A DNA stretch of 64,000 nucleotides, from the NCBI GenBank assembly GCA_027729635.1, contig JAQCEM010000010.1, positions 422 to 64,421 on the forward strand, given 5' to 3'. A model generated the notes under the pieces. That model did no database searches, was not told the DNA's origin, and saw nothing but the letters and a program-made list of their open reading frames with translations. Positions 1-64,000 of this stretch are shown here, piece by piece. A program made the translations under genes and the position numbers. The stretch's first letter is position 1; each line of letters begins with the position of its first letter. Source of the stretch: Actinomycetota bacterium (GTDB lineage Bacteria; Actinomycetota; Acidimicrobiia; Acidimicrobiales; Ilumatobacteraceae).

Positions 1-394
1 CCGCTGGGCTGTCTAAATATGCTTCGTTGCTCTCTAGGCATTTTTCTTGTGAGGGCCGGGCGGCATAATTGGCGTCTACGGGGACGCCGGCGATAGACGA
101 CGCGATGATGACATCGCGAAACGCTTCGATTGCGGCACCATCGGTGAGGCAAATCATTGGTGGCGCAAGATGAACACTCTCGAACTTTGCAATAGATCCA
201 ACTAGTTCGTTCATAGGAGTGATTCGAAGGAGCGAATCTTGAATGACTAATTGATTTGGCCAACCGAGAAGGGAACGCGTGTCAACAATCTGAACGAGAA
301 AACTGAACGCAAGAAAAATAGGAACCAATTTGCTTCGGTGTCGATCTATAGCAACGAGGGCCAGAAGCAAAATGCAATAGGAAATGATCCACAT
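1..394 (-). CDS. hypothetical protein, N-terminal part only (gene runs off the left edge); hydrophobic N-terminus
   Basis: Not in the supplied track, which appears to omit ORFs lacking a stop inside the window. My translation of the minus strand from ATG 394-392 stays open to position 1 (MWIISYCILLLALVAIDRHRSKLVPIFLAFSFLVQIV...MNELVGSIAKFESVHLAPPMICLTDGAAIEAFRDVII...). The start lies 3 nt after the stop of ORF 398..1660 (TGA-TTT-ATG), which suggests co-transcription. No family recognised. Confidence 0.45.
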   Translation of the reverse strand, partial: MWIISYCILLLALVAIDRHRSKLVPIFLAFSFLVQIVDTRSLLGWPNQLVIQDSLLRITPMNELVGSIAKFESVHLAPPMICLTDGAAIEAFRDVIIASSIAGVPVDANYAARPSQEKCLESNEAYLDSPA

Positions 395-397
395 AAA

Positions 398-1660
398 TCA
401 ACCATTGGCCCTAAACGAATCAGTGAAGGTGGAGACCAGTTGACTACCGAAAAAATACAAACCAACGAAATTGGCGATGAGGAAGTATTTATCACGGAAA
501 ATCAATGATGCAATTGCGGTCACGAGAAGTGACCAGTAAAAGATTTTTACTGAAGAAAAATCAGCGGTCGGGCCACTCCAAAGTGAAATATTCGTCGTAA
601 TGGCGATCGCAGAAACAAGCGCAATGCCAATGAAAAGAGTTCGAAACTTCAGCACACTTACTAGGTGGTGACGGCGAACATGTAGCAGTCCAAAGATTAA
701 AACTAGAAGGGCGCCGAATCCGAGGTAGGCGTAGCCTTCCCAACTCGTAAGTTTCGCCGTAACACTTTGATTCGCCCAGATATCAGATTTTAGTGGAGTG
801 ACTGGTGCGAGGATCGTCGAGTTATAGATCGGGCCAGCCGAATTTTGGACAGTATTTCTGCCGAAGTAATCGGACTGCCAAGAAATAAAAGTCATGAGCA
901 CAACAAATAGAGCGAGTGGCTGAATGAGTCCTTTGAATTTGTCTTTTTCAGTCAAGAGATTTTGCAAAATTGCTGGTGCGGTAATCAACGCCGTCATTGC
1001 ACCGAGATACGGGTGTATGAGAAACGAACAAACGACCAAGAGAACTGACTGAAAGTAGATTCGTCGCGAATTGTTTTCGAAATGCAAACGACCGGCAAGA
1101 GCGATTGCGAGCAATATGACGAAGTGTGCAGCTAACGCTGGGTGCATCACTCTAAAGAGCATGAAAGGAGTCAGGCTCGATAACGCCGAACCGAATATGA
1201 GCGTCGAGCGGCGTTGGGCTCCCCAAGATCGGAGGGCGTAGACCATCGATACGGGCTGCATGACATAAATGAACAGAATCCAAAGCCCCCACCATTTTTC
1301 CGCAGAGATTCCGAGAAAGCAAACAAGTTTGGCGATGATTGCGAGTAGAGCATTGCTGTCGGTGAGCGTGATGCCAACACCATTTAGACCGATTGATTTG
1401 GTGACCAATATAGGCCATGACCAATTTTCGTTGATGAAATACCGGAATACCGCAAGTCCTCCGCCCTGGTCGTACCCAACTGCGTGCCAAATAGCAGAAT
1501 CACCGAGAAGTATTCGGTGGTCGATCGAAAGAAAAGCAACTGCTAAACCGATGAGAGCAGCGAAAACATAGCCAGGTTCAATCTTCTTTGAGGCAACAAA
1601 GGATTTCATGAAACTGTTGTTGGATTCTTGGCAGAAAGAGTGTGCGGGGTTGTCACGCAA
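398..1660 (-). CDS. polytopic integral membrane protein of unknown function (possibly a GT-C-like or surface-glycan-related membrane protein)
   Basis: 420-aa ORF with many long hydrophobic segments (e.g. YVFAALIGLAVAFLSI, WGLWILFIYVMQPVSMVYAL, HFVILLAIALAG, LLVVCSFLIHPYLGAMTALI, ALFVVLMTFISW, FGALLVLIFGLL). No catalytic motif recognised. The gene looks AT-richer than the rest of the window. Confidence 0.6.
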   Translation of the reverse strand: MRDNPAHSFCQESNNSFMKSFVASKKIEPGYVFAALIGLAVAFLSIDHRILLGDSAIWHAVGYDQGGGLAVFRYFINENWSWPILVTKSIGLNGVGITLTDSNALLAIIAKLVCFLGISAEKWWGLWILFIYVMQPVSMVYALRSWGAQRRSTLIFGSALSSLTPFMLFRVMHPALAAHFVILLAIALAGRLHFENNSRRIYFQSVLLVVCSFLIHPYLGAMTALITAPAILQNLLTEKDKFKGLIQPLALFVVLMTFISWQSDYFGRNTVQNSAGPIYNSTILAPVTPLKSDIWANQSVTAKLTSWEGYAYLGFGALLVLIFGLLHVRRHHLVSVLKFRTLFIGIALVSAIAITTNISLWSGPTADFSSVKIFYWSLLVTAIASLIFRDKYFLIANFVGLYFFGSQLVSTFTDSFRANG

Positions 1661-1683
1661 TCAGACTAGTTGGATTGGCCGAA

Positions 1684-4422
1684 TCACACGATGTACGGGT
1701 CGGTGCGGGCGGGATCAATGCTGTAATGAGCGATCGCACCTTCAACGATGTCAGCACCAACGGATCCCGATTGCGCCAAGCTCGCCAACACTGCGACAAC
1801 AATATTGGGCATGTCGACTTCGAAGTGAGCGCGTAATGCTTCGCGAGTATCGCTACGACCCATGCCGTCGGTTCCGAGTGCAGTGAATAATCGACCAGGA
1901 ACAAATCGAGCGATCTGTTCGGGCACGATCTTCATGAAATCGGTGACGGCCACAATCGGATCGGTTGACCCACCGAGTAATGAGGTCACGCGCGCAACCT
2001 TGTCGGGATGACTGGGGTGCAAACGATTATCACGTTCAACAGCCAATGCATCTTCGCGCAATGACTTGTACGAAGTTGCCGACCAGAGATCAACACCAAC
2101 GTTGAACCGTGACTTGAGTTCTTCGGCCGCAGCGATGGCGGCACCTTGCGCCGAGCCACTAAACAAAACCGTTGCGTTGTGCTTGATATTGCTATCGGCT
2201 GGTGCGGCCTGCCATTTGTAAAGGCCCGACACGATGTGTGCGTCGGTGACACCAGCAGGTCGAGCGGGCATGATGTAGTTCTCGTTGTACAACGTGAGGT
2301 AATAGAAAACGTCGGGATCAACTTCGCCATTGGGTCCCTTGGCATCGCCGTACATTTGATTTAGGCCATGCTTAATAATCGCCGCAACTTCGTAAGCAAA
2401 TGCGGGGTCGTACGACTGACATGCGGGCACGGTTGAAGCCAATACCAAACTGTGTCCGTCTTGGTGTTGTAACCCTTCGCCCATCAATGTGGTGCGACCG
2501 GCGGTGGCTCCGAGCAAGAAACCCCGGGTGCGACTGTCGGCCGCTTGCCAAATGAGGTCACCCACTCGTTGGAAACCAAACATTGAATAGAAGGTGTAGA
2601 ACGGCACCGATGGAACGCCGCGAGTTGCATACGAAGTTCCGGCCGCAATGAAACTGCTCATCGCTCCGGCTTCGGTAATTCCTTCTTCAAGAATCTGTCC
2701 GTCGGTTGACTCGGTATACGACAACAACATGTCGTGGTCAACCGGTTCGTATTTCTGACCCTGCGACGCGTAGATCTTGAGTTCTCTGAACAATGAGTCC
2801 ATGCCAAAGGTGCGGGCTTCATCGGGGATGATGGGCACAACACGTGACCCGAACTTTTCGTCGCGCGCCAAGTTGCGTAGCAATCGGGTGAATCCCATTG
2901 TGGTGCTGACTGATTGCTCGCCTGATCCACCATCAAGTTCGCTGAACACTGTGTCAGCAGGTAGTTCGAGTGGACGACGAGCCCGCACGATGCGCTTCGG
3001 AATAGAGCCGCCTAAAGCACGGCGACGTTCAAGCAGATACTGATATTCAACTGAACCTTCGCTTGGACGGAAGTACGGCGGAACATCGCCCTGAAGCGCT
3101 GAATCGGGAATCTCGTCATTGAGATGTAAACGATCACGAAGAGTGCGAATTTGTTCGGCATTCATCTTCTTGATCTGGTGAGTTGCGTTACGGCCTTCAA
3201 TGTCGGGACCAAGTGTCCAACCCTTGACGGTCTTACACAGAATTGCTGTGGGTCGTCCGCTGCCAAGATTTTGCGCAGCAGCACGATAAGCCGCATACAA
3301 CTTGCGATAGTCGTGACCGCCACGCGGAAGTGTGCGAAGGTCATCATCGCTTAAGTGCGCAACCATCTGTCGGAGGCGGTCGTCGGGGCCGAAGAAGTTT
3401 TCGCGAATGTAGTTGCCATCTTCGATGGTGTACCGCTGGAATTCGCCGTCCACAGTTGAATTCATCTGATTGAGCAACACGCCATCTTTATCTTGCGCGA
3501 GCAAGTTGTCCCACTTTGAACCCCAAATGACTTTGATGACATTCCATCCAGCACCGCGGAATACTGCTTCAAGTTCTTGAATGATTTTTCCGTTGCCACG
3601 AACCGGACCATCAAGCCGTTGCAAGTTGCAGTTAACAACAAACACCAAGTTGTCAAGGTGTTCACGTGAAGCCAACGATAATGCACCGAGCGTTTCGGGC
3701 TCGTCGGTTTCGCCGTCGCCGAGATACGCCCACACGCGACTGTTGCTCGTGTCATCAAGTTGACGATTCATGAGATAGCGGTTGAAGCGTGCGTGATAAA
3801 TCGCGCTGATGGGTCCGAGACCCATGCTGACCGTGGGATGTTCCCAAAAGTCGGGCATCAGTCGTGGGTGCGGATAGCTCGAGAGCCCCTGACCTGGCCG
3901 TGCAATTTCGCGACGGAAGTGATCAAGATCGTTTTCGCTTAAGCGACCTTCAAGAAATGCTCGTGCGTAAATTCCGGGAGCAGCATGGCCCTGAAAATAA
4001 ATGTGATCGCCAGCGTTGCCATCATCTTTGCCACGGAAGAAATGGTTGAAACCAATTTCGTAAAGGCTGGCCGAACTGGCAAATGTTGAAAGGTGTCCAC
4101 CGATTCCCTCGGCGTGTTTGTTGGCGCGCACCACCATGGCCGCGGCATTCCAACGAATGAATGCGCGAATACGACGTTCGATGTGTTCGTCGCCTGGGAA
4201 CCATGGTTCTTGTTCGCGCGGAATGGTGTTCACATACGGAGTTGAAACTGTTGCAGGAAAACTGACCTGACTCTGCTGCGCCTTTTCAAGCAATCGAGAT
4301 AACAGATAACGCGCCCGCACTTTTCCATGAACATCAATGACCGAATCAAGAGAGTCAAGCCATTCTTGAGTTTCACCGGGATCGGTATCGGGAAGTTGGT
4401 GGACGGAGCCATCAAAGAGCAT
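1684..4422 (-). CDS. aceE: pyruvate dehydrogenase E1 component, homodimeric type
   Basis: 912 aa. The N-terminus DTDPGETQEWLDSLDSV...RARYLL and the overall length are typical of AceE. ThDP-binding region GDGETDEPE. ATG at 4422. Confidence 0.95.
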   Translation of the reverse strand: MLFDGSVHQLPDTDPGETQEWLDSLDSVIDVHGKVRARYLLSRLLEKAQQSQVSFPATVSTPYVNTIPREQEPWFPGDEHIERRIRAFIRWNAAAMVVRANKHAEGIGGHLSTFASSASLYEIGFNHFFRGKDDGNAGDHIYFQGHAAPGIYARAFLEGRLSENDLDHFRREIARPGQGLSSYPHPRLMPDFWEHPTVSMGLGPISAIYHARFNRYLMNRQLDDTSNSRVWAYLGDGETDEPETLGALSLASREHLDNLVFVVNCNLQRLDGPVRGNGKIIQELEAVFRGAGWNVIKVIWGSKWDNLLAQDKDGVLLNQMNSTVDGEFQRYTIEDGNYIRENFFGPDDRLRQMVAHLSDDDLRTLPRGGHDYRKLYAAYRAAAQNLGSGRPTAILCKTVKGWTLGPDIEGRNATHQIKKMNAEQIRTLRDRLHLNDEIPDSALQGDVPPYFRPSEGSVEYQYLLERRRALGGSIPKRIVRARRPLELPADTVFSELDGGSGEQSVSTTMGFTRLLRNLARDEKFGSRVVPIIPDEARTFGMDSLFRELKIYASQGQKYEPVDHDMLLSYTESTDGQILEEGITEAGAMSSFIAAGTSYATRGVPSVPFYTFYSMFGFQRVGDLIWQAADSRTRGFLLGATAGRTTLMGEGLQHQDGHSLVLASTVPACQSYDPAFAYEVAAIIKHGLNQMYGDAKGPNGEVDPDVFYYLTLYNENYIMPARPAGVTDAHIVSGLYKWQAAPADSNIKHNATVLFSGSAQGAAIAAAEELKSRFNVGVDLWSATSYKSLREDALAVERDNRLHPSHPDKVARVTSLLGGSTDPIVAVTDFMKIVPEQIARFVPGRLFTALGTDGMGRSDTREALRAHFEVDMPNIVVAVLASLAQSGSVGADIVEGAIAHYSIDPARTDPYIV

Positions 4423-4519
4423 GGGGACAGTCTCGCAGAGTTACCAATTGGTAGGGGTTCTGCCTGAGATCTGGCGTGTCACGGCAAATCGTGAATGAGT
4501 GTGAGAATATGTACGGCTG

Positions 4520-5005
4520 ATGAGTCACCCAACTGATCCCTCCACAATCGAGCGCGCTTTGGTCGTGTACACCGACGGAGCGTGCAGTGGTAACCCTGGG
4601 CCTGGGGGATGGGCTTGGGCACTTGCTCCGTCGGGTGAACGCACGGGATCGGGCGGCGAACGCAAAACGACAAACCAACGTATGGAACTGACGGCTGCAT
4701 TTGAAGCTCTCAAGACCAATGTGCCGATCGCCAAGGCTGAGATGAAGCGATTGATCATCGTGAGCGACTCGACCTACGTGGTGAACTGTTTTAAAGATCG
4801 CTGGTGGGTGAAGTGGAAAGCCAACGGTTGGCGCAACGCCAAAAAAGAGCCAGTCGCCAATGATGATCTGTGGAAGCCATTCATTGAGTTCTATGAAAGT
4901 TTGCCGACGTCTGAACGCCCAGACTTTCAATGGGTCAAGGGCCACAGCGGTGATCCGATGAACGATCTCGTTGATCAAATCGCCGTCCAGGCGTGCCCAC
5001 GCTGA
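4520..5005 (+). CDS. rnhA: ribonuclease HI
   Basis: 161 aa. VVYTDGACSGNPGPGGWAW...TTNQRMELTAAFEAL...VSDSTYV...W..VKGHSGDPMNDLVDQ are the classical RNase H catalytic blocks. Confidence 0.9.
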   Translation: MSHPTDPSTIERALVVYTDGACSGNPGPGGWAWALAPSGERTGSGGERKTTNQRMELTAAFEALKTNVPIAKAEMKRLIIVSDSTYVVNCFKDRWWVKWKANGWRNAKKEPVANDDLWKPFIEFYESLPTSERPDFQWVKGHSGDPMNDLVDQIAVQACPR

Positions 5006-5116
5006 CCGAAAAAGAGGCTCTGAACACGTCTTTTGTATTTAGTGACAGGACAGTACTGGCCTGAATCGGTACGGTTTGAGGGCTCGTGACACCATGAAGC
5101 GTCTTCGTCCACCCTC

Positions 5117-8100
5117 ATGAAACATTTTCGTACAACCCTCGTTGCCGCCGTGAGCGGAGTTCTGCTGGCCACGGCGTTGTCGTGGCTGGCGCCAAGCGCC
5201 CCCGTGCAGGCAGCGCCCGGTGACCCCAATGTGGGGCTCGCCATAGTGATTGAAGGTCAGGGCAATGGACACGGACGAGGCCTCAGCCAGTACGGAGCGG
5301 TGGGCTGGGCCACGATCTATGGCAAAGACTGGACCTGGATTCTCGATCATTATTACGGCGGGACCTCGATGGGCGCCGTTCCGGCCGGAACCCGGATGTC
5401 AGTGCGTCTGACCGCTCAAGACGATTTGCAGACTGCAGTGATTGCGGCTGACGGAAATGCCTTTTGGGTTGGCGGGACTCCTGGCTATTTTACATCGATG
5501 GTCGCCCGTGAAGTTGGAGCGTCGGACGGGCTGTACACCTACCAAGTGTGGGGTAAGACCGGGGCCGCTGAATGTCCGTCTTCAAATGACCCTTTGGCGA
5601 GTCCTTGGGTCCCCCTCGACCCGGTGACGACTGCTGCCGGCTTGCCCTCGGTGACATTCTCGGTAGCAGGCGCCGATGACCCCGCAACTCCGGCGGCGTC
5701 ATTGTTAGGTGTGTGTGATGCGGCGGGCGCTGTGCGCCATTACCGCGGAAATATCTTTGCTTCGAACGGAACTGCTGGCGAAAATCGCACGATGAACGAC
5801 GTTGAAATTGAAGCGTATGTTCGCGGTGTGATTCCGCGTGAGTCGCCAGCGTCATGGGCCGATCGTGGAAACGGAACCGGCATCAACGCGCTCAAGGCTC
5901 AAGCAGTCGCGGCACGTTCGTACGGTCTTGCGCAGGGCGGTGATATCGCGAATCGTCGTTATACATATGCAAAAACTTGTGACACGACTAATTGCCAGGT
6001 GTATGGCGGAGCCGGAACACGAACTTCGGCAACTGCCAACGTCGTGGCGATTGAAGATTGGCGCAGTGATCGCGCGGTCGCTGAAACGGCGTTAATGATT
6101 CGCGTTCGTCCGGCGACACCGTTGGTGCCAGTCTCGACCGAGTTCTCATCATCAAATGGCGATCGCACTGCCGGCGTCAACTTTCCAGCCGTTGATGATC
6201 CGGGCGACAAAATTGATTACAACCCGTACAGCCGTTGGACACGAGTTTTAGATCTTGAGTCATTTGCGGCGCGTTTTGGATTGGCAACGATCACGAAAAT
6301 TGAAACGTCGATTGACCCCGCAGTTTCGGTCGGAACATATGGCGTGACTCCGGCGTGGGCAGTTCGCTTCCGTTTCTATAACGGAACGCAGTCGGTGTAT
6401 GTGAGGGCTTCTCAAATTAAATCGGCATACGGCTTACCGTCACCTTCAATTTCGGCGCGCATCGTTAAGCGCGATATGTCAAGCAATGATGACTTTGTTT
6501 TCATCGGTGACTCAGTTGGAGCGAGTGTTGCCGATAATGCAGGAGCGGGCGAATTGCCAACACTGTTACGCCGAGTTTTCAATTCTGATAGTTACTACAC
6601 CGAGCCATATCGCTGCACTGTTGGCAATTGCCCGCCAGCAACTCAAGACGGAGTCACCATTGCTAATGGTCTGACCGGAACTCCCGACTTGGCGATTGTT
6701 GAACTTGGCTACAACGACAACCAATCAACATTGGGCGGCGAAATTGATCAAGTGATGACAGCACTTGTGGCCAAGGGAGTTCGATATGTCGGTTGGGTGA
6801 ACATGTCCGAACGCCGAAAAGTGAGTGGAGTCGCAGCGTTTGCAGCCGGAAACCGAGCGTTAAATGCTGCGACCTTACGATGGCCACAACTACGCATTCT
6901 TGATTGGGATGGTTACACAATGTGCGGCCGCAAAGATCGTTGGTTCTCGGACAGCGTTCATCTCAATTCAACCGGTCAAGCCGAATTTGCTTTGTGGTTG
7001 CGCAATCGGGCCCTCGAACTTGGCACGGGTGCGGTGTCGTCGCCTAAATGTTTTGTCCAAGTTGAACCAGGAGTTGATTTACAAGTGCCAGTGCTTGGAG
7101 TCTCGGGAATCCCGTTGACTGGCGTGACCGCAGTGAGTATGAACTTGACCGCTGTTGGCCCAACTGCCGAGGGGTATGTGACGGTGTGGCCGTGTGGAAG
7201 TACTAAGCCAGAAACGTCAAATGTGAACTTTGTCAAAGACCAAATTGTTCCGAACGCAGTGATTGCACCGGTTGACTTAACGGGCAAGGTATGCATTGCA
7301 TCGACTTCGGCAATTCACATGATCGTTGATGTGAATGGATGGTTTGGTTCGACATCTGGATTGAATGCGGTAACTCCGCTTCGAGTTTTTGACACTCGGA
7401 GTGGAATCGGAGGAGTGCCAGTCGGAAAAGTTGGCGCTCTTGATGGAAGCGCAACTGCGCTGGAGGTTTCGATATTGTCGGCGATTGGCCAATCTGCCAG
7501 TGCCGTTACAGCCGTGTCGTTGAATGTGACTGCAACGGGTACGAGCGCATCAGAATATGGTGGTTACGTCACGGCTTTCCCATGTGGCACGCTCCCTAAT
7601 GCATCAAACCTCAATTTTGTTTCGAATAAAACTGTTCCCAACGCGGTGATCGTGCCAGTTTCGGCCGCCGGCACAGTTTGTTTCTACGTGTACGGGCAAG
7701 CTGATTTGATTGCCGATGTGAACGGCTGGTTTGCCGGTGGTTCAGGATTTAACTCTTTGGCTCCGACGCGCGTCTTTGATACACGCTCCGGACTAGGGGG
7801 AGTGCCGGTTGTCAAAGTTGGCGCGCTTGATGGTTCAGGTGTGCGGCTCAAAGTTCAAGTTGCGGGAACGAACGGGGTTCCGCCTTCGGGTGCAGCAGCA
7901 GTCATGATGAACGTGACTGTTGATGCGACAACGGCGCCGCCAGTTGGTGGTTATGTGACGGCGTATCCATGTGATGCCACCCCGCCGAACTCATCAAATA
8001 TCAACTTTGTGAGCGGACAGACGATTGCGAACTCAGTGGTGGCACCGCTGTCGGTGAATGGTGAAGTGTGTTTCTACGTGTATGGCCAAGCGCACGTTTT

Positions 8101-8209
8101 GGCTGACATCACGGGCTGGTTGGCGGCAGGAGGCACGGTGTACACGGCGATGACACCTGTTCGATTCTCAGATACGCGCTCTGCTCTTGGGCCGATCCCC
8201 GGCCGTTAA
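5117..8209 (+). CDS. secreted multidomain cell-wall protein: SpoIID/LytB domain, SGNH/GDSL hydrolase domain and three C-terminal ~130-aa repeats
   Basis: Signal peptide MKHFRTTLVAAVSGVLLATALSWLAPSAPVQA. SpoIID-type motifs GHGRGLSQYGA and TCDTTNCQVYGG. SGNH block I FVFIGDSVGAS and block V DSVHLNSTG. These are followed by a triple repeat (see repeat feature). Confidence 0.85.
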   Translation: MKHFRTTLVAAVSGVLLATALSWLAPSAPVQAAPGDPNVGLAIVIEGQGNGHGRGLSQYGAVGWATIYGKDWTWILDHYYGGTSMGAVPAGTRMSVRLTAQDDLQTAVIAADGNAFWVGGTPGYFTSMVAREVGASDGLYTYQVWGKTGAAECPSSNDPLASPWVPLDPVTTAAGLPSVTFSVAGADDPATPAASLLGVCDAAGAVRHYRGNIFASNGTAGENRTMNDVEIEAYVRGVIPRESPASWADRGNGTGINALKAQAVAARSYGLAQGGDIANRRYTYAKTCDTTNCQVYGGAGTRTSATANVVAIEDWRSDRAVAETALMIRVRPATPLVPVSTEFSSSNGDRTAGVNFPAVDDPGDKIDYNPYSRWTRVLDLESFAARFGLATITKIETSIDPAVSVGTYGVTPAWAVRFRFYNGTQSVYVRASQIKSAYGLPSPSISARIVKRDMSSNDDFVFIGDSVGASVADNAGAGELPTLLRRVFNSDSYYTEPYRCTVGNCPPATQDGVTIANGLTGTPDLAIVELGYNDNQSTLGGEIDQVMTALVAKGVRYVGWVNMSERRKVSGVAAFAAGNRALNAATLRWPQLRILDWDGYTMCGRKDRWFSDSVHLNSTGQAEFALWLRNRALELGTGAVSSPKCFVQVEPGVDLQVPVLGVSGIPLTGVTAVSMNLTAVGPTAEGYVTVWPCGSTKPETSNVNFVKDQIVPNAVIAPVDLTGKVCIASTSAIHMIVDVNGWFGSTSGLNAVTPLRVFDTRSGIGGVPVGKVGALDGSATALEVSILSAIGQSASAVTAVSLNVTATGTSASEYGGYVTAFPCGTLPNASNLNFVSNKTVPNAVIVPVSAAGTVCFYVYGQADLIADVNGWFAGGSGFNSLAPTRVFDTRSGLGGVPVVKVGALDGSGVRLKVQVAGTNGVPPSGAAAVMMNVTVDATTAPPVGGYVTAYPCDATPPNSSNINFVSGQTIANSVVAPLSVNGEVCFYVYGQAHVLADITGWLAAGGTVYTAMTPVRFSDTRSALGPIPGR
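7060..8206 (+). repeat. three in-frame tandem copies (~390 nt, ~130 aa each) of a Cys-containing module inside the SpoIID-SGNH gene
   Basis: Recurring blocks: V(T/M)AVS(M/L)N(L/V)T(A/V)...(E)GY VT(V/A)(W/F/Y)PCG...SN(V/L/I)NFV...PNAVI.PV...G.VC(I/F)...(I/L)(V/A)D(V/I)(N/T)GWF...R(V/F)(F/S)DTRS.(I/L)G. The DTRS anchors fall near 7390, 7780 and 8170. Boundaries are approximate. Confidence 0.7.
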
Positions 8210-8247
8210 ATTCTGTGAAATCGGGTCCTCCTGTCTAGCCTGCAGGT

Positions 8248-9024
8248 ATGGATATCAACGGAGCAAGCGCAATTGTCACTGGTGGGGCGTCCGGTATCGG
8301 AGCTGCCACCGCTCGTCTTCTCGCCGCAAAGGGAGCCAAGGTCGTCATCGCCGACCTGCAGGCCGACAAGGGCGAGGCTTTGGCCAAAGAAATTGGCGGA
8401 GCCTTCTGCAAGGTCGACGTCACCAAGACTGAAGACATCATGAACGCCGTCGAAATGGCCAAGGACATGGGACCACTGCGCGTGCTCGTGAACTCGGCAG
8501 GTATCGGTTGGGCACAACGCACCGTTGGTAAAGACGGTTCGTACGATTCGGCCGCCAACCTTGATGCGTACAAGAAGGTCATCGCGATCAACTTGGTCGG
8601 AACATTTGACTGCATCCGTTTGGCTGCCACTGCAATGAGCACCACCGAGCCCTTGAATGATGGCGAGCGCGGTGCAATCGTGAACATCGCATCAGTTGCT
8701 GCATTCGATGGTCAGATTGGACAGGCTGCTTACTCATCATCAAAGGGTGGCGTAGTCGGAATGACATTGCCGATTGCTCGTGACTTGGCTGCAATTGGCG
8801 TTCGCGTCAACACAGTTGCTCCTGGCCTCATCAACACACCGATCTACGGTGAAGGCGAGGGCAGCGAGCAGTTCAAAGAGAAGTTGCAGACCGGCGTGTT
8901 GTTCCCGAACCGTTTGGGTTACGGCACCGAGTTGGCTTCAATGGCCGTCGAGTGCGTGACCAACAGTTACATGAATGCCGAAACCATCCGCGTGGATGGC
9001 GGCATCCGCATGCCACCTAAGTGA
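8248..9024 (+). CDS. short-chain dehydrogenase/reductase, 3-hydroxyacyl-CoA dehydrogenase type-2-like
   Basis: 258 aa. TGGASGIG cofactor motif, NSAGI, and the catalytic pair S...YSSSKGG (YxxxK). The C-terminus ETIRVDGGIRMPPK is typical of the HSD10/FadB2-like SDR subgroup. Confidence 0.8.
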   Translation: MDINGASAIVTGGASGIGAATARLLAAKGAKVVIADLQADKGEALAKEIGGAFCKVDVTKTEDIMNAVEMAKDMGPLRVLVNSAGIGWAQRTVGKDGSYDSAANLDAYKKVIAINLVGTFDCIRLAATAMSTTEPLNDGERGAIVNIASVAAFDGQIGQAAYSSSKGGVVGMTLPIARDLAAIGVRVNTVAPGLINTPIYGEGEGSEQFKEKLQTGVLFPNRLGYGTELASMAVECVTNSYMNAETIRVDGGIRMPPK

Positions 9025-9034
9025 TTTCGTGAAA

Positions 9035-9077
9035 CTGGTGTGGTTTTATTCGGCATAGCCAAATAAAACGACACCAG
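9035..9077. terminator. bidirectional hairpin between convergent genes; member of a repeated hairpin family (second copy at 36189..36235)
   Basis: CTGGTGTGGTTTTATT-(11 nt loop)-AATAAAACGACACCAG pairs at 15 of 16 positions with A/T-rich flanks. It lies between the stop of 8248..9024 (+) and the stop of 9091..9738 (-). Confidence 0.55.
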
Positions 9078-9090
9078 AAGCACACGGGGA

Positions 9091-9738
9091 TTATTCGGGG
9101 ATGATGGCTCCGGTGATGTTTGCGCCGGTGAGAATTGCACCAGTCATGTTTGCGCCGGTGAGATCAGCGTAGAACAAGTTGGCGTTTGTGAAGTCCACGT
9201 TGGTGAGATCAGCGCCGGTCAACACTGCATCGGCGAACTTGGCCCCAGCAAAGTCTGCGCCGACGAGTGAAGCTCCATCAAGTTGAGCTTTGCGGAAGTT
9301 GGATCCTGCGCCTTTCACGTCAGCCAAATTCGCATTCGACAAAATGGCCACCGAAAAATTGGCGTCGGTCAAGGTTGCGCCACTGATATCTGCGCCACTC
9401 AAGTCGGCAAATGAAAAGCCGGTTTCACTGAGGTCGGCCTGTGAGAGGTTCGCCGAAGTCATTGTTGCGGAACCGAAAAATGACTTTGTTAAATCTGAAC
9501 CTGACAAGTTCACTTCGGTCATGTCTTCGCCCTTGAAGTCGATGTCGATAAAGCTACTATTTGACAGATCTTGTCCCGCAAATTCGGTGGGTGCAGAATC
9601 TGCGACGGTATCGCTGGTGACTGATGCCGAGTCGGTTGACGGGGTTGATGATTCTTCTGAGTCATCACCGCCGCAACTTGCCAAGACGAAAAGTGAGATC
9701 AATGCGGTTGTTACTAATTTTTTTGACGTGTTTTTCAT
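9091..9738 (-). CDS. pentapeptide-repeat lipoprotein (secreted)
   Basis: Lipobox FVLASC at the N-terminus and a Ser/Asp-rich linker. About 30 consecutive A(D/N)LxG-type pentapeptides follow (ANLSQADLSETGFSFADLSGADISGATLTDANFSVAILSNANLADV...). Confidence 0.8.
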   Translation of the reverse strand: MKNTSKKLVTTALISLFVLASCGGDDSEESSTPSTDSASVTSDTVADSAPTEFAGQDLSNSSFIDIDFKGEDMTEVNLSGSDLTKSFFGSATMTSANLSQADLSETGFSFADLSGADISGATLTDANFSVAILSNANLADVKGAGSNFRKAQLDGASLVGADFAGAKFADAVLTGADLTNVDFTNANLFYADLTGANMTGAILTGANITGAIIPE

Positions 9739-9833
9739 AGTTCTGTCAAGTTAGTGAAGAACTAAGTCATGAACACTTGTAAAAAGTGTGACACTAGTTG
9801 CACCGTATCTGACATAACTTGTGGTGAAGATTT

Positions 9834-10991
9834 CTAGGTCGTGTAATCGGCATTAATGCGCACATAGCCGTCGGTGAGGTCGCAGCCCCACACAGTGCTG
9901 GTTGCTTGACCAGTTTGTAATGACACATGAATGCGGACATCGTCACCGCGCATGTATTCGCTCAGTTGCTTGAGCCCTGTTTCATTAACGGCAACTGGAT
10001 ACACCTCTTGATCACCAAAGCGAATAATGACTTTGTCTTGATCAATGTCGGTGTACTGACTGCATTTTCCGACAGCCATGGCAACTCGACCCCAATTGGG
10101 GTCGGCACCGTGAACCGCAGTTTTTACTAACGGTGAATTCACGATTGCTTTAGCGACAGTCTTGGCCTGTTCGCTGTCGCGGGCTTGGTCAACGCATACT
10201 TCAATGAGCGTTTCGGCACCTTCACCATCACGGGCAACTTGTTTCGTGAGTGAACGGGTGACTTCTTCAAGCGCGATTTCCAATTCAGCCAGATCGACTG
10301 CGCCGGCAGCACCGCTGGCCAACACGATGGCCGTATCTGATGTCGATGTGTCGGTGTCGACCGAAACGCAATTAAATGTGCGATCAATGACTCGACGCCA
10401 GATCGCATCAAGGGCATCACCTTCAACAGCAGCGTCGGTGAATGCCATGGTGATCAACGTCGCCATGTTCGGTTCAATCATGCCGACGCCTTTGGCAACA
10501 CCAACAACTCGAGCCGGGCCAGCACCGATCGTTGCTTCGGCAATTTTGTGCACAGTGTCAGTGGTCATGATGCCGCGGGCGACGGAGTCTGCATCGTTAT
10601 TGGGTAACGGAAACGGCAAGGACGCCAATCCAGTGCGAACTTTCTCAATGGGGTACGGGCGGCCGATGACTCCTGTTGAGGCAATGAGTACATCATGTGG
10701 GTCGCATCCGAGTTTGGCTGCGACGCCTTGCACTACTTCAAAAGCATTGGCAAGACCTTGTTCGCCCGTTGCAACATTGGCATTTTTGGAAATCACCACG
10801 ACGGCGCGAGCCGAATGACTTGCAATATGCTTGCACGAAACAAAAACACTCGGCCCAGCAAATCGGCTTTGTGTAAAGACGCCGGCTGCCGCAACAACAT
10901 TGTCGGCAGCGACAACTGTGAAGTCTTCGCTGGTGTCTTTGATGCCGATATTGGTAACAAAACTGGTGAATCCTTGGGGCAGAGCAGTCAT
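9834..10991 (-). CDS. argJ: bifunctional ornithine acetyltransferase / N-acetylglutamate synthase (ArgJ family)
   Basis: GVGMIEPNMATLITMAFTDAAV contains the autoproteolytic nucleophile Thr context. The C-terminal end DLTDGYVRINADYTT is typical of ArgJ. I place the start at the internal ATG (MTALPQGFTS...) at 10991 rather than 11036, which would overlap dapD. Confidence 0.85.
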   Translation of the reverse strand: MTALPQGFTSFVTNIGIKDTSEDFTVVAADNVVAAAGVFTQSRFAGPSVFVSCKHIASHSARAVVVISKNANVATGEQGLANAFEVVQGVAAKLGCDPHDVLIASTGVIGRPYPIEKVRTGLASLPFPLPNNDADSVARGIMTTDTVHKIAEATIGAGPARVVGVAKGVGMIEPNMATLITMAFTDAAVEGDALDAIWRRVIDRTFNCVSVDTDTSTSDTAIVLASGAAGAVDLAELEIALEEVTRSLTKQVARDGEGAETLIEVCVDQARDSEQAKTVAKAIVNSPLVKTAVHGADPNWGRVAMAVGKCSQYTDIDQDKVIIRFGDQEVYPVAVNETGLKQLSEYMRGDDVRIHVSLQTGQATSTVWGCDLTDGYVRINADYTT

Positions 10992-10999
10992 CGCAACTC

Positions 11000-11926
11000 C
11001 TAGTTTTTGTGGAGAGCGGCGTTGAGGCCACCCCAATTGCCCGAACGTTGTGTTGCTTCAATCGCACCGGTGACGCTGTTGCGACGGAACAACAATCCGC
11101 TTGCCCCCGACAACGTGCGTCCTTTCACGACCTCGCCATCGGGCAACGTGATGAGCGATCCGCCGGTGACGTACAAGCCTGCTTCAACGATGCATTCATC
11201 GCCAAGACTGATTCCGATGCCGGCATTTGCGCCGAGCAAGCAACGCTCACCAATACTGACAACTTCTTTCCCACCACCAGAAAGTGTGCCCATGATTGAG
11301 GCACCGCCACCGATGTCGCTTCCATCACCAACAACCACACCGGCCGAAATTCGTCCTTCAACCATCGACGCACCAAGGGTGCCAGCATTGAAATTGCAGA
11401 AACCTTCATGCATGACAGTGGTGCCGGACGACAAGTAAGCACCGAGTCGCACTCGATTGGCGTCGGCAATGCGCACGCCAGATGGCACAACGTAATCGGT
11501 CATACGTGGGAACTTGTCGAGGCCGTGAACATTAAGCAAGCGACCACTACGGCGTTCTTCCCAGCGAACTTGATCAATGTTTTCGGGCAAAATTGGCCCG
11601 ATATTGGTCCAGGCGACATTGGTGAGTAGCCCGAATGCGCCGTCGAGGTTGAGTGTGCGGGGCTTGGCCAGACGATGCGAGAGCAAGTGCAATCGCAAGT
11701 ACACATCGATCGCGTTGGTTGGTGCAGAGTCGGTATCAATCAGAATGGTCGCAACCGAAACCCGCACTCCACGCAATGCGTGGTGTTGATCATCGGTGGA
11801 ACGATCGGTGGTCGGTGCAGATTCGCCCCAACCAAGTTCGTGGAACCAAGCATCAAGAACGGTTCCGTCATTGCTCGAGCCATTATCAACTCGAGTGACC
11901 AGTGCGTGACCCCATGCTGCGGGCAT
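11000..11926 (-). CDS. dapD: 2,3,4,5-tetrahydropyridine-2,6-dicarboxylate N-succinyltransferase
   Basis: 308 aa. Actinobacterial-type DapD with left-handed beta-helix hexapeptide repeats ([35 protein letters not shown]...[26 protein letters not shown]). Confidence 0.85.
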
Positions 11927-11950
11927 AACTACTCCTTATTGAACGTGCGA

Positions 11951-13561
11951 TTAAAACGCTTCAGGACGAAGCGTGGGGAACAAAATGACTTCTTTGATTG
12001 AAGAGACACCCGAAAGCAACATGGCAACACGATCCATGCCGATTCCGAGACCACCAGTTGGTGGTAAACCGAATTCGAGGGCGCGTAGGTAATCTTCGTC
12101 AACAGTGCCGCGTTCAGCATCGCCGGCATCTTTGGCGGCTTGCTCTTCTTCAAAACGCATTCGTTGTTCAACTGGGTCGTTGAGTTCGCTATAGCCATTG
12201 GCGAGTTCGCGAGCGCCGACGAACAGTTCAAAACGTTCAGTGATGAATGGATCGTTGCGATCGGAGCGTGCCAACGGAGAGATCTCAACTGGATGACCTG
12301 TGACAAATGTGGGACGAATGAGCGAAGACTCAGCGGTGAACTCAAAGATCGCTTCGATCATCTTGCCCGAACCCCAACGCTTGTCGTAGCGCATACCCAA
12401 TTTGTCGGCGAGTGCACGAAGAGTTTCAACGGGCTGTGATGGATGGGTTTCAACACCAGTCTTTTCGGCGATGAGTTCCATCATGGTGGCACGACGCCAT
12501 GGTTCGGCAAGGTCGACAGTATGGACAATTCCAGCCGGGTCGGCGATACCAACAATGGTTGTGCCGATGGCATCGCGCGCTGCTTGCACAATGAGTTCTT
12601 CGCAGATAGCCATGACTTCGCTGTAGTCGCCGAAAGCCTGATATAGCTCCATCATGGTGAACTCAGGGTTGTGGCGGGTGCTAATGCCTTCATTACGGAA
12701 GACACGACCAATTTCGTAGACGCGCTCCATACCACCAACGATGAGTCGCTTGAGGTGAAGTTCGAGTGCGATGCGCAAGTACAACTGCATGTCGAGTGAA
12801 TTGTGATGAGTTACGAAGGGTCGAGCATGTGCGCCGCCGGCTTCGACGTGCAAGACCGGTGTCTCAACTTCAATGAAGTCTTTGGCAGCCAACGAACGAC
12901 GAAAACTTGATATCACGGCATGGCGAACTTCAAATACACGACGTGCGTCTTCGTTAACGATGAGATCGGTGTAACGCTGACGGAAACGAGTGTCGGTATC
13001 GGTGAGACCCTTCCACTTGTTGGGAAGTGGACGCACTGCCTTGGACAACAACTCAAGTCGTGAGACCTTGATGGACAATTCACCCTTGCGAGTAGTCATG
13101 ACATTGCCGTACACACCGACCCAGTCGCCAAGGTCAAGAGATGCGACATCGGCGAAACCTTCGTCGCCGATCACTGCCTTTGAAACAAACAACTGAATAT
13201 CAGATGAACGATCGCGAACGGTTCCGAAAATCAGTTTGCCCTGTTCGCGCTTGAGCATGATGCGCCCAGCGATGGCCACTTCATTTTCGGTCTCGGTGCC
13301 GGCCTCAAGGTGGCCCCAAGTAGCGCGAATCTCAGCCAGGGTGTGGGTGCGGTCAAAACGGTAGGGGTAGGGGTTGACTCCCTTGGCACGCATGTCATCG
13401 AGTTGGCCAAGGCGACGGCTCTTTTCGGCCTGAAGTCCGCTTCCCGTCAGTTCGGAGACGTCGAGATCTACGTTTTCGTCGGGGGTATTTGACTCTGCAC
13501 TCACAAGAGTAAGACGGTAGTTGCTAGAGCGCCGTTGCGCTGAGTTCTTTTGCCCGTGCAT
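11951..13561 (-). CDS. lysS: lysine--tRNA ligase, class II
   Basis: OB-fold anticodon-binding region (VAIAGRIMLKREQGKLIFGTVRDRSSDIQLF). Class II motifs: FIEVETPVL, RIALELHLKRLIVGG..RVYEIGRVFRNEG, GIGMDRVAMLL. The start is uncertain; a GTG at 13504 is an alternative. Confidence 0.9.
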   Translation of the reverse strand: MHGQKNSAQRRSSNYRLTLVSAESNTPDENVDLDVSELTGSGLQAEKSRRLGQLDDMRAKGVNPYPYRFDRTHTLAEIRATWGHLEAGTETENEVAIAGRIMLKREQGKLIFGTVRDRSSDIQLFVSKAVIGDEGFADVASLDLGDWVGVYGNVMTTRKGELSIKVSRLELLSKAVRPLPNKWKGLTDTDTRFRQRYTDLIVNEDARRVFEVRHAVISSFRRSLAAKDFIEVETPVLHVEAGGAHARPFVTHHNSLDMQLYLRIALELHLKRLIVGGMERVYEIGRVFRNEGISTRHNPEFTMMELYQAFGDYSEVMAICEELIVQAARDAIGTTIVGIADPAGIVHTVDLAEPWRRATMMELIAEKTGVETHPSQPVETLRALADKLGMRYDKRWGSGKMIEAIFEFTAESSLIRPTFVTGHPVEISPLARSDRNDPFITERFELFVGARELANGYSELNDPVEQRMRFEEEQAAKDAGDAERGTVDEDYLRALEFGLPPTGGLGIGMDRVAMLLSGVSSIKEVILFPTLRPEAF

Positions 13562-13652
13562 TGTGAGAAACGATGATTGGTGAGTCGTTGACTTGACCGC
13601 TGTCTCAGCCGAACCACTCGGTGGGCTCTAACCCGAGGGCTAGCCTGACCAC

Positions 13653-15017
13653 ATGGCAGTACGTTTTCTCATTATTGGTGGCGGTCCCGCCGGAAATACC
13701 GCAGCGACATATGCGGCGCGCTTAGGCGCTGAAGTCATTATGGTCGAGCGAGAAATTGTTGGAGGTGCGGCCCACTTGATGGATTGCATTCCGTCCAAAA
13801 CCATGATCGCAACTGGCGGAGCGATGACTTTCGGCCGTAAATCGGCTGGTATGGGCCTCGAAGAGATGCAACCCGAAGTTGACGTAGAGGCCTTAACTGA
13901 CCGCATCGAAGACATTAAAGGTCATCTGTCAGATAGCACGACCGAACTATTGGTGAGTCAAGGTGTGCGCATCATCAAAGGAAGTGCCAGTTTTGCTTCG
14001 CCGCACAGTGCGATTGTGACGTCAGCCGATGGCAGCGAAGAAACGATTGAGTTTGATGCGACCATGATTTCAACGGGTTCACGCCCGCGAATCCCCGATT
14101 GGGTGCAACCCGACGGTGAAAGAATTTTGACGACGCGCGATTGCTATCCGCCCAAGATTTTCCCGACCAATGTATGCATCGTTGGATCAGGTGTAACCGG
14201 CGTTGAGTTTGTGCATATGTTTGAATCGTTCGGGTCCAAGGTTTCGTTGGTTGTGAGCCGTCAACAAGTTCTGCCCGGCAAAGACCCCGAAGTTGCAGCA
14301 GTTCTTGAAGAAGACTTCTTACGACGCGGAGTGCGTTTGTTGAAAGGCGCGCGCGCCGAATCAATTGAGCGCGAAGGCGATGAAGTTGTGATCAAATGTG
14401 ATGACGGTCGTCAGGTTCGGGCGAGCCATGCGGTGCTCACAATTGGTTCAGTCCCTAATAGCGATGGGCTCAATCTTGATTTGGCTGGCGTTCACATGGA
14501 TGGTGGCGGCTACGTTCCGATTAACCATCACTGCATCACGAATGTTGAACACATTTATGCGGCTGGTGACGTGAGCGGCAAATTGCCGCTGTCCTCGGTG
14601 GCATCAATGCAAGGTCGTAAAATTGCCGAGCATGTGATGGGATTGCATACTCGTGAACATCGTCATCTTGATTACGACAAAGCGGCATCAGCGATTTTCA
14701 CCGAGCCCGAAATCGCCGATGTGGGACTCGCAGAAGCCGAAGCATTTGCGCACGGTCGCAAGATTCGTGTGACTAAGGTGCCGTTCTCGGCGACGCCCAA
14801 AGCATTGATTAACAATGATGCGCGTGGCTTCGTGAAAATCATTTCTGACCCAGCAACTGGTGTCGTGCTTGGTGGATCAATTGTGGGTCGCCATGCAGCT
14901 GAACTCATTAGCGTGATCGCTCTTGCTGTAACGGCCAATTTGAAAGTCTCTGACATCGTTGAAAGTCTTTTAGTCCACCCCGCCTTGGCAGAAGCCCTGG
15001 CCGAAGCAGCAGAATAA
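13653..15017 (+). CDS. pyridine nucleotide-disulfide oxidoreductase, LpdA-type NAD(P)H quinone reductase-like (single-Cys variant of dihydrolipoamide dehydrogenase)
   Basis: FAD motif IIGGGPAGNTAA, NAD motif IVGSGVTGVEF and a C-terminal dimerisation domain. The usual redox disulfide CxxxxC reads GGAAHLMDCIPSK, so only one Cys is present. Confidence 0.8.
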   Translation: MAVRFLIIGGGPAGNTAATYAARLGAEVIMVEREIVGGAAHLMDCIPSKTMIATGGAMTFGRKSAGMGLEEMQPEVDVEALTDRIEDIKGHLSDSTTELLVSQGVRIIKGSASFASPHSAIVTSADGSEETIEFDATMISTGSRPRIPDWVQPDGERILTTRDCYPPKIFPTNVCIVGSGVTGVEFVHMFESFGSKVSLVVSRQQVLPGKDPEVAAVLEEDFLRRGVRLLKGARAESIEREGDEVVIKCDDGRQVRASHAVLTIGSVPNSDGLNLDLAGVHMDGGGYVPINHHCITNVEHIYAAGDVSGKLPLSSVASMQGRKIAEHVMGLHTREHRHLDYDKAASAIFTEPEIADVGLAEAEAFAHGRKIRVTKVPFSATPKALINNDARGFVKIISDPATGVVLGGSIVGRHAAELISVIALAVTANLKVSDIVESLLVHPALAEALAEAAE

Positions 15018-15023
15018 ACACAC

Positions 15024-15494
15024 ATGAGCGATTTTGATCCACCCGTACTTGTTGAAACCCCGCAAGCCGACGCTTTAGCAAGTGTCGGGCAGCGCGCTCT
15101 GGCCCAAGTGTTAGATGGACTGATTATCGGAATCCCGTTGTTCGTTCTGACGCTGTCGTTCGGGGGCGATCTGACCGACACGCAGGACGACAATCTGTTG
15201 TGGCTGACCCTGTTGTGGCTGGGCGTTGGCCTGTTTTACAACACGGCGTTCGTGGCCATTTCGGGTGCCACGCCGGGCAAACGCATCATGAAGTTGCGCG
15301 TGGTGAATCGCACCGACGGCTCACCGGTGAACTGGACCTACGCAGCTGTGCGCGCGCTGATACCCACCGTGGCCGGCGTGGTGCCGGTGATCGGGTTCGC
15401 TTTGAACATTGCGGTGTATGTACGCGCAGCATTTCACCCGTTGCGTCAAGGTTTGCACGATGCCGCCGCTGGCACCATCGTTGTGAAGCGCTAA
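15024..15494 (+). CDS. RDD family membrane protein
   Basis: 156 aa. R-x-x-A-x-x-LD-x-LI at the first TM, three hydrophobic segments, and GATPGKRIMKLRVVNRTDG, which is typical of RDD domains. Confidence 0.7.
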   Translation: MSDFDPPVLVETPQADALASVGQRALAQVLDGLIIGIPLFVLTLSFGGDLTDTQDDNLLWLTLLWLGVGLFYNTAFVAISGATPGKRIMKLRVVNRTDGSPVNWTYAAVRALIPTVAGVVPVIGFALNIAVYVRAAFHPLRQGLHDAAAGTIVVKR

Positions 15495-15512
15495 AAGATC
15501 AATAAACGTTGA

Positions 15513-17288
15513 TCAGGCAATAACAACGACAACGTCGCCAGAACCGACGGTGTCGCCAGCCTTGACTTTGATCTCGGTGACCTTGCCGGTCTTCTCAGCC
15601 AAAATCTGGTTTTCCATTTTCATGGCTTCAAGTACACACACTGCCTGACCCGATTCGACTTCTTGACCGACTTCAACGAGCACCTTGACGATGGTTCCTT
15701 GCATCGGCACGGTGACTTGTCCAGAACCAGCACCGCCACCTGCGCCACTGCCGGCAGCGCGCTTGGGCTTTGCGGTCTTAGGTGCACCATTCGAAATGAC
15801 AGCAGTCTGTTCGGGAACCCACATCGCAACATCAAAACGCTTGCCGTTGATTTCAACAGTGGTGTTACGACGTACCAGAGGTTCGGCGTCGTCACCCGAC
15901 GAAGCCGGAGCAGCATTTTCAATTCCGGAAAGGTCGAGAACCTCTTCAACCCACTTCGTTGAATGCTTCATCGCAGCAAAGTCTGGGTGCTTCAAAATTG
16001 CCAAGTCGGCGGGAATCGTGGTGTGAACACCTTCGACAACCATCTCTTCAAGTGCACGAATGGTGCGGGCAATTGCCGTTGGGCGATCTTTGCCCCACAC
16101 GATGAGTTTGCCAACCAAGTTGTCGTAGTACTGGCTGATCTCGTCGCCACTTTCGTAGCCCGAGTCAAAGCGCACACCAAAACCATCGGAGGGAACAAGC
16201 TTGGTGATCTTGCCTGGTGACGGCAAGAACTTTCCGCCAGCAGGGTTTTCGGCGTTGATACGAATTTCAATACCGTGACCATTACGACGAGCAGTGACTT
16301 CTTCTTGAGTCATGGGCAACTTTTCGCCGCCAGCAACTCGTAGCTGCCATTCAACGAGATCGATGCCCGTGATGACTTCTGAAACAGGGTGTTCAACTTG
16401 CAAACGAGTGTTCATTTCCAAGAAGAAGAATTCGCCATCTTGGTAAATGAATTCAACGGTTCCGGCATTGAAATAACCAACGGCGCGAGCAGCCAGAACT
16501 GCGGCCTCACCCATTGCTTCTTCAACACCTTCGCCCATGGCAATGGCGGGAGCTTCTTCAACGAGCTTTTGGTGACGCCGTTGTGCTGAACAGTCGCGAG
16601 TCGAGACCCAGACGTAGTTGCCGTGCTGGTCGCCGACCAACTGCACTTCAACGTGGCGCGGCCAGGTGAGGTACTTCTCAACATAAATTTCATCGCGACC
16701 GAAGAATGCTTTTGCTTCACGTTGTGCACTGTCCATTGCTTCTTGAACGGTTTCAGCGTTGTGCACAACTTTCATGCCACGACCGCCACCGCCGAAGGCA
16801 GCCTTAATTGCGATGGGGTAACCAAAGTCGGCACCGAACTTCTTAATTTCATCAGCAGTTGTGACGAATTCGGTGGTGCCCGGAACGATGGGGCAACCGC
16901 CGCGCAACGCAGCTTTACGACTTGAAACTTTGTCACCCATTTCGCGAATTGCATCGCCTGGGGGTCCAATGAAAGCCACACCCATATTGGTGATGGCATC
17001 AGCGAAATCGGCGTTCTCACTGAAGAATCCGTAACCGGGGTGAACTCCGTCGGCGCCGCTTTTGCGAATGGCTTCGAGGATTACCTCGGTGTTGAGGTAA
17101 CTCTCGGCTGCGGTTTGGCCACCAAGGGCGTAGGCCTCATCGGCAAGACGCACATGAAGGGCGTTGCGATCGAGTTCGGAATACACCGCCACGGTGGCGA
17201 TTCCCATCTCTCGAGCGGCTCGGATCACGCGTACTGCGATCTCTCCGCGGTTGGCAATCACGATCTTCGTTAGGGGTTTAGTCGACAC
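15513..17288 (-). CDS. accA: acyl-CoA carboxylase alpha subunit (biotin carboxylase + BCCP domain)
   Basis: KIVIANRGEIAVRVIRAAREMGI at the N-terminus, an ATP-grasp core, and a C-terminal biotinyl motif LEAMKMEN. I place the start at GTG 17288 (VSTKPLTKIVIANRGE). The tracked ATG at 17432 would add 48 non-conserved residues and overlap birA. Confidence 0.9.
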   Translation of the reverse strand: MSTKPLTKIVIANRGEIAVRVIRAAREMGIATVAVYSELDRNALHVRLADEAYALGGQTAAESYLNTEVILEAIRKSGADGVHPGYGFFSENADFADAITNMGVAFIGPPGDAIREMGDKVSSRKAALRGGCPIVPGTTEFVTTADEIKKFGADFGYPIAIKAAFGGGGRGMKVVHNAETVQEAMDSAQREAKAFFGRDEIYVEKYLTWPRHVEVQLVGDQHGNYVWVSTRDCSAQRRHQKLVEEAPAIAMGEGVEEAMGEAAVLAARAVGYFNAGTVEFIYQDGEFFFLEMNTRLQVEHPVSEVITGIDLVEWQLRVAGGEKLPMTQEEVTARRNGHGIEIRINAENPAGGKFLPSPGKITKLVPSDGFGVRFDSGYESGDEISQYYDNLVGKLIVWGKDRPTAIARTIRALEEMVVEGVHTTIPADLAILKHPDFAAMKHSTKWVEEVLDLSGIENAAPASSGDDAEPLVRRNTTVEINGKRFDVAMWVPEQTAVISNGAPKTAKPKRAAGSGAGGGAGSGQVTVPMQGTIVKVLVEVGQEVESGQAVCVLEAMKMENQILAEKTGKVTEIKVKAGDTVGSGDVVVVIA

Positions 17289-17307
17289 AAGTGACAATGT
17301 TGGTCTG

Positions 17308-18135
17308 ATGGAGACCCCTTTCGCCACCTCAAACGACGAGAACTTGCCCGGAGAGGCAATTTTTGGCGAAAAAATCGGAAAACTTCCGAAATCTTGGCAG
17401 GTTCGTTGGTTGGCGACGACCGGAAGTACCAACGATGACCTCTTGGCGGCTGGGCGGCTCGGTGCTGATGGTCGGGTGGCTTTGGTGACCGACTATCAAT
17501 CGGCGGGTCGGGGGCGCTTAGACCGAAAGTGGGTGGCTCCTGATGGGGCGAACCTGTTGGTGAGCCTGTTGTTGCGCGACGTGCCGCGATTTCCTCATGC
17601 TCTGACGCACGCGGTGGCGTTGGCTGCAGCGGCAGCGAGCGAAACGGTGGTGAGCGCGGCCGGAGGAAAAGTCAAGGTTGATGTCAAATGGCCGAATGAT
17701 TTGTTGGTCGGTGGATGCAAGTTGGCCGGCATCTTGTCGGTCGCCGGACCAATGAAAACAATGATGACCGATGTTGAGTCGTATGTCGTACCTGAATTTG
17801 TCGTGGTTGGTCTCGGACTCAACGTTGGTTGGGCGCCTGAAGGTGCGGCCTGTTTGCAAGAGTTTGCAGCTGACGCAATTGAACGAGACGCAGTGTTGAA
17901 AGCACTTTTGGTTGCGTTGGATCGACTGCTTGATTTGTCGCCCGCTCAACTTCATGAGCGCTATCGAACCAAATTGTCAACGTTGCGACGGTCGGTGCGC
18001 GTTGAATTGCCGTCAGGTGAATTTGTGGAAGGGCGGGCCCTTGACGTTGAAGCCGACGGGCGACTCGTCGTGCTTGATTCATGCGGAGTGACCCAACGAC
18101 TCGATGTCGGCGACATCGTCCACCTGCGTTCGTAA
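17308..18135 (+). CDS. birA: biotin--[acetyl-CoA-carboxylase] ligase (group I, no HTH)
   Basis: TGSTNDDL, QSAGRGRLDRKW (the GRGRxxRxW biotin-binding loop) and KWPNDLLVGGCKLAGIL. The start is taken at ATG 17308 (METPF...). Confidence 0.85.
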   Translation: METPFATSNDENLPGEAIFGEKIGKLPKSWQVRWLATTGSTNDDLLAAGRLGADGRVALVTDYQSAGRGRLDRKWVAPDGANLLVSLLLRDVPRFPHALTHAVALAAAAASETVVSAAGGKVKVDVKWPNDLLVGGCKLAGILSVAGPMKTMMTDVESYVVPEFVVVGLGLNVGWAPEGAACLQEFAADAIERDAVLKALLVALDRLLDLSPAQLHERYRTKLSTLRRSVRVELPSGEFVEGRALDVEADGRLVVLDSCGVTQRLDVGDIVHLRS

Positions 18136-18189
18136 TCAGTTGGCAGGCATGACAAGCCTGAGGGGTATCAGGCGAATAGTTTCTAAGGC

Positions 18190-19200
18190 ATGTCTTCGCC
18201 GCGCCCTACTGCTCGACGCCGCCGCAAAATCCTTCCACAGATCAACACCCTCACCATCGGTGCGGTGTTCGTAGCACTCACGGCGATCGGTCTTGTCATC
18301 GCGACGAAACAACAAGAATCAAACGTGACACGGGCCGATGAACTCGGCGGGATTCTCAACGACAAAGCCGGGCCGTTTGTGAACTACCTCATGGTGGGCA
18401 GTGATACCCGCGAAACATCTGACCCCAATAGTCCTGACTATGGCGGAATTGGAAGTACCAATGAGGCTGGTGGTCGACGGTCGGACACAGTGATGATCAT
18501 GCACGTCGACAACGCATTAGGTACCGCTTCAATCATGTCGGTGCCCCGCGACTTATGGATCGATATTCCTGGATATGGCAAGGACCGTTTGAACTCGGCG
18601 TATTCATACGGTGCCGATGTATTGGTGAACACAATTCAAGGAAGCCTTGGGATACCGCTCAACCATTACATCGAAGTTGACTTCACCTCGTTCAAGAACA
18701 TCGTCAACGCGTTGGGTGGTGTTGATATTTGCTTTGAATATCCGACGCGGGATATCAACACTGGGCTGAATGTCCCTGCTCCGGGCTGTTACACACTTGA
18801 TCAATATCAATCGCTGGCATATGCACGCAGTCGATACTACGAAGTCTTTCGTGATGAGGCATGGGTCATTGACGGACGAGCCGACCTTGGACGTATCGAA
18901 CGCCAGCAGATTTTTTTGCAGGCTGCAATTTCAAAAGCCATTGGGCAAACGACCGCTAACCCGATGCGCACGAGCGATCTCATTAATGCCGCCGTCAATT
19001 CACTGACCGTTGATCCAAATTTGAACTTGATTGACACCGCCGACTACCTCAAGCCACTCGCCTCGGGCGGGGTGCAGCGGTATTCGTTGTCGGTTGTTCC
19101 AGAAATGATTGATGAGAAGGATGTTCTGGTGTTGGGCGCTGCTGCGGGCGCGGTTTTGGCGTATTTCGCTGGAACAACCGGACCTCCGCCCGTCGGGTGA
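18190..19200 (+). CDS. LytR-CpsA-Psr (LCP) family cell-wall glycopolymer ligase
   Basis: Arg-rich cytoplasmic tail and one TM. LCP core motifs: LMVGSDTRE, RSDTVMIMHV, SVPRDLWIDIPGYG..RLNSAY, YARSR. Confidence 0.85.
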   Translation: MSSPRPTARRRRKILPQINTLTIGAVFVALTAIGLVIATKQQESNVTRADELGGILNDKAGPFVNYLMVGSDTRETSDPNSPDYGGIGSTNEAGGRRSDTVMIMHVDNALGTASIMSVPRDLWIDIPGYGKDRLNSAYSYGADVLVNTIQGSLGIPLNHYIEVDFTSFKNIVNALGGVDICFEYPTRDINTGLNVPAPGCYTLDQYQSLAYARSRYYEVFRDEAWVIDGRADLGRIERQQIFLQAAISKAIGQTTANPMRTSDLINAAVNSLTVDPNLNLIDTADYLKPLASGGVQRYSLSVVPEMIDEKDVLVLGAAAGAVLAYFAGTTGPPPVG

Positions 19201-19288
19201 TCACTGAAAGCGTTGGAGAGTCGCTGTCAGATGGCAGAATAATCACACGGTCGAACCCGACCAGATTGATCCCACGAGGTTTGTTGAC

Positions 19289-20368
19289 ATGAAAGCCCTC
19301 ATTTTGGCTGGTGGCGCTGGCACCCGATTGCGACCCATCACCCACACCAGTGCCAAGCAGTTGGTTCCGGTTGCCAACAAGCCAATTTTGTTTTACGGCA
19401 TTGAAGCCATGGTCTCGGCCGGTATCACCGAAATCGGTGTGATCGTTGGTGACACCCGAGTCGAAGTGATGGGCGCACTCGGCGACGGCAGCCAATGGGG
19501 CGCCAAGATCACGTTCATTCCTCAAGACGAACCGTTGGGTCTCGCTCACTGCGTATTGATCGCAGCCGACTTCTTGGCTGATGACGACTTTGTGATGTAC
19601 CTCGGAGACAACTTGCTCGAACAAGATCTCGGAGCTTTTGTACACGCTTTTGAGTCAGCGCGTCTCAGCAGTGAGCCGCCGACTGCGCAGATTCTTTTGA
19701 AGAAAGTTCCGGATCCACATCGTTTCGGTATTGCCGAACTCGATGCCGCCGGAAATGTGATTCGTTTGGTTGAAAAGCCAGAAAATCCACCCACCGACCT
19801 TGCCCTAGTTGGTGTGTATTTATTTGATCGCACGATCAACGATGCTGTGCGCGCCATTGCGCCGTCGCCACGAGGTGAGCTCGAAATTACTGACGCGATT
19901 CAGTGGTTGGTTGACCAAGGCAAGATCGTTCGCCAAGAATTGCTGACCGGTTGGTGGATCGACACTGGCAAATTGACGCCATTGCTTGAAGCCAATCGTC
20001 TGTTGCTTGAAGTGATTGAGCCGCGAGTTGACGGAGATGTTGATGAAGCATCGTCACTCGATGGACGCGTTGTGATTGAGGAAGGCGCAGTTATTCGCAA
20101 CTCAACTCTGCGCGGACCACTGGTGATTGGCAAGGATGCGCGGATCACGGACAGTTTCATCGGACCGTTCACAGCAATTGGTAACGGTTGTGAAGTGGTG
20201 AACAGTGAAGTTGAACACTCGGTCATCATGGAACGTAGTCGCATCATTGACATCACGCGCCTTGAAGACAGTTTGATCGGACGCGAAGCTGAAGTGATTC
20301 GTTCGCAAAAACGTCCACGCGCTTTGCGCTTAATGATTGGCGATCATTGCCAAATTGATACGGAGTAA
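19289..20368 (+). CDS. rmlA: glucose-1-phosphate thymidylyltransferase (long form with C-terminal beta-helix)
   Basis: MKALILAGGAGTRLRPITHTSAKQLVPVANKP and YLGDN. 359 aa with a hexapeptide-repeat C-terminus. First gene of an rmlACBD operon. Confidence 0.9.
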   Translation: MKALILAGGAGTRLRPITHTSAKQLVPVANKPILFYGIEAMVSAGITEIGVIVGDTRVEVMGALGDGSQWGAKITFIPQDEPLGLAHCVLIAADFLADDDFVMYLGDNLLEQDLGAFVHAFESARLSSEPPTAQILLKKVPDPHRFGIAELDAAGNVIRLVEKPENPPTDLALVGVYLFDRTINDAVRAIAPSPRGELEITDAIQWLVDQGKIVRQELLTGWWIDTGKLTPLLEANRLLLEVIEPRVDGDVDEASSLDGRVVIEEGAVIRNSTLRGPLVIGKDARITDSFIGPFTAIGNGCEVVNSEVEHSVIMERSRIIDITRLEDSLIGREAEVIRSQKRPRALRLMIGDHCQIDTE

Positions 20369-20372
20369 ACAC

Positions 20373-20924
20373 ATGCCAAAAGTGACAGCTAGCGACAAGA
20401 TTGATGGCGTTTGGATCGTTGAACCAACAATTCACGGTGACCAGCGCGGACTATTCATCGAGACATACCGCCGCGAGTGGTTTCCGAACGGCCGTGAAAT
20501 GATTCAGGGCAACCGTTCAAATAAACAAGCCGGTGCGTTAGTTGGATTGCACTATCACATGCATCAATCTGATTATTGGTATACGCCAGTCGGCACGATT
20601 CGCGTGGTTTTACATGACCTGCGCGAAGGTGGTCCCACCGACGGCGCCACGCAGACATTAGAAATTAGTGGTGAAAATCATGTGGGCGTTTACATTCCGC
20701 CCGGGGTTGCTCACGGATTCTCGGCACTCACCGATGTCGTGATGACGTATCTCGTTGACGGTTATTACAACCCAGCCGACGAACTTGGAGTCGCCTGGAA
20801 CGATCCGGTGATTGGCGCCGATTGGGGAGTCGCTGACCCGATCATGAGCGAACGAGACCGTACGAATCCGATGCGTGCCGACTTGCCTGTAGGACGCCGC
20901 CCCTACTGGCCCATGAGGACTTGA
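20373..20924 (+). CDS. rmlC: dTDP-4-dehydrorhamnose 3,5-epimerase
   Basis: GVWIVEPTIHGDQRGLFIETY, LHYH, YIPPGVAHGF. The start is taken at ATG 20373, 2 nt after the rmlA stop. Confidence 0.9.
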   Translation: MPKVTASDKIDGVWIVEPTIHGDQRGLFIETYRREWFPNGREMIQGNRSNKQAGALVGLHYHMHQSDYWYTPVGTIRVVLHDLREGGPTDGATQTLEISGENHVGVYIPPGVAHGFSALTDVVMTYLVDGYYNPADELGVAWNDPVIGADWGVADPIMSERDRTNPMRADLPVGRRPYWPMRT

Positions 20925-20925
20925 A

Positions 20926-21891
20926 ATGAAACTGTTTGTAACTGGAGCCGCCGGATTTATTGGTTCAAACTATGTGCGTTGGCTGTTGGCAAATAGTGAC
21001 GACACCGTCACTATTTACGACAAGCTCACGTACGCCGGCAACATGGAAAGCATCAATGACCTCATTGATGACAAGCGTTGCAAGTTTGTGCAAGGCGATA
21101 TTTGTGATGCCGATGCAGTTCTGGCGGCGATGAAGGGTCACGAAGGTGTCGTGCACTTTGCTGCCGAAAGCCATGTTGATCGCTCCATTGTTGACCCATA
21201 CGCGTTTGTGCGCACGAACGCTTATGGAACCAACGTGATGTGCGATGTCGCCCGCCAAGTTGAAGTGCAGCGCTTTTTGCACATTTCAACCGACGAGGTG
21301 TACGGGAGTATCGATGAAGGTTCATTTTCTGAAACCGATATTTTGTGCCCACGTTCGCCGTATTCGGCCTCGAAAGCATCAAGTGATTTGATTGCATTGT
21401 CCTACGTGACGACCCACGGATTGCCAGTAGTGGTGACTCGTTGCTCAAACAACTTTGGCCCATACCAGTTTCCTGAAAAGTTGATTCCGTTGTTCACCAC
21501 TAACTTGCTTGATGGCAAGAAAGTTCCGTTGTACGGCGATGGTGGCAACGTGCGCGACTGGATTCATGTCGAGGACCACAACATTGCTGCTCATCTAGTG
21601 CTGCAAAAAGGCGAAGTTGGTCAGGTGTACAACATCGGTGCGCATAACGAAATCACGAATCGCGACATCACCTATCGCTTGCTCGAGTTGTGTGGACGTG
21701 ATGAAAGTTCAATCACGCCAGTTGCCGACCGACTTGGACATGATCGTCGTTACTCGGTGTACATTGACAAGGTGTCAGCGCTCGGTTGGAAACTCAGCCG
21801 CACGTTTGAAGACTCGCTCGCCGAAACTGTCGAGTGGTATCGCAACAACCGTGCCTGGTGGGAACCGCTTAAAGCCCGCGCTGGTCTGTGA
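20926..21891 (+). CDS. rmlB: dTDP-glucose 4,6-dehydratase
   Basis: VTGAAGFIGSNYV, STDEVYG, YSASKASSD, DGGNVRDWIHVEDH. Confidence 0.95.
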   Translation: MKLFVTGAAGFIGSNYVRWLLANSDDTVTIYDKLTYAGNMESINDLIDDKRCKFVQGDICDADAVLAAMKGHEGVVHFAAESHVDRSIVDPYAFVRTNAYGTNVMCDVARQVEVQRFLHISTDEVYGSIDEGSFSETDILCPRSPYSASKASSDLIALSYVTTHGLPVVVTRCSNNFGPYQFPEKLIPLFTTNLLDGKKVPLYGDGGNVRDWIHVEDHNIAAHLVLQKGEVGQVYNIGAHNEITNRDITYRLLELCGRDESSITPVADRLGHDRRYSVYIDKVSALGWKLSRTFEDSLAETVEWYRNNRAWWEPLKARAGL

Positions 21892-21904
21892 TTAACTCGT
21901 AATT

Positions 21905-22753
21905 ATGAAAATTCTCGTTACTGGAGCTAATGGTCAACTCGGTCAAGACTTGATGCGAGTGATTACTGCCGCTGGTGACGAAGCAGTCGGAATCGATATC
22001 GACACCGTTGACATCACCAGTCGTGAGGCCGTTCACGAAGCACTAGCAACGATTTATCCAGACGCAGTCATTAACTGCGCTGCATTCACGGCGGTTGATG
22101 CGTGTGAAGACAATGCCGATACCGCAATGTTGGTCAACGGAACCGCAGTGCGTTGGGTGACCGAGGCCAGTGATGCAGTTGGCGCACACCTGGTGCATAT
22201 CAGTACTGACTATGTTTTCGACGGTACAAAAATCGGGCCGTATGTTGAAACCGACACTCCCAATCCGCAAAGTGTGTATGGCCGAACCAAGTTGGCGGGC
22301 GAACACGAGGCACTGGTCAATGGATCGGGTGTTGCAGTCGTTCGAACATCGTGGGTGTGTGGTTTTTATGGCAACAACATGGTCAAGACGGTGCACAAGT
22401 TGGCGAAAGAACGTGATTCGTTGTCGTTTGTGAGCGACCAGATTGGCCATCCCACGTTTACATCTGATCTTGCGCCGTTGTTGCATCGTCTTGCTGTTGA
22501 TCGCCGTGACGGAATTTTCCACGGAACGAATCAGGGTGCGGTGAGTTGGTACGAATTCGTAAAAGAGATTGTGCGTCTGATGGGTAAAGATCCGGGCATG
22601 GTGCATCCGATCACCACTGCCGAGTTGCAGCCGCCGCGTCCGGCGCAACGTCCGGCGAACAGTGTGCTTGATAACAAAGCATTGCGTGATGCTGGTTACG
22701 CGCCAACTCGCGATTTCCGTGAGCCATTGGCCGAATTATTGCGACTTCTCTAA
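21905..22753 (+). CDS. rmlD: dTDP-4-dehydrorhamnose reductase
   Basis: ILVTGANGQLG, ISTDYVFDG, YGRTKLAGE. Last gene of the rml operon. Confidence 0.9.
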   Translation: MKILVTGANGQLGQDLMRVITAAGDEAVGIDIDTVDITSREAVHEALATIYPDAVINCAAFTAVDACEDNADTAMLVNGTAVRWVTEASDAVGAHLVHISTDYVFDGTKIGPYVETDTPNPQSVYGRTKLAGEHEALVNGSGVAVVRTSWVCGFYGNNMVKTVHKLAKERDSLSFVSDQIGHPTFTSDLAPLLHRLAVDRRDGIFHGTNQGAVSWYEFVKEIVRLMGKDPGMVHPITTAELQPPRPAQRPANSVLDNKALRDAGYAPTRDFREPLAELLRLL

Positions 22754-22770
22754 AAGATGGGAAAATAGAC

Positions 22771-22784
22771 CCCCGAAAACGGGG
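22771..22784. terminator. short GC hairpin between convergent rmlD and the MOSC gene
   Basis: CCCCG-AAAA-CGGGG followed by TGTTTG. The stem is only 5 bp, so this is weak. Confidence 0.3.
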
Positions 22785-22803
22785 TGTTTGCGCGCCCAAT
22801 AGG

Positions 22804-23538
22804 TTAAGGCTCGAAGGTGATGGGGTCGCCGGGGGAGACGTTGCCACGTTCAACCACGGTTGCGTACACACGACAACTTGCGGTCTTGTTTTCAAGATCG
22901 CGGTCGTGGTGAATGCGATTGAAATCTCGATCAACGAACAAATCGGCCAACTGTTTGCAGGGCACGGCATACGACGAAATATCGCATAACACCTCACCAA
23001 TTCGCAGGCGAGTTCCGGGTCGTACGTCGCTCCAGTTGAGTCCACTGACTGTGAGATTCTCACCAGCTGAACCCGGAACAACATGATGTCCCTCTGAGCG
23101 CAACGTTTTCATCACTTCAGCGGACCACAGGGACAGTGCCTGAAAGGGACGACCGTGATGTTTGCGGGTGGCTTGACGATCACCGTCAACGCCTTTCCAG
23201 CCGATGTATGCATGGTCAATGGATTTCTTAGGAACTCCACCTTGTGACGAGTTGAGTTGTACGAGAGTTCCTATTTGTGGTGATGGGATGTGGCCCAGTG
23301 CTCTGAGGGTTGGTGTTGCACCAGAAAGTGCTGCCCACACGGTTGGCAGTACCGACGTGATCTCTGAATCGGTCAATTGGTCAATGGTCGTACCTTCAAG
23401 AAGTTGATTCACGTACGCCAGCAGATGATCAATGGCTCCGCTGCGTCCCTCGGACATTTGCGCCAATATCTTCGGCGCAGCCAGCAGAGTATTTCTGGCA
23501 TCTTCACGCGTGAATTCATACGGACCAACGATGAACAT
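22804..23538 (-). CDS. MOSC domain-containing protein with a ~100-aa N-terminal extension
   Basis: C-terminal half: ALSLWSAEV...GSAGENLTVSGLNWSDVRPGTRLRIGEVLCDISSYAVPCKQL...RVYATVVERGNVSPGDPI, a MOSC beta-barrel with the conserved Cys. Confidence 0.75.
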   Translation of the reverse strand: MFIVGPYEFTREDARNTLLAAPKILAQMSEGRSGAIDHLLAYVNQLLEGTTIDQLTDSEITSVLPTVWAALSGATPTLRALGHIPSPQIGTLVQLNSSQGGVPKKSIDHAYIGWKGVDGDRQATRKHHGRPFQALSLWSAEVMKTLRSEGHHVVPGSAGENLTVSGLNWSDVRPGTRLRIGEVLCDISSYAVPCKQLADLFVDRDFNRIHHDRDLENKTASCRVYATVVERGNVSPGDPITFEP

Positions 23539-23560
23539 CTTGACACTCTAGGCTCGCTCT

Positions 23561-24589
23561 ATGGCCGAAATAATGTTTGACGGAAAGCCTTTGCGATTGA
23601 CCGAGTGGACCAGTTGTGGCGGTTGCGCCGCCAAGTGGGGCAAAGACTTACTTGCCGGCCTAGTGAACGAACTTCCAGCATCATTTGATCCGTCACTTTT
23701 GATTGGACTTGCTCCCTTTGACGATGCGGCCGTGTACAAAGTCAGCGACGACATCGCGCTGGTGAGTACGACCGACTTTTTCCCGCCGCTTGTTGATGAT
23801 CCATCTGACTTTGGGGCGATCGCTGCCGCCAATGCGTGCAGCGATGTGTATGCGATGGGTGGAAAAGTATTAATGGCGGTCAACGTGGCGGCTTTCCCCG
23901 AAAACTTTCCGCGCGAGGCGATCGTCGCGATTTTTGCTGCGGCTTCAGATGTGATGGCGCAAGCTGGCGGATCAGTTGCGGGCGGTCACACCATTCGTAA
24001 CCCTGAACCAATTTTCGGATTGGCGGTTCAAGGCATTGTGCATCCCGATCGCATCTTCACTAAAGGTGGAGCACGCGAAGGTGACGTATTGCTTCTGTCG
24101 AAACCGCTCGGAACCGGTATCGCTCTCGCTGGTAGATCTGATTCTGACAAAGCAACTGCGATCGCTGGAATGCGTCAATTGAATCGTGATGCGAGTGAAC
24201 GTTTGCAAGCAAGTGCTGGTGTTCATGCTGTCACCGACGTGACGGGATTTGCGCTTGCTGGTCACGGCTGGGAAATGGCCGAGCGATCTGGATGCACGTT
24301 TGAAATCGATGCTGCGAAGTTACCCGTATACCCGGGTGTCCTTGAGGCTGCGCAGCGCGGAGTTCGAACTGGGGGAGATGCGCGTAATCGCACTGCGGTC
24401 GGAACTCGCGTGACATTGGCCGAAGGTGTTGATGCTGCCTACGACATCGTGGTCTTTGACCCGCAGACATCTGGCGGATTGCTTGCGGCGGTTGAACCTG
24501 CAGCAGTTGCTGGTTTAACTGCATCGGGTTCACCATTTGTTGTGATCGGCAACGTTGTCGCTGGAACTCCAGGATTGCGGTTGGTCTGA
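23561..24589 (+). CDS. selD: selenide, water dikinase (selenophosphate synthetase), Cys-type
   Basis: N-terminal RLTEWTSCGGCAAKWG (Cys three residues before the conserved Lys, as in Cys-type SelD). AIR-synthase-like fold: DDAAVY, TTDFFPP.VDDP..FG.IAAANA.SDVYAMGG, GGHT. Confidence 0.85.
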   Translation: MAEIMFDGKPLRLTEWTSCGGCAAKWGKDLLAGLVNELPASFDPSLLIGLAPFDDAAVYKVSDDIALVSTTDFFPPLVDDPSDFGAIAAANACSDVYAMGGKVLMAVNVAAFPENFPREAIVAIFAAASDVMAQAGGSVAGGHTIRNPEPIFGLAVQGIVHPDRIFTKGGAREGDVLLLSKPLGTGIALAGRSDSDKATAIAGMRQLNRDASERLQASAGVHAVTDVTGFALAGHGWEMAERSGCTFEIDAAKLPVYPGVLEAAQRGVRTGGDARNRTAVGTRVTLAEGVDAAYDIVVFDPQTSGGLLAAVEPAAVAGLTASGSPFVVIGNVVAGTPGLRLV

Positions 24590-25272
24590 TGGCATCTCGG
24601 GTGTCGGCAAAAGTGCCGACTCGCGATTTAGAGCAGTCGCTTCACGATGATGGACATCGCATCATCGTCGGTGTTGACGAGGTGGGTAAGGGTGCGTGGG
24701 CTGGACCACTTGCCGTTGGAATGGCGATTCTTCCATTGACCGGTGATTTCGCAGGAGTGCGCGACTCAAAATCGATCACCGAAAAATCGCGAGACGCCAT
24801 GTTCGACACAGTCGCTTCATGGTGCACTTCATGGTCGGTTGGTTATGCGTCGCATGTTGAATGTGATGAATTAGGAATGGCCGATGCACAACGCTTAGCA
24901 ACGCAACGGGCTCTCGCACAACTTTCAGTTGTTCCTGATGCCGCAGTGGTCGATGGCAGTTGGGATTTTGTGACACCACTGATTCCGAAAGTTGTGATGC
25001 AGGTCAAAGGCGATACTTCAGTTCTGTCGATTGCTGCAGCATCGATTTTGGCCAAGGTGACACGTGATCGATTGATGCGAGAACTCGCGATTGATTACCC
25101 ACTGTGGAGCCTTGACACCAATAAGGGGTATCCGTGTCACTGGCATCGCACGGCGTTGCAGGGCTACGGTCCATCGGCAATTCACCGCCGAAGCTGGGCT
25201 TTTATGGACAACTTCGTGCCGTGGTCCGGAACTCCGCGCATCGAGCGCAACGCTTCGCCGACTTTGTTTTAG
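24589..25272 (+). CDS. rnhB: ribonuclease HII
   Basis: VGVDEVGKGAWAGPL, DSK, SIAAASILAKVTRD, GYP. Its ATG overlaps the selD stop by 1 nt (TGATG). Confidence 0.9.
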   Translation: MASRVSAKVPTRDLEQSLHDDGHRIIVGVDEVGKGAWAGPLAVGMAILPLTGDFAGVRDSKSITEKSRDAMFDTVASWCTSWSVGYASHVECDELGMADAQRLATQRALAQLSVVPDAAVVDGSWDFVTPLIPKVVMQVKGDTSVLSIAAASILAKVTRDRLMRELAIDYPLWSLDTNKGYPCHWHRTALQGYGPSAIHRRSWAFMDNFVPWSGTPRIERNASPTLF

Positions 25273-25275
25273 TCT

Positions 25276-26517
25276 TTACTTCTTGAGGTCTTTGAAAGCA
25301 CTCTTGCTGTCGATGCCCGGATCTTTGGGCATACCTAAAACTCGTTCGGCAACGATGTTGCGCATGACTTCGTCAGAGCCACCGGCGATGCGACCGCCAG
25401 GTGTACCAAGAATCAATTGATTCCAGGCATACGTGCCCCATTCGCCACTGTCGGCAATGAGTTTTGGTCCGAGCACCATTGAAACGAAATCGCCGAGACG
25501 CATCATGTTGGCAGTGCCTGCCAGTTTGGCCATGCTCATTTCGGGTCCGGGCATTTGGCCCGACTTGATCTTGTCCATCGCTCGTTGGTTGTTGTAACCC
25601 GCGACTTTGTTGTGAATGATGATCTTGGCGAGTTCATCACGTACGACGGGATCTTTGTCGAGTTCATAAAACTTGACCATCTCGATAACGCGCGTGAAAA
25701 ATCCTCCGCCTCCACCACCGGCACCGATTGCGGCACGCTCGTTCATGAGGGTTGTGAGTGCCACATTCCAGCCATTGTTGACATCGCCGAGTCGATGATC
25801 GTCACGAACACGAACTTCGGTGAAGAACACTTCATTGAAACTTGCTCCACCAGTCATCTGGCGCAACGGGCGAATTTCTACACCTGGCGCATGCATGTCA
25901 ACAATGAAGCCAGTGAGTCCTTTGTGCTTGGGCATATCGAAATCGGTACGAGCAATGATTTCGCCGATGTCGCTGTAGTGCGCTCCACTCGTCCACACTT
26001 TTTGACCAGTGATGATCCATTCGTCGCCATCGCGTTCGGCTTTTGTGCTCAAGTTTGCGAGGTCACTACCAGCACCTGGTTCACTGAACAACTGACATCC
26101 AACGATGTCGCCTCGATACATCTTGTGAACATATAGGTCACGAGCGATATCTGAACCATGGTCAATGATGGTGGGGGCCACCATGCCGAGTCCGATGGTG
26201 AAGCAACTCTGGCTCGGGATTTCGTACTTTGATTCAAGTGCGTCATAAGCCCGTGAGTAGGCAACGGGTAAGCCGCGGCCACCGAATTGTTTTGGGCCAA
26301 AGATGTAACCAAAGCCTGCGTCAAACTTCTTGCGGCGCCACGCGCACGCTTCAGCGACATCGAGCTTTTCTGACTGGCGATCCTTTTCTTCGAACATCGT
26401 GACCTTGTCGGCCCCCTCGCCCCAGACGAATTTCTTTTCAGCCTCTTTGCGTGGGGCATTGGCCTCTAAAAATTCGAGGGCATCAGCCTGGAATTGCTCG
26501 AGAGTGGGTTGAGACAT
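25276..26517 (-). CDS. acyl-CoA dehydrogenase
   Basis: 413 aa. CQLFSEPGAGSDL, WITGQKVWTSGA and a C-terminal GGSDEVMRNIVAERVLGMP. Confidence 0.9.
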   Translation of the reverse strand: MSQPTLEQFQADALEFLEANAPRKEAEKKFVWGEGADKVTMFEEKDRQSEKLDVAEACAWRRKKFDAGFGYIFGPKQFGGRGLPVAYSRAYDALESKYEIPSQSCFTIGLGMVAPTIIDHGSDIARDLYVHKMYRGDIVGCQLFSEPGAGSDLANLSTKAERDGDEWIITGQKVWTSGAHYSDIGEIIARTDFDMPKHKGLTGFIVDMHAPGVEIRPLRQMTGGASFNEVFFTEVRVRDDHRLGDVNNGWNVALTTLMNERAAIGAGGGGGGFFTRVIEMVKFYELDKDPVVRDELAKIIIHNKVAGYNNQRAMDKIKSGQMPGPEMSMAKLAGTANMMRLGDFVSMVLGPKLIADSGEWGTYAWNQLILGTPGGRIAGGSDEVMRNIVAERVLGMPKDPGIDSKSAFKDLKK

Positions 26518-26605
26518 GTTCTGGTGCTCCTGTGTGACAAGTGAAATGGTTGACGAAAATAGAGACAGTGCTGTGACCGTACCGCCTCCGAACTAAGGTT
26601 GCCAT

Positions 26606-27061
26606 ATGGGTCAGCCTGTTGTCGTCGTTGAAAAGCAAAGTCGTCGCCCCGGAGTTGTCTGGTTTGAGGCCAATCGCAGTTTGTCGGGGATGGGTCACGA
26701 GAGTTTCTTGTCATCCGACACCAATGCGCACGCTGTTTCGTCAATCACCCCGTCGGCTGAATTAGCCCGTCGCCTCTTTTCCACCGGTCGTGTGACTGGT
26801 GTTCACGTGTATCAAAACATGATCACTGTCGATCTCGCAAAGGGTTTTGACTCTGAGGGTTTGCAGGACATTGTGCGCGATTTGTATCAATATTGGAAGC
26901 CAGGCATGGTTCCGCCAGCATTTGAAGGCTTGGTGGCCGCTGAAGAAGCGCCGGCCGTAAGTAGTGCGCCTTCTGAAGGTGGAGCAGTGATTGACAGCCG
27001 TGTGCCAGCCCATCTGATTGAACGCAGCCGAGCGGCTCGCGCCCGGTTAACAGGCCAGTAA
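26606..27061 (+). CDS. Nfu/NifU N-terminal-like scaffold domain protein (tentative)
   Basis: The core LARRLFSTGRVTGVHVYQNMITVDLAKGFD...IVRDLY resembles the Nfu_N domain. The start is uncertain. Confidence 0.5.
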   Translation: MGQPVVVVEKQSRRPGVVWFEANRSLSGMGHESFLSSDTNAHAVSSITPSAELARRLFSTGRVTGVHVYQNMITVDLAKGFDSEGLQDIVRDLYQYWKPGMVPPAFEGLVAAEEAPAVSSAPSEGGAVIDSRVPAHLIERSRAARARLTGQ

Positions 27062-27136
27062 CAGGTCGTGAATCAGTCCTGAATAGGGCCAGAAGTCCTT
27101 TTGGTGGGCGACTTATTTGTCATCGCACAATCTCTC

Positions 27137-27154
27137 ATGCACTGGGGGGTGCAT
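27137..27154. promoter_or_regulatory. candidate operator: 6-6-6 palindrome ATGCAC-TGGGGG-GTGCAT upstream of the HTH-B12 regulator gene
   Basis: Perfect inverted hexamers 8 nt upstream of the TTG start at 27162. No second copy seen in the window. Confidence 0.3.
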
Positions 27155-27161
27155 TTAGCCT

Positions 27162-28013
27162 TTGCCTGTGGAGACAAATGTACTGACGCTTGACGAGGTT
27201 AAAGAGGTCCTCGGCGTGAGTTACATGACGGTCTACCGCTACGTGAAGAGCCGCCGTTTAGAGGGTTACCAGGTTGGCGGAGTGTGGCACGTGTCGCAAG
27301 AAGCGCTGCGGCAGTTCCAAGAAGAAAAGAATCAGCCCAAGAAACGCACGTCCACCTCGGGCGATGCGCGTCGCACGACGAACTACGCCGAAGAACTTGA
27401 ACGTTGTTTGACCGCCGGAGATTCAAGCGGATCATTAGAGGTGGTCAAGCGAGCCGTTGATGCCGGCGCTGATGTCGAGCGGGTGTACCTCGAAGTTCTG
27501 TCTCCGGCCATGGCGTCAATTGGTGCATCGTGGGCGGCTGGCGAAATTGATATTGCGATTGAGCATCAGGCCAGCGCGATTGTGACTCGTTTGGTCGGTC
27601 AACTGAGTCCACGTCCACGTGGTCGTCGACGTGGCCAGGTGTTGATTGGTGGCCCAACTGGCGAGCGCCACGCATTGGCTTTGGCGATGTTAGCTGACCT
27701 GTTGCGTCTGCAGGGATGGGAAGTACTCGACTTGGGCGGGGATACCCCGGCTGCATCGTTCGTTCATACCGCTAGCAAAATGACCGACTTAGTGGCCGTG
27801 GGCGTGAGTCTGACATCAGTTGAGTCTGAAGCTTCAGCGGCGGCCACCTTGACCTCTTTGCGGGCGGCAATTGGCCCCGATGTGCCGGTGGTCTTAGGCG
27901 GAGGTGCGATTCGGGACGAGAAGCACGCTCGTGACCTGGGGGCCGACCATTTCGCGATGGGCGCTCGGGGTTTCATCGAGTTCCTCGATCAGCGCAAGAA
28001 AAAATCCGCCTGA
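27162..28013 (+). CDS. DNA-binding protein: excisionase-type (HTH_17-like) helix-turn-helix fused to a CarH/LitR-like cobalamin-binding light-sensor module
   Basis: HTH: LTLDEVKEVLGVSYMTVYRYVKSRRLEGYQVGGVWHVSQEAL. B12-binding_2 helical bundle with an exact Wx9EH motif (W124 AAGEIDIAI E134 H135). Rossmann B12 domain VLIGGPTGERHALALAML (E168-x-H170), then VAVGVS and VVLGGGA. Confidence 0.8.
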   Translation: MPVETNVLTLDEVKEVLGVSYMTVYRYVKSRRLEGYQVGGVWHVSQEALRQFQEEKNQPKKRTSTSGDARRTTNYAEELERCLTAGDSSGSLEVVKRAVDAGADVERVYLEVLSPAMASIGASWAAGEIDIAIEHQASAIVTRLVGQLSPRPRGRRRGQVLIGGPTGERHALALAMLADLLRLQGWEVLDLGGDTPAASFVHTASKMTDLVAVGVSLTSVESEASAAATLTSLRAAIGPDVPVVLGGGAIRDEKHARDLGADHFAMGARGFIEFLDQRKKKSA

Positions 28014-28019
28014 AACTTA

Positions 28020-28033
28020 CGAACACCTGTTCG
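28020..28033. promoter_or_regulatory. LexA (SOS) box upstream of imuA'
   Basis: CGAAC-ACCT-GTTCG matches the actinobacterial/Gram-positive SOS consensus (T)CGAAC-N4-GTTCG(A). It lies 15 nt upstream of the imuA' ATG. Its flanks (TA...CTAG) are identical to those of the box at 32809. Confidence 0.75.
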
Positions 28034-28047
28034 CTAGAGTCGGAGGC

Positions 28048-28824
28048 ATGTCGTCGGTTCGTGTCTCATCTCTCTCACCATCGCTGTCGGGTCCCCTGTC
28101 TGAAATGACGCTGTCTGAAATGACGCTGGCGCGCGAGCGCTTATTGCCTGTTCATCAAACTCTCGCTCCACTTTTTGGGCTGAACGCTGACGACCCCACT
28201 CCATTGGCATTGACTCGTGGGCACACCGTGGCGTGTGTGGGCTCGGCGGCAATGTCGTGTGCTTTGGCGGTTTTGGTAGCCCCGACCCGAGCGGGTTCGT
28301 GGGCCGGTGTTGTGGGTTTGCCGAGTTGTGGAGTGCAAGCCGCTGCTGATTTAGGTGTTGCACTTGAGCGAACGGTTTTTGTTGCCGACCCAACGGGGGG
28401 TTCGCGAACCTCTGGACAACAAGGCGATGCAGCAGCGGCGTTATCGGCTCTGGTTGACGGAGTTGATGTGCTGTTACTCGGGCAACGCGTTGTGAGTTCA
28501 TTATCGACATCGTTATTGCGCCGTTTGCAAACTCGAGTGCAATCGCGCGGCGGTGTTTTGGTTATTGTGAGTGAAGCAAAGTCTTTGGTGAGTTCATTGT
28601 CGGCTGATGTGCGACTTACTGCGACAACTCAACAATGGCAAGGTGTTGATTTGGGTTACGGTCATCTGCAACGACGTCAAGTGTTGTTGCAACTTGATGG
28701 TCGCCGAAGGGCTCGCACAACTGAACAACAGGTGTGGTTGCCCGATCATCAGGGGCAATTGAGTCCGGTTGAAAAAGCAGCAGAAAACACGGGCGTGGTT
28801 ATTCCGTTACGTCACGTTGGTTAA
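28048..28824 (+). CDS. imuA': ImuA'-like SOS mutasome accessory protein (RecA-fold, no Walker A recognised)
   Basis: Sits immediately upstream of imuB behind a LexA box. About 258 aa with the typical block RGHTVACVG...AGSWAGVVGLPSCGVQAAADLGVALERTVFV...DVLLLG. The start is taken at ATG 28048; the tracked GTG at 27904 overlaps the previous gene and the LexA box. Confidence 0.7.
   Translation: MSSVRVSSLSPSLSGPLSEMTLSEMTLARERLLPVHQTLAPLFGLNADDPTPLALTRGHTVACVGSAAMSCALAVLVAPTRAGSWAGVVGLPSCGVQAAADLGVALERTVFVADPTGGSRTSGQQGDAAAALSALVDGVDVLLLGQRVVSSLSTSLLRRLQTRVQSRGGVLVIVSEAKSLVSSLSADVRLTATTQQWQGVDLGYGHLQRRQVLLQLDGRRRARTTEQQVWLPDHQGQLSPVEKAAENTGVVIPLRHVG
28096..28125 (+). repeat. perfect 15-bp tandem duplication inside imuA' (encodes LSEMT-LSEMT)
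   Basis: CTGTCTGAAATGACG occurs twice back to back, in frame, followed by CTG. Confidence 0.9.
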
Positions 28825-28827
28825 TCG

Positions 28828-30504
28828 ATGGCCGCCATTCAGCCACCGCGTTGCGCGGTTCTGCACACTCCAGCGTGGCCAATTGCTGCAGCAATCTTGC
28901 ATGAGCCCGAAACTTTTCACGTCGCGCAACCACTTGCGGTTTTTCACGCACAACGAGTTTTGTCATGTTCACCTTTGGCTTGGCGTGAAGGAGTTCGTCC
29001 CGGGCAGCGACGACGGCAAGCACAAGGTGCATGTCCGCATTTAGTCATCGTCCCGTTTAACGCTGATCGTGATGCGCGTATGTACGAACCGCTCGTGCAA
29101 TCGATAGGAACTCTGGTTCCACTGATTGATGTTGAAAATCCAGGGTCATTGTTGTTGGCCACACGCGGGCCATCGCGTTACGTCGGCGGCGACGATGCTT
29201 TGGCAGTGCGCCTACTTACATTGGCGAGCGAAGGTTTGTCTCATGCCAACCAGGGTCTGAATGTTGATGAGGTCATCGCAGCAGGCGGAGGTTTGGGCGT
29301 TGGTATTGCCGATGGTCGTATCGCTGCAACATTGGTCGCGCGTTCATCATCACGTCGAGGTGAACCAGTAGTTATTCAGCCTGGACACGAAGCAACTGCA
29401 ACATTCTTGGCGCCGTATGCGGTGAAAGTTTTAACTGCAGTTGCCGGATGTTCGCCAGACTTAGTTGATCTTTTGGAACGACTTGGTTTGCGACAACTTG
29501 GTGATATCGCACGCTTGTCGGTGACCGATTTAGTCGGACGATTTGGTGCGATTGGTGAAACTCTCCATCGCTTGGCAAGTGGCACTGATGACACCCCGCC
29601 GTCAACGATTCCGCCGCCACCTGATCTAACAATGTCTCGAGTCTTTGATGATCCGTTGTTGCAACTTGACATGTTGGTCTTTGCGGCCAAAGCACTCACC
29701 GATGAATTAGGTGCCTACTTCCACGAACGTGGACAAGTGTGTACGCGCGTGCAAGTTGAAGCCGAGAGTGAACACGGTGAAAGTTCGCAACGCGTGTGGT
29801 ATCGGGCCGAAGGAATGCGTTCGGCCACATTGCTTGATCGCGTGCGTTGGCAACTTGATGGTTGGATCAACGGCACCGAACCACCAACCGCTGGTGTCAC
29901 TTTGTTGCGGGTCACCCCGATTGATATTCGTTCTGATGCGGGCACACAAGTTGGTTTTTGGGGTGGTCGATCAGAAGCCGATGACAATGCAACACGGGCG
30001 ATTACGCGGGTCATTGGTTTGCTAGGACCACAGAGCGTCACAGTTGCGTCGTGGCGGGGTGGACGCGACCCGCGTGAGGTGTACGAGATGGTGTGTTTCG
30101 CTGATATTGGCAGTGCCGATTCTGGAGGTGTCGGGCAGCAACTTGTTTTGCGCCCTGATGATGATGCTGACGCCGCAGAATGGCCTGGTTCGTTACCTGC
30201 ACCTGCACCAGCAGTTGTGCATCACGACCCATTACTTGTTGAAGTAACCGATGTCCATGGTCGGGTGGTGGCTGTGAATGGACGCGGACTGGTGAGTGCT
30301 ACGCCAACAACTTTGTTGCAACATGGTCAGTCGTATCGCATTGTGGCGTGGGCCGGGCCGTGGCCAGTCGATGAGCGTTGGTGGGATCAACGCGCTCGTC
30401 GGGCTGCCCGATTCCAGTTGGTCATCGAACAGCCCGACGGGCAGTGTGCGTATCTTGCTGAAGTAGCGGCCGGTCAATGGTGGCTGACCGCCGAGTATGC
30501 CTAA
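28828..30504 (+). CDS. imuB: ImuB, Y-family-polymerase-like mutasome subunit
   Basis: 558 aa in the position between imuA' and dnaE2. The N-terminal Y-family-like region (RCAVLHTPAWPIAAA...LAVFHAQRVLSCS, PLIDVENPGSLLL) lacks obvious catalytic acidic triads, as expected for ImuB. Confidence 0.8.
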   Translation: MAAIQPPRCAVLHTPAWPIAAAILHEPETFHVAQPLAVFHAQRVLSCSPLAWREGVRPGQRRRQAQGACPHLVIVPFNADRDARMYEPLVQSIGTLVPLIDVENPGSLLLATRGPSRYVGGDDALAVRLLTLASEGLSHANQGLNVDEVIAAGGGLGVGIADGRIAATLVARSSSRRGEPVVIQPGHEATATFLAPYAVKVLTAVAGCSPDLVDLLERLGLRQLGDIARLSVTDLVGRFGAIGETLHRLASGTDDTPPSTIPPPPDLTMSRVFDDPLLQLDMLVFAAKALTDELGAYFHERGQVCTRVQVEAESEHGESSQRVWYRAEGMRSATLLDRVRWQLDGWINGTEPPTAGVTLLRVTPIDIRSDAGTQVGFWGGRSEADDNATRAITRVIGLLGPQSVTVASWRGGRDPREVYEMVCFADIGSADSGGVGQQLVLRPDDDADAAEWPGSLPAPAPAVVHHDPLLVEVTDVHGRVVAVNGRGLVSATPTTLLQHGQSYRIVAWAGPWPVDERWWDQRARRAARFQLVIEQPDGQCAYLAEVAAGQWWLTAEYA

Positions 30505-31368
30505 TCAGGAATTGCTTGAGGCAGTTTGAGATTCGAGTGAACGTGACGACGCAAGATCATGCTTCGCTAGTTGCAAAAGGTCATCAGCGAGACGGAAACC
30601 GATGCCACGTACCGTGTGCAAGAAACGTAACTCTGGTGCTCGCTCGGTCAATTTGCGACGCAAGTTTGATAAGTGAACGTCAACAACATGAGTGTCGCCG
30701 ACCCAGTGCGGGCCCCAAACACTTTCGAGCAATTCAACACGGCTGCACACTTCAAGTGGGCGCAAACACAATTGTGAGAACAGATCGAACTCAAGGCGAG
30801 TTGCGGCGATGGGGTAGCGGTTGACGCGAATTTCGCGCCGGCCAAGGTCAATATCAAGCGGACCGAAATACAGATTCTTGGGTTGACCATCACTGACAAT
30901 TGCGTGAGCAAACTGACGTGAGCGACGCATCAATGCTTGGCACCGTACGGCAACTTCATCGGGGGAAACTTCGATGGGTAAAGCGTGGTCGGCGCCATTA
31001 CGCAGCACGGTGATGCGTTGGTCATCAGAGTTGGCGCCAACAACGATGATGTAGATCTCGGGGCAACGGCGTACCTGAGTCATGAGATTGTTGGGAAGCG
31101 GGTAAGCATCGCGAGCGTCAACCACGATCAGGTCGGGGGCAAATGAGCGAAGCATGACTTCGGCGGCCGTGTGATCGTTGGTTGAGCGCACGACATAGCC
31201 AATGCGCTGCAGGGCGGCTTCGACCGAACGACGGTCTGAGTTGTGGATCAAAGTCACCAAAGCTCGAGGGGTTGATTCGCCCTCGGGGTGTTGTTCAACA
31301 CCGCCGGCCACGGTAGGACGGAGTCGTGATTCGGTTGATCCGGGGAAGTGGGTCTCTATAAGTGTCAT
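30505..31368 (-). CDS. OmpR/PhoB-type winged-helix response regulator with a degenerate (atypical) receiver domain; no kinase nearby
   Basis: The receiver has the acceptor Asp context DLIVVDARD. It lacks the N-terminal acidic pair (LVTLIHNSD instead of ..DD.), and the conserved Lys of the K-P motif reads GADHALPIEVSPDE. C-terminal Trans_reg_C: FGPLDIDLGRREIRVN...LEFDLFSQL...VVDVHLSNLRRKL...TVRGIGFRL. Confidence 0.8.
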   Translation of the reverse strand: MTLIETHFPGSTESRLRPTVAGGVEQHPEGESTPRALVTLIHNSDRRSVEAALQRIGYVVRSTNDHTAAEVMLRSFAPDLIVVDARDAYPLPNNLMTQVRRCPEIYIIVVGANSDDQRITVLRNGADHALPIEVSPDEVAVRCQALMRRSRQFAHAIVSDGQPKNLYFGPLDIDLGRREIRVNRYPIAATRLEFDLFSQLCLRPLEVCSRVELLESVWGPHWVGDTHVVDVHLSNLRRKLTERAPELRFLHTVRGIGFRLADDLLQLAKHDLASSRSLESQTASSNS

Positions 31369-31573
31369 GACAGTTATCGCCTTTATCGGTAGGGAGTGCT
31401 CGGAATTTGAGCACTATTTGTTGTCATGGGTAGTGAGTATTTAGAAGACGACACGTTGCACTTTTCTTGAAGGTTTGTTTGTCATGGCCCAAACTTTCTG
31501 ATGAGGGTCAGATAATTCGGAGATTCGTCGGTCATTCGGGTTCGTTGACCAGTCGTTTGATGGTTGACTAGAG

Positions 31574-32779
31574 GTGCTTTCAACGCTCGGAATCACCATG
31601 AACACTTCACCGAATCACGAACCATCAGAACTTCAGCCAGAGACTTTGGCGATTAGTGCGGGTCGCCCCGACGGTCAGATCTCGATGGCTCCCGTCATGT
31701 TTGCGTCGACGACTTACGAGATGAGTTCGCTCGAAGAGGGTCGCAAGATGGCGCACTCAACTAAAGCGGGAAAGTTCTATGGCCGTCATGGCAACCCCAC
31801 GGTGCAGGCGTTTGAAAGTGCAGTCGCCGAACTTGAAGGTGCTGAAGCGGCGCGGGCCTATGCGTCAGGTATGGGCGCAATCGCTGGTGTCATTCTTGGT
31901 TTGTGTTCAAAGGGTGATCACATCGTTGCGCAGAAGCAGTTGTATGGCGGCACGATGCAGTTGCTCGCCGGCGTGTGTCCGCGATTCGGCATTGATGTCA
32001 CATTTGTTGACGGCACGAAGCTCGGTGCATTTGCTGAAGCGGTGATTCCTGGTCGCACGATGATGGTGTTTGCTGAAACGCCAGCGAATCCGTTGCTTGA
32101 CATCGTTGATCTTGATGACTTGGGTTCAATCAAAGGCCCAATAACTGTTGTGGATTCGACGTTGTCAACACCACTTGGTTCGCGTCCACTTGACCACGGT
32201 GTCAATTTGGTTTTGCACTCAGCAACTAAGGCGATGGCGGGTCATAACGATGCAACTCTTGGTGTTGTTGCGGGTGAATGTGATCTCATTGATGCGTTGT
32301 GGGGCTTTGCGGTTTTGCAAGGTGCATGTGCTTCGCCGTTTGATGCATTGAATGGTTTGCGTGGTTTGCGCACACTTGGTCCACGCTTGCGTCAACAAGG
32401 TGCGAACGCTGCTGCGATTGGCAGCGCCCTTGAAGCGCACCCAGCCGTTATTTCAGTACGTCATCCAGGACTTGAATCTCATCCGCAGTTTGCATTGGCA
32501 TCGCGTCAGTACCGCATGCATGGCGGCGTGTTGTCATTTGAATTGTCAGGTGGCCTTGAAGCCGGTGCCAAGTTCGTGCGATCGGTGAAGTTGTGTCATG
32601 CCGCAACATCAATGGGTGGTCCCGAGACTCTGGTGACGCATCCGGCTTCAACAACTCATGCCGGAATGACTCTAGAAGAACTTGCCGACAGCGGGATTAC
32701 TCCGGGAACAGTGCGGATGAGTTGTGGTCTTGAGCATCCCGATGATCTGATCGCCGACGTTCTGCAGGCGCTCGCCTAA
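31574..32779 (+). CDS. Cys/Met-metabolism PLP-dependent enzyme (cystathionine gamma-synthase/lyase or methionine gamma-lyase family)
   Basis: YGRHGNPTV, ASGMGAI, VVDSTLSTP, and the PLP-lysine block HSATKAMAGHND. C-terminal GLEHPDDLIADV. The start could be GTG 31574 or ATG 31598. Confidence 0.85.
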   Translation: MLSTLGITMNTSPNHEPSELQPETLAISAGRPDGQISMAPVMFASTTYEMSSLEEGRKMAHSTKAGKFYGRHGNPTVQAFESAVAELEGAEAARAYASGMGAIAGVILGLCSKGDHIVAQKQLYGGTMQLLAGVCPRFGIDVTFVDGTKLGAFAEAVIPGRTMMVFAETPANPLLDIVDLDDLGSIKGPITVVDSTLSTPLGSRPLDHGVNLVLHSATKAMAGHNDATLGVVAGECDLIDALWGFAVLQGACASPFDALNGLRGLRTLGPRLRQQGANAAAIGSALEAHPAVISVRHPGLESHPQFALASRQYRMHGGVLSFELSGGLEAGAKFVRSVKLCHAATSMGGPETLVTHPASTTHAGMTLEELADSGITPGTVRMSCGLEHPDDLIADVLQALA

Positions 32780-32808
32780 ACACCCGCTCAAACATTGCTC
32801 TTGGCATA

Positions 32809-32822
32809 CGAACATATGTTCG
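32809..32822. promoter_or_regulatory. LexA (SOS) box upstream of dnaE2
   Basis: CGAAC-ATAT-GTTCG lies 14 nt upstream of the tracked dnaE2 start. The extended site TACGAACATATGTTCGCTAG matches the box at 28020 (TACGAACACCTGTTCGCTAG) outside the 4-nt spacer. Confidence 0.75.
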
Positions 32823-32835
32823 CTAGCCTGTCGAC

Positions 32836-35800
32836 ATGGGGTCGACATGGGGAATGCAGGGACCAACCACCTGGTCTGAACTGGAAGCTCGCTTATCGGG
32901 CCGAAAACCCCAGTCGTCATCGCAATCTTCGTCGGCCCATTCTTCGCCGTCGGTCGTTCGGCTGGCCCGCGACCCGCTAGTTACGCCCGAACCTGATCGC
33001 ACGCCCACTGGTGGCACACCTCGGCCTGTTGTGCCGTATGCCGAACTGCACTGTCACTCAAACTTTTCGTTTCTCGATGGGGCGTCGCATCCAGAAGAGT
33101 TAGCCGAAGAGGCTCATCGTTTGGGTCTAACTGCGCTGGCAGTCACCGATCACAACGGTCTGTACGGCGTGGTGCGTTTTGCAGAGGCGGCGCGCGTGGT
33201 GGGCTTACCAACAGTGTTCGGCAGTGAAATTACTGTTCAGGCATCTGCTGGTCCGCAACACCTCGTTGTGTTGGCTGATGGCACTGCGGGATACGCGCGT
33301 CTGGCGCGAGCATTGAGCCTGGCGCAGTTGGCCGGCAGCAAAGGCGATCCGCGTTGCACGATGCCCGATCTTGCTGACGTAGGAGCGGGACATTGGTGGG
33401 TGATGACGGGTTGCCGACAAGGTGCAGTGCCTTCGGCGTTGGTTGATCATGGTCCGAGTGCGGCATTGCGTGAACTGCAAAAACTGATTACTGCGTTTGG
33501 TCGAGATCGTGTGTTAATTGAACTTTGGGATCACGGCGATCCACTTGATACGGCGCGCAATGATGCAATGGCTGAATTGGCGGCGCGCGCTGATGTGCAG
33601 TGTATTGCCACGAACAATGTTCATTACGCAACACCATCGGCGCGACGATTAGCGACGGCAATCGCTGCGGTGAATCAGCGGTGCAGTCTTGATGAGATTG
33701 ATCACTGTTTGCCGGCAGCGGCCACAGCGCATTTGCGAAGTGGTGCTGAACAATCACGACGATTCGCGCGTTATCCGGGGGTTGTTGATTTGGCGGCCGA
33801 GATTGGTCGTGCTGCAGCATTCGATTTATCGCTCGTGGCCCCAAAGTTGCCGCCGTATCCGTGCCCTGATGGTTTGACCGAAATGCAATTTTTGCGACGA
33901 CTCACTGAAGAGGGTGCACGACGTCGGTATGGAGAGCGCCCACAAAGTGGGGAAGACCTGAGTATTCGCGCGCGAGCGTGGAAAACAATTGATCATGAAC
34001 TTGAAGTTGTTGAACTGCTGGGGTTTGCGGGCTATTTCTTGGTGGTGTGGGACATCGTGCAGTTCTGCAATGACTCCGATATTTTTTGTCAGGGTCGCGG
34101 AAGTGCGGCTAATAGTGCGGTGTGTTATTCGCTGGGAATCACCAAAGCCGATGCGGTGTCGTTGGGATTGTTGTTTGAACGTTTCTTATCGCCCGATCGT
34201 GATGGTCCACCTGATATTGATCTTGATATTGAGAGCGGCCGTCGTGAAGAGGTCATTCAATATGTTTTCAATCGCTATGGACGTCACCACACTGCGCAAG
34301 TAGCCAACGTGATTACCTATCGCGCGCGTTCGGCGGTACGCGATATGGCGCGGGCTCTTGGGTATGCGCCGGGCCAACAAGATGCGTGGTCAAAGCAAAT
34401 GGATATGTGGCGCAATGTGGCCGCAAACTCTCCGGATAAAACTCCAGAGGGTCGTGTTGATCAAGCCATTCCACCGTTGGTTCTAGAACTTGCTGCCGAA
34501 ATTGAAGATGCGCCGCGTCATCTTGGTATTCACTCGGGTGGAATGGTGATTTGTGATCGCCCAGTGATTGAAGTGTGTCCCGTTGAATGGGGGCGTATGA
34601 AAGACCGCAGTGTTTTGCAATGGGATAAAGACGATTGCGCGGCGGCTGGATTGGTGAAGTTTGACTTGCTGGGTCTCGGAATGTTGTCGGCTTTACACGG
34701 TGCAGTTGATCTAGTGAAGCGCCATAAAGGTGTTGCGATTGATTTGGCTGCGTTGCCGCAAGATGATGATGTGTACGCAATGTTGTGTCGAGCCGACACG
34801 GTTGGTGTTTTTCAAATTGAATCACGTGCGCAAATGGCAACATTGCCACGGCTTAAGCCTCGGCGTTTCTATGACTTGGTTGTTGAGGTTGCACTCATTC
34901 GTCCGGGACCGATTCAGGGTGGTTCGGTGCATCCGTATATTCGCCGACGTAATGGTCAAGAGCCCATTACGTATTTGCATCCATTGCTCGAAAATAGCTT
35001 GGGAAAAACCTTGGGTATTCCGTTGTTTCAAGAACAACTGATGCAGATGGCAATTGATGTTGCTGGGTTCTCGGCTTCTGAAGCTGATCAGTTGCGACAA
35101 GCGATGGGTTCGAAGCGCAGTCAGAAACGTATGCAGTTATTGCGACAGCGTTTATATGAGGGCATGGCCGAACGCGGAATTGTCGGTGATATCGCTGATG
35201 AGATTTTCGACAAGATGGCGGCCTTCGCCAATTACGGATTTCCTGAAAGCCACTCGGTGTCGTTTGCCTACTTGGTGTATTCGTCATCGTGGCTCAAGTT
35301 GTACGAGCCTGCAGCTTTTTACGCGGGGCTTTTGAATGCGCAGCCCATGGGCTTTTGGAGTCCGCATTCGTTGGCGCAAGATGCGCGCCGACATGGCGTG
35401 GTGGTGCGCACGCCCGATCTGTTGGCATCTGGTGCGCAGGCAACTCTTGAAGAGTGCGCAGAAAGCCACGGTGGTTTTGCAGTGCGTTTAGGGCTGAGTT
35501 CAATTCGTGGAATTGGTGCGGGGCTTGCGGAGCAGATTGAAGATGAGCGGGAGTTACACGGTGATTATGTTGATGCCGAAGATCTGGTGCGACGGGTTGA
35601 TGAGTTAACGCTTTCGCAACTTGAGGCCATGGCAACAGGTGGAATTTTCACCGAGTGTTTTGGTCTTGAACGTCGGGAGGCATTGTGGGCAGTTGGTGCG
35701 GCTGCACAGTCGCGCCGCGATCGATTGCCAGGGTTGGCGACAGGAACACAGGCTCCGATGTTGCCGGGTATGGAACCACTTGAAGTTGCGGTTGCGGATT

Positions 35801-36180
35801 TGTGGGCCACGGGTGTGTCGCCCAATGGACACCCAACATCATTTTTGCGTGAACAACTTGATGCATATGGCGTGGTGCCTGCTGATCAATTATTGACGAC
35901 TGAACAAACCAAAGTATGGGTTGCGGGAACAGTGACTCATCGCCAACGACCGGCAACTGCTCAGGGAACAACGTTCATCAGTCTTGAAGATGAAACAGGT
36001 TTGATGAATGTGGTGGTGTCGGTGGGCTGCTGGAAACGGTTTCGGCCAGTGGCTCGCGGTGCGGGAGCGTTGTTAGTGCGAGGTCGTCTGCAGCGTTATG
36101 AAGGAGTGGTGAATATCGTCGCTGAACACATTGCGCCACTTTCGGTTGCAGCTCAAGTCACTGCCCGAAACTTCAGATAA
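32836..36180 (+). CDS. dnaE2: error-prone DNA polymerase III alpha-like subunit DnaE2
   Basis: 1114 aa. PHP domain YAELHCHSNFSFLDGAS and VTDHNGLYG. Polymerase core GRGSAANS, DIDLDIE, FDLLGLGML. It has a LexA box and sits in mutasome context. Confidence 0.92.
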   Translation: MGSTWGMQGPTTWSELEARLSGRKPQSSSQSSSAHSSPSVVRLARDPLVTPEPDRTPTGGTPRPVVPYAELHCHSNFSFLDGASHPEELAEEAHRLGLTALAVTDHNGLYGVVRFAEAARVVGLPTVFGSEITVQASAGPQHLVVLADGTAGYARLARALSLAQLAGSKGDPRCTMPDLADVGAGHWWVMTGCRQGAVPSALVDHGPSAALRELQKLITAFGRDRVLIELWDHGDPLDTARNDAMAELAARADVQCIATNNVHYATPSARRLATAIAAVNQRCSLDEIDHCLPAAATAHLRSGAEQSRRFARYPGVVDLAAEIGRAAAFDLSLVAPKLPPYPCPDGLTEMQFLRRLTEEGARRRYGERPQSGEDLSIRARAWKTIDHELEVVELLGFAGYFLVVWDIVQFCNDSDIFCQGRGSAANSAVCYSLGITKADAVSLGLLFERFLSPDRDGPPDIDLDIESGRREEVIQYVFNRYGRHHTAQVANVITYRARSAVRDMARALGYAPGQQDAWSKQMDMWRNVAANSPDKTPEGRVDQAIPPLVLELAAEIEDAPRHLGIHSGGMVICDRPVIEVCPVEWGRMKDRSVLQWDKDDCAAAGLVKFDLLGLGMLSALHGAVDLVKRHKGVAIDLAALPQDDDVYAMLCRADTVGVFQIESRAQMATLPRLKPRRFYDLVVEVALIRPGPIQGGSVHPYIRRRNGQEPITYLHPLLENSLGKTLGIPLFQEQLMQMAIDVAGFSASEADQLRQAMGSKRSQKRMQLLRQRLYEGMAERGIVGDIADEIFDKMAAFANYGFPESHSVSFAYLVYSSSWLKLYEPAAFYAGLLNAQPMGFWSPHSLAQDARRHGVVVRTPDLLASGAQATLEECAESHGGFAVRLGLSSIRGIGAGLAEQIEDERELHGDYVDAEDLVRRVDELTLSQLEAMATGGIFTECFGLERREALWAVGAAAQSRRDRLPGLATGTQAPMLPGMEPLEVAVADLWATGVSPNGHPTSFLREQLDAYGVVPADQLLTTEQTKVWVAGTVTHRQRPATAQGTTFISLEDETGLMNVVVSVGCWKRFRPVARGAGALLVRGRLQRYEGVVNIVAEHIAPLSVAAQVTARNFR

Positions 36181-36188
36181 CCCTGTGC

Positions 36189-36235
36189 TTCTGGTGTCAT
36201 TTAATTTGGTATATCCAACTAAAACGACACCAGAA
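36189..36235. terminator. bidirectional hairpin between convergent dnaE2 and the LysE-family gene; second copy of the hairpin family seen at 9035..9077
   Basis: TTCTGGTGTC...GACACCAGAA forms a 10-bp perfect stem plus a partial AT extension. The right arm TAAAACGACACCAGAA is identical to the right arm of the 9035..9077 hairpin. Confidence 0.5.
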
Positions 36236-36243
36236 TCACAAAG

Positions 36244-36879
36244 TTATTTGGATGATGAAGGCGATGTGGTGGCGGCAACGAGGCCGAGAGCGATGAAGAC
36301 AGAGCCGGCAACATAACGCTGCACAAAAGGCAAAGTACGTCCGCTCAACAACTTGGCGCGCAGGGCACTCGCGGTGAGTGCGTACATACCATCGGTAACA
36401 CAACCAATGAGTACGAAGATTGTTCCGAGAACAAACGCCTGCGACCAGGCAGCACCTTTGTCGGTGTCAATGAATTGCGGAAGATACGACACGAAAAACA
36501 ACGCAACTTTCGGATTCAAAGTATTGACGATGATTCCTTGAGTGAATGAGCGACGCAAAGTTGTTGTTGTCGCCTCATTTTCAATATCAGTTGGCTGACG
36601 CAACAGCGTTCGTATGCCCACAAAAACGAGATAGCCGACACCAAGCCACTTCACCACATTGAATGCGGTTGCTGATGTAGCGAGCACTGCAGAAAGTCCG
36701 ACTGATGCAGCAATGACGTGTACGAAGTTACCGAGTTCAAGGCCAGCGACTGCGGCCAAACCAACTTCACGACCATCAGACACGCTGCGGTTGGGGACGT
36801 AGATGACTGCCGGTCTTGGAATGAGGAGTAGTGCAACTGATGCAATCGCGAAAGTGACTATTGAATGCAGGTCGGGCAC
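36244..36879 (-). CDS. LysE/RhtB family amino-acid exporter
   Basis: 211 aa with six hydrophobic segments. The N-terminal FAIASVALLLIPRPAVIYV and NPKVALFF motifs are typical of LysE/RhtB. Confidence 0.8.
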   Translation of the reverse strand: MPDLHSIVTFAIASVALLLIPRPAVIYVPNRSVSDGREVGLAAVAGLELGNFVHVIAASVGLSAVLATSATAFNVVKWLGVGYLVFVGIRTLLRQPTDIENEATTTTLRRSFTQGIIVNTLNPKVALFFVSYLPQFIDTDKGAAWSQAFVLGTIFVLIGCVTDGMYALTASALRAKLLSGRTLPFVQRYVAGSVFIALGLVAATTSPSSSK

Positions 36880-36888
36880 GAGGAAACT

Positions 36889-37410
36889 CTAGACCTCAAC
36901 GTTGATGGGCGACGAAGGAATTCGGTTCTCAATGATGTTCATCACGTGGGTGTGTAGTCCGGAGGGAACAAATGTGGTCTGTGCTGCCGCAATTTCGTCG
37001 ATATGCCACCAGCGCAATTCAAAAAGGTATTCGGCATTCAACGTGTCCCAGTCAAGAGCGGGCTGAGGCTCAAAGATTTCGGGAACCTGCACAAGATGAA
37101 TGTGTTCACGTTGACCATCCCATTGTCTGTTGATAAAGGGAATGCGATGTTCGCGAGTCCAAATATGGGGACCGATCTCTGGGTTGTGCAACCCGACTTC
37201 TTCAATGAGTTCTCGGCGCAGTGCAGTGACATGGTCTTCGCCGTCGTCAAGCCCTCCACCTGGAAGAGCCCAGCGAGTGCCCGCAGGGAATTCAAAACGC
37301 ACTAACAAGATGTGCTTGCTCGGCGTGAGAACAAGAGCCCGAGCTGCTGGTCGAATGCGCAACTCTGAGTTTTGGCCGGGCTCAGTCGGATGGTTGCTCA
37401 TTGAGCCCAT
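36889..37410 (-). CDS. NUDIX hydrolase
   Basis: Nudix box GGGLDDGEDHVTALRRELIEEVGL. The start is uncertain because the tracked start overlaps the upstream DUF3039 gene by 29 nt. Confidence 0.8.
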   Translation of the reverse strand: MGSMSNHPTEPGQNSELRIRPAARALVLTPSKHILLVRFEFPAGTRWALPGGGLDDGEDHVTALRRELIEEVGLHNPEIGPHIWTREHRIPFINRQWDGQREHIHLVQVPEIFEPQPALDWDTLNAEYLFELRWWHIDEIAAAQTTFVPSGLHTHVMNIIENRIPSSPINVEV

Positions 37411-37687
37411 CGTTCATCATGCGGTACATCTCGTAGATTGACTTGCAGTCTTCACACATCGGCAGTTTCTTGGGGTCGCGCGATGGAACCCACACATGAC
37501 CACACAGGGCCTCCAGGGGAGTGCCGTAAATGCGGGCCTCCATGACTTTGGCCTGAGCACTTTCGCCAGGCTCAACTTTGACAATGTGGGCCACTGTAGG
37601 TTCGCTGGTTTGAGTGTTTTCATCGAGTCGAGTGTCGAGAATCGTCGAGCCTGCGGGGTGTGCGGTCATTGGGTCATTTGAGGCCAT
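37382..37687 (-). CDS. DUF3039-family small protein (actinobacterial, Cys-rich C-terminus)
   Basis: Only the last 101 aa of tracked ORF 37382..38146 look genuine: MASNDP...VAHIVKVEPGESAQAKVMEARIYGTPLEALCGHVWVPSRDPKKLPMCEDCKSIYEMY, which is the DUF3039 signature. ATG at 37687. Confidence 0.75.
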   Translation of the reverse strand: MASNDPMTAHPAGSTILDTRLDENTQTSEPTVAHIVKVEPGESAQAKVMEARIYGTPLEALCGHVWVPSRDPKKLPMCEDCKSIYEMYRMMNDGLNEQPSD

Positions 37688-37721
37688 GACATAAGTCAAG
37701 CAGACGCCTTCACGCGGGGAC

Positions 37722-37946
37722 ATGCCGCTGTACGACTTCCGTTGCAAGACCTGCGAAACCACCTTTGAAGTGCGCCGTCCGATGGCTGAGGCCAGCGACC
37801 CCGCAACGTGCCCGCAAGGCCACGAGAATGCGGTGCGACTTTTGTCAGTGTTTGCCTCAGCGGGGACATCTTCGGGGGCGGTTGCTCGGGCACCTGCGCC
37901 ACGTTCGGGTGGCGGATGCGGTTCGGATTGCGGTTGCGCCCATTGA
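37722..37946 (+). CDS. FmdB-family zinc-ribbon putative regulatory protein
   Basis: MPLYDFRCKTCETTFEVRRPM....ATCPQGHENAVRLLSVF is the CxxC...C zinc-ribbon signature of the FmdB family. The tail is Gly/Cys-rich. Confidence 0.75.
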   Translation: MPLYDFRCKTCETTFEVRRPMAEASDPATCPQGHENAVRLLSVFASAGTSSGAVARAPAPRSGGGCGSDCGCAH

Positions 37947-38027
37947 TTTGGGGACACACTGATTGACTCACACTGAAAATGTTGGACGACGAGCGAGTTA
38001 CCCCATTCGTGATGTAAGTTGCAAGCC

Positions 38028-38162
38028 ATGGCCTCTTGGATTGTGAACTTGATCGTCGCTGGTGCAGCGATTGGTATCGGTGCAATCGGAACGCGTGTCA
38101 TCGGAGAAGCTTCAAAAGCGAAGCCGGTCCCGGTGAAGGTCCGCAAACCTCGCCAACGTTAA
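38028..38162 (+). CDS. possible 44-aa single-TM miniprotein (not in the ORF track)
   Basis: My translation: MASWIVNLIVAGAAIGIGAIGTRVIGEASKAKPVPVKVRKPRQR, stop TAA at 38160-38162. One hydrophobic helix plus a basic tail. It ends 3 nt before the DUF4031 start, between co-directional genes. No SD checked. Confidence 0.3.
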   Translation: MASWIVNLIVAGAAIGIGAIGTRVIGEASKAKPVPVKVRKPRQR

Positions 38163-38165
38163 GCC

Positions 38166-38450
38166 GTGGCAATTTATGTTGACGAGTGCCGCTGGTGGTA
38201 TAAAGAGCGCCATTGGTGTCACATGGTGAGCGATGTCAGCCTTGATGAGTTGCATGTATTTGCTGCAACCCTAGAAATTCCTCAACGTGGGTTTCATCGT
38301 GACCATTACGACCTGCCAGATACCTATCGTGAACAGGCGGTTGCCTTGGGAGCAATTGAAGTGACAAGTCGTGAACTGTTACATCGCATGCGGGCAGCGG
38401 GACTACGCGTGCGAAAGAGTTGCGACACTTCACTCAATCCAGTTACTTGA
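38166..38450 (+). CDS. DUF4031 domain protein
   Basis: MAIYVDECRWWYKERHWCHMVSDVSLDELHVFAATLEIPQRGFHRDHYDLP matches my recollection of the DUF4031 consensus (W..HL.SD....ELH.FA..LG......HYD). Confidence 0.7.
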   Translation: MAIYVDECRWWYKERHWCHMVSDVSLDELHVFAATLEIPQRGFHRDHYDLPDTYREQAVALGAIEVTSRELLHRMRAAGLRVRKSCDTSLNPVT

Positions 38451-38888
38451 GCGACCGAATTCGGTGGGGATGCTGCGCGCATTGCGCTTGGTGACGACGA
38501 ACCAGTCAATGAGTTGAATCCCTTGGCTTGCCAACCATGCCGATGTGAGATCAAATTCGTAGATGTCGTTTTCATCAAGGACGTCATGCTCGCGATACGA
38601 ATACACGACAACATCGGGCGTGTCGTGGTGATCAAGCGAAATGGCGAGTATCTGCCGAATGTTGTCAAGGTATCGAGCCCCGTTTTCAAAGAGTAAAACA
38701 CCATGCCCGATCAGTTGTCGATCAAGTGGAACAGCAGCGATATCGGATGTACGGCTAGAAGTATTGAGAGCGTGGCCAAGCAACGCGGCAAGTGATGCTG
38801 ATGTGATGGGGTCGACTCCGCAAGCGGGAATCGGGCGATCGGGTTGATGTTGTGCTTCGGTCAAGGCAGACCTCCGGTTCATAACCAA
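38430..38888 (-). CDS. hypothetical protein; layout resembles a RadC-like JAB/MPN domain with the metal-binding motif lost
   Basis: 152 aa. AAVPLDRQLIGHGVLLFENG...IRQILAISLDHHDTPDVVVYSYREHDVLDENDIYEFDLTSAWLASQGIQLIDWFVV parallels the RadC pattern (..LD....l......G......r.il..al...a..vil.HNHPSG...pS..D...T..l......gI.llDhiiv). YSYREHD replaces HNHPSG. The call is tentative. Confidence 0.45.
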   Translation of the reverse strand: MVMNRRSALTEAQHQPDRPIPACGVDPITSASLAALLGHALNTSSRTSDIAAVPLDRQLIGHGVLLFENGARYLDNIRQILAISLDHHDTPDVVVYSYREHDVLDENDIYEFDLTSAWLASQGIQLIDWFVVTKRNARSIPTEFGRSSNWIE

Positions 38889-38955
38889 GCAATGCTGCTT
38901 GGATGTGGAACGTGGGGAAGTCGTGAAAAGAACTTAGAGAAGGGGTGTTGCAGGT

Positions 38956-39810
38956 TCAGCCAACGACGACAATGCTGGCGATCACGCTGCCGATGATGGC
39001 AATAGCGGGCACGGCATAGCCCAACCACGGCGGTTGTTTTTGTTGTGGTGGCGGCAACATGATGCTGCCGCAAATTGCACCCATCACAATTCCGCCGATA
39101 TGACCACCGATTGAAATGCCGGGGATAGTGAATGTGAGCAACAAGTTGATCATCAACGTTGCGCCGAGTCCGGTTTGGAAGATATTGATTCCACGACGTT
39201 GCATGCCAATTGCTGCAGCGCCCATTAGCCCGAATACTGCTCCGGATGCGCCGCCATGTAGACCATTGCTGCTTCCTTCTAGTACAAGTACACCGAGCGA
39301 TCCACCGAGCAAACAAGCAAAGTACAACAGTCCATATCGCAGTCGACCTAACGGCGGTTCAAGCAACTTACCCAGTTGAAAGAGCAAGTACATATTCATT
39401 GCGATGTGCAAAATTCCGAAGTGCAAGAAACCGGAGGTGATGAGTCGATACCACTCGTGGTTAAAAGAGAGCAGTAACTTATTGAGTCCAAGTTCTACTT
39501 CGCGTGGCGAGATGCTGCTGCCAAAACCAGCAGAATTGGTGTCGCCAATAAGTACCCACACAAAAACTGCAACGTTCAGGGCAATGATGATGCGCGTGAT
39601 CAGTGCGTCTTGTGAGGCATTCCAATCTTTCGCTCGAACTGATGCAGCTGGTCGGGATGCCTTAATGCAATCGGGGCATTGACTGCCGATGGTGACGGCT
39701 TGCAAACAGTCACCGCACGCGGGTCGTCCGCATCGGGTGCACGAACGGCCAGTTGGCATGTTGGGGTGTCGATAACAACGGGGCAGAACTGGGGGTGCGA
39801 ATTCAGACAT
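38956..39810 (-). CDS. rhomboid-family intramembrane serine protease with an N-terminal zinc ribbon
   Basis: N-terminal CYRHP...CTRCGRPACGDCL...CPDC. Rhomboid core: WYRLITSGFLHFGILHIAMNM, the catalytic GASGAVFGLMG, and a downstream H in GGHIGG. The start is taken at ATG 39810 (MSEFAPP...). Confidence 0.85.
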   Translation of the reverse strand: MSEFAPPVLPRCYRHPNMPTGRSCTRCGRPACGDCLQAVTIGSQCPDCIKASRPAASVRAKDWNASQDALITRIIIALNVAVFVWVLIGDTNSAGFGSSISPREVELGLNKLLLSFNHEWYRLITSGFLHFGILHIAMNMYLLFQLGKLLEPPLGRLRYGLLYFACLLGGSLGVLVLEGSSNGLHGGASGAVFGLMGAAAIGMQRRGINIFQTGLGATLMINLLLTFTIPGISIGGHIGGIVMGAICGSIMLPPPQQKQPPWLGYAVPAIAIIGSVIASIVVVG

Positions 39811-39820
39811 AGTGGCTAGA

Positions 39821-41698
39821 TCAGACGGTAGTGGCTGACACACCAAATGCTGTGGCAGCAACGGGTCGACCGATGCGATATCCCTGCACCAAATCACAAC
39901 CGAGCAAGCGCAAACGTTCGATTTGCGCATCGGTTGTAACCCATTCGGCGATCACTGCCATATTGAGGCTGTGGGCCAACTGCACGATTCCGCGCACGAT
40001 GGGGTCATCGGTTTCGTCTTCGCCAAGTGCCCGAACAAATGATCCATCAAGTTTGAGGTAGTCGGCCGGACATGATCGTAGATGGGATAGCGACGAGTAC
40101 CCAGTTCCAAAATCATCAATTGATAGGCGAACACCGAATCTTTTCATTGATTGCAAAGTGCGCAAGGTGCTAGCAGTGTCGTTCATGAGCATTTTCTCGT
40201 CGAACTCCAGGGCTAAATGTTGTGGCTGCAAATCAAAATCATTGATGGCGGCCAATGTGCGCTCGACAAAACGGGTGTCTCCAACTTGGCGTGGCGAGAC
40301 ATTGACGTGAACAATGAATTGGCGATCAATACGTTTTTCATTCAGCCACACACGCATATCGGAACATGCTTGACGGATGACCCATTCACCAATGGGAACA
40401 ATGGCACCCGATTCTTCGGCGAGATCGACAAATGATGAAGGCGTGAGAAGCCCGAGTGTTGGATGACGCCAACGAAGCAAAGCCTCTGCGCCAACAACCT
40501 TGTTTGAATGTGGCGACATAACTGGCTGATACACAAGATGTAGTTCGTTGTTAGCCAGGGCTTGTTCAAGCGATGCGGACAATGTGGCGCGCTCTTTGGC
40601 AGTATTGCGCATGTTGTTGCTATACAACTCGCAGCGTGAACGCCCGCGCATCTTGGCGTGATACATGGCGGTGTCGGCGTTGCGCATGAGAGCAACAGCT
40701 GCGTCAACAAGCGCAGGTTCATCAATTTCGCCGCGAGTCATGGCCACGCCGAGGCTCGCGCCAGTCACTACTTCAATTCCTTGCAGCAATACGCGACCAG
40801 TGATTGCAGTGCGGATTCTCTCGGCAAGATCCATCGCTGCCTCTTCATCGGTGAGTCCTTCACACAAAATCACGAATTCATCTCCACCAATGCGCGCGAC
40901 GATATCGCCAGGGCGCGTTGCCGAAACCAGACGGCGTCCGATGTTGGTGATAAGGGCATCACCGTTTTCGTGACCAAGGCTGTCATTGATGTCTTTGAGT
41001 TTGTCAACATCTAAGAAGATCACCGACACAGTTGAAGTAGTGGAGCGCGAGCGTTCAATTGCTTCGGAGAGTTTGCGAATGAACAATGTGCGATTGGGTA
41101 GTCCGGTTAATACATCATGAGTTGCGAGGTGGGCCAGCTCGGCTTGTAGTCGCAAGGAAGAACTGATATCGCGGGCCAGCATCGTGATGCGATCGTTCGC
41201 GCAGGCAACTTGAACATCAAACGTGTGCAGTTCGTTGTCGGAGCCGCGTAGACCAACTTCGCCGCGCCAGTTTGAATTGGGCGTTGACAAAATTTCCCGG
41301 GGCATTTGATCGCGTACCGAAACGGCCATCTGATCAAAGTGGCTGGCGGCTTCGTTGACGTGCAGAATGACACCATTCATGTCGGTGATGATCGTTGGGT
41401 CATCTGACGATTCAAGGAGGGCGAGCAGTTGGCCAGATTCGTGCGAGAACAACTGTTGATAAGCGGCCATCGCGATCACGACACCCGAGTAGCCGGTGAT
41501 TGATCCGTCGGCGTCAAGTCGAGGGTTGGCTAAAAAGCGAAGGGGCGAGCCTTGGTCATCAATGGACGGGATACTGACCTCAATATCAATGGACGATGAC
41601 GAGTCAATGGCGTTGCGCCACGCCTGTTCGGCTTTGGCGCGATCGTCGGGATGGGCGTTAGCCCAAGGAGCTCGACCGAGGGGGACTGGTCCGCCCAA
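39821..41698 (-). CDS. PAS-containing diguanylate cyclase / c-di-GMP phosphodiesterase (GGDEF + EAL)
   Basis: Intact RIGGDEFVIL (GGDEF). EAL domain: EALLRWRHP, NVSPRQ, LEFDE, IDDFGTGYSSLSHL, KLDGSFV, EWVTT. PAS-like segments at the N-terminus. The tracked start is TTG and the true start is uncertain. Confidence 0.9.
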   Translation of the reverse strand: MGGPVPLGRAPWANAHPDDRAKAEQAWRNAIDSSSSIDIEVSIPSIDDQGSPLRFLANPRLDADGSITGYSGVVIAMAAYQQLFSHESGQLLALLESSDDPTIITDMNGVILHVNEAASHFDQMAVSVRDQMPREILSTPNSNWRGEVGLRGSDNELHTFDVQVACANDRITMLARDISSSLRLQAELAHLATHDVLTGLPNRTLFIRKLSEAIERSRSTTSTVSVIFLDVDKLKDINDSLGHENGDALITNIGRRLVSATRPGDIVARIGGDEFVILCEGLTDEEAAMDLAERIRTAITGRVLLQGIEVVTGASLGVAMTRGEIDEPALVDAAVALMRNADTAMYHAKMRGRSRCELYSNNMRNTAKERATLSASLEQALANNELHLVYQPVMSPHSNKVVGAEALLRWRHPTLGLLTPSSFVDLAEESGAIVPIGEWVIRQACSDMRVWLNEKRIDRQFIVHVNVSPRQVGDTRFVERTLAAINDFDLQPQHLALEFDEKMLMNDTASTLRTLQSMKRFGVRLSIDDFGTGYSSLSHLRSCPADYLKLDGSFVRALGEDETDDPIVRGIVQLAHSLNMAVIAEWVTTDAQIERLRLLGCDLVQGYRIGRPVAATAFGVSATTV

Positions 41699-41857
41699 TA
41701 AGGCAAGTTCGCGAAACCGTGAATCAGCCGAGGTGAGACGGCCAGATGCGTCGGTTTCAAAGAGTCCGATCTGAGGAGTGGGGGTTGACGAACTGATACT
41801 TCAGTTTGGCAGATTGTGGTGAGGCCAACGCGGAGGGTGACGGCGCGATCAAAATCA

Positions 41858-41908
41858 GCCACTCTGTACAAATTGTCGCGCTCAGCGCGACAATTTGTAC
41901 AGAGTGGC
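41858..41908. terminator. perfect 24-bp-stem, 3-nt-loop palindrome downstream of the small lipoprotein gene; probable strong terminator or repeat element
   Basis: GCCACTCTGTACAAATTGTCGCGC-TCA-GCGCGACAATTTGTACAGAGTGGC has no mismatch. On the minus strand it is followed by TGATTTTGATC. Confidence 0.6.
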
Positions 41909-41935
41909 GCGAAGTTTCTGGGGAAGTGGGGGCGT

Positions 41936-42106
41936 TTAGGGGGCGGGGGTTTCGAAGCTGGCGTCGCCTTCGACCGGCAGCGTCGTTGTCATAATCGACT
42001 CATTCTGATTCCCAGCCGGGATCTTCATATCGCGACCGTCATCGGCGCAAGCACCAAGCGTCAACAAAACGGGAATCAGGACGAGGGGAAGCAGGCGCTG
42101 TGTCAT
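41936..42106 (-). CDS. small lipoprotein (56 aa)
   Basis: MTQRLLPLVLIPVLLTLGACADDGRD... has a classical lipobox LGAC. The start is taken at ATG 42106 rather than the tracked 42199. Confidence 0.5.
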   Translation of the reverse strand: MTQRLLPLVLIPVLLTLGACADDGRDMKIPAGNQNESIMTTTLPVEGDASFETPAP

Positions 42107-42122
42107 TGCTCTCAACTTTACG

Positions 42123-43154
42123 GTGGCTGAGCGACCGAGGCGTGCAACTAGCCTGAGAACGATGTTGACGGCCCCCGAGAGTCCATTGTGCGTGCTCACA
42201 ATTCACGCTCACCCGGACGACGAAGCGTCCAAAGGTGCTCCGACTCTGGCCAAATATCACGATCTTGGCGTTCGGACCGTTCTAGTGTGCTGCACCGGCG
42301 GTGAAGAAGGCGATCTGCAAAATTCGACCCTCCGTGATGAAGGCGGTCCCTTTCACGGGTTGACCCCCGAGCAAGAAAAACAGCATTTGGCTCGAATCCG
42401 GCCCGTTGAATTAGCCGAGTCGGCCAAGGTCATTGGGTTCGATCAAGTCATCATGTTGGGCTACCGCGATTCGGGAATGGCCGATTCTCCTCCCAACGCC
42501 CACCCAGATTGTTTTCATCAGGCCGCGCTTGATGAAGCGGTTGGTCGACTGGTTTCAATCATTCGGCGTGAGCGGCCGCAAGTGATCATTACTTATGGCG
42601 ATGATCAGCGTGGCTATCCGCACCCCGATCATTTGAAAGTTCACGATATTTCGGTTCCGGCATTTGAACGTGCCGGAGATGCAATGTGGTATCCGTGGGC
42701 GGGTGAACCGTGGCAGCCCCTCAAGATGTATTACTCGGTGTGGGCGCGCACGCGATTGATCGCAGTTCATGAAGCAATGTTGGCGAAACTCGGTAAATCA
42801 CCGTACGACGATAAATGGTTAAATCGTCCAGGCCAAGACGAACGCATCACGACTCGTATTGATGTGGCCTCACACATGCGAGCGCGTTCAGGCGCATTGC
42901 GCGCGCACGCAACGCAAGTAGACCCCAAAGAGCCATGGTGGTTTGGCCTTGACGATGATGAGTTGGTCGCTGCGTACCCATACGAAGACTGGGTATTGGC
43001 TAAATCAGCAGTTGGTGCACCCGATGCTGATGTTGTTGAAATTGATTTGTTTGCCGGAATAAAAGAAGTGATTGCGCTTGAACCTGGGCAGTCATTTCCT
43101 GGTCGTTTGTCAAGCCCTGCATTAGTTGAAACAGAAGTCGGAGAAGTGGCATGA
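42123..43154 (+). CDS. mca: mycothiol S-conjugate amidase (Mca; LmbE/PIG-L deacetylase fold)
   Basis: LTIHAHPDDEA, CCTGGEEGDLQN, YRDSGM, YPHPDHLKVHDIS. The start may be ATG 42162. Confidence 0.8.
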   Translation: MAERPRRATSLRTMLTAPESPLCVLTIHAHPDDEASKGAPTLAKYHDLGVRTVLVCCTGGEEGDLQNSTLRDEGGPFHGLTPEQEKQHLARIRPVELAESAKVIGFDQVIMLGYRDSGMADSPPNAHPDCFHQAALDEAVGRLVSIIRRERPQVIITYGDDQRGYPHPDHLKVHDISVPAFERAGDAMWYPWAGEPWQPLKMYYSVWARTRLIAVHEAMLAKLGKSPYDDKWLNRPGQDERITTRIDVASHMRARSGALRAHATQVDPKEPWWFGLDDDELVAAYPYEDWVLAKSAVGAPDADVVEIDLFAGIKEVIALEPGQSFPGRLSSPALVETEVGEVA

Positions 43155-43390
43155 GTGTTGCACGCACAATTCAGTTTCGCCTCGTCATGGGTAAAGGTGA
43201 TGAGCGAGTCTCTGGCCCAGATGATGCAGATACTGTGGCGACAGTAATGAAGGCTGATGCCACGATGGATTTGTCGGTCGCCTTTATGAAAAGCAAACTG
43301 AAAATTACCGGTGCGACTGGTCCACTTTTTGATGCGTTGTCAAGTGGTGAAGCCGCCGCAACAATCGCTCGCTTGTTGAACGAAGGCTAA
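43151..43390 (+). CDS. SCP2 (sterol-carrier-like) small domain protein
   Basis: 79 aa. ...DATMDLSVAFMKSKLKITGATGPLFDAL... matches the SCP2 C-terminal signature (AFM.GKLKI.GD......L). Its ATG overlaps the mca stop (ATGA). Confidence 0.6.
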   Translation: MSVARTIQFRLVMGKGDERVSGPDDADTVATVMKADATMDLSVAFMKSKLKITGATGPLFDALSSGEAAATIARLLNEG

Positions 43391-43423
43391 GAAAGCCAAG
43401 GAGACAAGGAAAGCTCAGTAGAT

Positions 43424-44272
43424 CTAGTTCGCGCGACGCATTGCAGCGCGAAGTTCGCGATAACCAATCACGACGGCATCTTGCTCTTGCAACAAGTCGG
43501 TGACTGTTGTGTCGTGCAGGGCCAGATCAAGATCATCGATCCACTCATCGGCATGATCGGTGAGTGCACGAACTTCGGCAGTGTCAATACTTGGCTGAAT
43601 GTGAATTTCGGTCACGCCCGGTTTCAGGCCGCGAATTGCGTTGTACACCCGCTCGCGACTTCCGGCGCGCCAGTCATGGTCGAAGTGGTCGGGGAAAACA
43701 ATTCCTTCCTCGGCCGCAAGTCGACGGAATGGGAAGCCAGCTTGCTCAGCAGTCAACGTTGAAGGAAGACGAATGGGCAACTGAAATTCAACTGCCAACT
43801 CAAGATAGATGTCAAAGAATTCGGGTCTCAGTGTGATCACACTGAGATGAGGTGCGAGATGTGAAACATCAAAGCCCCAGATTGTGGCGCGTTCAATTTG
43901 GGCGCGACACTCACGAAGTACTTCAGCAGGATCAGCATGTTCCCAAAGATCATCCACATTTCGTGGAAAGCCGCCATCGCCAGACAGAAGTGATGGTGCA
44001 TGAGTAATAGGACCCCAGCGATAGAGCGGATGCTCGGCATTGAGAGTGATGTGTACGCCGATGTCTTCGCCGTCATACATTTCGGCAGCATGGCGCGCCC
44101 ACGGTGCAGGAACCATGACCGAAGCACATGAGGCAATGCCATGACGAATCGCTTCATACACGCCGATATTGGCGGCATGGCATGAACCAAGGTCGTCGCA
44201 CGAAACGATGACCAACTTTTGGCTGGCTTCGTAACCGAGTCGCTCGGCGAGACTGATCTCGTTGTTGCTCAC
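43424..44272 (-). CDS. ChbG/HpnK (YdjC-like) carbohydrate deacetylase family protein
   Basis: LVIVSCDDLGSCHAANIGVYEAIRHGIASCASVMV and HITLN are the metal-binding D and H motifs of the YdjC family. Confidence 0.75.
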   Translation of the reverse strand: MSNNEISLAERLGYEASQKLVIVSCDDLGSCHAANIGVYEAIRHGIASCASVMVPAPWARHAAEMYDGEDIGVHITLNAEHPLYRWGPITHAPSLLSGDGGFPRNVDDLWEHADPAEVLRECRAQIERATIWGFDVSHLAPHLSVITLRPEFFDIYLELAVEFQLPIRLPSTLTAEQAGFPFRRLAAEEGIVFPDHFDHDWRAGSRERVYNAIRGLKPGVTEIHIQPSIDTAEVRALTDHADEWIDDLDLALHDTTVTDLLQEQDAVVIGYRELRAAMRRAN

Positions 44273-44294
44273 GCCGTCACGCTATCGGCGAAGG

Positions 44295-44810
44295 TTATGG
44301 CTCTGGTGGGCACTCGCCCCACAGTCCGGTTCGGGTTGATCGTGCGAGTTGGCTCTGACCGGCAAATTGGGCAGTAAACGCAGTGTTTGGGGCGATTGAT
44401 AATGGGCGGGCATAACCATTCACAATGAGGTATTCATTGACGAAGAGACGATCGGAGGTGCGATAGACATAACCCAAAAGTCGCCCATACGGGTCTCGGG
44501 CCTCGATATCGCGTTGCACCAATACAGGGGTGCCGACTGGCAAAAGCTCTTTGATGCGATCGGTGGCCTCGGGACCAAAACACTCAAGCGGGGAATCGGG
44601 CTTCTTTGTTTCGGGAGTATCAATACCAATCAGTCGCACGCGTTCGGTGTGACCATTCATGGAGACATCAATGGTGTCGCCGTCAATGACTTTCACGATG
44701 CGACCATTTGCTCCTTCGGGAAGAGGCGATTCACTTGGTGAACAGTTGCTCAAAATCAAACAGGTCAGGACTACGCCGAGTCCTGACCTGTTAATGAATT
44801 TCATTTTCAT
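44295..44810 (-). CDS. secreted thermonuclease (staphylococcal nuclease homologue), probable lipoprotein
   Basis: Signal peptide and Cys (VLTCLILSNCS). SNase motifs VIDGDTIDV, RVRLIGIDTPE and RDPYGRLLGYV. Confidence 0.85.
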   Translation of the reverse strand: MKMKFINRSGLGVVLTCLILSNCSPSESPLPEGANGRIVKVIDGDTIDVSMNGHTERVRLIGIDTPETKKPDSPLECFGPEATDRIKELLPVGTPVLVQRDIEARDPYGRLLGYVYRTSDRLFVNEYLIVNGYARPLSIAPNTAFTAQFAGQSQLARSTRTGLWGECPPEP

Positions 44811-44865
44811 AACCCCAGTGTGGGAAAAGAAAACTTTTGAGCGGTTATGAATTTGGATGATTAGT

Positions 44866-46107
44866 TCAGAGACGCTCGATCAGCGTTCCGGTGCCAAGGC
44901 CACCACCGCAGCACATGGAGATCAATCCGTAACGACCACCAGTGCGCTCAAGTTCATAGAGAGCCTTGGTGGTCAGAATTGTGCCGGTGCTTCCGAGTGG
45001 GTGGCCTAAAGCAATTGCTCCACCATTCGGGTTGGTCTTTTCAAGATCGGCACCGACCTCTTTGGCCCATGCCAACACAACTGAAGCAAATGCTTCGTTG
45101 ATTTCGAAAGTATCGATTTGGTCGATGGTGAGGTTGTTGCGCTCAAGCAAACGCTTGGTGGCATCGATGGGGCCAGTCAACATGAGTACTGGGTCAACGC
45201 CGACGAGGCAACTATCAACAATGCGCGCACGCGGCTTGAGACCAAGCTCTTTGGCTTTTTCTTCGGTCATCATCAAGATGGCGCTGGCACCATCGGAAAT
45301 TTGTGATGAGTTGCCAGCGGTGTGCACGCCGTTTTCGCGAGCGACTGGCTTGAGCGACGCGAGTGATTCGAGCGTTGTGTCGCGCATACCTTCGTCGCGG
45401 GCAACTGCATGAGTTGAACCAGTTGGCTTGCCATCGGCATCGAGATCGGGTGCATTGACGGTGATGAACTGACCATCAAAACGACCTTCGGCCCACGCGC
45501 GCGCGGCGCGCTGTTGCGACTGCATTCCGAAGTTGTCGGTATCGGTACGGGTGATATTCCACAAGTCTGCAATGCGCTCGGCACCTTCAAACTGTGAAGT
45601 GAATTCGTAATGTTCGAAGTAGCTCTTGCTCACGGCCTTACCAAGTGAAACTTCAGCCTTGGTCTTGGGATCTTTGGTGAATGCGTTTGAGTTACTGCCG
45701 ATCGGGACGCGACTCATTGACTCGACACCGCATGCAACTGCAATATCAACAACGCCCGATGAAATGAGTGAAGCAGCAAGACCAGTTGCTTGCTGACTTG
45801 ATCCACACTGTGTATCAACAGTGGTGCACGCAGTTGTGAGCGGAAGACCTGCCGACAACCATGCGGTGCGAGTGACGTTAAAGCTTTGTGCGCCAACTTG
45901 GCTGACGTTTCCACCAACGACCTGCTCAATTTTGGACGGGTCAATGCCGGTGCGCTCGACGATGGCCTTTTGCACCAAACCAAGAAGGTCGGTGGGGTGC
46001 AAAGTGGACAAGCCACCGTTCTTGCGGCCAATGGGTGTGCGGACGGCGTCGACAATAACGACGGTGCGGCCGGTGTTGGGGGTGTTGGAGTTAGACATAG
46101 TGGTCAT
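44866..46107 (-). CDS. acetyl-CoA C-acyltransferase (thiolase)
   Basis: VVIVDAVRTPIGRKNG, the active-site Cys context TVDTQCGSSQQA, NPNGGAIALGHPLGSTG and MCCGGGLGT. The start is taken at ATG 46107 or 46098, not the tracked 46296. Confidence 0.9.
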   Translation of the reverse strand: MTTMSNSNTPNTGRTVVIVDAVRTPIGRKNGGLSTLHPTDLLGLVQKAIVERTGIDPSKIEQVVGGNVSQVGAQSFNVTRTAWLSAGLPLTTACTTVDTQCGSSQQATGLAASLISSGVVDIAVACGVESMSRVPIGSNSNAFTKDPKTKAEVSLGKAVSKSYFEHYEFTSQFEGAERIADLWNITRTDTDNFGMQSQQRAARAWAEGRFDGQFITVNAPDLDADGKPTGSTHAVARDEGMRDTTLESLASLKPVARENGVHTAGNSSQISDGASAILMMTEEKAKELGLKPRARIVDSCLVGVDPVLMLTGPIDATKRLLERNNLTIDQIDTFEINEAFASVVLAWAKEVGADLEKTNPNGGAIALGHPLGSTGTILTTKALYELERTGGRYGLISMCCGGGLGTGTLIERL

Positions 46108-46127
46108 CTTACGGTCATGCTCTAGGG

Positions 46128-46961
46128 GTGACCGATTCGCAGCAACCCGCATCCTTTGGCCCAGGTTCGATTTCGCGCCCTTCGCGCTTTCTGCCCTCAA
46201 TGAAACCCGCGCCCGATCTGGTTGGACATCGGTATTTTCACGTTGTTGAATCAAAGGTCTGGATTCATGATGAGGCCGTCGAGACTGACTATTCAACCCA
46301 TTTCTTAGGAATGCTGGATGGACATGCTTGTTGGGGCGTCGATGTGCCTCGGGGAAACGACCCGTCAGATGGCGGAGCGCTTGATCTCTTTAGTTTGTTT
46401 GGACGTGCTCCCGAAGAAGATTGGCTAGTCGCCGGTCGAGCCGTTCAATTAGTTGAGTGGGCTCGCACGCATCGGTTCTGTGGTCGTTGCGGTGAAGCCA
46501 CCGAGCCAGCCCGTGGTGAGCGCGCTATGCGTTGCCCAGCGTGTGGTCTCGTGAACTTCCCGCGACTTGCTCCAGCAATGATCACATTGGTGACGCGCGG
46601 TGAACCTGGACCCGATCAAGAAGCATTGCTTGCGCAAGGCGTGCAATTTCGCGGACCGATGTATAGCTGCCTCGCTGGGTTTGTTGAGCCAGGTGAAACT
46701 CTTGAAGGTGCTGTTGTGCGCGAAGTCTTTGAAGAAGTTGGCGTGAATGTTGGGACCGTGAAGTACATGGGTAGTCAACCGTGGCCGTTCCCGCACAGTT
46801 TGATGTTGGGCTTTCGTGCCGAGTGGGTGAGTGGTGACATCGTGTGTGATCCCACCGAAATTTTGGACGCGAATTGGTATCGCAAAGATGCCCTGCCAAA
46901 TATTCCTCCTGGAATTTCGATTGCCCGCAAACTGATTGATGCTTGGCTCAACGAAGGTTAA
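46128..46961 (+). CDS. nudC: NAD+ diphosphatase (NADH pyrophosphatase)
   Basis: Zinc ribbon FCGRCGEATEP....MRCPACG. Nudix box GFVEPGETLEGAVVREVFEEVGV, then the NudC-type SQPWPFPHSLMLGF. Confidence 0.85.
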   Translation: MTDSQQPASFGPGSISRPSRFLPSMKPAPDLVGHRYFHVVESKVWIHDEAVETDYSTHFLGMLDGHACWGVDVPRGNDPSDGGALDLFSLFGRAPEEDWLVAGRAVQLVEWARTHRFCGRCGEATEPARGERAMRCPACGLVNFPRLAPAMITLVTRGEPGPDQEALLAQGVQFRGPMYSCLAGFVEPGETLEGAVVREVFEEVGVNVGTVKYMGSQPWPFPHSLMLGFRAEWVSGDIVCDPTEILDANWYRKDALPNIPPGISIARKLIDAWLNEG

Positions 46962-46990
46962 TGTGTAGAGCAATTAGCTTGTGATCAGGT

Positions 46991-49042
46991 TTGGGGGACA
47001 TGATGAAGCAGTTGAGAAAAGTCGTTGGACTTTCGGCACTGGCAACTCTCGTAATTGTTGGTGTTTCGTGTAGCTCGGGTGATTCTGATGGCTCAGAAAA
47101 AACCTCAGCCACGACTGCGGTGGTTGACTCAACGGTGGCTCCCGACTCAGAAGTGGATTCGGATTCGAGTCTGCTTGCAGGATCCGCGAGTGCCTCAGTG
47201 CTGCCGACGGTAAATGGTACGACTGATTATTTGTCAGAGGCTCCTGGTTGGAATGGAGCGACTCTTGACCCTAATGACATTGGCGTTTATGTGGAGTCAT
47301 TTGATCAAGGTTCAGTTGATGTGGGCAATGGTTCGGATAATGCCAGTTGGGTACACGACGACATTCAAGCAACGGCGTTAGCCCTTGACAATGATGGTGA
47401 ACGCGCCATCGTGGTTGCCGTCGATGTGTACTTGATTATCTCCGGTGACAGTGATGAGATTGTGCGTCGGGCCAGGGAGCTACTGCCTGAAGATTGGCAG
47501 GAGGTCCCAATCTTGATTAACGCCACTCATAATCATCATGGCCCAGATTCGGTGTTTTCGATTAACGATGATTGGTATTCGCATATGGCTGATGTTGTCG
47601 CTGGGGTCGTTGTTGCGGCGGTTGCCGACCTTCGGCCGGCAACCGCAACAGCCATTTCTGGTGAGCATCGGTTTGGCATGAATGACAGTCGTGACCCGGT
47701 TGTGTTTGATCCACGCCTGAATGTTCTCAACTTAACAAGTTCTGTTGACCAGTCGGCGATTGCCACAGTTGTTCAGTGGAGCGCTCATCCAGAGGTCACT
47801 CTTGGATGGAACCCACCTGATGTGCCCAATCTTGATGCCATTTGCTTGGAAAAAGGTTGGGATGCCGATTCATGTTCGGCCGAGGGTCGTTACCTCACCG
47901 CGGATTACCCAGGTGTCTTGCGTGAACGACTACAAGTAGCGGGATTTGGCGAGATTTTGTATCTCAATGGGGCGCTTGGTAATCAGGTGGGTCCAGGTGG
48001 ATCTGACATATGGAATGTCACGACAGCCCATCCCATTGGTGACGGATGGAATGCACCGATGGGAGCCGAACCGGTAGCGGGCTGTGAGGATTTACGTTGT
48101 CGTAATTTGGCGCGTACTGAGGCCATTGGAGCTCAACTAGCGCAGGCTGTGACTGATTTGCTTGATCGGGCTGAAGCGATCACCATCAGCAAGGTTGCCT
48201 TTAAGACAGAATCTTTTTACACCAATCTGACCAACATCGGCTTCCGTTTGCTCATCGCCGACGGTGACTTGGCATGGCAGGATCCAGTGTTATTCGTTTG
48301 TGAGGAGGGCCTGCCAAAGACAGACGCGACCTGTGTGAGCGATAACCGAGAACTTGAGACTGATCCAGTATTGACACCTTTAACTGATAGCGAAATACGA
48401 GTGGGGAATGTGTTAAAGACACGTATCTCATTCTTGGATCTTGGTTCAGTCGGCTTCATTTTTATGCCTGGTGAAATACCACCGGAATTGGTCATCGGTT
48501 TACCGGAAGATTTTGATACGAATACAGCCAAGTATTATCTCGATGCTCCCGGTATTCACGCAGAAGGGGTTGACTACGAGTTTCCGGGCTACTTGACGTT
48601 ATTGGTTGAGCGTGATGTGCTGTTTACGGTGGGTCTCGGAACTGAGGCACTTGGATACTGGGTTCCTGTGGCGGAGTACCGCTTGAAATGTCTTGAGATC
48701 GCGCTACCAGTTGGCGTCACCTGCGCCGATCTGAATGCGCGCGGCATTATTGAATACCCTGATGCGGTCGGCGGGTTGACATGCAAAAAGATCACAGATG
48801 ACGCAGCGGCTCTCGCTGCATACGGAGATGACGCAGCAGCAGTTGCTGCCGTTTGTCGCTACGGACAAGCGTTAGGTCGAGAGTTGGGTGAACCGGAGGG
48901 TCACTACGAAGAGACCAACGCTGCCGGCTGGGACCTCGTCGATGATATGTGGGATGCAGCGACCCGTTTGTTCGGCGCTCAGGGTTCTGGTCGAATCAAC
49001 CCTGATAACCCTGGATACACAATTCAATATCCACCAAACTGA
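46991..49042 (+). CDS. secreted lipoprotein, neutral/alkaline ceramidase-like hydrolase (tentative)
   Basis: Signal peptide and lipobox (LVIVGVSCSSG). The N-terminal half has D..ATALALDNDGERAIVVAVDV...ILINATHNHHGPDS, resembling the ceramidase block (..RA.v.....r.v.v..D........atHTHsGP). Confidence 0.45.
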   Translation: MGDMMKQLRKVVGLSALATLVIVGVSCSSGDSDGSEKTSATTAVVDSTVAPDSEVDSDSSLLAGSASASVLPTVNGTTDYLSEAPGWNGATLDPNDIGVYVESFDQGSVDVGNGSDNASWVHDDIQATALALDNDGERAIVVAVDVYLIISGDSDEIVRRARELLPEDWQEVPILINATHNHHGPDSVFSINDDWYSHMADVVAGVVVAAVADLRPATATAISGEHRFGMNDSRDPVVFDPRLNVLNLTSSVDQSAIATVVQWSAHPEVTLGWNPPDVPNLDAICLEKGWDADSCSAEGRYLTADYPGVLRERLQVAGFGEILYLNGALGNQVGPGGSDIWNVTTAHPIGDGWNAPMGAEPVAGCEDLRCRNLARTEAIGAQLAQAVTDLLDRAEAITISKVAFKTESFYTNLTNIGFRLLIADGDLAWQDPVLFVCEEGLPKTDATCVSDNRELETDPVLTPLTDSEIRVGNVLKTRISFLDLGSVGFIFMPGEIPPELVIGLPEDFDTNTAKYYLDAPGIHAEGVDYEFPGYLTLLVERDVLFTVGLGTEALGYWVPVAEYRLKCLEIALPVGVTCADLNARGIIEYPDAVGGLTCKKITDDAAALAAYGDDAAAVAAVCRYGQALGRELGEPEGHYEETNAAGWDLVDDMWDAATRLFGAQGSGRINPDNPGYTIQYPPN

Positions 49043-49075
49043 AAGATGAGACTGTCAACGACGTAGGGTTCGCCT

Positions 49076-49981
49076 ATGGCTTTCACAAAGAACTCACTTG
49101 GCAAATTAGGTATCTGGACCTTCCAGCTTGATATGCAGCCCATGAAAGAGGCGCAAAAGGTTGCGGCTCAAATTGAAGAACTGGGCTTTGGTGCGGTGTG
49201 GGTTCCAGAAGCCGTCGGTCGCGAACCATTCGCGTCATGCGGACTGTTGTTGTCGGCGACGGAAAAGCTCATCATGGCAACAGGCATTGCTTCATTGCAT
49301 GCTCGTTCGGCAATGACGATGGCGGCTGGTCAAAAAACATTGACCGAAGCTTTTCCCGATCGCTTCTTGTTAGGAATCGGCGTGAGTCATCAGCCAGCCG
49401 TTGAGGGATTTCATGGAGTGCCATATGGAAAGCCGTACTCAAACATGGTCGCGTACCTCGATGCGATGGATCGCAGTTTGTTCTTCGCGTCTAGTCCAAC
49501 TGAACCGACCGCTCGTTGCCTCGCTGCGCTTGGTCCGAAGATGCTGAAGTTGTCGGCTGAGCGAACCTTGGGTGCGCATCCTTATTTCGTTCCGGTGGAA
49601 CACACGCCAATCGCGCGTGCAGCTCTCGGGCCTGATGCATTGCTGGCGCCCGAACAAGCAGTCGTCTTCTCAACCAATGCCGAAGAGGCTCGCGCGGTTG
49701 CACGTGGCCACATGTCGACATACATGGGACTTCCGAACTACACCAACAACCTGCGTCGTTTGGGTTGGGGAGACGGAGACCTCAACACCGCAAACGGTCC
49801 GTCAGACAAATTGGTTGACGCGATTGTTGCTTGGGGTTCCCTTGACGATATCCACGCACGCATTAAGGCCCATTTAGATGCTGGCGCCGACCATGTGAGC
49901 ATTCAGGTGTTGTCGGCCAATCCGGCTGCTGTCACCATGAACGAATTCAAAGAACTCGCCAGTCTTATTCCGAGTCTCTGA
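49076..49981 (+). CDS. LLM-class (luciferase-like) F420/flavin-dependent oxidoreductase
   Basis: 301 aa. LGKLGIWTF......AQKVAAQIEELGFGAVWVPEA, LGIGVSH and the TIM-barrel pattern are typical of TIGR03620-like LLM proteins. Confidence 0.8.
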   Translation: MAFTKNSLGKLGIWTFQLDMQPMKEAQKVAAQIEELGFGAVWVPEAVGREPFASCGLLLSATEKLIMATGIASLHARSAMTMAAGQKTLTEAFPDRFLLGIGVSHQPAVEGFHGVPYGKPYSNMVAYLDAMDRSLFFASSPTEPTARCLAALGPKMLKLSAERTLGAHPYFVPVEHTPIARAALGPDALLAPEQAVVFSTNAEEARAVARGHMSTYMGLPNYTNNLRRLGWGDGDLNTANGPSDKLVDAIVAWGSLDDIHARIKAHLDAGADHVSIQVLSANPAAVTMNEFKELASLIPSL

Positions 49982-50027
49982 TTCGGGGTCTCTGATTCGG
50001 GGTCTCTGATTCGGGGTCTCTGATTCG
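49974..50027. repeat. 14-bp direct tandem repeat, 3.9 copies (GTCTCTGATTCGGG), filling the spacer between convergent genes
   Basis: GTCTCTGATTCGGG occurs 3 times perfectly, plus GTCTCTGATTCG. The first unit contains the TGA stop of 49076..49981. The array ends 3 nt before the stop of the TetR gene. Confidence 0.9.
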
Positions 50028-50030
50028 TAA

Positions 50031-50663
50031 CTAGTGGCCAGTTAACGCGCCGTACAGCAAAGTAGCCAAGGTGTTGCGAATGGCATCACGATTGGCACCG
50101 CGCTTGGCCATTTCGGGTTGAAACGCCAACAATCGTTCACACATCGCAACAACAGCTGCAGCCGTTGTGAACGGGTCAAGTGATTCGGGAAGCCGCTTGG
50201 AAGCGACTCCTTCTGAGACCATTGCTTGTAGCGCATCCATCACGAGCAAGTTGGCTTCGGTGCGTACGGCTCGGAAGTGACGGTTACCTTCTTCGGCCTT
50301 TAAGTTGCGGGCACGAAGCACTGCATGGTGGTTGTCCCAGAAGGCCATGTAGGCATCAACAAATTGACCAGCCCGCTCAAGTCCATCTGGTGCATTCCAA
50401 CCTGGTTGCAGCAATGCAACTAATGGTTTTTCGTCGTCGGTTGCTTCTTTGGCAAGTTCAAGAATGGCCTCATCAACATCATTGAAGTACTGATAAAAAG
50501 TTGCCGGTGAAGAACCGATGTCGCGCGATATATCGACAACGCGCAGATCAAGAATTCCTTGTTCATCCAGCAACTTTGCTGTTGCATCAAGGAGTTTTCG
50601 GCGAGTTACTAAAGCACGAGATCCGATGACTCGACCGTCGGCGGCAAATACATCATCACTCAT
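50031..50663 (-). CDS. TetR/AcrR family transcriptional regulator
   Basis: N-terminal HTH: TRRKLLDATAKLLDEQGILDLRVVDISRDIGSSPATFYQYFNDVDEAIL. Helical ligand domain. Last gene of a 5-6 gene minus-strand operon. Confidence 0.85.
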   Translation of the reverse strand: MSDDVFAADGRVIGSRALVTRRKLLDATAKLLDEQGILDLRVVDISRDIGSSPATFYQYFNDVDEAILELAKEATDDEKPLVALLQPGWNAPDGLERAGQFVDAYMAFWDNHHAVLRARNLKAEEGNRHFRAVRTEANLLVMDALQAMVSEGVASKRLPESLDPFTTAAAVVAMCERLLAFQPEMAKRGANRDAIRNTLATLLYGALTGH

Positions 50664-51565
50664 CAGTTAGCACCGTACACGGGTGCGGGCTTCGGTGCCT
50701 CGCGAATGAGGTCGGCAACAACTGCACCAATCTCGGCAGGTTCGTAACGCGCACCCTTATTGAAGGGTGCGCCATGTTGCCAGCCATCGGCAACAGAAAG
50801 TTCGCCGCCGACTGTTTCAAACATGCGTCCTGAGATTTCACATGCTGATGAACCTAGCCACACAACGACTGGGCTCACATTGGCAGGGTCCATGGCATCG
50901 AAGCCAGACTCGGGCTTCTTCATCATGTCAGCAAACGCTTCTTCAGTCATTCGGCTACGTGCTGATGGCGCAATGCCGTTGATCTTCACGCCGTAACGAT
51001 CAAGTTCGGCGGCAGCCACGATGGTGAACGAAGCGATACCGGCTTTGGCTGCTGAATAGTTGGCTTGTGACACGCTGCCGAAGAGTCCCGCGCCAGACGA
51101 TGTGGTGACAACACGGGCATCAATCGGTGTGCCGGCCTTGCTCATGGCTCGCCAATAGTCAACTGCCTGGCGCACTGGACAGAACATGCCGCGTAAGTGA
51201 ACCTTCATCACGGCGTCCCATTCATCGACTGACATGTTCACAATCATGCGGTCGCGCACAATGCCAGCGTTACACACCAAGGTGTCGAGATGACCGAATG
51301 TGTCAATGGCTTGCTTGATCATGCGACCAGCACCATCCCAATCACTCACATCGTCGTCATTGACGATTGCATCGCCGCCGAGACTTTTGATTTCGGCAAC
51401 AACCTCGGCAGCAGGGGTGAGATCGTGTCCTTCGCCAGTGAGCGAAGCACCAACGTCGTTCACGACAACCTTGGCTCCTTCAGCAGCGAAAGCTAAAGCA
51501 TGAGCACGACCAAGACCGCGTCCAGCTCCAGTGATGATGACGACCCGTCCGTCGCAGATTCCCAT
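50663..51565 (-). CDS. SDR-family oxidoreductase (~300-aa type, multifunctional-enzyme-2 N-terminal-like)
   Basis: GRVVIITGAGRGLGRAHALAFAAEGAKVVVNDVG, NAGI and S...YSAAKAG. The stop overlaps the TetR start by 1 nt. Confidence 0.85.
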   Translation of the reverse strand: MGICDGRVVIITGAGRGLGRAHALAFAAEGAKVVVNDVGASLTGEGHDLTPAAEVVAEIKSLGGDAIVNDDDVSDWDGAGRMIKQAIDTFGHLDTLVCNAGIVRDRMIVNMSVDEWDAVMKVHLRGMFCPVRQAVDYWRAMSKAGTPIDARVVTTSSGAGLFGSVSQANYSAAKAGIASFTIVAAAELDRYGVKINGIAPSARSRMTEEAFADMMKKPESGFDAMDPANVSPVVVWLGSSACEISGRMFETVGGELSVADGWQHGAPFNKGARYEPAEIGAVVADLIREAPKPAPVYGAN

Positions 51566-51577
51566 GATGTACTTCTT

Positions 51578-52414
51578 TCAGCAGGTAATGCCGCCGTCGA
51601 TGACGACAATTGAGCCCGTCATGTAGCGACCTTCGTTAGATGCGATAAATGCAAAGAGATTGGCCATCTCATCGGGTTCGGCCTGATCCATAGGAGTCAT
51701 GATCTTTCCCATGAGCTTGTAGTCGGCATCGGCGGGAAGGCTCATGAATGAGTTAACGATGTTGGTATTCGTTCCACCTGGTGCAATGGCATTAACGCGT
51801 ACGCCTTTGCCGCGGTATTCATAGGCAAGCGCACGAGTGAGGTTGACGACTCCACCTTTGCTTGCACAATACGCAGCGCTCCAAGGCGCACCCATCAAGC
51901 CTGAGGTTGATGCAGTGTTCACAATGACTCCATCGTGACCAGTCTTGGCATATGTGTCAAGAAGATGGGGAAGCGCGTAGCGCGCCACATAGAAAGTGCC
52001 ATTGAGGTTGACCGACACGATGCGATCAAACCACTCGGGAGTTTCTTCGTGGCTGTTTGCGAAGTGTCCGATGCCAGCAATGTTGCACACGATGTCGAGA
52101 CCACCGAGTGCCTTGGCGGCTTTGTTGAGAACCTTCTCAACATCGACTGCCTTGGTGACATCAAGGTCGTAGGCGGTAGCGGTGCCGCCGGCCTTCTTGA
52201 TTTCAGCAGCTGTCTCTTTGGCCCCGCGAAGATCGGCCAGTGCAAGTTGGGCACCTTCGGCTGCGAAACGAAGAGCAGTCGCGCGACCAATGCCAGATCC
52301 TGCACCAGTAATGAAAATACGCTGACCCTTTAGGCGCTTATATGTCGGCGCAGGCTTGAGGGCGGCCTTCTTGGTCGGTGCCTTTTTTGCAGTTGCTTTC
52401 TTCGCGGTACTCAT
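51578..52414 (-). CDS. SDR-family oxidoreductase with a Lys/Ala/Pro-rich N-terminal tail
   Basis: ITGAGSGIGRA, NIAGI, S...YCASKGG, PG..NT. The N-terminus is MSTAKKATAKKAPTKKAALKPAPTYKR. Its ATG overlaps the upstream stop (ATGA), and there is no alternative in-frame start before the Rossmann motif. Confidence 0.85.
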   Translation of the reverse strand: MSTAKKATAKKAPTKKAALKPAPTYKRLKGQRIFITGAGSGIGRATALRFAAEGAQLALADLRGAKETAAEIKKAGGTATAYDLDVTKAVDVEKVLNKAAKALGGLDIVCNIAGIGHFANSHEETPEWFDRIVSVNLNGTFYVARYALPHLLDTYAKTGHDGVIVNTASTSGLMGAPWSAAYCASKGGVVNLTRALAYEYRGKGVRVNAIAPGGTNTNIVNSFMSLPADADYKLMGKIMTPMDQAEPDEMANLFAFIASNEGRYMTGSIVVIDGGITC

Positions 52415-53973
52415 GATGCTCCTCCGTAGGTAGCTCGTAGATCTTTCTTGAGAACTTTTCCGCTGGGGTTGCGCGGAAGTGCGGCAACAATTTCGAGTTG
52501 TTCAGGAATCTTGTGTACCGAAAGTTGTTGAGTCTTGAGAAAACTCACCATCTCGTCAAATGAAATTGTTGAATCTGCTTTGCACACGACAACCGCGCAC
52601 GCGCGTTCGCCGCTGTTCTTATCGGGCAAACCGATTACTGCAGCATCGGCAATTGCCGGATGAGCGAACAGCAGGTCTTCAATTTCTTTGGCTGAAATGT
52701 TCTCGCCCTTGCGGATGATGATGTCTTTTAAGCGACCAGTGATTGAGACGAATCCTTTAGCATCAATGACTCCGAGGTCGCCGGTCCTGAACCAGCCATC
52801 TTCGTCAAATGCATCGGCGTCAAGAGATGAATCTAAATAACCCTGACACACCTGGCGACCTTTAACGCGTAGTTCGCCTTCTTCGCCTGGAGCACAAACG
52901 CGACCATCAATGACGGTGCGCAGGGTGACACCAGGACACGGCCGACCATCGGTAAGAGCTTTCTTTTCATCAGGATCGTCAACGTGAATCATGGTGTTGA
53001 TGGGTGCTTCAGTGAGACCCCACCCGCCAATCAGCGGAGCACCAAATGCTTCCATCATTTCTGCGTTCAAGGTTTTTGGCTTAGGGGCACCGCCACCGTT
53101 AAAGATGCGGACATTGGGCAGTAGTCGTTCACCAACTGGTAGTTGACGTTGAGCGTTGAGGTAGGTCAACCAGAAAACAGTTCCGGCGCCGGCGCACGTT
53201 ACGCCATTTTCTCCCAACCACTTCGGTGTGTTTGCTGGATCAAAAGTTTCAACCATCAACAATTCAACGCCAGTTTGCATGGCATTGAAGAGCCACACCA
53301 GTCCACCGACGTGAGTGATAGGGAAGACCACCGCTGCTTTGTCGCTGGGTCCAACCTCCATGCTCCATTGCATTCCGTCATTTGCCGCCGACATGCTGTT
53401 GTCACTGTGTTTGGCGCCTTTGGGATCGGCGGTTGTTCCTGACGAATAAAAGAGCCAGCGAATTGCATCGAGGTCGGCTCGATATGTGGGTAAACCAATT
53501 GCGTCAGGGTCAGCCTCGGGTAGGTCGGGGTCAACCACGATGATCTCTACGTCTTGATCAAGTGTTGCGACCACTTCTTGAGCCATCGTCAAGTAATCAA
53601 AGCCACGGAAGACGTGCGGGACAATCAAAACCTTGCAGGTTGACTGCGTCGTGATGAACGTAACTTCACGATTGCGATAGATCGGCAAGATTGGGTTTTG
53701 AATGGCGCCCATACGGGACAATGCGCCAGTAAGAACGAGCGATTCAAAACGTGAAGGAAGCACCCATGAAACATTGGTGTTTTCGATGATTCCTTTTTGC
53801 GAAAGACCAGCGGCGACACGTTCGCACCAATTCTTGTATTCGCCGTACGTCATCGTGCGACCACTTTCGTCGAGTGCCATACGCTTGTCGGGTGTTACTA
53901 AGGCACGCTCTGAGATCAGTTGCCAGAGAGTCTTGCCCTCTGTCTCAATTGTGCCGGCAATATGCGAAGTCAT
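52411..53973 (-). CDS. AMP-dependent acyl-CoA synthetase/ligase
   Basis: AMP-binding motifs: LFYSSGTTADPKGA, GGWGLTE, FRTGDLG, ITGRLKDIIIRKGENISAKEIE, LPRNPSGKVLK. Confidence 0.85.
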   Translation of the reverse strand: MTSHIAGTIETEGKTLWQLISERALVTPDKRMALDESGRTMTYGEYKNWCERVAAGLSQKGIIENTNVSWVLPSRFESLVLTGALSRMGAIQNPILPIYRNREVTFITTQSTCKVLIVPHVFRGFDYLTMAQEVVATLDQDVEIIVVDPDLPEADPDAIGLPTYRADLDAIRWLFYSSGTTADPKGAKHSDNSMSAANDGMQWSMEVGPSDKAAVVFPITHVGGLVWLFNAMQTGVELLMVETFDPANTPKWLGENGVTCAGAGTVFWLTYLNAQRQLPVGERLLPNVRIFNGGGAPKPKTLNAEMMEAFGAPLIGGWGLTEAPINTMIHVDDPDEKKALTDGRPCPGVTLRTVIDGRVCAPGEEGELRVKGRQVCQGYLDSSLDADAFDEDGWFRTGDLGVIDAKGFVSITGRLKDIIIRKGENISAKEIEDLLFAHPAIADAAVIGLPDKNSGERACAVVVCKADSTISFDEMVSFLKTQQLSVHKIPEQLEIVAALPRNPSGKVLKKDLRATYGGAS

Positions 53974-53991
53974 TGTTGTGATTTCCGATTT

Positions 53992-55095
53992 CTAGAAAGT
54001 GATGACAGCGCGAGCAACGTTGCCGCTCTCGAGCCCATGAACGGCGTCTTCCCAATTGGCAAGGGGAAAAGTTGCGCTCACGAGTTCGTCAAGCAACACT
54101 TCGCCGCGGCGGTACAGATCGATGATGTACGGAATGTCGCGTTGTGGACTAATGGTTCCGTAACGACAGCCGATGATGCCACGATCAACTTGTGTCAGAC
54201 GCGTGTACAGACCAGAGAATTCTGCGGTCTGACTAGTAACGCCGATGACGACAACGGTGCCTTCCCAATCGAGGCATTCAAGAGCATTGCGAGTTACTGC
54301 CGGATGAGCGACACAATCGAAAGCCCAGTTCACTCCGCCGGCATTGAACGGTCCGCGGGGCATTGACTCGTTAAAGGGCATGATGGCACCGACTTCGGCG
54401 ATGACGTCGGCGGTACGGCCATCTAAGAAGTGGGTCGCGCCAAACTGACGTGCGAGTGCTTCTTTTTCTGGAACGGTGTCAACCGCGATGATGGTGGTGG
54501 CGCCTTGTACCTTGAGTGCTTGGATGACGTTGAGTCCGACTCCACCAACACCAAACACAAGTGCCGACTGTCCACGCTTGACATTGGCACGATTGAAAAC
54601 CGCACCCATTCCGGTGACGACACCGCAACCAACAAGTGCAGCCGACGTGAGCGGAACATCTTTCGGAATCTTGACGCACTGCACATCACGTACGAGGGTT
54701 TTTTCAGCAAACGCACTGGTGGCAGCGAAGTTGTAAATGGGATCACCATTCAATGTGAATGGTTGACTCCAGTTACCAAGAGTTGCTCGACACGCCGTTG
54801 GTCGACCGTCCATGCAGTATTGACAAAATCCGCAGGCAGCAAGCGTAGCGATGATGACGTGGTCGCCGGGTTGAACATGGGTGACGGCATTGCCAACTTC
54901 GGCAACGACTCCGGCAGCCTCGTGGCCACACACGCCAGGAGAAGGAACGGGGTACATGCCGCTCATATATGAGATGTCGCTGTGGCACAGGCCGGCGGCT
55001 GCTACCTGAACCACGACTTCTCGTGGGCCAGGAGCGCGAAGTGTGAGTCCGTCGACTAGTTCGGTTGTGGTCCCGTTGTAAACGATGCCCTTCAT
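53992..55095 (-). CDS. Zn-dependent alcohol dehydrogenase (class III / MDR family)
   Basis: GLCHSDISY, GHEAAGVV, the structural Zn cluster C..C..C....C (CGFCQYCMDGRPTAC), and NAD motif VFGVGGVGL. The start is taken at ATG 55095 (MKGIVYNG). Confidence 0.85.
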   Translation of the reverse strand: MKGIVYNGTTTELVDGLTLRAPGPREVVVQVAAAGLCHSDISYMSGMYPVPSPGVCGHEAAGVVAEVGNAVTHVQPGDHVIIATLAACGFCQYCMDGRPTACRATLGNWSQPFTLNGDPIYNFAATSAFAEKTLVRDVQCVKIPKDVPLTSAALVGCGVVTGMGAVFNRANVKRGQSALVFGVGGVGLNVIQALKVQGATTIIAVDTVPEKEALARQFGATHFLDGRTADVIAEVGAIMPFNESMPRGPFNAGGVNWAFDCVAHPAVTRNALECLDWEGTVVVIGVTSQTAEFSGLYTRLTQVDRGIIGCRYGTISPQRDIPYIIDLYRRGEVLLDELVSATFPLANWEDAVHGLESGNVARAVITF

Positions 55096-55145
55096 GGATT
55101 TCCCCCTCAAACAGTGAAAGAACTCTAGTGCAGCGGCCTCGAAAA

Positions 55146-55162
55146 TCTGACGGCGAGTCAGA
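55146..55162. promoter_or_regulatory. operator-like palindrome TCTGAC-N5-GTCAGA (site 1 of 3) in the divergent ADH / TauD promoter region
   Basis: AAAATCTGACGGCGAGTCAGAAAGG lies 51 nt upstream of the ADH start and 12 nt upstream of the tracked TauD ATG. The same half-sites occur at 58813..58835 and 63751..63767. Confidence 0.55.
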
Positions 55163-55173
55163 AAGGTCTTTCA

Positions 55174-56025
55174 ATGGTGCCCGAACCGTTGTACGGTGCG
55201 CCTATGACCAATTTGATTTCTGGCTCAAAGATTGCAATTTCACCACTTCCGGGCGCTCTTGGGGCGGTCGTTGAGGGTCTTGAAGTCACCAAGTTGAGCG
55301 ACGAAGCCCTTGCCGAAATTGCGGTCGATCTGAAGGCGGCTTGGGCCGAACACCTAGTGCTGTTTTTCCCTGGAGCCAATTTGGCCCCCGCCGATCAAAT
55401 GCGCTTGGCGCGACTCTTCGGAAACCACATTGCGGCGACCACCGAAGCCGGTGGCGATTACCGCAACGCACCGTCTTTGCGCGATGAGGGATTCCCCGAA
55501 ATCTTGGTGTTGGACACAGAGCTGAAACTCGACCCTCGTCAGACCGCGGTGTGGCACACCGACGTGACTTTCACTGGTAATCCGCCAATCGGGTCGATGT
55601 TTGTGATGGAGATTGCCGCGACCTCTGGCGGCGACACCATGTGGTCGAATCAAATCAAGGCCTTCAATTCTTTGAGCACTCCGGTGCAAGATTTCATCAG
55701 CGGACTCAATGCCATGCATGGCCGTCCACCAAAGACCGGGACCGCAGTGCATCCGATGGTGCGGGAACATCACGTGACCGGCGAGAAAGTTCTGTTTGTT
55801 AATCGCGGTTGGACGAACTCGATTGTCGGATTAACGCCAATGGAGAGCATGCACCTCCTTGAGGTCATCAACCAGACGGCAGAACGACCCGAGTTGCAGA
55901 TTCGGTGGAAGTGGACCTCGGGCGATGCCGCACTGTGGGATAACCGTTACACAATGCATTACGCCTTAAATGATTACCACGGGCAACGCCGTCGTGCCCG
56001 TCGCGCCACGATCTACAACGTGTAA
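55174..56025 (+). CDS. TauD/TfdA-family Fe(II)/2-oxoglutarate-dependent dioxygenase (taurine/sulfonate or alkyl-sulfate type)
   Basis: WHTDVTF (the HxD iron ligands), ...GGDTMWSN..., HP.V..H..TG...LFVN, RRATI. The start could be 55174 or 55204. Confidence 0.85.
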   Translation: MVPEPLYGAPMTNLISGSKIAISPLPGALGAVVEGLEVTKLSDEALAEIAVDLKAAWAEHLVLFFPGANLAPADQMRLARLFGNHIAATTEAGGDYRNAPSLRDEGFPEILVLDTELKLDPRQTAVWHTDVTFTGNPPIGSMFVMEIAATSGGDTMWSNQIKAFNSLSTPVQDFISGLNAMHGRPPKTGTAVHPMVREHHVTGEKVLFVNRGWTNSIVGLTPMESMHLLEVINQTAERPELQIRWKWTSGDAALWDNRYTMHYALNDYHGQRRRARRATIYNV

Positions 56026-57582
56026 TTATCTAACAGAATTTCGCAGTTCAAATTTGAGAACTTTGCCGCTGGCGTTGGTGGGAAGTGCATCAACAAATGT
56101 GATGTATCGCGGAACCTTGTAGTTCGCCATTCGATTGCGCGCCCAATTCAACAGTTCGTCAATGTCAACGCGTTGATCATGGCGCTTCACCACGAATGCA
56201 TGTCCAACTTCGCCCATACGTTCGTTGGGGCGACCAACAATTGCGACTTGTGCAATTGCTGGATGATTCATGAATTCATTTTCAATTTCTGCCGGGTATG
56301 CATTAAAGCCTCCGACGATGAACATGTCTTTGAGTCGATCGGTGATCGTGATGTATCCATGTTCGTTCATGACACCAATGTCGCCAGTGTGTAGCCACCC
56401 ATCAGCATCGATTGTTTGTGCCGTGGCCTCTGGATCGGCAAAGTATCCAGGCATCACGTTGTAGCCACGGCAAACGATTTCGCCAGACTGTCCATGTGCT
56501 ACCTCAAGATTGTTTTCATCGACGACTCGAACTTCGACATCGGTGATTGCGCGACCACTGGTTGTTGAGATTGTGACGGGATCATCTTCGGCGCGACACA
56601 TTGTGACGGTGCCCGTTGATTCGGTGAGGCCGTACGCAGTCAAGATCACTTCAAAGTTCAATTCATCGCGCATTCGTTTGATCATCTCAACGGGAACAGC
56701 GGCAGCACCAGTGACAGCGAGACGTAACGAAGACAGATCAAACTTGGCCCGGTCGGGATGATTGAGAATTGTGAGATACAAAGTGGGTGGACCTGGAAGT
56801 GCCGAAATCTTTTCGTCGCTGATTTTTTGCAGAACCGATGGAACGTCAAAGACGGGTACGGGCACCATTGTGGCACCACGCAATAGGCATGCGAGGAAAC
56901 CGGCCTTGTATCCAAAGGTGTGAAAGAACGGGTTGACGATTAAGTAGCGGTCAGTCTCGTTCAGGCCAACAATGTTGGACCATTCAAGAAAGACGCGAAT
57001 TGTTTGATCGTGGCGCGACATCACGCCCTTTGGTTTTCCGGTTGTTCCGGATGTGAAAATGATGTCGCAGAGATCTTCTGGAAGTACTTGTGATTCGCGC
57101 TGTTTAACCAATGCGTCTGATGTCGTTGAGCCGCTGGTAATGAATTGCGACCAAGTCTGATCGTCGTTGGCGGCATTGCCTGAAATCACGATGATGTTCG
57201 AAAGGCATTCGGTGTTTTCGCCTGCCTGACGTAGCTCATTGACGTAGTTGGTGCCGAGAAAATCGTTGCAACAAAATAGAAACTTGGCGCCACTTCGTTC
57301 AATGACGTACGCCGCCTCGTGGCCCTTGAAGCGGGTGTTAATTGGTACTAAAACTCCACCGACCAGTTGAGCGCCAAGCGCAGCAAAAATCCATTCGGCA
57401 CTGTTGGGCGCCCAAATCGCAACGCGGTCACCATGTCCAAGACCTTGGGCAATGAAGGCGCGTGCTGCCGATTCGATTTCGTGGACGACTTCAATGAAAG
57501 ACCAACGTCGTGAGCCGTCAACTAAAGCTTCACGTTCGCCGAACTTCGCGGTGGCCCGCACTACTTGCGGGATGGTCAACAC
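56026..57582 (-). CDS. AMP-dependent fatty-acyl-CoA ligase (FadD-like)
   Basis: IIFTSGTTGKPKGV, YGLTE, LHTGDIG, ITDRLKDMFIVGGFNAYPAEIE, LPTNASGKVLK. Its stop abuts the TauD stop with no gap. Confidence 0.85.
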   Translation of the reverse strand: MLTIPQVVRATAKFGEREALVDGSRRWSFIEVVHEIESAARAFIAQGLGHGDRVAIWAPNSAEWIFAALGAQLVGGVLVPINTRFKGHEAAYVIERSGAKFLFCCNDFLGTNYVNELRQAGENTECLSNIIVISGNAANDDQTWSQFITSGSTTSDALVKQRESQVLPEDLCDIIFTSGTTGKPKGVMSRHDQTIRVFLEWSNIVGLNETDRYLIVNPFFHTFGYKAGFLACLLRGATMVPVPVFDVPSVLQKISDEKISALPGPPTLYLTILNHPDRAKFDLSSLRLAVTGAAAVPVEMIKRMRDELNFEVILTAYGLTESTGTVTMCRAEDDPVTISTTSGRAITDVEVRVVDENNLEVAHGQSGEIVCRGYNVMPGYFADPEATAQTIDADGWLHTGDIGVMNEHGYITITDRLKDMFIVGGFNAYPAEIENEFMNHPAIAQVAIVGRPNERMGEVGHAFVVKRHDQRVDIDELLNWARNRMANYKVPRYITFVDALPTNASGKVLKFELRNSVR

Positions 57583-57584
57583 AA

Positions 57585-58793
57585 TTACTTGAGGTGCGTA
57601 ATGCTGAGCATCTTGATGGCGTTGCCGCGCATCAACTTGTACACGACCTCATCGCTGAGTTCGCGGGTCTGCTCTGCAGCAATCTTGGCAGTGTGTGGCC
57701 ACGTCGAATCTGAGTGCGGGTAATCGCATTCAAAGGTGACATTGTCGACGCCGATTTCTTCGAGTGAACGCAAGCCGTGCGGGTCATCGAAGTAACAGCC
57801 GTAGATGTGCTCTTTGAACAACTGGCTCGGTGGAACCAAAACTTTGTCGGCGATGCCGCCCCAACCACGATTCTCTTCCCATACGTTGTTGGCGCGCTCG
57901 AGGATGTACGGAATCCAACCGATCTGGCCTTCGCTGTACGCAATTTTGAGATTGGGGAATTCGGTGAAGACACCACTCATGAGCCAATCGACCATGCTGA
58001 AGCAGCAGTTCGCGAACGTGAGTGTTGAGCCAACAGCTGCGGGCGCATCAGGTGAAGTGCTCGGCATCTTTGATCCTGAACCAATATGCATGTTGATTGT
58101 TGTTGCTGTTTCGTTACAAGCAGCGAAGAAGGGCTTCCAGTATCCATCTTTGTCATGGATACTGGGCAATCCGAGGTTGGTGGGGATTTCGCTGAAGCAC
58201 ACTGCGTGAACACCTCGTGCTGCGTTGCGACGTACTTCGGCAGCAGCAGCTACTGGGTCCCACAACGGAATAATGCACAACGGCAACATACGTCCGCCTG
58301 ATTCGCCACACCATTCTTCAACCATCCAGTCGTTGTACGCACGTACACACAACATGGCGAGTTCTTTGTCTTTGGCTTCGTAGAAAGTCTGTCCGCAGAA
58401 TCGCGGGAAGGTGGGGAAGCATAATGAAGCTTCAATGCCTGCAGTGTCCATGTCTTCGAGACGTTCTTTGAGTTTGTAACTACCTTGACGCATTTCGTCA
58501 TAGGTGATGCCCGCTAAGATGACTTCATCACGTGAGAAACCGACAGCGGTGTCGAGTCGAGTGAGTGGACGACGGAGGTCTTCGTAGAACCACCAATCGG
58601 CCAACGGGCCCTCTTCACCTTTTTCGCCGGGGATGGCGGTGAAGGTTCCACCGACGAACGTCATTTGCTTTACGGGCAGGCGGTGGACTCGTGGTCCGAC
58701 GTCGGCGTACTTCGAGGGAAGGCGGTCCGACCAGACAGTCGCTGGTTCAGTGATGTGGTCGTCAACCGAGATGATTTTTGGCAATTCGCGCAT
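57585..58793 (-). CDS. amidohydrolase-2 (ACMSD/LigW-like) family metal-dependent hydrolase or decarboxylase
   Basis: IISVDDHITEP (H-x-H-like metal site), ...NMHIGSG..., ECDYPHSDSTWP (the terminal D/H ligands). The start is taken at ATG 58793. It ends 2 nt before the FadD-like gene. Confidence 0.8.
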   Translation of the reverse strand: MRELPKIISVDDHITEPATVWSDRLPSKYADVGPRVHRLPVKQMTFVGGTFTAIPGEKGEEGPLADWWFYEDLRRPLTRLDTAVGFSRDEVILAGITYDEMRQGSYKLKERLEDMDTAGIEASLCFPTFPRFCGQTFYEAKDKELAMLCVRAYNDWMVEEWCGESGGRMLPLCIIPLWDPVAAAAEVRRNAARGVHAVCFSEIPTNLGLPSIHDKDGYWKPFFAACNETATTINMHIGSGSKMPSTSPDAPAAVGSTLTFANCCFSMVDWLMSGVFTEFPNLKIAYSEGQIGWIPYILERANNVWEENRGWGGIADKVLVPPSQLFKEHIYGCYFDDPHGLRSLEEIGVDNVTFECDYPHSDSTWPHTAKIAAEQTRELSDEVVYKLMRGNAIKMLSITHLK

Positions 58794-58812
58794 GAGTCTG
58801 AGGGTAGCACCC

Positions 58813-58835
58813 GAATCTGACGCCGCGTCAGATTC
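58813..58835. promoter_or_regulatory. operator-like perfect palindrome GAATCTGACGC-C-GCGTCAGATTC (site 2 of 3) in the divergent amidohydrolase / LLM promoter region
   Basis: 11-1-11 perfect inverted repeat, 20 nt upstream of the amidohydrolase ATG (58793) and 47-83 nt upstream of the LLM start candidates. Confidence 0.6.
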
Positions 58836-58917
58836 TGCGTGCAATGGGCGTTGTCGGCCTGAGGCGACCTACGCTCGGAGCATGGTTCCCCCTAAGCAGA
58901 CTCAAGCAAAGCCCCGA

Positions 58918-59799
58918 ATGACGGTCGGCGTGGCGTTGCCGCAAATGGCGACCGGTCTGGACCGAAATCGACTGGTGGAATGGTGCCGCGAAGTGGATTC
59001 GGGCCCATTTTCAAGTATTTCGGCAGGTGAACGCATCACTTTTCACAATTTGGACGGTTTTACCCTGTGTTCAGCGGCCGCGGTCCTGACCGAGCGAGTG
59101 CGAATTTTGGTCAACGTGGCGGTGCTGCCCTGGCATGCGCCGGCGCTCGTGGCCAAAGAACTGGCGTCAATGGATGTGGTGTCGGGCGGACGAGTTGAAG
59201 TGGCGGTCGGAGTGGGCGGACGTCAACAGGACTATGCCGCATTGGGTTCGCCATTTGCTGGCCGCCACAAACGACTCGATGAGGCAGTTTTTGAACTGAA
59301 GCGACTGTGGGCGGGCGGCGTCGCTGCTGATGGTGAGAAGGTGGGGCCTGCCCCGTTGCAGGCAGGTGGTCCGCCGGTCTTGGCGTCGGCAATGGGTCCG
59401 AAGTCGTTAGCTCGTGCGGCTCAGTGGGCTGTGGGCGTTAGCGGTTTTACGTTGTTGGGTGATTCTCGTGAAGCCGGACGACTATTTCGGGCGACAGAAA
59501 GTGCTTGGAATAACGCAGGTCGTACCGATAAGCCTCGATTAGTGACGGGGTCGTTTGTTGCACTTGGCGCGAATGCTGCTGAAACTTTGCGCGATTTTGC
59601 GGCAACGTACTTGCATGTGTTTTCACCTGATTTAGCGAAGTCATTATCAGAGGCGATGACGCTTAACGAGCAATCACGACTGGTTGACTTACTTGATCAA
59701 GTTGAAGCAGAAGGCGCAGACGAGTTCATTGTTGTTCCCGCAACTAGCGACCCTGCGATGATAGAAGAACTTGCTGAGGTTGTTGCTTCGCGTCAGTGA
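58918..59799 (+). CDS. LLM-class flavin/F420-dependent oxidoreductase
   Basis: MTVGVALPQMATG...FSSISAGERITF...LASMDVVSGGRVEVAVGVGG shows a luciferase-like TIM-barrel pattern. The start is ATG 58918 or 58882. The tracked 58633 start overlaps the divergent gene and the operator. Confidence 0.75.
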   Translation: MTVGVALPQMATGLDRNRLVEWCREVDSGPFSSISAGERITFHNLDGFTLCSAAAVLTERVRILVNVAVLPWHAPALVAKELASMDVVSGGRVEVAVGVGGRQQDYAALGSPFAGRHKRLDEAVFELKRLWAGGVAADGEKVGPAPLQAGGPPVLASAMGPKSLARAAQWAVGVSGFTLLGDSREAGRLFRATESAWNNAGRTDKPRLVTGSFVALGANAAETLRDFAATYLHVFSPDLAKSLSEAMTLNEQSRLVDLLDQVEAEGADEFIVVPATSDPAMIEELAEVVASRQ

Positions 59800-60584
59800 T
59801 TGTTGTCGGGATTACGTTGCAGGTCCCAAACCATTCGGATTGCGACAATCAAAACAAGTGAAGCAAACAAAACATTGGAAAGATCTTGCGACATCTGATC
59901 GGCGATGATTCCTCCGCCAATTGCCGAGATGATTCCAGAGACACCGACGATGCTTGCGACACGCAGGTCAACGTTGTCGGCCTTCCAATTACGCCACGTT
60001 CCCATCATAGATGTTGGAATAATGACTGCAACTGACGTGCCCTTGGCAACGACGCTGAGTTCGCTAAAGAAAACAGACATCGCCGGAACCATGACGACGC
60101 CGCCGCCGATACCAAGTAAGCCGGCCAACGTTCCGGTGACGAAACCAATAAAGACAAGGGCAATCGCCGCAAAGACTGTCAAGGCTTCACGACCATCTGC
60201 GTTCAACGGAATGAACAAACGAATGGCGGTGATGAGAAGCATGACTGCAAAGAGATTGCCCAAAACTTTTTTGGGAAGAATGTGAATCCACTTGGTGCCA
60301 ACTACTGCACCAGCTAAGGCTCCAATGGCGAGCCACAACGCCATGAACCAGTCGACGTTGTCTTGGGTCCAGTAGGTAATGAGGCCTGCGACAGAGATTG
60401 GTAAAACTGCCCCAAGAGAAGTTCCGTTAGCAAGGCGCTGATCAAACTTGAGGAGTAAAACAAAGGCCGGCACGATCAAAATGCCTCCACCGACGCCGAA
60501 CAGTCCTGAGAGCAAGCCGGCACCAAGACCGACGGCCAGAGCGATGGCGAGTCGCGATCTAGTTTCTGTCGCTTGAACTGTCAC
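59793..60584 (-). CDS. TauE/SafE (TSUP) family sulfite/organosulfonate exporter
   Basis: 263 aa with 7-8 TM segments and two internal repeats, each carrying GxGGG (LFGVGGGILIVP and LLGIGGGVVMVP). Confidence 0.8.
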   Translation of the reverse strand: MTVQATETRSRLAIALAVGLGAGLLSGLFGVGGGILIVPAFVLLLKFDQRLANGTSLGAVLPISVAGLITYWTQDNVDWFMALWLAIGALAGAVVGTKWIHILPKKVLGNLFAVMLLITAIRLFIPLNADGREALTVFAAIALVFIGFVTGTLAGLLGIGGGVVMVPAMSVFFSELSVVAKGTSVAVIIPTSMMGTWRNWKADNVDLRVASIVGVSGIISAIGGGIIADQMSQDLSNVLFASLVLIVAIRMVWDLQRNPDNNH

Positions 60585-60689
60585 ATAACAGTTCTAGTCG
60601 CTGGGGTGAACTGGCGGTGGCATATGCCGTCGCCGCGATTGGTGAAATATAAAGTTGGGGACTGTCCAAAAAAGAAAGTTGTGATTCTG

Positions 60690-61586
60690 ATGCGTAGATC
60701 TTTTGCACTTGGTGTCATTGTCGCCCTATCAGGTTTAGTGGCCTGCTCGAGTGGCGATAGTTCGAACAACGCCTCTGATCCTTCAGTTGTTGAAACGGAA
60801 GTACCGGTTACTGACGCTCCGACGACTGATGCTCCGGTGACCGAAGCTCCGACGACGACTGAAGTCACAGAACCGTTGCAAATTTTGGTGACGAATGATG
60901 ACGGTATTGGTGCCGATGGTATTGATGTGATCGTGCAGGCATTGCTGCAACTCGACAATGTTGAACTCACCGTCGTTGCGCCGCTTGAAAATCAAAGTGG
61001 TAGTGGCAGCAAAACGACCGAAGGTGCTTTGACGGTTACCGATGCGACAACCAAGAGCGGTTACGCCGCCAAAGCAGTTGCTGGTTTCCCTGCCGACAGC
61101 ATGGTGTGGGCCATTGATCAAGGCGGTATTGACTTTGTACCCGATCTTGTGGTCTCTGGAATTAACAATGGACAGAACTATTCGCTGGAAATCGTCTCGT
61201 TGTCGGGCACAGTTGGGGCGGCGCGCGCTGCAGCCCAGCGGAATATTCCATCAATTGCAGTGAGTCAGGGATTGGCTGATTCTCCGGATTATCCGACGGC
61301 AGCCGATGCAGCCGTGAAATGGATTGAGGAACATCGTGATGAACTGATCGCTCGTGCTGATGGAACCCCAGTGACCGAATTCGCCAGTATCAACGCTCCG
61401 ACGTGTGCTGAGGGCCTGAAAATTCGAGGAGTAATCGAAGTGCCGATTGAGTCAATGGGTACTCGTGATTACAACGCCAACAATTGTGCATCAACAGTTG
61501 AGCCCACTGGAGATGTGAGTGGCTTCCAAAATGGGTATGTCACGATTACCAAACTGCCCATCACCGGCGGACCATTCGCAGACTGA
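60690..61586 (+). CDS. surE: 5'/3'-nucleotidase SurE with a lipoprotein signal peptide and Thr/Pro/Ala linker
   Basis: MRRSFALGVIVALSGLVACSSGD (lipobox LVAC). Linker VTDAPTTDAPVTEAPTTTEVTEP. SurE core: ILVTNDDGIGADGI, SGINNGQN, SGTVGAA. Confidence 0.85.
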   Translation: MRRSFALGVIVALSGLVACSSGDSSNNASDPSVVETEVPVTDAPTTDAPVTEAPTTTEVTEPLQILVTNDDGIGADGIDVIVQALLQLDNVELTVVAPLENQSGSGSKTTEGALTVTDATTKSGYAAKAVAGFPADSMVWAIDQGGIDFVPDLVVSGINNGQNYSLEIVSLSGTVGAARAAAQRNIPSIAVSQGLADSPDYPTAADAAVKWIEEHRDELIARADGTPVTEFASINAPTCAEGLKIRGVIEVPIESMGTRDYNANNCASTVEPTGDVSGFQNGYVTITKLPITGGPFAD

Positions 61587-61600
61587 GATAACTGACCGAA

Positions 61601-62563
61601 CTATTTGCTGAGTACTGAAGCGCCAACGCGACGGCGATGGAAGGTTGCATCGCCGTAAGCGCGCATGAGCGCCCACGACTTCTTCATCCACAGTTGAAGA
61701 TCGGCTTCCCAGGTGTAACCAATGCCGCCGTGCACCTGCATGGTTGAACGACTCGCTCGGTAAGCGGCTTCACTGGCGAGAGCCTTGGCCATGCTGATGT
61801 CACGAGCTGCCGTCGCAGCACCAGTACTTGCGCTCCATGCGGCTCGGTAAGTAGGCGCTTTGGCGAATTCAACTTTGAGTAACGCATCAGACATGAGGTG
61901 TTTGACGGCTTGGAAAGACCCGATGGGCTTGCCGAATTGTTCGCGTTGACGCGCATATTCGGCAGCGACTTCGATCATGCGCTCTGATGCACCGATTAAA
62001 TAAGCGGCACTTGCGAGTGCCATGACATCTGATGCGGGTAGTCCGAAAACTTCAGCAGACGCACTTGTTTCAGTTCCGCCAGAAATGGTGAACAGTTGAC
62101 GTCCGCCGTCAATGCCATGAGCATCGCTGGTCGAAAAGCCAGTAATGACTGCTTCGTTGCGTAAAACAAGATTGGCAACTTGGGCGTGAGCAACATATGG
62201 AATGTTGTCAACCCAAAGTGTTGCAATCTGCGAACCGTCAACTAATGAGGGCCCCCACGAAGTATTCGCAAGTGCAGGTGCTGCCACCGCCATGTGTTCG
62301 AGCACCGGTCCGGGAACGCCTGCTCGACCTAATTCTTGGAATAACAAAATGGCATCAATCAACGTGCCACCCATTCCGCCGGCCGATTCGGAAACGAGCA
62401 TCGAGAGCACGCCCATCTCGGAGAGGCGGGTCCACAATTGTGGAATGTGTCCGGTGTGATTTTCCCAAGCCTCACGAACATGAGCGGGAGTGCACTCATT
62501 CGACAATAAATCGCGAAGACCCTCGGCGAAGAGGCGTTGATCATCGGTAAATGAAAATTTCAT
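61601..62563 (-). CDS. acyl-CoA dehydrogenase family protein (short, partner/beta-like subunit)
   Basis: 320 aa from ATG 62563 (MKFSFTDDQRLFAEGLRDL). ACAD fold (FGKPIGSFQAVKH, VHGGIGYTWE) with no recognisable E-G-T catalytic block. It starts 4 nt after the upstream ACAD gene ends. Confidence 0.85.
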   Translation of the reverse strand: MKFSFTDDQRLFAEGLRDLLSNECTPAHVREAWENHTGHIPQLWTRLSEMGVLSMLVSESAGGMGGTLIDAILLFQELGRAGVPGPVLEHMAVAAPALANTSWGPSLVDGSQIATLWVDNIPYVAHAQVANLVLRNEAVITGFSTSDAHGIDGGRQLFTISGGTETSASAEVFGLPASDVMALASAAYLIGASERMIEVAAEYARQREQFGKPIGSFQAVKHLMSDALLKVEFAKAPTYRAAWSASTGAATAARDISMAKALASEAAYRASRSTMQVHGGIGYTWEADLQLWMKKSWALMRAYGDATFHRRRVGASVLSK

Positions 62564-62567
62564 GACG

Positions 62568-63716
62568 TCACATTCCCTTCGGCAATTGCAGCACGCGGTC
62601 AGCGATGATGTTGCGTTGAATTTCGTTGGTTCCGGCGTAGATCGGACCACTCAATGAAAACAAGAAGCCGTCAACCCAGCGTTCAAAGGGTCCTTCCATA
62701 CGTTCGGATTCGGGTCCAAGGATCTGCAGCGCGATTTCATGGATGCGCACATCCATCTCACTCCAGAAGATTTTGTTGAGGCTTGCCTCGGCCCCAATTG
62801 CCCGACCTTCAAGCATTCCGGTCACGGTTTGATACGTGTGTAATCGGTAACCCTCGGCCTGCATCCAGACATCAGTGACAGCATCTGAAAGTGCAGTATC
62901 TGTTGGGTCGGCGTAAGTGCGCCACAAATGAATTAAGCGGTTGACAGCCTCAGAGAATCGTGCGGGACTACGCAAACTCACGCCACGTTCAAAGCCAGCA
63001 GTCGCCATGGCGACACCCCAACCTTTGTTTTCTTCGCCCAAAGTATTCGCTAACGGAACGCGTACATCGTCAAAAAAGATTTCGGCAAATCCAGTATCGC
63101 CATCAAGTTGTGCGATGGGTCGAACAGTGATACCAGGCAGATCAAGGGGACACAGAATAAAGGTCAAACCCCGATGGCGATCGGCAGTCGGGTCAGTGCG
63201 GAAGATTCCGAAACACCAGTCAGCCCATACGGCACGGCTCGCCCAAATTTTCTGGCCATTTAAAATCCATTCATTACCATCGCGAGTTGCCTTACTACGA
63301 ATACCCGCCAGGTCGCTGCCGGCATTGGGCTCGCTCCAGGCTTGACCCCACACAATTTCTGATGAGGCCATAGAGGGCAAGAACTTGGCTTTTTGTTCTT
63401 CGGTGCCGACTTCCATAATGGTGGGGCCGAGTAAGAAAATGCCGTTTTGATTCACTCGACCGGGCGCACCCGCTCGGTAATACTCCTCTTCAAAAATCAA
63501 CCACTTGATGTAATCGGCGTTGCGGCCGCCGTACTCAACAGGCCACGACACGGCCGACCAGCGACCCTCGTACAACTTTTTTTCCCACACACGATGGAGG
63601 GCGAAGCCTTCTTCGGTGTCAAAGCTAGGAAGTGGAGAAGTGGGCACGTTGGCCTCAAGCCAGGCCCGCGCCTCAGCGCGGAATGTGGACTCTTCACTGG
63701 TTTCGTTGAGATCCAT
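62568..63716 (-). CDS. acyl-CoA dehydrogenase (alpha-like subunit of a tandem pair)
   Basis: 382 aa. WSEPNAGSDLAG, WILNGQKIWASRA, and a C-terminal IYAGTNEIQRNIIADRVLQLP in which the usual YEG reads YAG. Confidence 0.9.
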   Translation of the reverse strand: MDLNETSEESTFRAEARAWLEANVPTSPLPSFDTEEGFALHRVWEKKLYEGRWSAVSWPVEYGGRNADYIKWLIFEEEYYRAGAPGRVNQNGIFLLGPTIMEVGTEEQKAKFLPSMASSEIVWGQAWSEPNAGSDLAGIRSKATRDGNEWILNGQKIWASRAVWADWCFGIFRTDPTADRHRGLTFILCPLDLPGITVRPIAQLDGDTGFAEIFFDDVRVPLANTLGEENKGWGVAMATAGFERGVSLRSPARFSEAVNRLIHLWRTYADPTDTALSDAVTDVWMQAEGYRLHTYQTVTGMLEGRAIGAEASLNKIFWSEMDVRIHEIALQILGPESERMEGPFERWVDGFLFSLSGPIYAGTNEIQRNIIADRVLQLPKGM

Positions 63717-63750
63717 ACGGTGACGAACCTTAGTCGCAGTCGATCAAAAA

Positions 63751-63767
63751 TCTGACGCCGTGTCAGA
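63751..63767. promoter_or_regulatory. operator-like palindrome TCTGAC-N5-GTCAGA (site 3 of 3) in the divergent ACAD / acyltransferase promoter region
   Basis: AAAATCTGACGCCGTGTCAGAAAT lies 35 nt upstream of the ACAD ATG (63716) and 52 nt upstream of the GTG at 63819. Confidence 0.55.
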
Positions 63768-63818
63768 AATCGTTGGTGAGACATATTCGCTGAACATTCG
63801 CCCAACTATCCTGACCCC

Positions 63819-64000
63819 GTGGGGGATCGCAATCACGGGGGAATTGAGTATGTCGCTGGGCTAGATGGCCTTCGCGCACTCGCCGTCATCACGGTGATGG
63901 CGTTTCACCTTGGATGGTCATTCGTGCCTGGCGGAGCTTTTGGAGTTTCGCTGTTTTTCACCTTGTCGGGTTATTTGATTACCCAGGTGATGTTGGCCGA
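63819..64000 (+). CDS. acyltransferase family 3 (OafA-like) membrane protein, N-terminal fragment running off the right edge
   Basis: Not in the track. My translation from GTG 63819: VGDRNHGGIEYVAGLDGLRALAVITVMAFHLGWSFVPGGAFGVSLFFTLSGYLITQVML. The (L)DGLRA.AV..V...H and (V)D.FF.lSG(F/Y)LIT blocks are the acyltransferase-3 signature. Confidence 0.7.
   Translation, partial: MGDRNHGGIEYVAGLDGLRALAVITVMAFHLGWSFVPGGAFGVSLFFTLSGYLITQVMLA

Follow-up and report, generated by a model that had tools for sequence, protein, structure and literature searches.

The regulator gene and its cobalamin module

The locus lies in a 64,000-nt stretch of DNA from an Actinomycetota bacterium (the window), in which the gene for a predicted regulator (27168..28013, +) is followed by imuA', imuB and, further downstream, dnaE2. 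The first-pass annotation of this DNA had reported a 283-aa ORF at 27162..28013; the ORF opens at TTG 27162, and the translation given for it was reproduced. The likelier start is GTG 27168, giving a protein of 281 aa, because the 93%-identical homologue P0001 starts METNVL and a TAGCCT −10 hexamer (27156..27161, +) sits 6 nt upstream of this codon. Profile HMM searches recovered the domains that had been proposed from the letters alone, all above their curated Pfam cut-offs and in the order HTH_17, B12-binding_2, Rossmann B12-binding: an excisionase-type winged HTH (27180..27329, +; residues 7-56; PF12728, 42.5 bits, cut-off 27), a B12-binding_2 four-helix bundle (27387..27605, +; residues 76-148; 54.9 bits, cut-off 23) and a Rossmann B12-binding domain (27639..27959, +; residues 160-266; 45.6 bits, cut-off 32.1). 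The AF2 model of the regulator has a pLDDT of 86.

The residues by which a light-sensing module had originally been recognized are where they were placed, namely W124-x9-E134-H135 (TGG at 27531) and E168-x-H170 (CAC at 27669), and all five are invariant in alignment A1. GxxWx9EH is present in every family member read (167/167) and G[DE]xH in 155/167. When aligned with validated photoreceptors, the Wx9EH motif corresponds to the WxxxxxxxxxEH of TtCarH, SasPcob and CtMerR, and G-E168-R-H170 to GERHEIG (TtCarH), GEWHALP (SasPcob) and GDLHEIA (CtMerR); the Rossmann domain also has GxxxP, and Ala stands where the canonical xxG motif has Gly. The SignatureFinder screen recognizes light-responsive cobalamin domains by GxxW, EH, GxxH and GxxxP within the stretch that corresponds to TtCarH 128-177 (PMC11796333). 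These motifs are complete in the regulator as G121-A-S-W124, E134-H135, G167-E-R-H170 and G192-G-D-T-P196, and alignment A1 shows no variation at G121, W124, E134, H135, G167, H170, G192 or P196. The best PDB matches of the cobalamin module, by both sequence and fold, are SasPcob (8J2W, E 2e-19), CtMerR (8JBS) and TtCarH (5C8D), all experimentally validated B12 photoreceptor domains, and the structural comparison with CarH that had been proposed gave full-length Foldseek matches at an E-value of about 1e-13. These results support a CarH-type light-sensing cobalamin module joined to an excisionase-type head. Judged by its sequence and modelled structure, the regulator is likely to be a CarH/LitR-like photoreceptor transcription factor, probably dependent on AdoCbl.

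B12-binding domains alone are no proof of photochemistry, as corrinoid proteins and MetH also match them, and a methionine-pathway enzyme, the Cys/Met PLP enzyme at 31574-32779, lies within the conserved gene block. The protein could accordingly be read as a sensor of cobalamin availability that couples the dark AdoCbl level to nearby metabolism or DNA synthesis, with this enzyme or B12-dependent dNTP supply among its targets. Such a role appears improbable, however: the published screen (PMC11796333) ties the Wx9EH cap and the GxxW/EH/GxxH/GxxxP signature specifically to light-responsive domains, the best matches are photoreceptors and not corrinoid shuttles, and paralogues adjoin carotenoid, photolyase and UV-repair genes.

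The DNA-binding head

The first-pass annotation had described an Xis-like and not a MerR-type head. At the level of sequence models this description stands: in addition to HTH_17, the head matches the TIGR01764 excisionase model (34.9 bits, cut-off 28.8), no Pfam MerR model matches the regulator at E<0.01, and a search of the PDB with the head profile returned no CarH chain at E<10. At the level of structure, the head is not a different fold. The AF2 model has the beta-alpha-alpha-beta-beta-alpha topology of a winged helix, and the top Foldseek matches of the isolated head are Pukovnik Xis, TraN, BldC and RacA, followed by MerR N-domains, placing the modelled head within the same Xis/MerR-like superfamily as the latter. 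The recognition helix, YMTxYRYV, is near-invariant (162/167 family members). Xis, BldC and RacA, the best structural matches with TM-scores of 0.65-0.71, bind DNA or play an architectural role on their own and, unlike the regulator, have no sensor domain. BldC and the heads of CarH proteins bind DNA head-to-tail on repeats, which hints that the regulator may bind DNA in a similar mode.

Comparison with known B12 photoreceptors

The B12-based photoreceptors known so far are almost all CarH/LitR proteins with a MerR head, which activate carotenoid genes. The regulator has the same order of parts as CarH and class I LitR (TtCarH 5C8D-F, Myxococcus xanthus CarH, Bacillus megaterium LitR), with an N-terminal winged HTH, a Wx9EH four-helix bundle and a Rossmann domain carrying the ExH lower ligand, and members of its family likewise adjoin carotenoid and photolyase genes. 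It differs from these proteins in its HTH_17/excisionase-type head without a MerR Pfam match, in scoring 69.4 bits over residues 48-263 only against NCBIfam NF052513 (TransRegCarH, cut-off 400), in having Ala at the position of TtCarH His132, which follows the Trp and ligates cobalt in the light state, and in belonging to a clade that adjoins imuA'-imuB and not crt genes.

CtMerR of Chloracidobacterium thermophilum (8JBS/8JBT) has a CarH-like cobalamin domain that binds AdoCbl and responds to green light (PMC11796333). It resembles the regulator in carrying this domain, with the GxxW/EH/GxxH/GxxxP motifs common to both, on a divergent DNA-binding domain, but is still described as a member of the MerR family. 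The photocobilins (SasPcob 8J2W, AbDPcob 8J2Y; PMC10979010), one of which comes from an Acidimicrobiaceae bacterium, have the closest solved cobalamin domains in both sequence and fold, the nearest match having a TM-score of 0.66 and 32% identity. They have no DNA-binding head and possess a C-terminal biliverdin-binding globin-like domain, whereas the regulator ends after the Rossmann domain.

The combination of an HTH with a cobalamin module is not rare. In Acidimicrobiia the family numbers at least 2918 clusters when grouped at 90% identity and hundreds when grouped at 50%, and HTH-CBD fusions are already listed generically among the 1561 SignatureFinder candidates; that study expressed or tested no HTH_17-CBD protein and reported neither a genomic context nor a connection with SOS genes (PMC11796333). 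In the literature searched, which was incomplete, no paper combined CarH with HTH_17 or with Acidimicrobiia, or an excisionase with B12 binding and light, and none tied imuA' or imuB to cobalamin, light or a photoreceptor. The results point to the presence of the family in abundant Acidimicrobiia of fresh water, the sea and soil.

Mutasome genes and their predicted LexA promoters

The genes downstream of the regulator encode a mutasome. The first, imuA' (28048..28824, +), encodes a RecA-fold mutasome accessory factor identified by NCBIfam NF058630 (Rv3395c/ImuA'; 88 bits, cut-off 65). It is followed, here and in all related loci, by imuB (28828..30504, +), whose product is a mutasome subunit resembling a Y-family polymerase but inactive (Pfam IMS, 29.9 bits, cut-off 23.2; matches to DinB models are weak only). 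The catalytic subunit, an error-prone polymerase, is encoded by dnaE2 (32836..36180, +; NCBIfam NF004225, 1444 bits, cut-off 939). A LexA-type (SOS) box, CGAAC-ACCT-GTTCG (CGAACACCTGTTCG; 28020..28033, +), lies in the spacer of the imuA' promoter, whose −10 hexamer TAGAGT (28035..28040, +) is 7 nt before the ATG. A second box, CGAACATATGTTCG (32809..32822, +), is followed by a TAGCCT −10 and the dnaE2 start codon. These two are the only exact CGAAC-N4-GTTCG boxes in the window, and together with the three genes they mark the neighbors of the regulator as a predicted LexA-regulated mutasome of the ImuA'-ImuB-DnaE2 type.

The mycobacterial mutasome (PMC10421592) consists of the same three genes under LexA regulation. 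It also has the same type of SOS box before imuA' and dnaE2. We know of no cobalamin-binding regulator before Rv3395c in M. tuberculosis.

In related loci the exact core of the imuA' box is present in 61/81 cases, with a CGTAC variant in about 10 more, and in all 78 of the 78 box-bearing loci the box is followed by TAnnnT, 5-8 nt and ATG or GTG. This conserved pattern indicates that imuA' has its own LexA-overlapped promoter, whose layout predicts a leaderless transcript. GTG 27904, in frame and further upstream, was considered as the imuA' start and rejected, as homologue alignments begin at 28048 and the pattern of box, −10 and ATG is universal.

Conservation of gene order and sister clades

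The adjacency of the regulator to imuA'-imuB, for which a survey of genomes had been proposed, is strongly conserved: the regulator is directly upstream in 71 of 72 testable species genomes. The order is kept down to 43% identity and recurs in L119, a deep-branching locus of 76% GC. A 151-aa protein, up151 (26606..27061, +), is the conserved upstream neighbor, located directly before the regulator in 75/76 testable loci, such that the near-universal order is up151, regulator, imuA', imuB. No match to up151 was found in NCBIfam or the PDB and none above cut-off in Pfam, where Nfu_N was hit below the cut-off at E=0.0017. The flanks are often syntenic as well (acyl-CoA dehydrogenase, up151, response regulator, Cys/Met enzyme); the outer genes vary, and the core of regulator, imuA' and imuB persists. 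Part of this synteny may be inherited, because all imuA'-linked loci come from one class. A word-indexed search from ImuA' for other lineages reached down only to 46% identity and returned the same clade alone. Within a large Acidimicrobiia family, the imuA'-linked clade forms one orthologous group, and about 70 related species of aquatic actinobacteria have the regulator directly before the polymerase genes.

The family tree divides into context-specific clades, each with one neighborhood: carotenoid genes, photolyase, a CFA-synthase cluster, a sigma factor or imuA'-imuB. One paralogue clade adjoins crtI/crtB/lycopene cyclase and a pyrimidine-dimer glycosylase (Pyr_excise), another an SDR-amine oxidase-DUF1365-CFA synthase cluster (about 20 loci), and another photolyase and WhiB. 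These neighbors fit a light sensor, and in V. cholerae both photolyase and CFA synthase are light-induced through MerR-like regulators (PMC5241685). Such photoprotection neighbors are seen for the sister clades, and the clade of the window has imuA'-imuB instead; within about 10 kb in the window there are no other light-related genes, and the neighbors are housekeeping genes.

The regulator-imuA' junction

The distances originally given for the junction are correct, with 6 nt from the regulator stop codon (28011-13) to the LexA box and 34 nt to the imuA' ATG (28048). It had also been noted that no terminator was visible, and indeed nothing terminator-like was found between the two genes or elsewhere in the window. 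In related loci the stop codon is usually 0-20 nt from the LexA box (median about 17 nt), and GC-rich hairpins occur in the gap of some loci. Seven loci have unrelated genes inserted between the regulator and imuA', which span 1-2.3 kb and partly lie on the other strand. Given these insertions, and a separate imuA' promoter in 78/78 loci, co-transcription of the regulator with imuA' is not what is conserved. On the predicted promoter structure, imuA' would need no upstream transcription, and a read-through mRNA would be without a properly spaced Shine-Dalgarno sequence.

The regulator promoter and candidate operators

Alignment of upstream regions of the imuA'-linked clade on the −10 revealed a motif in the −35 region of the regulator promoter (27125..27137, +), 18 nt upstream of the −10. 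The motif reads GCACAATCTCTCA in the window and GCACGATCACGCA or CTGCGT-T-ACGCAG in relatives. The window form is unique in the window, and in related loci the motif is mostly limited to the −35 position of the regulator promoter; it is a candidate operator or special −35 element. The same alignment shows TAnnnT-N6/7-GTG/ATG in most loci of the clade, and the regulator promoter, like that of imuA', is predicted to be arranged for a leaderless transcript.

A palindrome, ATGCAC-TGGGGG-GTGCAT (6-N6-6; 27137..27154, +), had been proposed as an autoregulatory site and is present as described, within the −35/−10 spacer, a position at which a bound repressor would obstruct RNA polymerase. In L001-L003 the arms of the palindrome are conserved at 5-6/6 while the spacer varies, and no terminator separates the regulator from imuA', so that the palindrome could be taken as the operator of an operon containing the regulator and imuA'-imuB. 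This exact model must be considered highly doubtful. The palindrome is conserved only in relatives of 93-96% identity and is lost in L004-L007, at 78-80% protein identity, despite the near-invariant recognition helix; there is no second copy in the window; and the operon structure is not conserved. Nor is the palindrome rarer than chance, as 32 inverted repeats of perfect 6-N6-6 form occur in the window versus about 16 in shuffles, and perfect 6-bp-arm repeats with spacers of 0-10 occur at about 0.5 per 100 nt. It was therefore rejected as a conserved operator.

An AT-rich palindrome, TTTAGYRCTAAA, is a family-wide candidate operator that is clear in the non-imuA' clades and occurs in a few loci of the imuA' clade (L036, L041, L045, L119 and L162). 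The full form is absent from the window, where only its left half is found, overlapping the −10. Since the same TAGCCT also serves as the −10 of dnaE2, this half-match was treated as a promoter element, and TTTAGYRCTAAA was rejected as the operator of the window protein. Neither searches with GCACAATCTCTCA or with the clade forms GCACGATCACGCA and CTGCGTTACGCAG nor a scan with a position weight matrix of TTTAGYRCTAAA gave anything convincing near imuA', and no motif was common to the regulator promoter and the imuA' or dnaE2 promoters.

A possible light input to the mutasome beside LexA

By analogy with CarH, the regulator would in the dark form an AdoCbl-bound oligomer on DNA, from which light would release it, and the likeliest place of binding would be the conserved motif in the −35 region of the regulator promoter. 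Transcription of the regulator in the light could then run into imuA'-imuB, because the gene usually ends 0-20 nt from the LexA box without a terminator, or the protein could act locally on the imuA' promoter. Either route would provide a second, light-dependent mutasome input beside LexA. The position of the gene before the polymerase genes suggests that light may also control the mutasome, and we infer that light and the SOS response may converge there. As a whole, the explanation combining a photoreceptor regulator with a link to the mutasome is given a probability of roughly 0.5. Considered separately, a real regulatory link from the regulator to imuA'-imuB falls somewhat short of an even chance, and the more specific proposal that a B12 photoreceptor with a non-MerR head gives imuA'-imuB(-dnaE2) a light input, either independent of LexA or gating it, is tentative.

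A light-responsive regulator might instead have no target other than itself and/or distant photoprotection genes, and its place before imuA'-imuB would then reflect an inherited gene order within Acidimicrobiia. This would account for the autonomous LexA promoter at imuA', the insertions tolerated in seven loci, the lack of a motif shared with the imuA' or dnaE2 promoters and the frequent synteny of the flanking genes. It is nevertheless rather unlikely, as the outer genes vary while the core persists to 43% identity and in the deep 76%-GC branch, and the other clades of the family all have neighbors that make functional sense, as local regulators would. Light could also act through protein-protein contact, with the cobalamin module binding another regulator, for example LexA, in a light-dependent way and the HTH serving only as a tether. 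B12 domains with an antirepressor role are known, as in AerR (PMC5362033), and the 34-nt gap has no free room for a second operator; the conserved DNA-binding head and the promoter motifs favor direct DNA binding, however, and the chance of such a mode is very slight.

The preferred reading is of a CarH/LitR-type variant whose association with an SOS mutasome is conserved and had not been described before; light control of mutagenesis would be plausible. It belongs to a large family in which the same light switch is set on an excisionase-type head and paralogues have diversified onto different photoprotection loci. If the regulator does control imuA'-imuB, visible light as well as DNA damage would determine how much error-prone replication takes place in these bacteria, and in Acidimicrobiia of sunlit waters visible light would prime error-prone lesion bypass ahead of UV damage. 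Such control would matter for mutation rates in surface waters, and for the regulation of ImuA'-ImuB-DnaE2 outside the mycobacteria, where it has been studied mainly for drug resistance. As a compact protein of different DNA specificity, the regulator is also a candidate part for green-light optogenetics.

Domain architecture and cobalamin module

The regulator is encoded on the plus strand by an ORF (27162..28013) whose 283-aa translation is the protein quoted in the first-pass annotation. Its probable start codon is GTG 27168, since the closest homologue opens METNVL and this GTG is preceded at 6 nt by a TAGCCT hexamer. Three Pfam domains score above their curated cut-offs: HTH_17 (residues 7-56), B12-binding_2 (residues 76-148) and B12-binding (residues 160-266). 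No Pfam MerR model matches the protein, NCBIfam identified the excisionase DNA-binding domain TIGR01764, and the NCBIfam CarH equivalog is sub-threshold (69 bits, cut-off 400). W124-x9-E134-H135 and G-E168-R-H170 occur at the codons given in the first-pass annotation, and Pfam, NCBIfam and the coordinates also agree with its account of the ORF, domains, LexA box and distances to imuA'.

The best sequence relatives of known structure are the photocobilin SasPcob (8J2W/X, E 2e-19), CtMerR (8JBS) and TtCarH/LitR (5C8D, 3WHP), with corrinoid shuttle proteins and MetH ranking behind these photoreceptors. An AlphaFold model of the regulator (25 homologues as input, pLDDT 86) gave the same ranking by fold and aligns with TtCarH over its full length. 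Residue-by-residue alignment places the Trp-x9-Glu-His cap and the GExH lower-ligand loop on those of TtCarH, SasPcob and CtMerR, for which AdoCbl binding and light response have been demonstrated (PMC11796333, PMC10979010). The published four-part signature of light-responsive cobalamin domains (GxxW, EH, GxxH and GxxxP; PMC11796333) is complete in the regulator and invariant across the alignment. The residue following the Trp is Ala, whereas in TtCarH it is the His that serves as a cobalt ligand in the light state; this His is also missing from SasPcob and CtMerR, both validated. Sequence and model both place the cobalamin module with the photoreceptors. A dark cobalamin sensor is improbable.

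The isolated N-terminal 62 residues are predicted to adopt a beta-alpha-alpha-beta-beta-alpha fold (pLDDT 85), with mycobacteriophage Pukovnik Xis, TraN, Streptomyces BldC and RacA as top structural matches, followed by MerR-family N-domains; a sequence profile of the head reaches no CarH chain. The earlier description of this head as excisionase-type and not MerR-type is therefore correct at the family level but not as a difference of fold, as both types share one structural superfamily and the exchange is a swap between cousins. An AerR-like mode, acting through protein-protein contacts, is very improbable for a protein with this predicted head. The regulator has the features expected of a light-responsive cobalamin domain but departs from CarH/LitR in two defining respects, as it has no MerR head and scores too low against the curated model. 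On present evidence it probably works like CarH, but it is best filed as a variant, an HTH_17-CBD family. We put the probability that it is a B12 photoreceptor-type transcription factor at roughly 0.8. By analogy with CarH, it would bind AdoCbl and form a dark-state oligomer on DNA that is released by light.

Family distribution and clade contexts

The HTH_17, B12-binding_2 and B12-binding architecture is abundant. It is shared by nearly all of the best 120 of 187 matches (E<=1e-5) in the first search; a paralogue used as query matched 2918 clusters at 90% identity, with the full architecture in all but one of the 120 matches listed. An exhaustive profile search returned 391 clusters at 50% identity (E<=1e-30), most spanning the whole profile including the head, and the species-representative genomes contain at least 558 places. 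Where a source is named, it belongs to the Acidimicrobiia (Ilumatobacteraceae, Microthrixaceae, Acidimicrobiales and the freshwater acIV lineage). All 167 of the 167 extracted members carry GxxWx9EH, and 162 of them have the recognition-helix motif YMTxYRYV. The searchable literature mentions HTH-CBD fusions only generically, among database-mined candidates (PMC11796333); no study of the HTH_17-CBD architecture beyond this was found there, and nothing tying imuA'/imuB to cobalamin or light. The family's size and clade structure, the candidate operator in other clades and one clade's near-universal coupling to the SOS mutasome are new; the finding is real and merits experiment.

More distant members were looked up or scanned and their neighbours typed with marker proteins. 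The partners that recur include a divergent crtI-crtB-lycopene cyclase cluster with a pyrimidine-dimer glycosylase, a photolyase with WhiB, an SDR-amine oxidase-DUF1365-CFA synthase cluster (about 20 loci), and a sigma-70-family gene directly before the regulator. On a neighbour-joining tree, these contexts occupy separate clades, and the imuA'-linked proteins form one large clade with the basal L119 group apart. MerR-type LitR/CarH-like regulators classically have light-induced carotenoid, photolyase and CFA-synthase genes as their targets (e.g., in V. cholerae, PMC5241685), and this match is the strongest indirect evidence of light sensing by the family. Each paralogue probably serves its neighbouring genes.

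In the sigma-linked clade (L078, L083, L086, L111, L112, L118, L138, L152 and L158), the regulator gene follows a full-length sigma-70-family gene (regions 1.2, 2, 3 and 4) at a distance of 6-16 nt, an arrangement resembling the LitR-LitS light cascade of Streptomyces, although the sigma factor here is non-ECF. In the carotenoid-linked clade, the regulator gene and a Pyr_excise (pyrimidine-dimer DNA glycosylase) gene overlap, the stop codon of the first with the start of the second (L081:6843-7298), another operon-like joining of the family to a UV-damage function.

Outside the imuA' clade, the regulator start codon is preceded, at 13-75 nt, by an AT-rich palindrome, tTTAG(C/T)(G/A)CTAAa, which is often present twice (L081 and L087-L162; e.g., L081:5940-5975, L087:6960-7030) in the carotenoid, photolyase, CFA and unassigned clades. 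In these high-GC genomes the palindrome makes a good candidate for the family operator. At L087 it also precedes a WhiB gene. Only a few loci of the imuA' clade keep it (L036, L041, L045, L119, L162), and none above background was found in the window.

Genomic linkage to the SOS mutasome

The LexA box CGAACACCTGTTCG (28020-33) begins 6 nt past the regulator stop codon (28011-13), and 34 nt past that stop is the ATG of a gene scoring above the cut-off for ImuA' (Rv3395c family), followed by imuB, two unrelated genes and dnaE2. When the window's proteins were compared by tblastn with the 80 top-ranking genome loci, the gene order up151 (the upstream neighbour gene), regulator, imuA', imuB was kept at virtually every locus, even where regulator identity fell to 43%, and the outer genes varied. 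imuA'/imuB lie downstream in 71 of the 72 loci whose downstream flank is 900 nt or longer, so the adjacency proposed in the first-pass annotation as a test is conserved; up151 lies upstream in 75/76 loci with enough flank. The deep-branching metagenomic locus L119 (76% GC) has the same regulator, a 15-nt gap, the LexA box and imuA'. Within about 10 kb in the window, no carotenoid or photolyase genes were found.

That the regulator really modulates the mutasome is a tentative reading, somewhat short of an even chance. The main rival, a neighbourhood inherited without regulation, is unlikely, but less so than the dark-sensor, AerR-like or exact palindrome/operon models. It bears on this choice that in 78/78 loci with a box the LexA box is directly followed by TAnnnT, with the imuA' start codon 5-8 nt on, which indicates that imuA'-imuB has its own SOS-controlled promoter in a leaderless arrangement. 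The regulator stop usually lies 0-20 nt from the box (median about 17), so that the -35 of this promoter reaches back into the regulator gene's end. The dnaE2 promoter is of the same design (exact LexA box 32809-22, -10 TAGCCT 32824-29, ATG 32836). Neither the AT-rich palindrome nor the clade's -35-region motifs recur in the imuA' and dnaE2 promoters.

Upstream of the regulator, the imuA'-linked clade has GCACGATCACGCA or the palindrome CTGCGT-T-ACGCAG, then N18, TAGCCT or TACGGT, N6/7 and GTG. By sequence this is a strongly conserved -35-region motif (27125-37 in the window), a -10 (TAGCCT, 27156-61) and a leaderless start (GTG 27168). The palindrome ATGCAC-N6-GTGCAT, earlier proposed as an autoregulatory site, occupies the spacer between motif and -10; it is kept only in the closest relatives L001-L003 (93-96% identity), is lost in L004-L007 (78-80%), and is one of 32 perfect 6-N6-6 repeats in the window, and the proposal is not supported. 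Autoregulation would instead act at the conserved -35 motif.

The accompanying view that no terminator separates regulator and imuA' stands, as no terminator-like site was found in the window. Read-through from the regulator promoter into imuA' is physically possible in most loci; on such a transcript imuA' would be without a well-spaced ribosome-binding site. GC-rich hairpins lie in the gap in a few relatives, and 1-2.3 kb of unrelated genes (e.g., an opposite-strand SDR gene) are inserted there in seven. The exact palindrome/operon model is slightly less probable even than a dark sensor. Modulation of the mutasome by the regulator would bring a light input to imuA'-imuB, and that light and DNA damage converge on expression of the error-prone polymerase is a reasonable hypothesis rather than a result.

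Additional features of the loci

The up151 gene (26606-27061, 151 aa) has a sub-threshold Nfu_N hit as its sole match, a TAAGGT-N6-ATG of its own that is arranged for a leaderless transcript, and a C-terminal helix 'VPAxLxERSRAA' conserved among relatives (L001-L080); it may work together with the regulator or the mutasome. An OmpR-type regulator (Trans_reg_C, weak receiver-domain match; 30505-31368, minus strand) lies convergent between imuB and a Cys/Met PLP enzyme, a position kept in most related loci. A PAS-GGDEF-EAL protein (39821-41698, minus strand) is encoded 4 kb past dnaE2, and the rest of the neighbourhood consists of housekeeping genes (RmlD, MOSC, AIR-synthase-like, RNase HII, LysE, NUDIX, rhomboid, PIG-L). 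An 11-nt tandem duplication, GTCGACATGGG x2 (32830-32851), spans the dnaE2 start codon and yields a second, out-of-frame ATG. At L164:239-252 and L165:5959-5972 a LexA-like box (CGTACGCCAGTTCG) stands in place of the -35 in the promoter of the regulator itself, which suggests SOS control of the regulator in that lineage. In several relatives (L024:6870-6940, L092:6930-7000, and the upstream regions of L064 and L070), intergenic gaps next to the regulator are filled by short tandem repeats (CAACCCCATCTGACA x3; GGTTGGTCGATCCGG x4), and L079:3893-4015 contains a 122-nt nested hairpin element (fold z = -7.2).

Follow-up and report, generated by a model that had tools for sequence, protein, structure and literature searches.

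The window, which is the whole 64-kb stretch of DNA that was analysed, contains three minus-strand operons, each divergent from a plus-strand gene. Operon 1 (50663..55095) encodes a Zn-ADH (53992-55095), an acyl-CoA ligase (52411-53973), an SDR (51578-52414), and a second SDR (50663-51565), followed as the last gene by a TetR-family regulator (50031..50663), with gaps or overlaps of no more than 18 nt; a TauD-family dioxygenase gene (55174..56025) lies on the opposite strand. Operon 2 (56026..58793) consists of an Amidohydro_2 gene (57585-58793) and a FadD3-family acyl-CoA ligase gene (56026-57582; 759 bits against NF005801, cut-off 657), and is divergent from a gene for a luciferase-like (F420-type) oxidoreductase (LLM; 58882..59799). 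Operon 3 (61601..63716) encodes tandem acyl-CoA dehydrogenases (ACADs; 62568-63716 and about 61601-62563), the second of which lacks the middle domain, and is divergent from an acyltransferase-3 gene (63819..64000) that is cut by the window end. The gene names of the first-pass annotation (Zn-ADH, TauD, Amidohydro_2, FadD3-family ligase, LLM, tandem ACAD, Acyl_transf_3, and TetR) all agree with Pfam and NCBIfam.

The 17-base palindrome TCTGACNNNNNGTCAGA (TCTGAC-N5-GTCAGA; consensus wwTCTGACGnnnCGTCAGAww) has three exact matches in the window, all between divergent gene starts. Site 1 (TCTGACGGCGAGTCAGA, 55146..55162) lies between the ADH operon and TauD, site 2 (TCTGACGCCGCGTCAGA, 58816..58832) between the amidohydrolase-FadD3-like operon and LLM, and site 3 (TCTGACGCCGTGTCAGA, 63751..63767) between the tandem ACAD operon and the acyltransferase-3 gene. 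The first-pass annotation had quoted these sites with their flanks, had described 58813-58835 as a perfect 11-1-11 palindrome of 23 bp, and had reported no further copy in the 64 kb; each statement was confirmed. The number of exact matches expected from shuffled sequence was 0.01, and 0 of 100 shuffles reached three. Allowing up to two mismatches added only 47222-47238, which is within an ORF, and the total at this tolerance (4 found, 2.5 expected) is at chance level. The intergenic flanks of the three sites are unrelated to each other. A fourth exact site, seen in contigs 99.97-99.99% identical to the window, is located about 2.5 kb past the right window end, where it heads a DUF35-thiolase operon.

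All promoter elements given here are predictions. Between site 1 and the ADH ATG (55095) there are 50 nt, in which a predicted -10 hexamer, TAGAGT (55122..55127, minus strand), begins 18 nt beyond the operator; six orthologous loci share this hexamer without change. The ACAD ATG (63716) follows site 3 at a distance of 34 nt, and its predicted -10 hexamer, TAAGGT (63727..63732, minus strand), likewise begins 18 nt beyond the operator, leaving 10 nt to the ATG. This 18-nt distance would put the proximal half-site at the -35 position. At site 2 the distance to the amidohydrolase ATG (58793) is 22 nt; the predicted -10 hexamer, TACCCT (58801..58806, minus strand), is 7 nt before the ATG, which predicts a leaderless mRNA, and the layout motif-9 nt-TACCCT-7 nt-ATG is conserved in relatives. 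The TAnnnT hexamer of this promoter occupies the same place from the source genome to Streptomyces. In otherwise diverged intergenic DNA the palindrome and the TAnnnT hexamer, at fixed spacing, form the conserved islands. Because the distance to a conserved predicted -10 is fixed, the site appears to cover the -35/spacer part of the promoter of each minus-strand operon, and its location on these promoters, judged from sequence, is that of a repressor.

The plus-strand genes differ in geometry. TauD begins 11 nt from site 1 if ATG 55174 is used and 41 nt from it at the alternative ATG 55204, which is the likely leaderless start, being preceded by TACGGT (55192-55197); the LLM ATG (58882) is 49 nt from site 2 and has a leaderless-looking arrangement (TACGCT at 58870-58875, 6 nt, ATG), as does the acyltransferase GTG (63819), 51 nt from site 3 (TATCCT at 63807-63812, 6 nt, GTG). 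The likely transcription starts of all three genes thus lie about 50-60 nt downstream of the operator centre (which is at about -50, -58, and -60, respectively), a position that makes their control uncertain. The earlier estimate of at least five controlled transcription units is not supported by predicted core-promoter overlap, which is limited to the three minus-strand operons.

The sites are kept at the same promoters in related genomes, also where gene order is rearranged. Site 1 is conserved in loci L001-L003, L006, and L083, with 18 nt to TAGAGT on the ADH side, and is kept in L083 although TauD is absent there. Site 3 is conserved in L002 and L006 and, with one mismatch, in L001 and L083, at 18 nt from TAAGGT or TAGGGT. 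In the rearranged loci L004, L005, and L085 the motif stands ahead of SDR-TetR, ACAD-ACAD-SDR-TetR, a thiolase, and a second amidohydrolase; the palindrome moves with promoters and is not tied to genomic position. For the core CTGAC-N5-GTCAG, 239 occurrences were counted across 1.57 Mb of related loci (1.35 expected); 217 of them adjoin ORF starts, and both half-sites are conserved to an equal degree. The scan of relatives recommended with the first-pass annotation thus supports the palindrome as a real, conserved, operator-like promoter element.

The candidate cognate repressor is the 210-aa product of 50031..50663 (minus strand), which comprises TetR_N (PF00440; 26.8 bits, cut-off 24, residues 24-62) and TetR_C_38 (PF19352; 69.3 bits). 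Its AF2 model (pLDDT 92.6) has nine helices in a TetR fold, including helices 42-48 and 53-59 of the N-terminal helix-turn-helix, and almost all of the top 50 listed PDB matches in Foldseek are described as TetR-family regulators. All 33 relatives compared, which are 34-93% identical, have the recognition helix SPATFYQYF and the N-terminal arm DGRxxGxR unchanged; these invariant DNA-reading parts match the invariant half-site of the palindrome. Another TetR-type gene was not found in the window, and none of 10 small ORFs checked encodes a regulator. The palindrome or a close variant heads the transcription unit of TetR relatives (34-93% identical) in 12 of 13 informative loci. Motif-headed TetR units are present in the window and in L001, L004, L005, L006, L083, L085, L092, L093, L094, L100, and L101, the last with motif-7 nt-TACCCT-6 nt-ATG of TetR itself; the L095 unit has a variant motif, and L096 alone shows a degenerate half-site. 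This record, together with the gene's place as the last of the site-1 operon, upholds the earlier choice of this TetR as the best candidate binder. The length of the palindrome would suit a TetR operator.

A single homodimeric TetR-family repressor probably uses all three palindromes as operators; the protein encoded at 50031-50663 is the most probable candidate, and we infer both its binding and repression. Each operator would cover the -35/spacer of a leftward promoter (ADH-ligase-SDR-SDR-TetR, amidohydrolase-FadD3-like ligase, and tandem ACAD), and the fourth, outside the window, would act at the head of the DUF35-thiolase operon. The repressor on DNA would exclude RNA polymerase from these promoters and, as its gene ends the operon headed by site 1, would repress its own synthesis until a pathway metabolite released it. 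The nature of this effector is a guess, either a hydrophobic precursor or a CoA thioester formed by the regulon's two ligases. Indirect evidence for release by a small molecule is that the structural neighbours of the TetR model bind lipids or acyl-CoA.

The motif extends well beyond these genomes. All 80 genomes sampled, about 60 of them Streptomyces, have the relaxed core nCTGACG-N3-CGTCAGn (no more than two mismatches) ahead of the amidohydrolase orthologue, and in Streptomyces and many soil Acidimicrobiales the motif is found at amidohydrolase, LLM, FadD, and Ltp promoters. With this distribution and the fourth site outside the window, the "compact local regulon" of the first-pass annotation was wrong in scope. 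It is possible, if doubtful, that the palindrome marks an ancient Acidimicrobiia-Streptomyces regulon, new to the literature, in which the TetR subfamily and its operator have been retained together over a very long period; the controlled oxidative catabolic pathway would then comprise Amidohydro_2, F420-type LLMs, a FadD3-like ligase, Ltp/DUF35, and paired ACADs. On this reading, a copy of the regulator on a Streptomyces linear plasmid, with its identical recognition helix, could reprogramme the chromosomal regulon in trans.

The same distribution bears on a rival explanation, that the operator is real but serves a different conserved regulator whose gene lies elsewhere in the genome, with TetR 50031-50663 as a passenger that has some other target. 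A TetR_C_38 gene of the subfamily was not found within 10 kb of about 60 Streptomyces and 14 other Acidimicrobiales loci, and protein searches did not find a chromosomal Streptomyces orthologue of TetR; with no such TetR near the Streptomyces motif, the assignment to TetR is one that we infer. Paralogues on Streptomyces linear plasmids, located beside ligA, share an identical recognition helix, yet no motif was found near them. A regulator more than 10 kb from its targets is not unusual in Streptomyces. Since nearly every unit of the cluster is motif-headed, finding TetR in one of them says less than it may seem to. However, several motif-headed TetR loci are far from the amidohydrolase cluster, and relatives in Acidimicrobiia that are only 34-40% identical bear the motif on their own promoters in such independent contexts (L092, L094, L100, and L101), which reduces the worry over the motif-TetR link and does not remove it. 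Together with the invariant DNA-reading residues and the lack of any further regulator gene found near the window sites, this makes a different regulator unlikely.

Action of the palindrome as an activator site or promoter element, such as a MerR-type spacer operator or an alternative-sigma -35-like box, is improbable. In its favour, the half-site cTGACg is similar to TTGACA, its distance of about 19 nt to the -10 at the amidohydrolase promoter recalls that of MerR operators, and a centre near -50 to -60 would suit an upstream activator of the plus-strand genes. Against this, the distance from operator to -10 is 0, 7-9, 16, or 18-20 nt depending on the promoter, which departs from strict MerR geometry; a -35 box would not need two equally conserved half-sites; no MerR or sigma-factor gene was found nearby; and TetR-family proteins are almost always repressors.

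An RNA or DNA hairpin (intrinsic terminator, attenuator, or 5'-UTR stem-loop) is less credible still, although a stem of 6-7 bp with a loop of 3-5 nt could form. Site 3 alone was flagged by the terminator scan (minus strand, 6-bp stem with 3 G-C pairs, followed by TTTTT), and the scan as a whole gave no excess over shuffles (12 candidates against 10.7). Every copy is flanked by gene starts on both sides and by no gene end, and an intrinsic terminator was rejected; in the minus-strand operons the palindrome is upstream of the conserved predicted -10 and would not be transcribed. Between Acidimicrobiia and Streptomyces the stem bases do not change, the centre is free to vary, and there are no compensatory changes, a pattern which indicates that a protein reads the DNA. 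Chance coincidence or functionless remnants of a duplicated intergenic segment, for which only the small copy number in the window speaks, is refuted by the shuffles, the unrelated flanks, and conservation across classes of Actinomycetota.

Freshwater Ilumatobacteraceae are abundant and mostly uncultured, and to our knowledge their gene regulation is almost wholly undescribed. An operator with an assigned repressor offers a means to delimit a catabolic regulon in metagenome-assembled genomes, and the TetR-operator pair, which is compact and portable, could through effector screening provide a handle on the pathway substrate. With the core sequence on orthologous Streptomyces promoters the regulon could be studied in a tractable organism, and the sites there pose the concrete question of which protein binds them. 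As a mechanism, a standard TetR switch is useful, not surprising, to the specialist.

A published operator resembling TCTGACG-N3-CGTCAGA was not found in the literature. A close parallel in organization is KstR/KstR2 of Mycobacterium tuberculosis cholesterol catabolism, which are autoregulated TetR repressors, as is proposed here, with a short palindrome repeated on lipid/steroid-type catabolic promoters (CoA ligases, paired ACADs, SDRs, and thiolase-like Ltp/DUF35). KstR2 controls fadD3, matching the FadD3-family ligase of operon 2, and is released by a CoA thioester. The gene set differs, with F420-type LLMs, Amidohydro_2, and TauD present and no ipdAB or echA20. That the motif is distinct from both operators, as noted previously, was borne out by window scans: the KstR operator TnnAACnnGTTnnA matched once, at 35991, a chance-level result (1.13 expected) at a position outside these promoters, and the KstR2 operator AnCAAGnnCTTGnT had no match. 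KstR2 (4w1u; Rv3557c) was absent among solved-structure sequence matches at E <= 0.001 and was a weak structural match to the TetR model (TM 0.54-0.58).

The nearest solved structures among the listed matches, KstR2 included, are lipid- or acyl-CoA-sensing repressors. The best Foldseek matches were EthR (TM 0.75-0.83) and FasR and Bacillus FadR (0.61-0.74), TetR-type proteins with long hydrophobic ligand tunnels, of which the FadR entry 3whc contains stearoyl-CoA; their sequence identity to the TetR described here is only 13-20%, and their operators are unrelated. EthR controls a Baeyer-Villiger monooxygenase gene, and several EthR dimers bind cooperatively to its long operator; FasR acts as an activator. 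By sequence, the closest solved structure is PfmR of Thermus thermophilus (3vpr; E 1.8e-5, a marginal similarity), a TetR repressor of fatty-acid and phenylacetate catabolism whose pseudopalindromic operator, of the TACCGACCG type, is unlike the palindrome described here.

BkaR/Fad35R (Rv2506, MSMEG_4718) is an autoregulated TetR repressor with a conserved palindrome on its own and nearby acyl-CoA metabolism promoters, and was discovered by comparative motif analysis of the same kind as that used here (PMC3920632); it belongs to a different subfamily, and its core GTTA-N-T-N4-A-N-TAAC (PMC3920632) is unrelated to TCTGACG-N3-CGTCAGA. Many of the best remote relatives of TetR 50031-50663 are about 440-480 aa long with two TetR repeats, the architecture of Mce3R, which binds a non-palindromic 25-bp site (PMC11667970). 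An Mce3R-type identity was rejected: the protein has 210 aa and a single repeat, its operator is a perfect or near-perfect palindrome, and Mce3R was absent from the sequence search of solved structures. Set beside these systems, the palindrome-TetR pair would be an ordinary type of TetR switch whose operator sequence is unusually widely conserved.

The exact pattern TCTGAC-N5-GTCAGA was found three times in a scan of the 64-kb window, at 55146-55162 (site 1), 58816-58832 (site 2) and 63751-63767 (site 3), each copy lying between divergent gene starts, and site 2 forms part of a perfect 23-bp palindrome, GAATCTGACGC-C-GCGTCAGATTC. Dinucleotide-preserving shuffles (n=100) gave a mean of 0.01 exact matches, and none of the 100 contained three. 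The first-pass annotation, which had listed three copies and no other in the 64 kb, was thus borne out. When up to two mismatches were allowed, the window scan returned a single extra match, at 47222-47238, which is within chance. This weak relative (ACTGATTATTTGTCAGA) carries two mismatches and an A+T-rich centre and lies 232 nt inside a 683-aa ORF (46991-49042); being at chance level, it was set aside as an operator site.

Genes flanking the three sites were assigned using Pfam and NCBIfam, and the assignments agree with the names proposed in the first-pass annotation. Operon 1 (minus strand, 55095 to 50031) encodes a Zn-ADH, an acyl-CoA ligase, two SDRs and a TetR regulator, adjacent genes being separated or overlapping by no more than 18 nt. 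Operon 2 (minus strand, 58793 down to 56026) encodes an Amidohydro_2 protein and a FadD3-family ligase (NF005801, 759 bits against a cut-off of 657), and operon 3 (minus strand, 63716 down to 61601) a tandem ACAD pair, of which the second lacks the middle domain. The divergent plus-strand genes encode a TauD-family dioxygenase, an F420-type luciferase-like oxidoreductase (LLM) and an acyltransferase-3. The closest relatives of TetR and of the amidohydrolase were found in freshwater MAGs labelled Ilumatobacteraceae, Acidimicrobiia or Actinomycetota. Two contigs (L003 and L005) with amidohydrolases 98% and 84% identical to that of the window are deposited as 'Bifidobacterium breve' and 'Ferrithrix thermotolerans' MAGs, respectively, which look like taxonomic mislabels.

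Conservation was assessed in 80 loci around amidohydrolase orthologues, among them about 60 from Streptomyces and 14 from other Acidimicrobiales. The exact palindrome occupies the same three promoters in the six closest loci (82-98% identical), and where gene order is rearranged (L004, L005, L085) it travels with the promoters, heading SDR-TetR, ACAD-ACAD-SDR-TetR, a thiolase gene and a second amidohydrolase beside an MFS gene. In every one of the 80 loci, the 130 nt before the amidohydrolase start contain a site with no more than two mismatches (exact in 6 loci, one mismatch in 69, two in 5), most commonly 19-24 nt from the start; together with the excess in the window (0.01 expected, 3 found), this excludes chance as the origin of the copies. 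For the core CTGAC-N5-GTCAG, composition predicts 1.35 occurrences in the 1.57 Mb of these loci, and 239 are present, of which 217 adjoin an ORF start. The symmetrised consensus is wwTCTGACGnnnCGTCAGAww, in which the central three bases are free. Its distribution marks the motif as a conserved promoter element.

In Streptomyces, extra copies lie upstream of two LLM genes, of an SDR, and of an Ltp-thiolase/DUF35 pair and a FadD3-like ligase gene divergent from it; they are often paired, with two sites 40-60 nt apart. The core motif was seen in about 60 Streptomyces species (L009-L080), for example at 13368-13384 in L013 and at 3774, 9964, 16751, 16792, 18608 and 18670 in L033. The Amidohydro_2 protein itself (57585-58793) is 66-69% identical to the orthologues in these loci, a very high value between classes, which suggests that the cluster is either strongly constrained or horizontally transferred. 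Paralogous amidohydrolase loci on Embleya, Mycobacterium branderi and Rhodococcus replicons (L082, L087, L088) carry no motif and are uninformative about the regulator.

A fourth exact copy (TCTGACACATCGTCAGA) is located about 2.5 kb beyond the right end of the window, at 7450-7466 in L102 and L103, two loci that are 99.97-99.99% identical to the window and reach 9.7 kb past its right end; it is also present at 2483-2499 in L001. It lies past the stop codon of the acyltransferase gene, the one cut by the window end, and ahead of a DUF35(ChsH2-type)-thiolase-thiolase operon, which it heads; no further copy occurs in the following 7 kb. At least four promoters of the cluster, spread over about 22 kb, therefore carry an operator. 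With one site outside the window and the core motif kept in Streptomyces, the 'compact local regulon' of the first-pass annotation extends beyond this locus and beyond this lineage. Besides ADH and SDRs, the cluster encodes F420-type LLMs, an Amidohydro_2 protein (lactonases and decarboxylases belong to this family), two CoA ligases, paired ACADs, thiolases and Ltp/DUF35. From these family names it may be speculated that an alicyclic or branched substrate is oxidised to a CoA ester and then processed by beta-oxidation-like steps; the TauD and TauE genes alone are no sign of sulfonate metabolism.

Motif-anchored alignments revealed the palindrome and a TAnnnT hexamer at a fixed distance from it as conserved islands in otherwise diverged spacers. 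The predicted amidohydrolase promoter reads palindrome, 9 nt, TACCCT, 7 nt, ATG; this layout is kept from the window genome to Streptomyces (with TACCGT, TACACT and similar hexamers) and is the predicted signature of a leaderless mRNA, with an operator that would span approximately -39 to -23. The predicted promoter of the ADH operon has the palindrome 18 nt from TAGAGT, and the 29-nt leader after this hexamer contains a GAGGGGG ribosome-binding site. The predicted promoter of the ACAD operon reads palindrome, 18 nt, TAAGGT, 10 nt, ATG; the 18-nt spacing would put the proximal half-site at the -35 position. In L083 the ADH layout is kept although TauD is missing and the site directly follows the amidohydrolase stop, so site 1 belongs to the ADH promoter. 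In L004, L005 and L085 the palindrome directly abuts TACGAT or TACGCT. Operators at these positions would block RNA polymerase, which is consistent with repression. A scan with the sigma-70 consensus gave no match at these sites, as is unsurprising for actinobacterial promoters. A function of the palindrome as a terminator or RNA hairpin is excluded, since the copies lie between gene starts and upstream of -10, and the stem bases are invariant, with no compensatory change. Its interpretation as a MerR-type or sigma-box element was rejected because the operator-to-hexamer spacing is variable.

The three plus-strand genes have predicted leaderless starts, consisting of TACGGT, 6 nt and ATG at 55204 for TauD, TACGCT, 6 nt and ATG at 58882 for the F420-type oxidoreductase, and TATCCT, 6 nt and GTG at 63819 for the acyltransferase-3; the TauD start may be 55204 rather than 55174. 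In all, four cluster genes have TAnnnT 6-7 nt before the start and no ribosome-binding site (55192-55206, 58801-58806, 58870-58884, 63807-63821), so four leaderless mRNAs are probable. The palindrome centre lies about 50-60 nt upstream of the three plus-strand starts, outside the core promoter, so that control of TauD, LLM and acyltransferase is uncertain. The first-pass interpretation is largely right, but its proposal that one repressor governs at least five transcription units is overstated: three window operons, or four with the outside site, have a predicted core-promoter operator, and the divergent genes are uncertain targets.

The window contains no TetR-type gene besides the one at 50031-50663, proposed in the first-pass annotation as the candidate repressor, and none of ten other small ORFs checked there is a regulator. 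The product of this TetR gene contains TetR_N and TetR_C_38 (PF19352) domains, and its AlphaFold model, a confident one (pLDDT 92.6), has nine helices. The nearest solved structures to the model are EthR, FasR, Bacillus FadR (one entry with stearoyl-CoA) and KstR2; by sequence, the nearest is PfmR, with marginal similarity (E 1.8e-5). Genomic contexts were compared for relatives 34-93% identical to TetR. The palindrome heads the TetR transcription unit in 12 of 13 informative loci (the window, L001, L004, L005, L006, L083, L085, L092, L093, L094, L100 and L101), and several such loci are outside the amidohydrolase cluster. The annotated TetR start lies 33 nt from the palindrome in L092, 23 nt from it in L094 and 19 nt in L101, where the palindrome is followed by 7 nt, TACCCT, 6 nt and the ATG of TetR itself. 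L096, the one exception among the informative loci, has only a degenerate half-site; L086 and L097 stop short of the operon head and were uninformative, and L095 was not counted in the 13. Across an alignment of 33 family members, D9, G10, R11, G14 and R16 of the N-terminal arm and A54, T55, F56, Y57, Y59 and F60 of the recognition helix are invariant, matching the invariant half-site. These comparisons, which are good evidence short of proof, strongly suggest that the TetR subfamily reads the palindrome.

The arm motif D-G-R-x-x-G-x-R (residues 9-16) lies ahead of helix 1 in 33/33 members and may contact DNA. The TetR of L095, which is 45% identical, has FYHYF versus FYQYF in the recognition helix and is accompanied by a variant palindrome with TTGACG/CGTCAA half-sites, a possible single case of protein-operator co-variation; the variant sites, at 1469, 5216 and 9944, have the half-site CTGACG changed to TTGACG (TTTGACGGTTCGTCAAA). 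Many of the best remote relatives (P0121, P0123, P0124, P0126 and others) are proteins of 440-480 aa built from two TetR repeats in tandem, both of which have a similar recognition helix, and one is from Phenylobacterium. The Mce3R-type identity raised by these proteins was rejected, as the Mce3R site is non-palindromic (PMC11667970) and no sequence match was obtained; the double-TetR lineage is distinct from Mce3R.

Binding of the palindrome by a protein other than TetR has to be weighed at loci with no TetR nearby. Using tblastn and a subfamily HMM on all ORFs of the 80 loci, no subfamily member was found within 10 kb of a Streptomyces or other Acidimicrobiales amidohydrolase; two generic TetRs in L031 and L027 were unrelated. 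For soil Acidimicrobiales this absence is accounted for by family members encoded elsewhere in those genomes, with the motif on their own promoter. No chromosomal member was found in Streptomyces; protein searches with P0153 and P0159 gave only Acidimicrobiia. The Streptomyces members found were plasmid paralogues only, in plasmid-core surroundings next to ligA or dprA, on five linear plasmids and one circular plasmid (L081 7971-8603, L089 5971-6597, L090 6001-6642, L091 6001-6639, L098 8037-8651, L099 7980-8606). The four translated paralogues (L081, L089-L091) share the recognition helix TSPATFYQYF, and no palindrome was found within 6-8 kb of any of the six; a plasmid copy could in principle act on chromosomal sites. 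A BTAD/NB-ARC/TPR regulator of about 1000 aa is encoded divergently from the amidohydrolase in 41 Streptomyces loci (e.g. L013 6316-9291), so the palindrome lies in the intergenic region that the two genes share. This protein resembles AfsR. It was rejected as the binder, having no counterpart in Acidimicrobiia and belonging to a family that binds direct repeats. A different binding protein is overall considered rather unlikely, and the TetR subfamily is preferred.

The KstR and KstR2 operator patterns were absent from these promoters in the window scan, in agreement with the first-pass annotation, which had set the motif apart from both; the BkaR core is GTTA-N-T-N4-A-N-TAAC (PMC3920632). The cluster is outside the KstR, KstR2 and BkaR regulons. 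No published account of the motif or of PF19352/TetR_C_38 was found, two TetR survey papers included, in a literature coverage that was incomplete, so an earlier description is possible. With a TetR regulator proposed here to be autoregulated, and a single palindrome recurring at promoters across an acyl-CoA-type catabolic cluster, the system resembles those of KstR, KstR2 and BkaR, and the switch is a new, uncharacterised example of a well-known kind.
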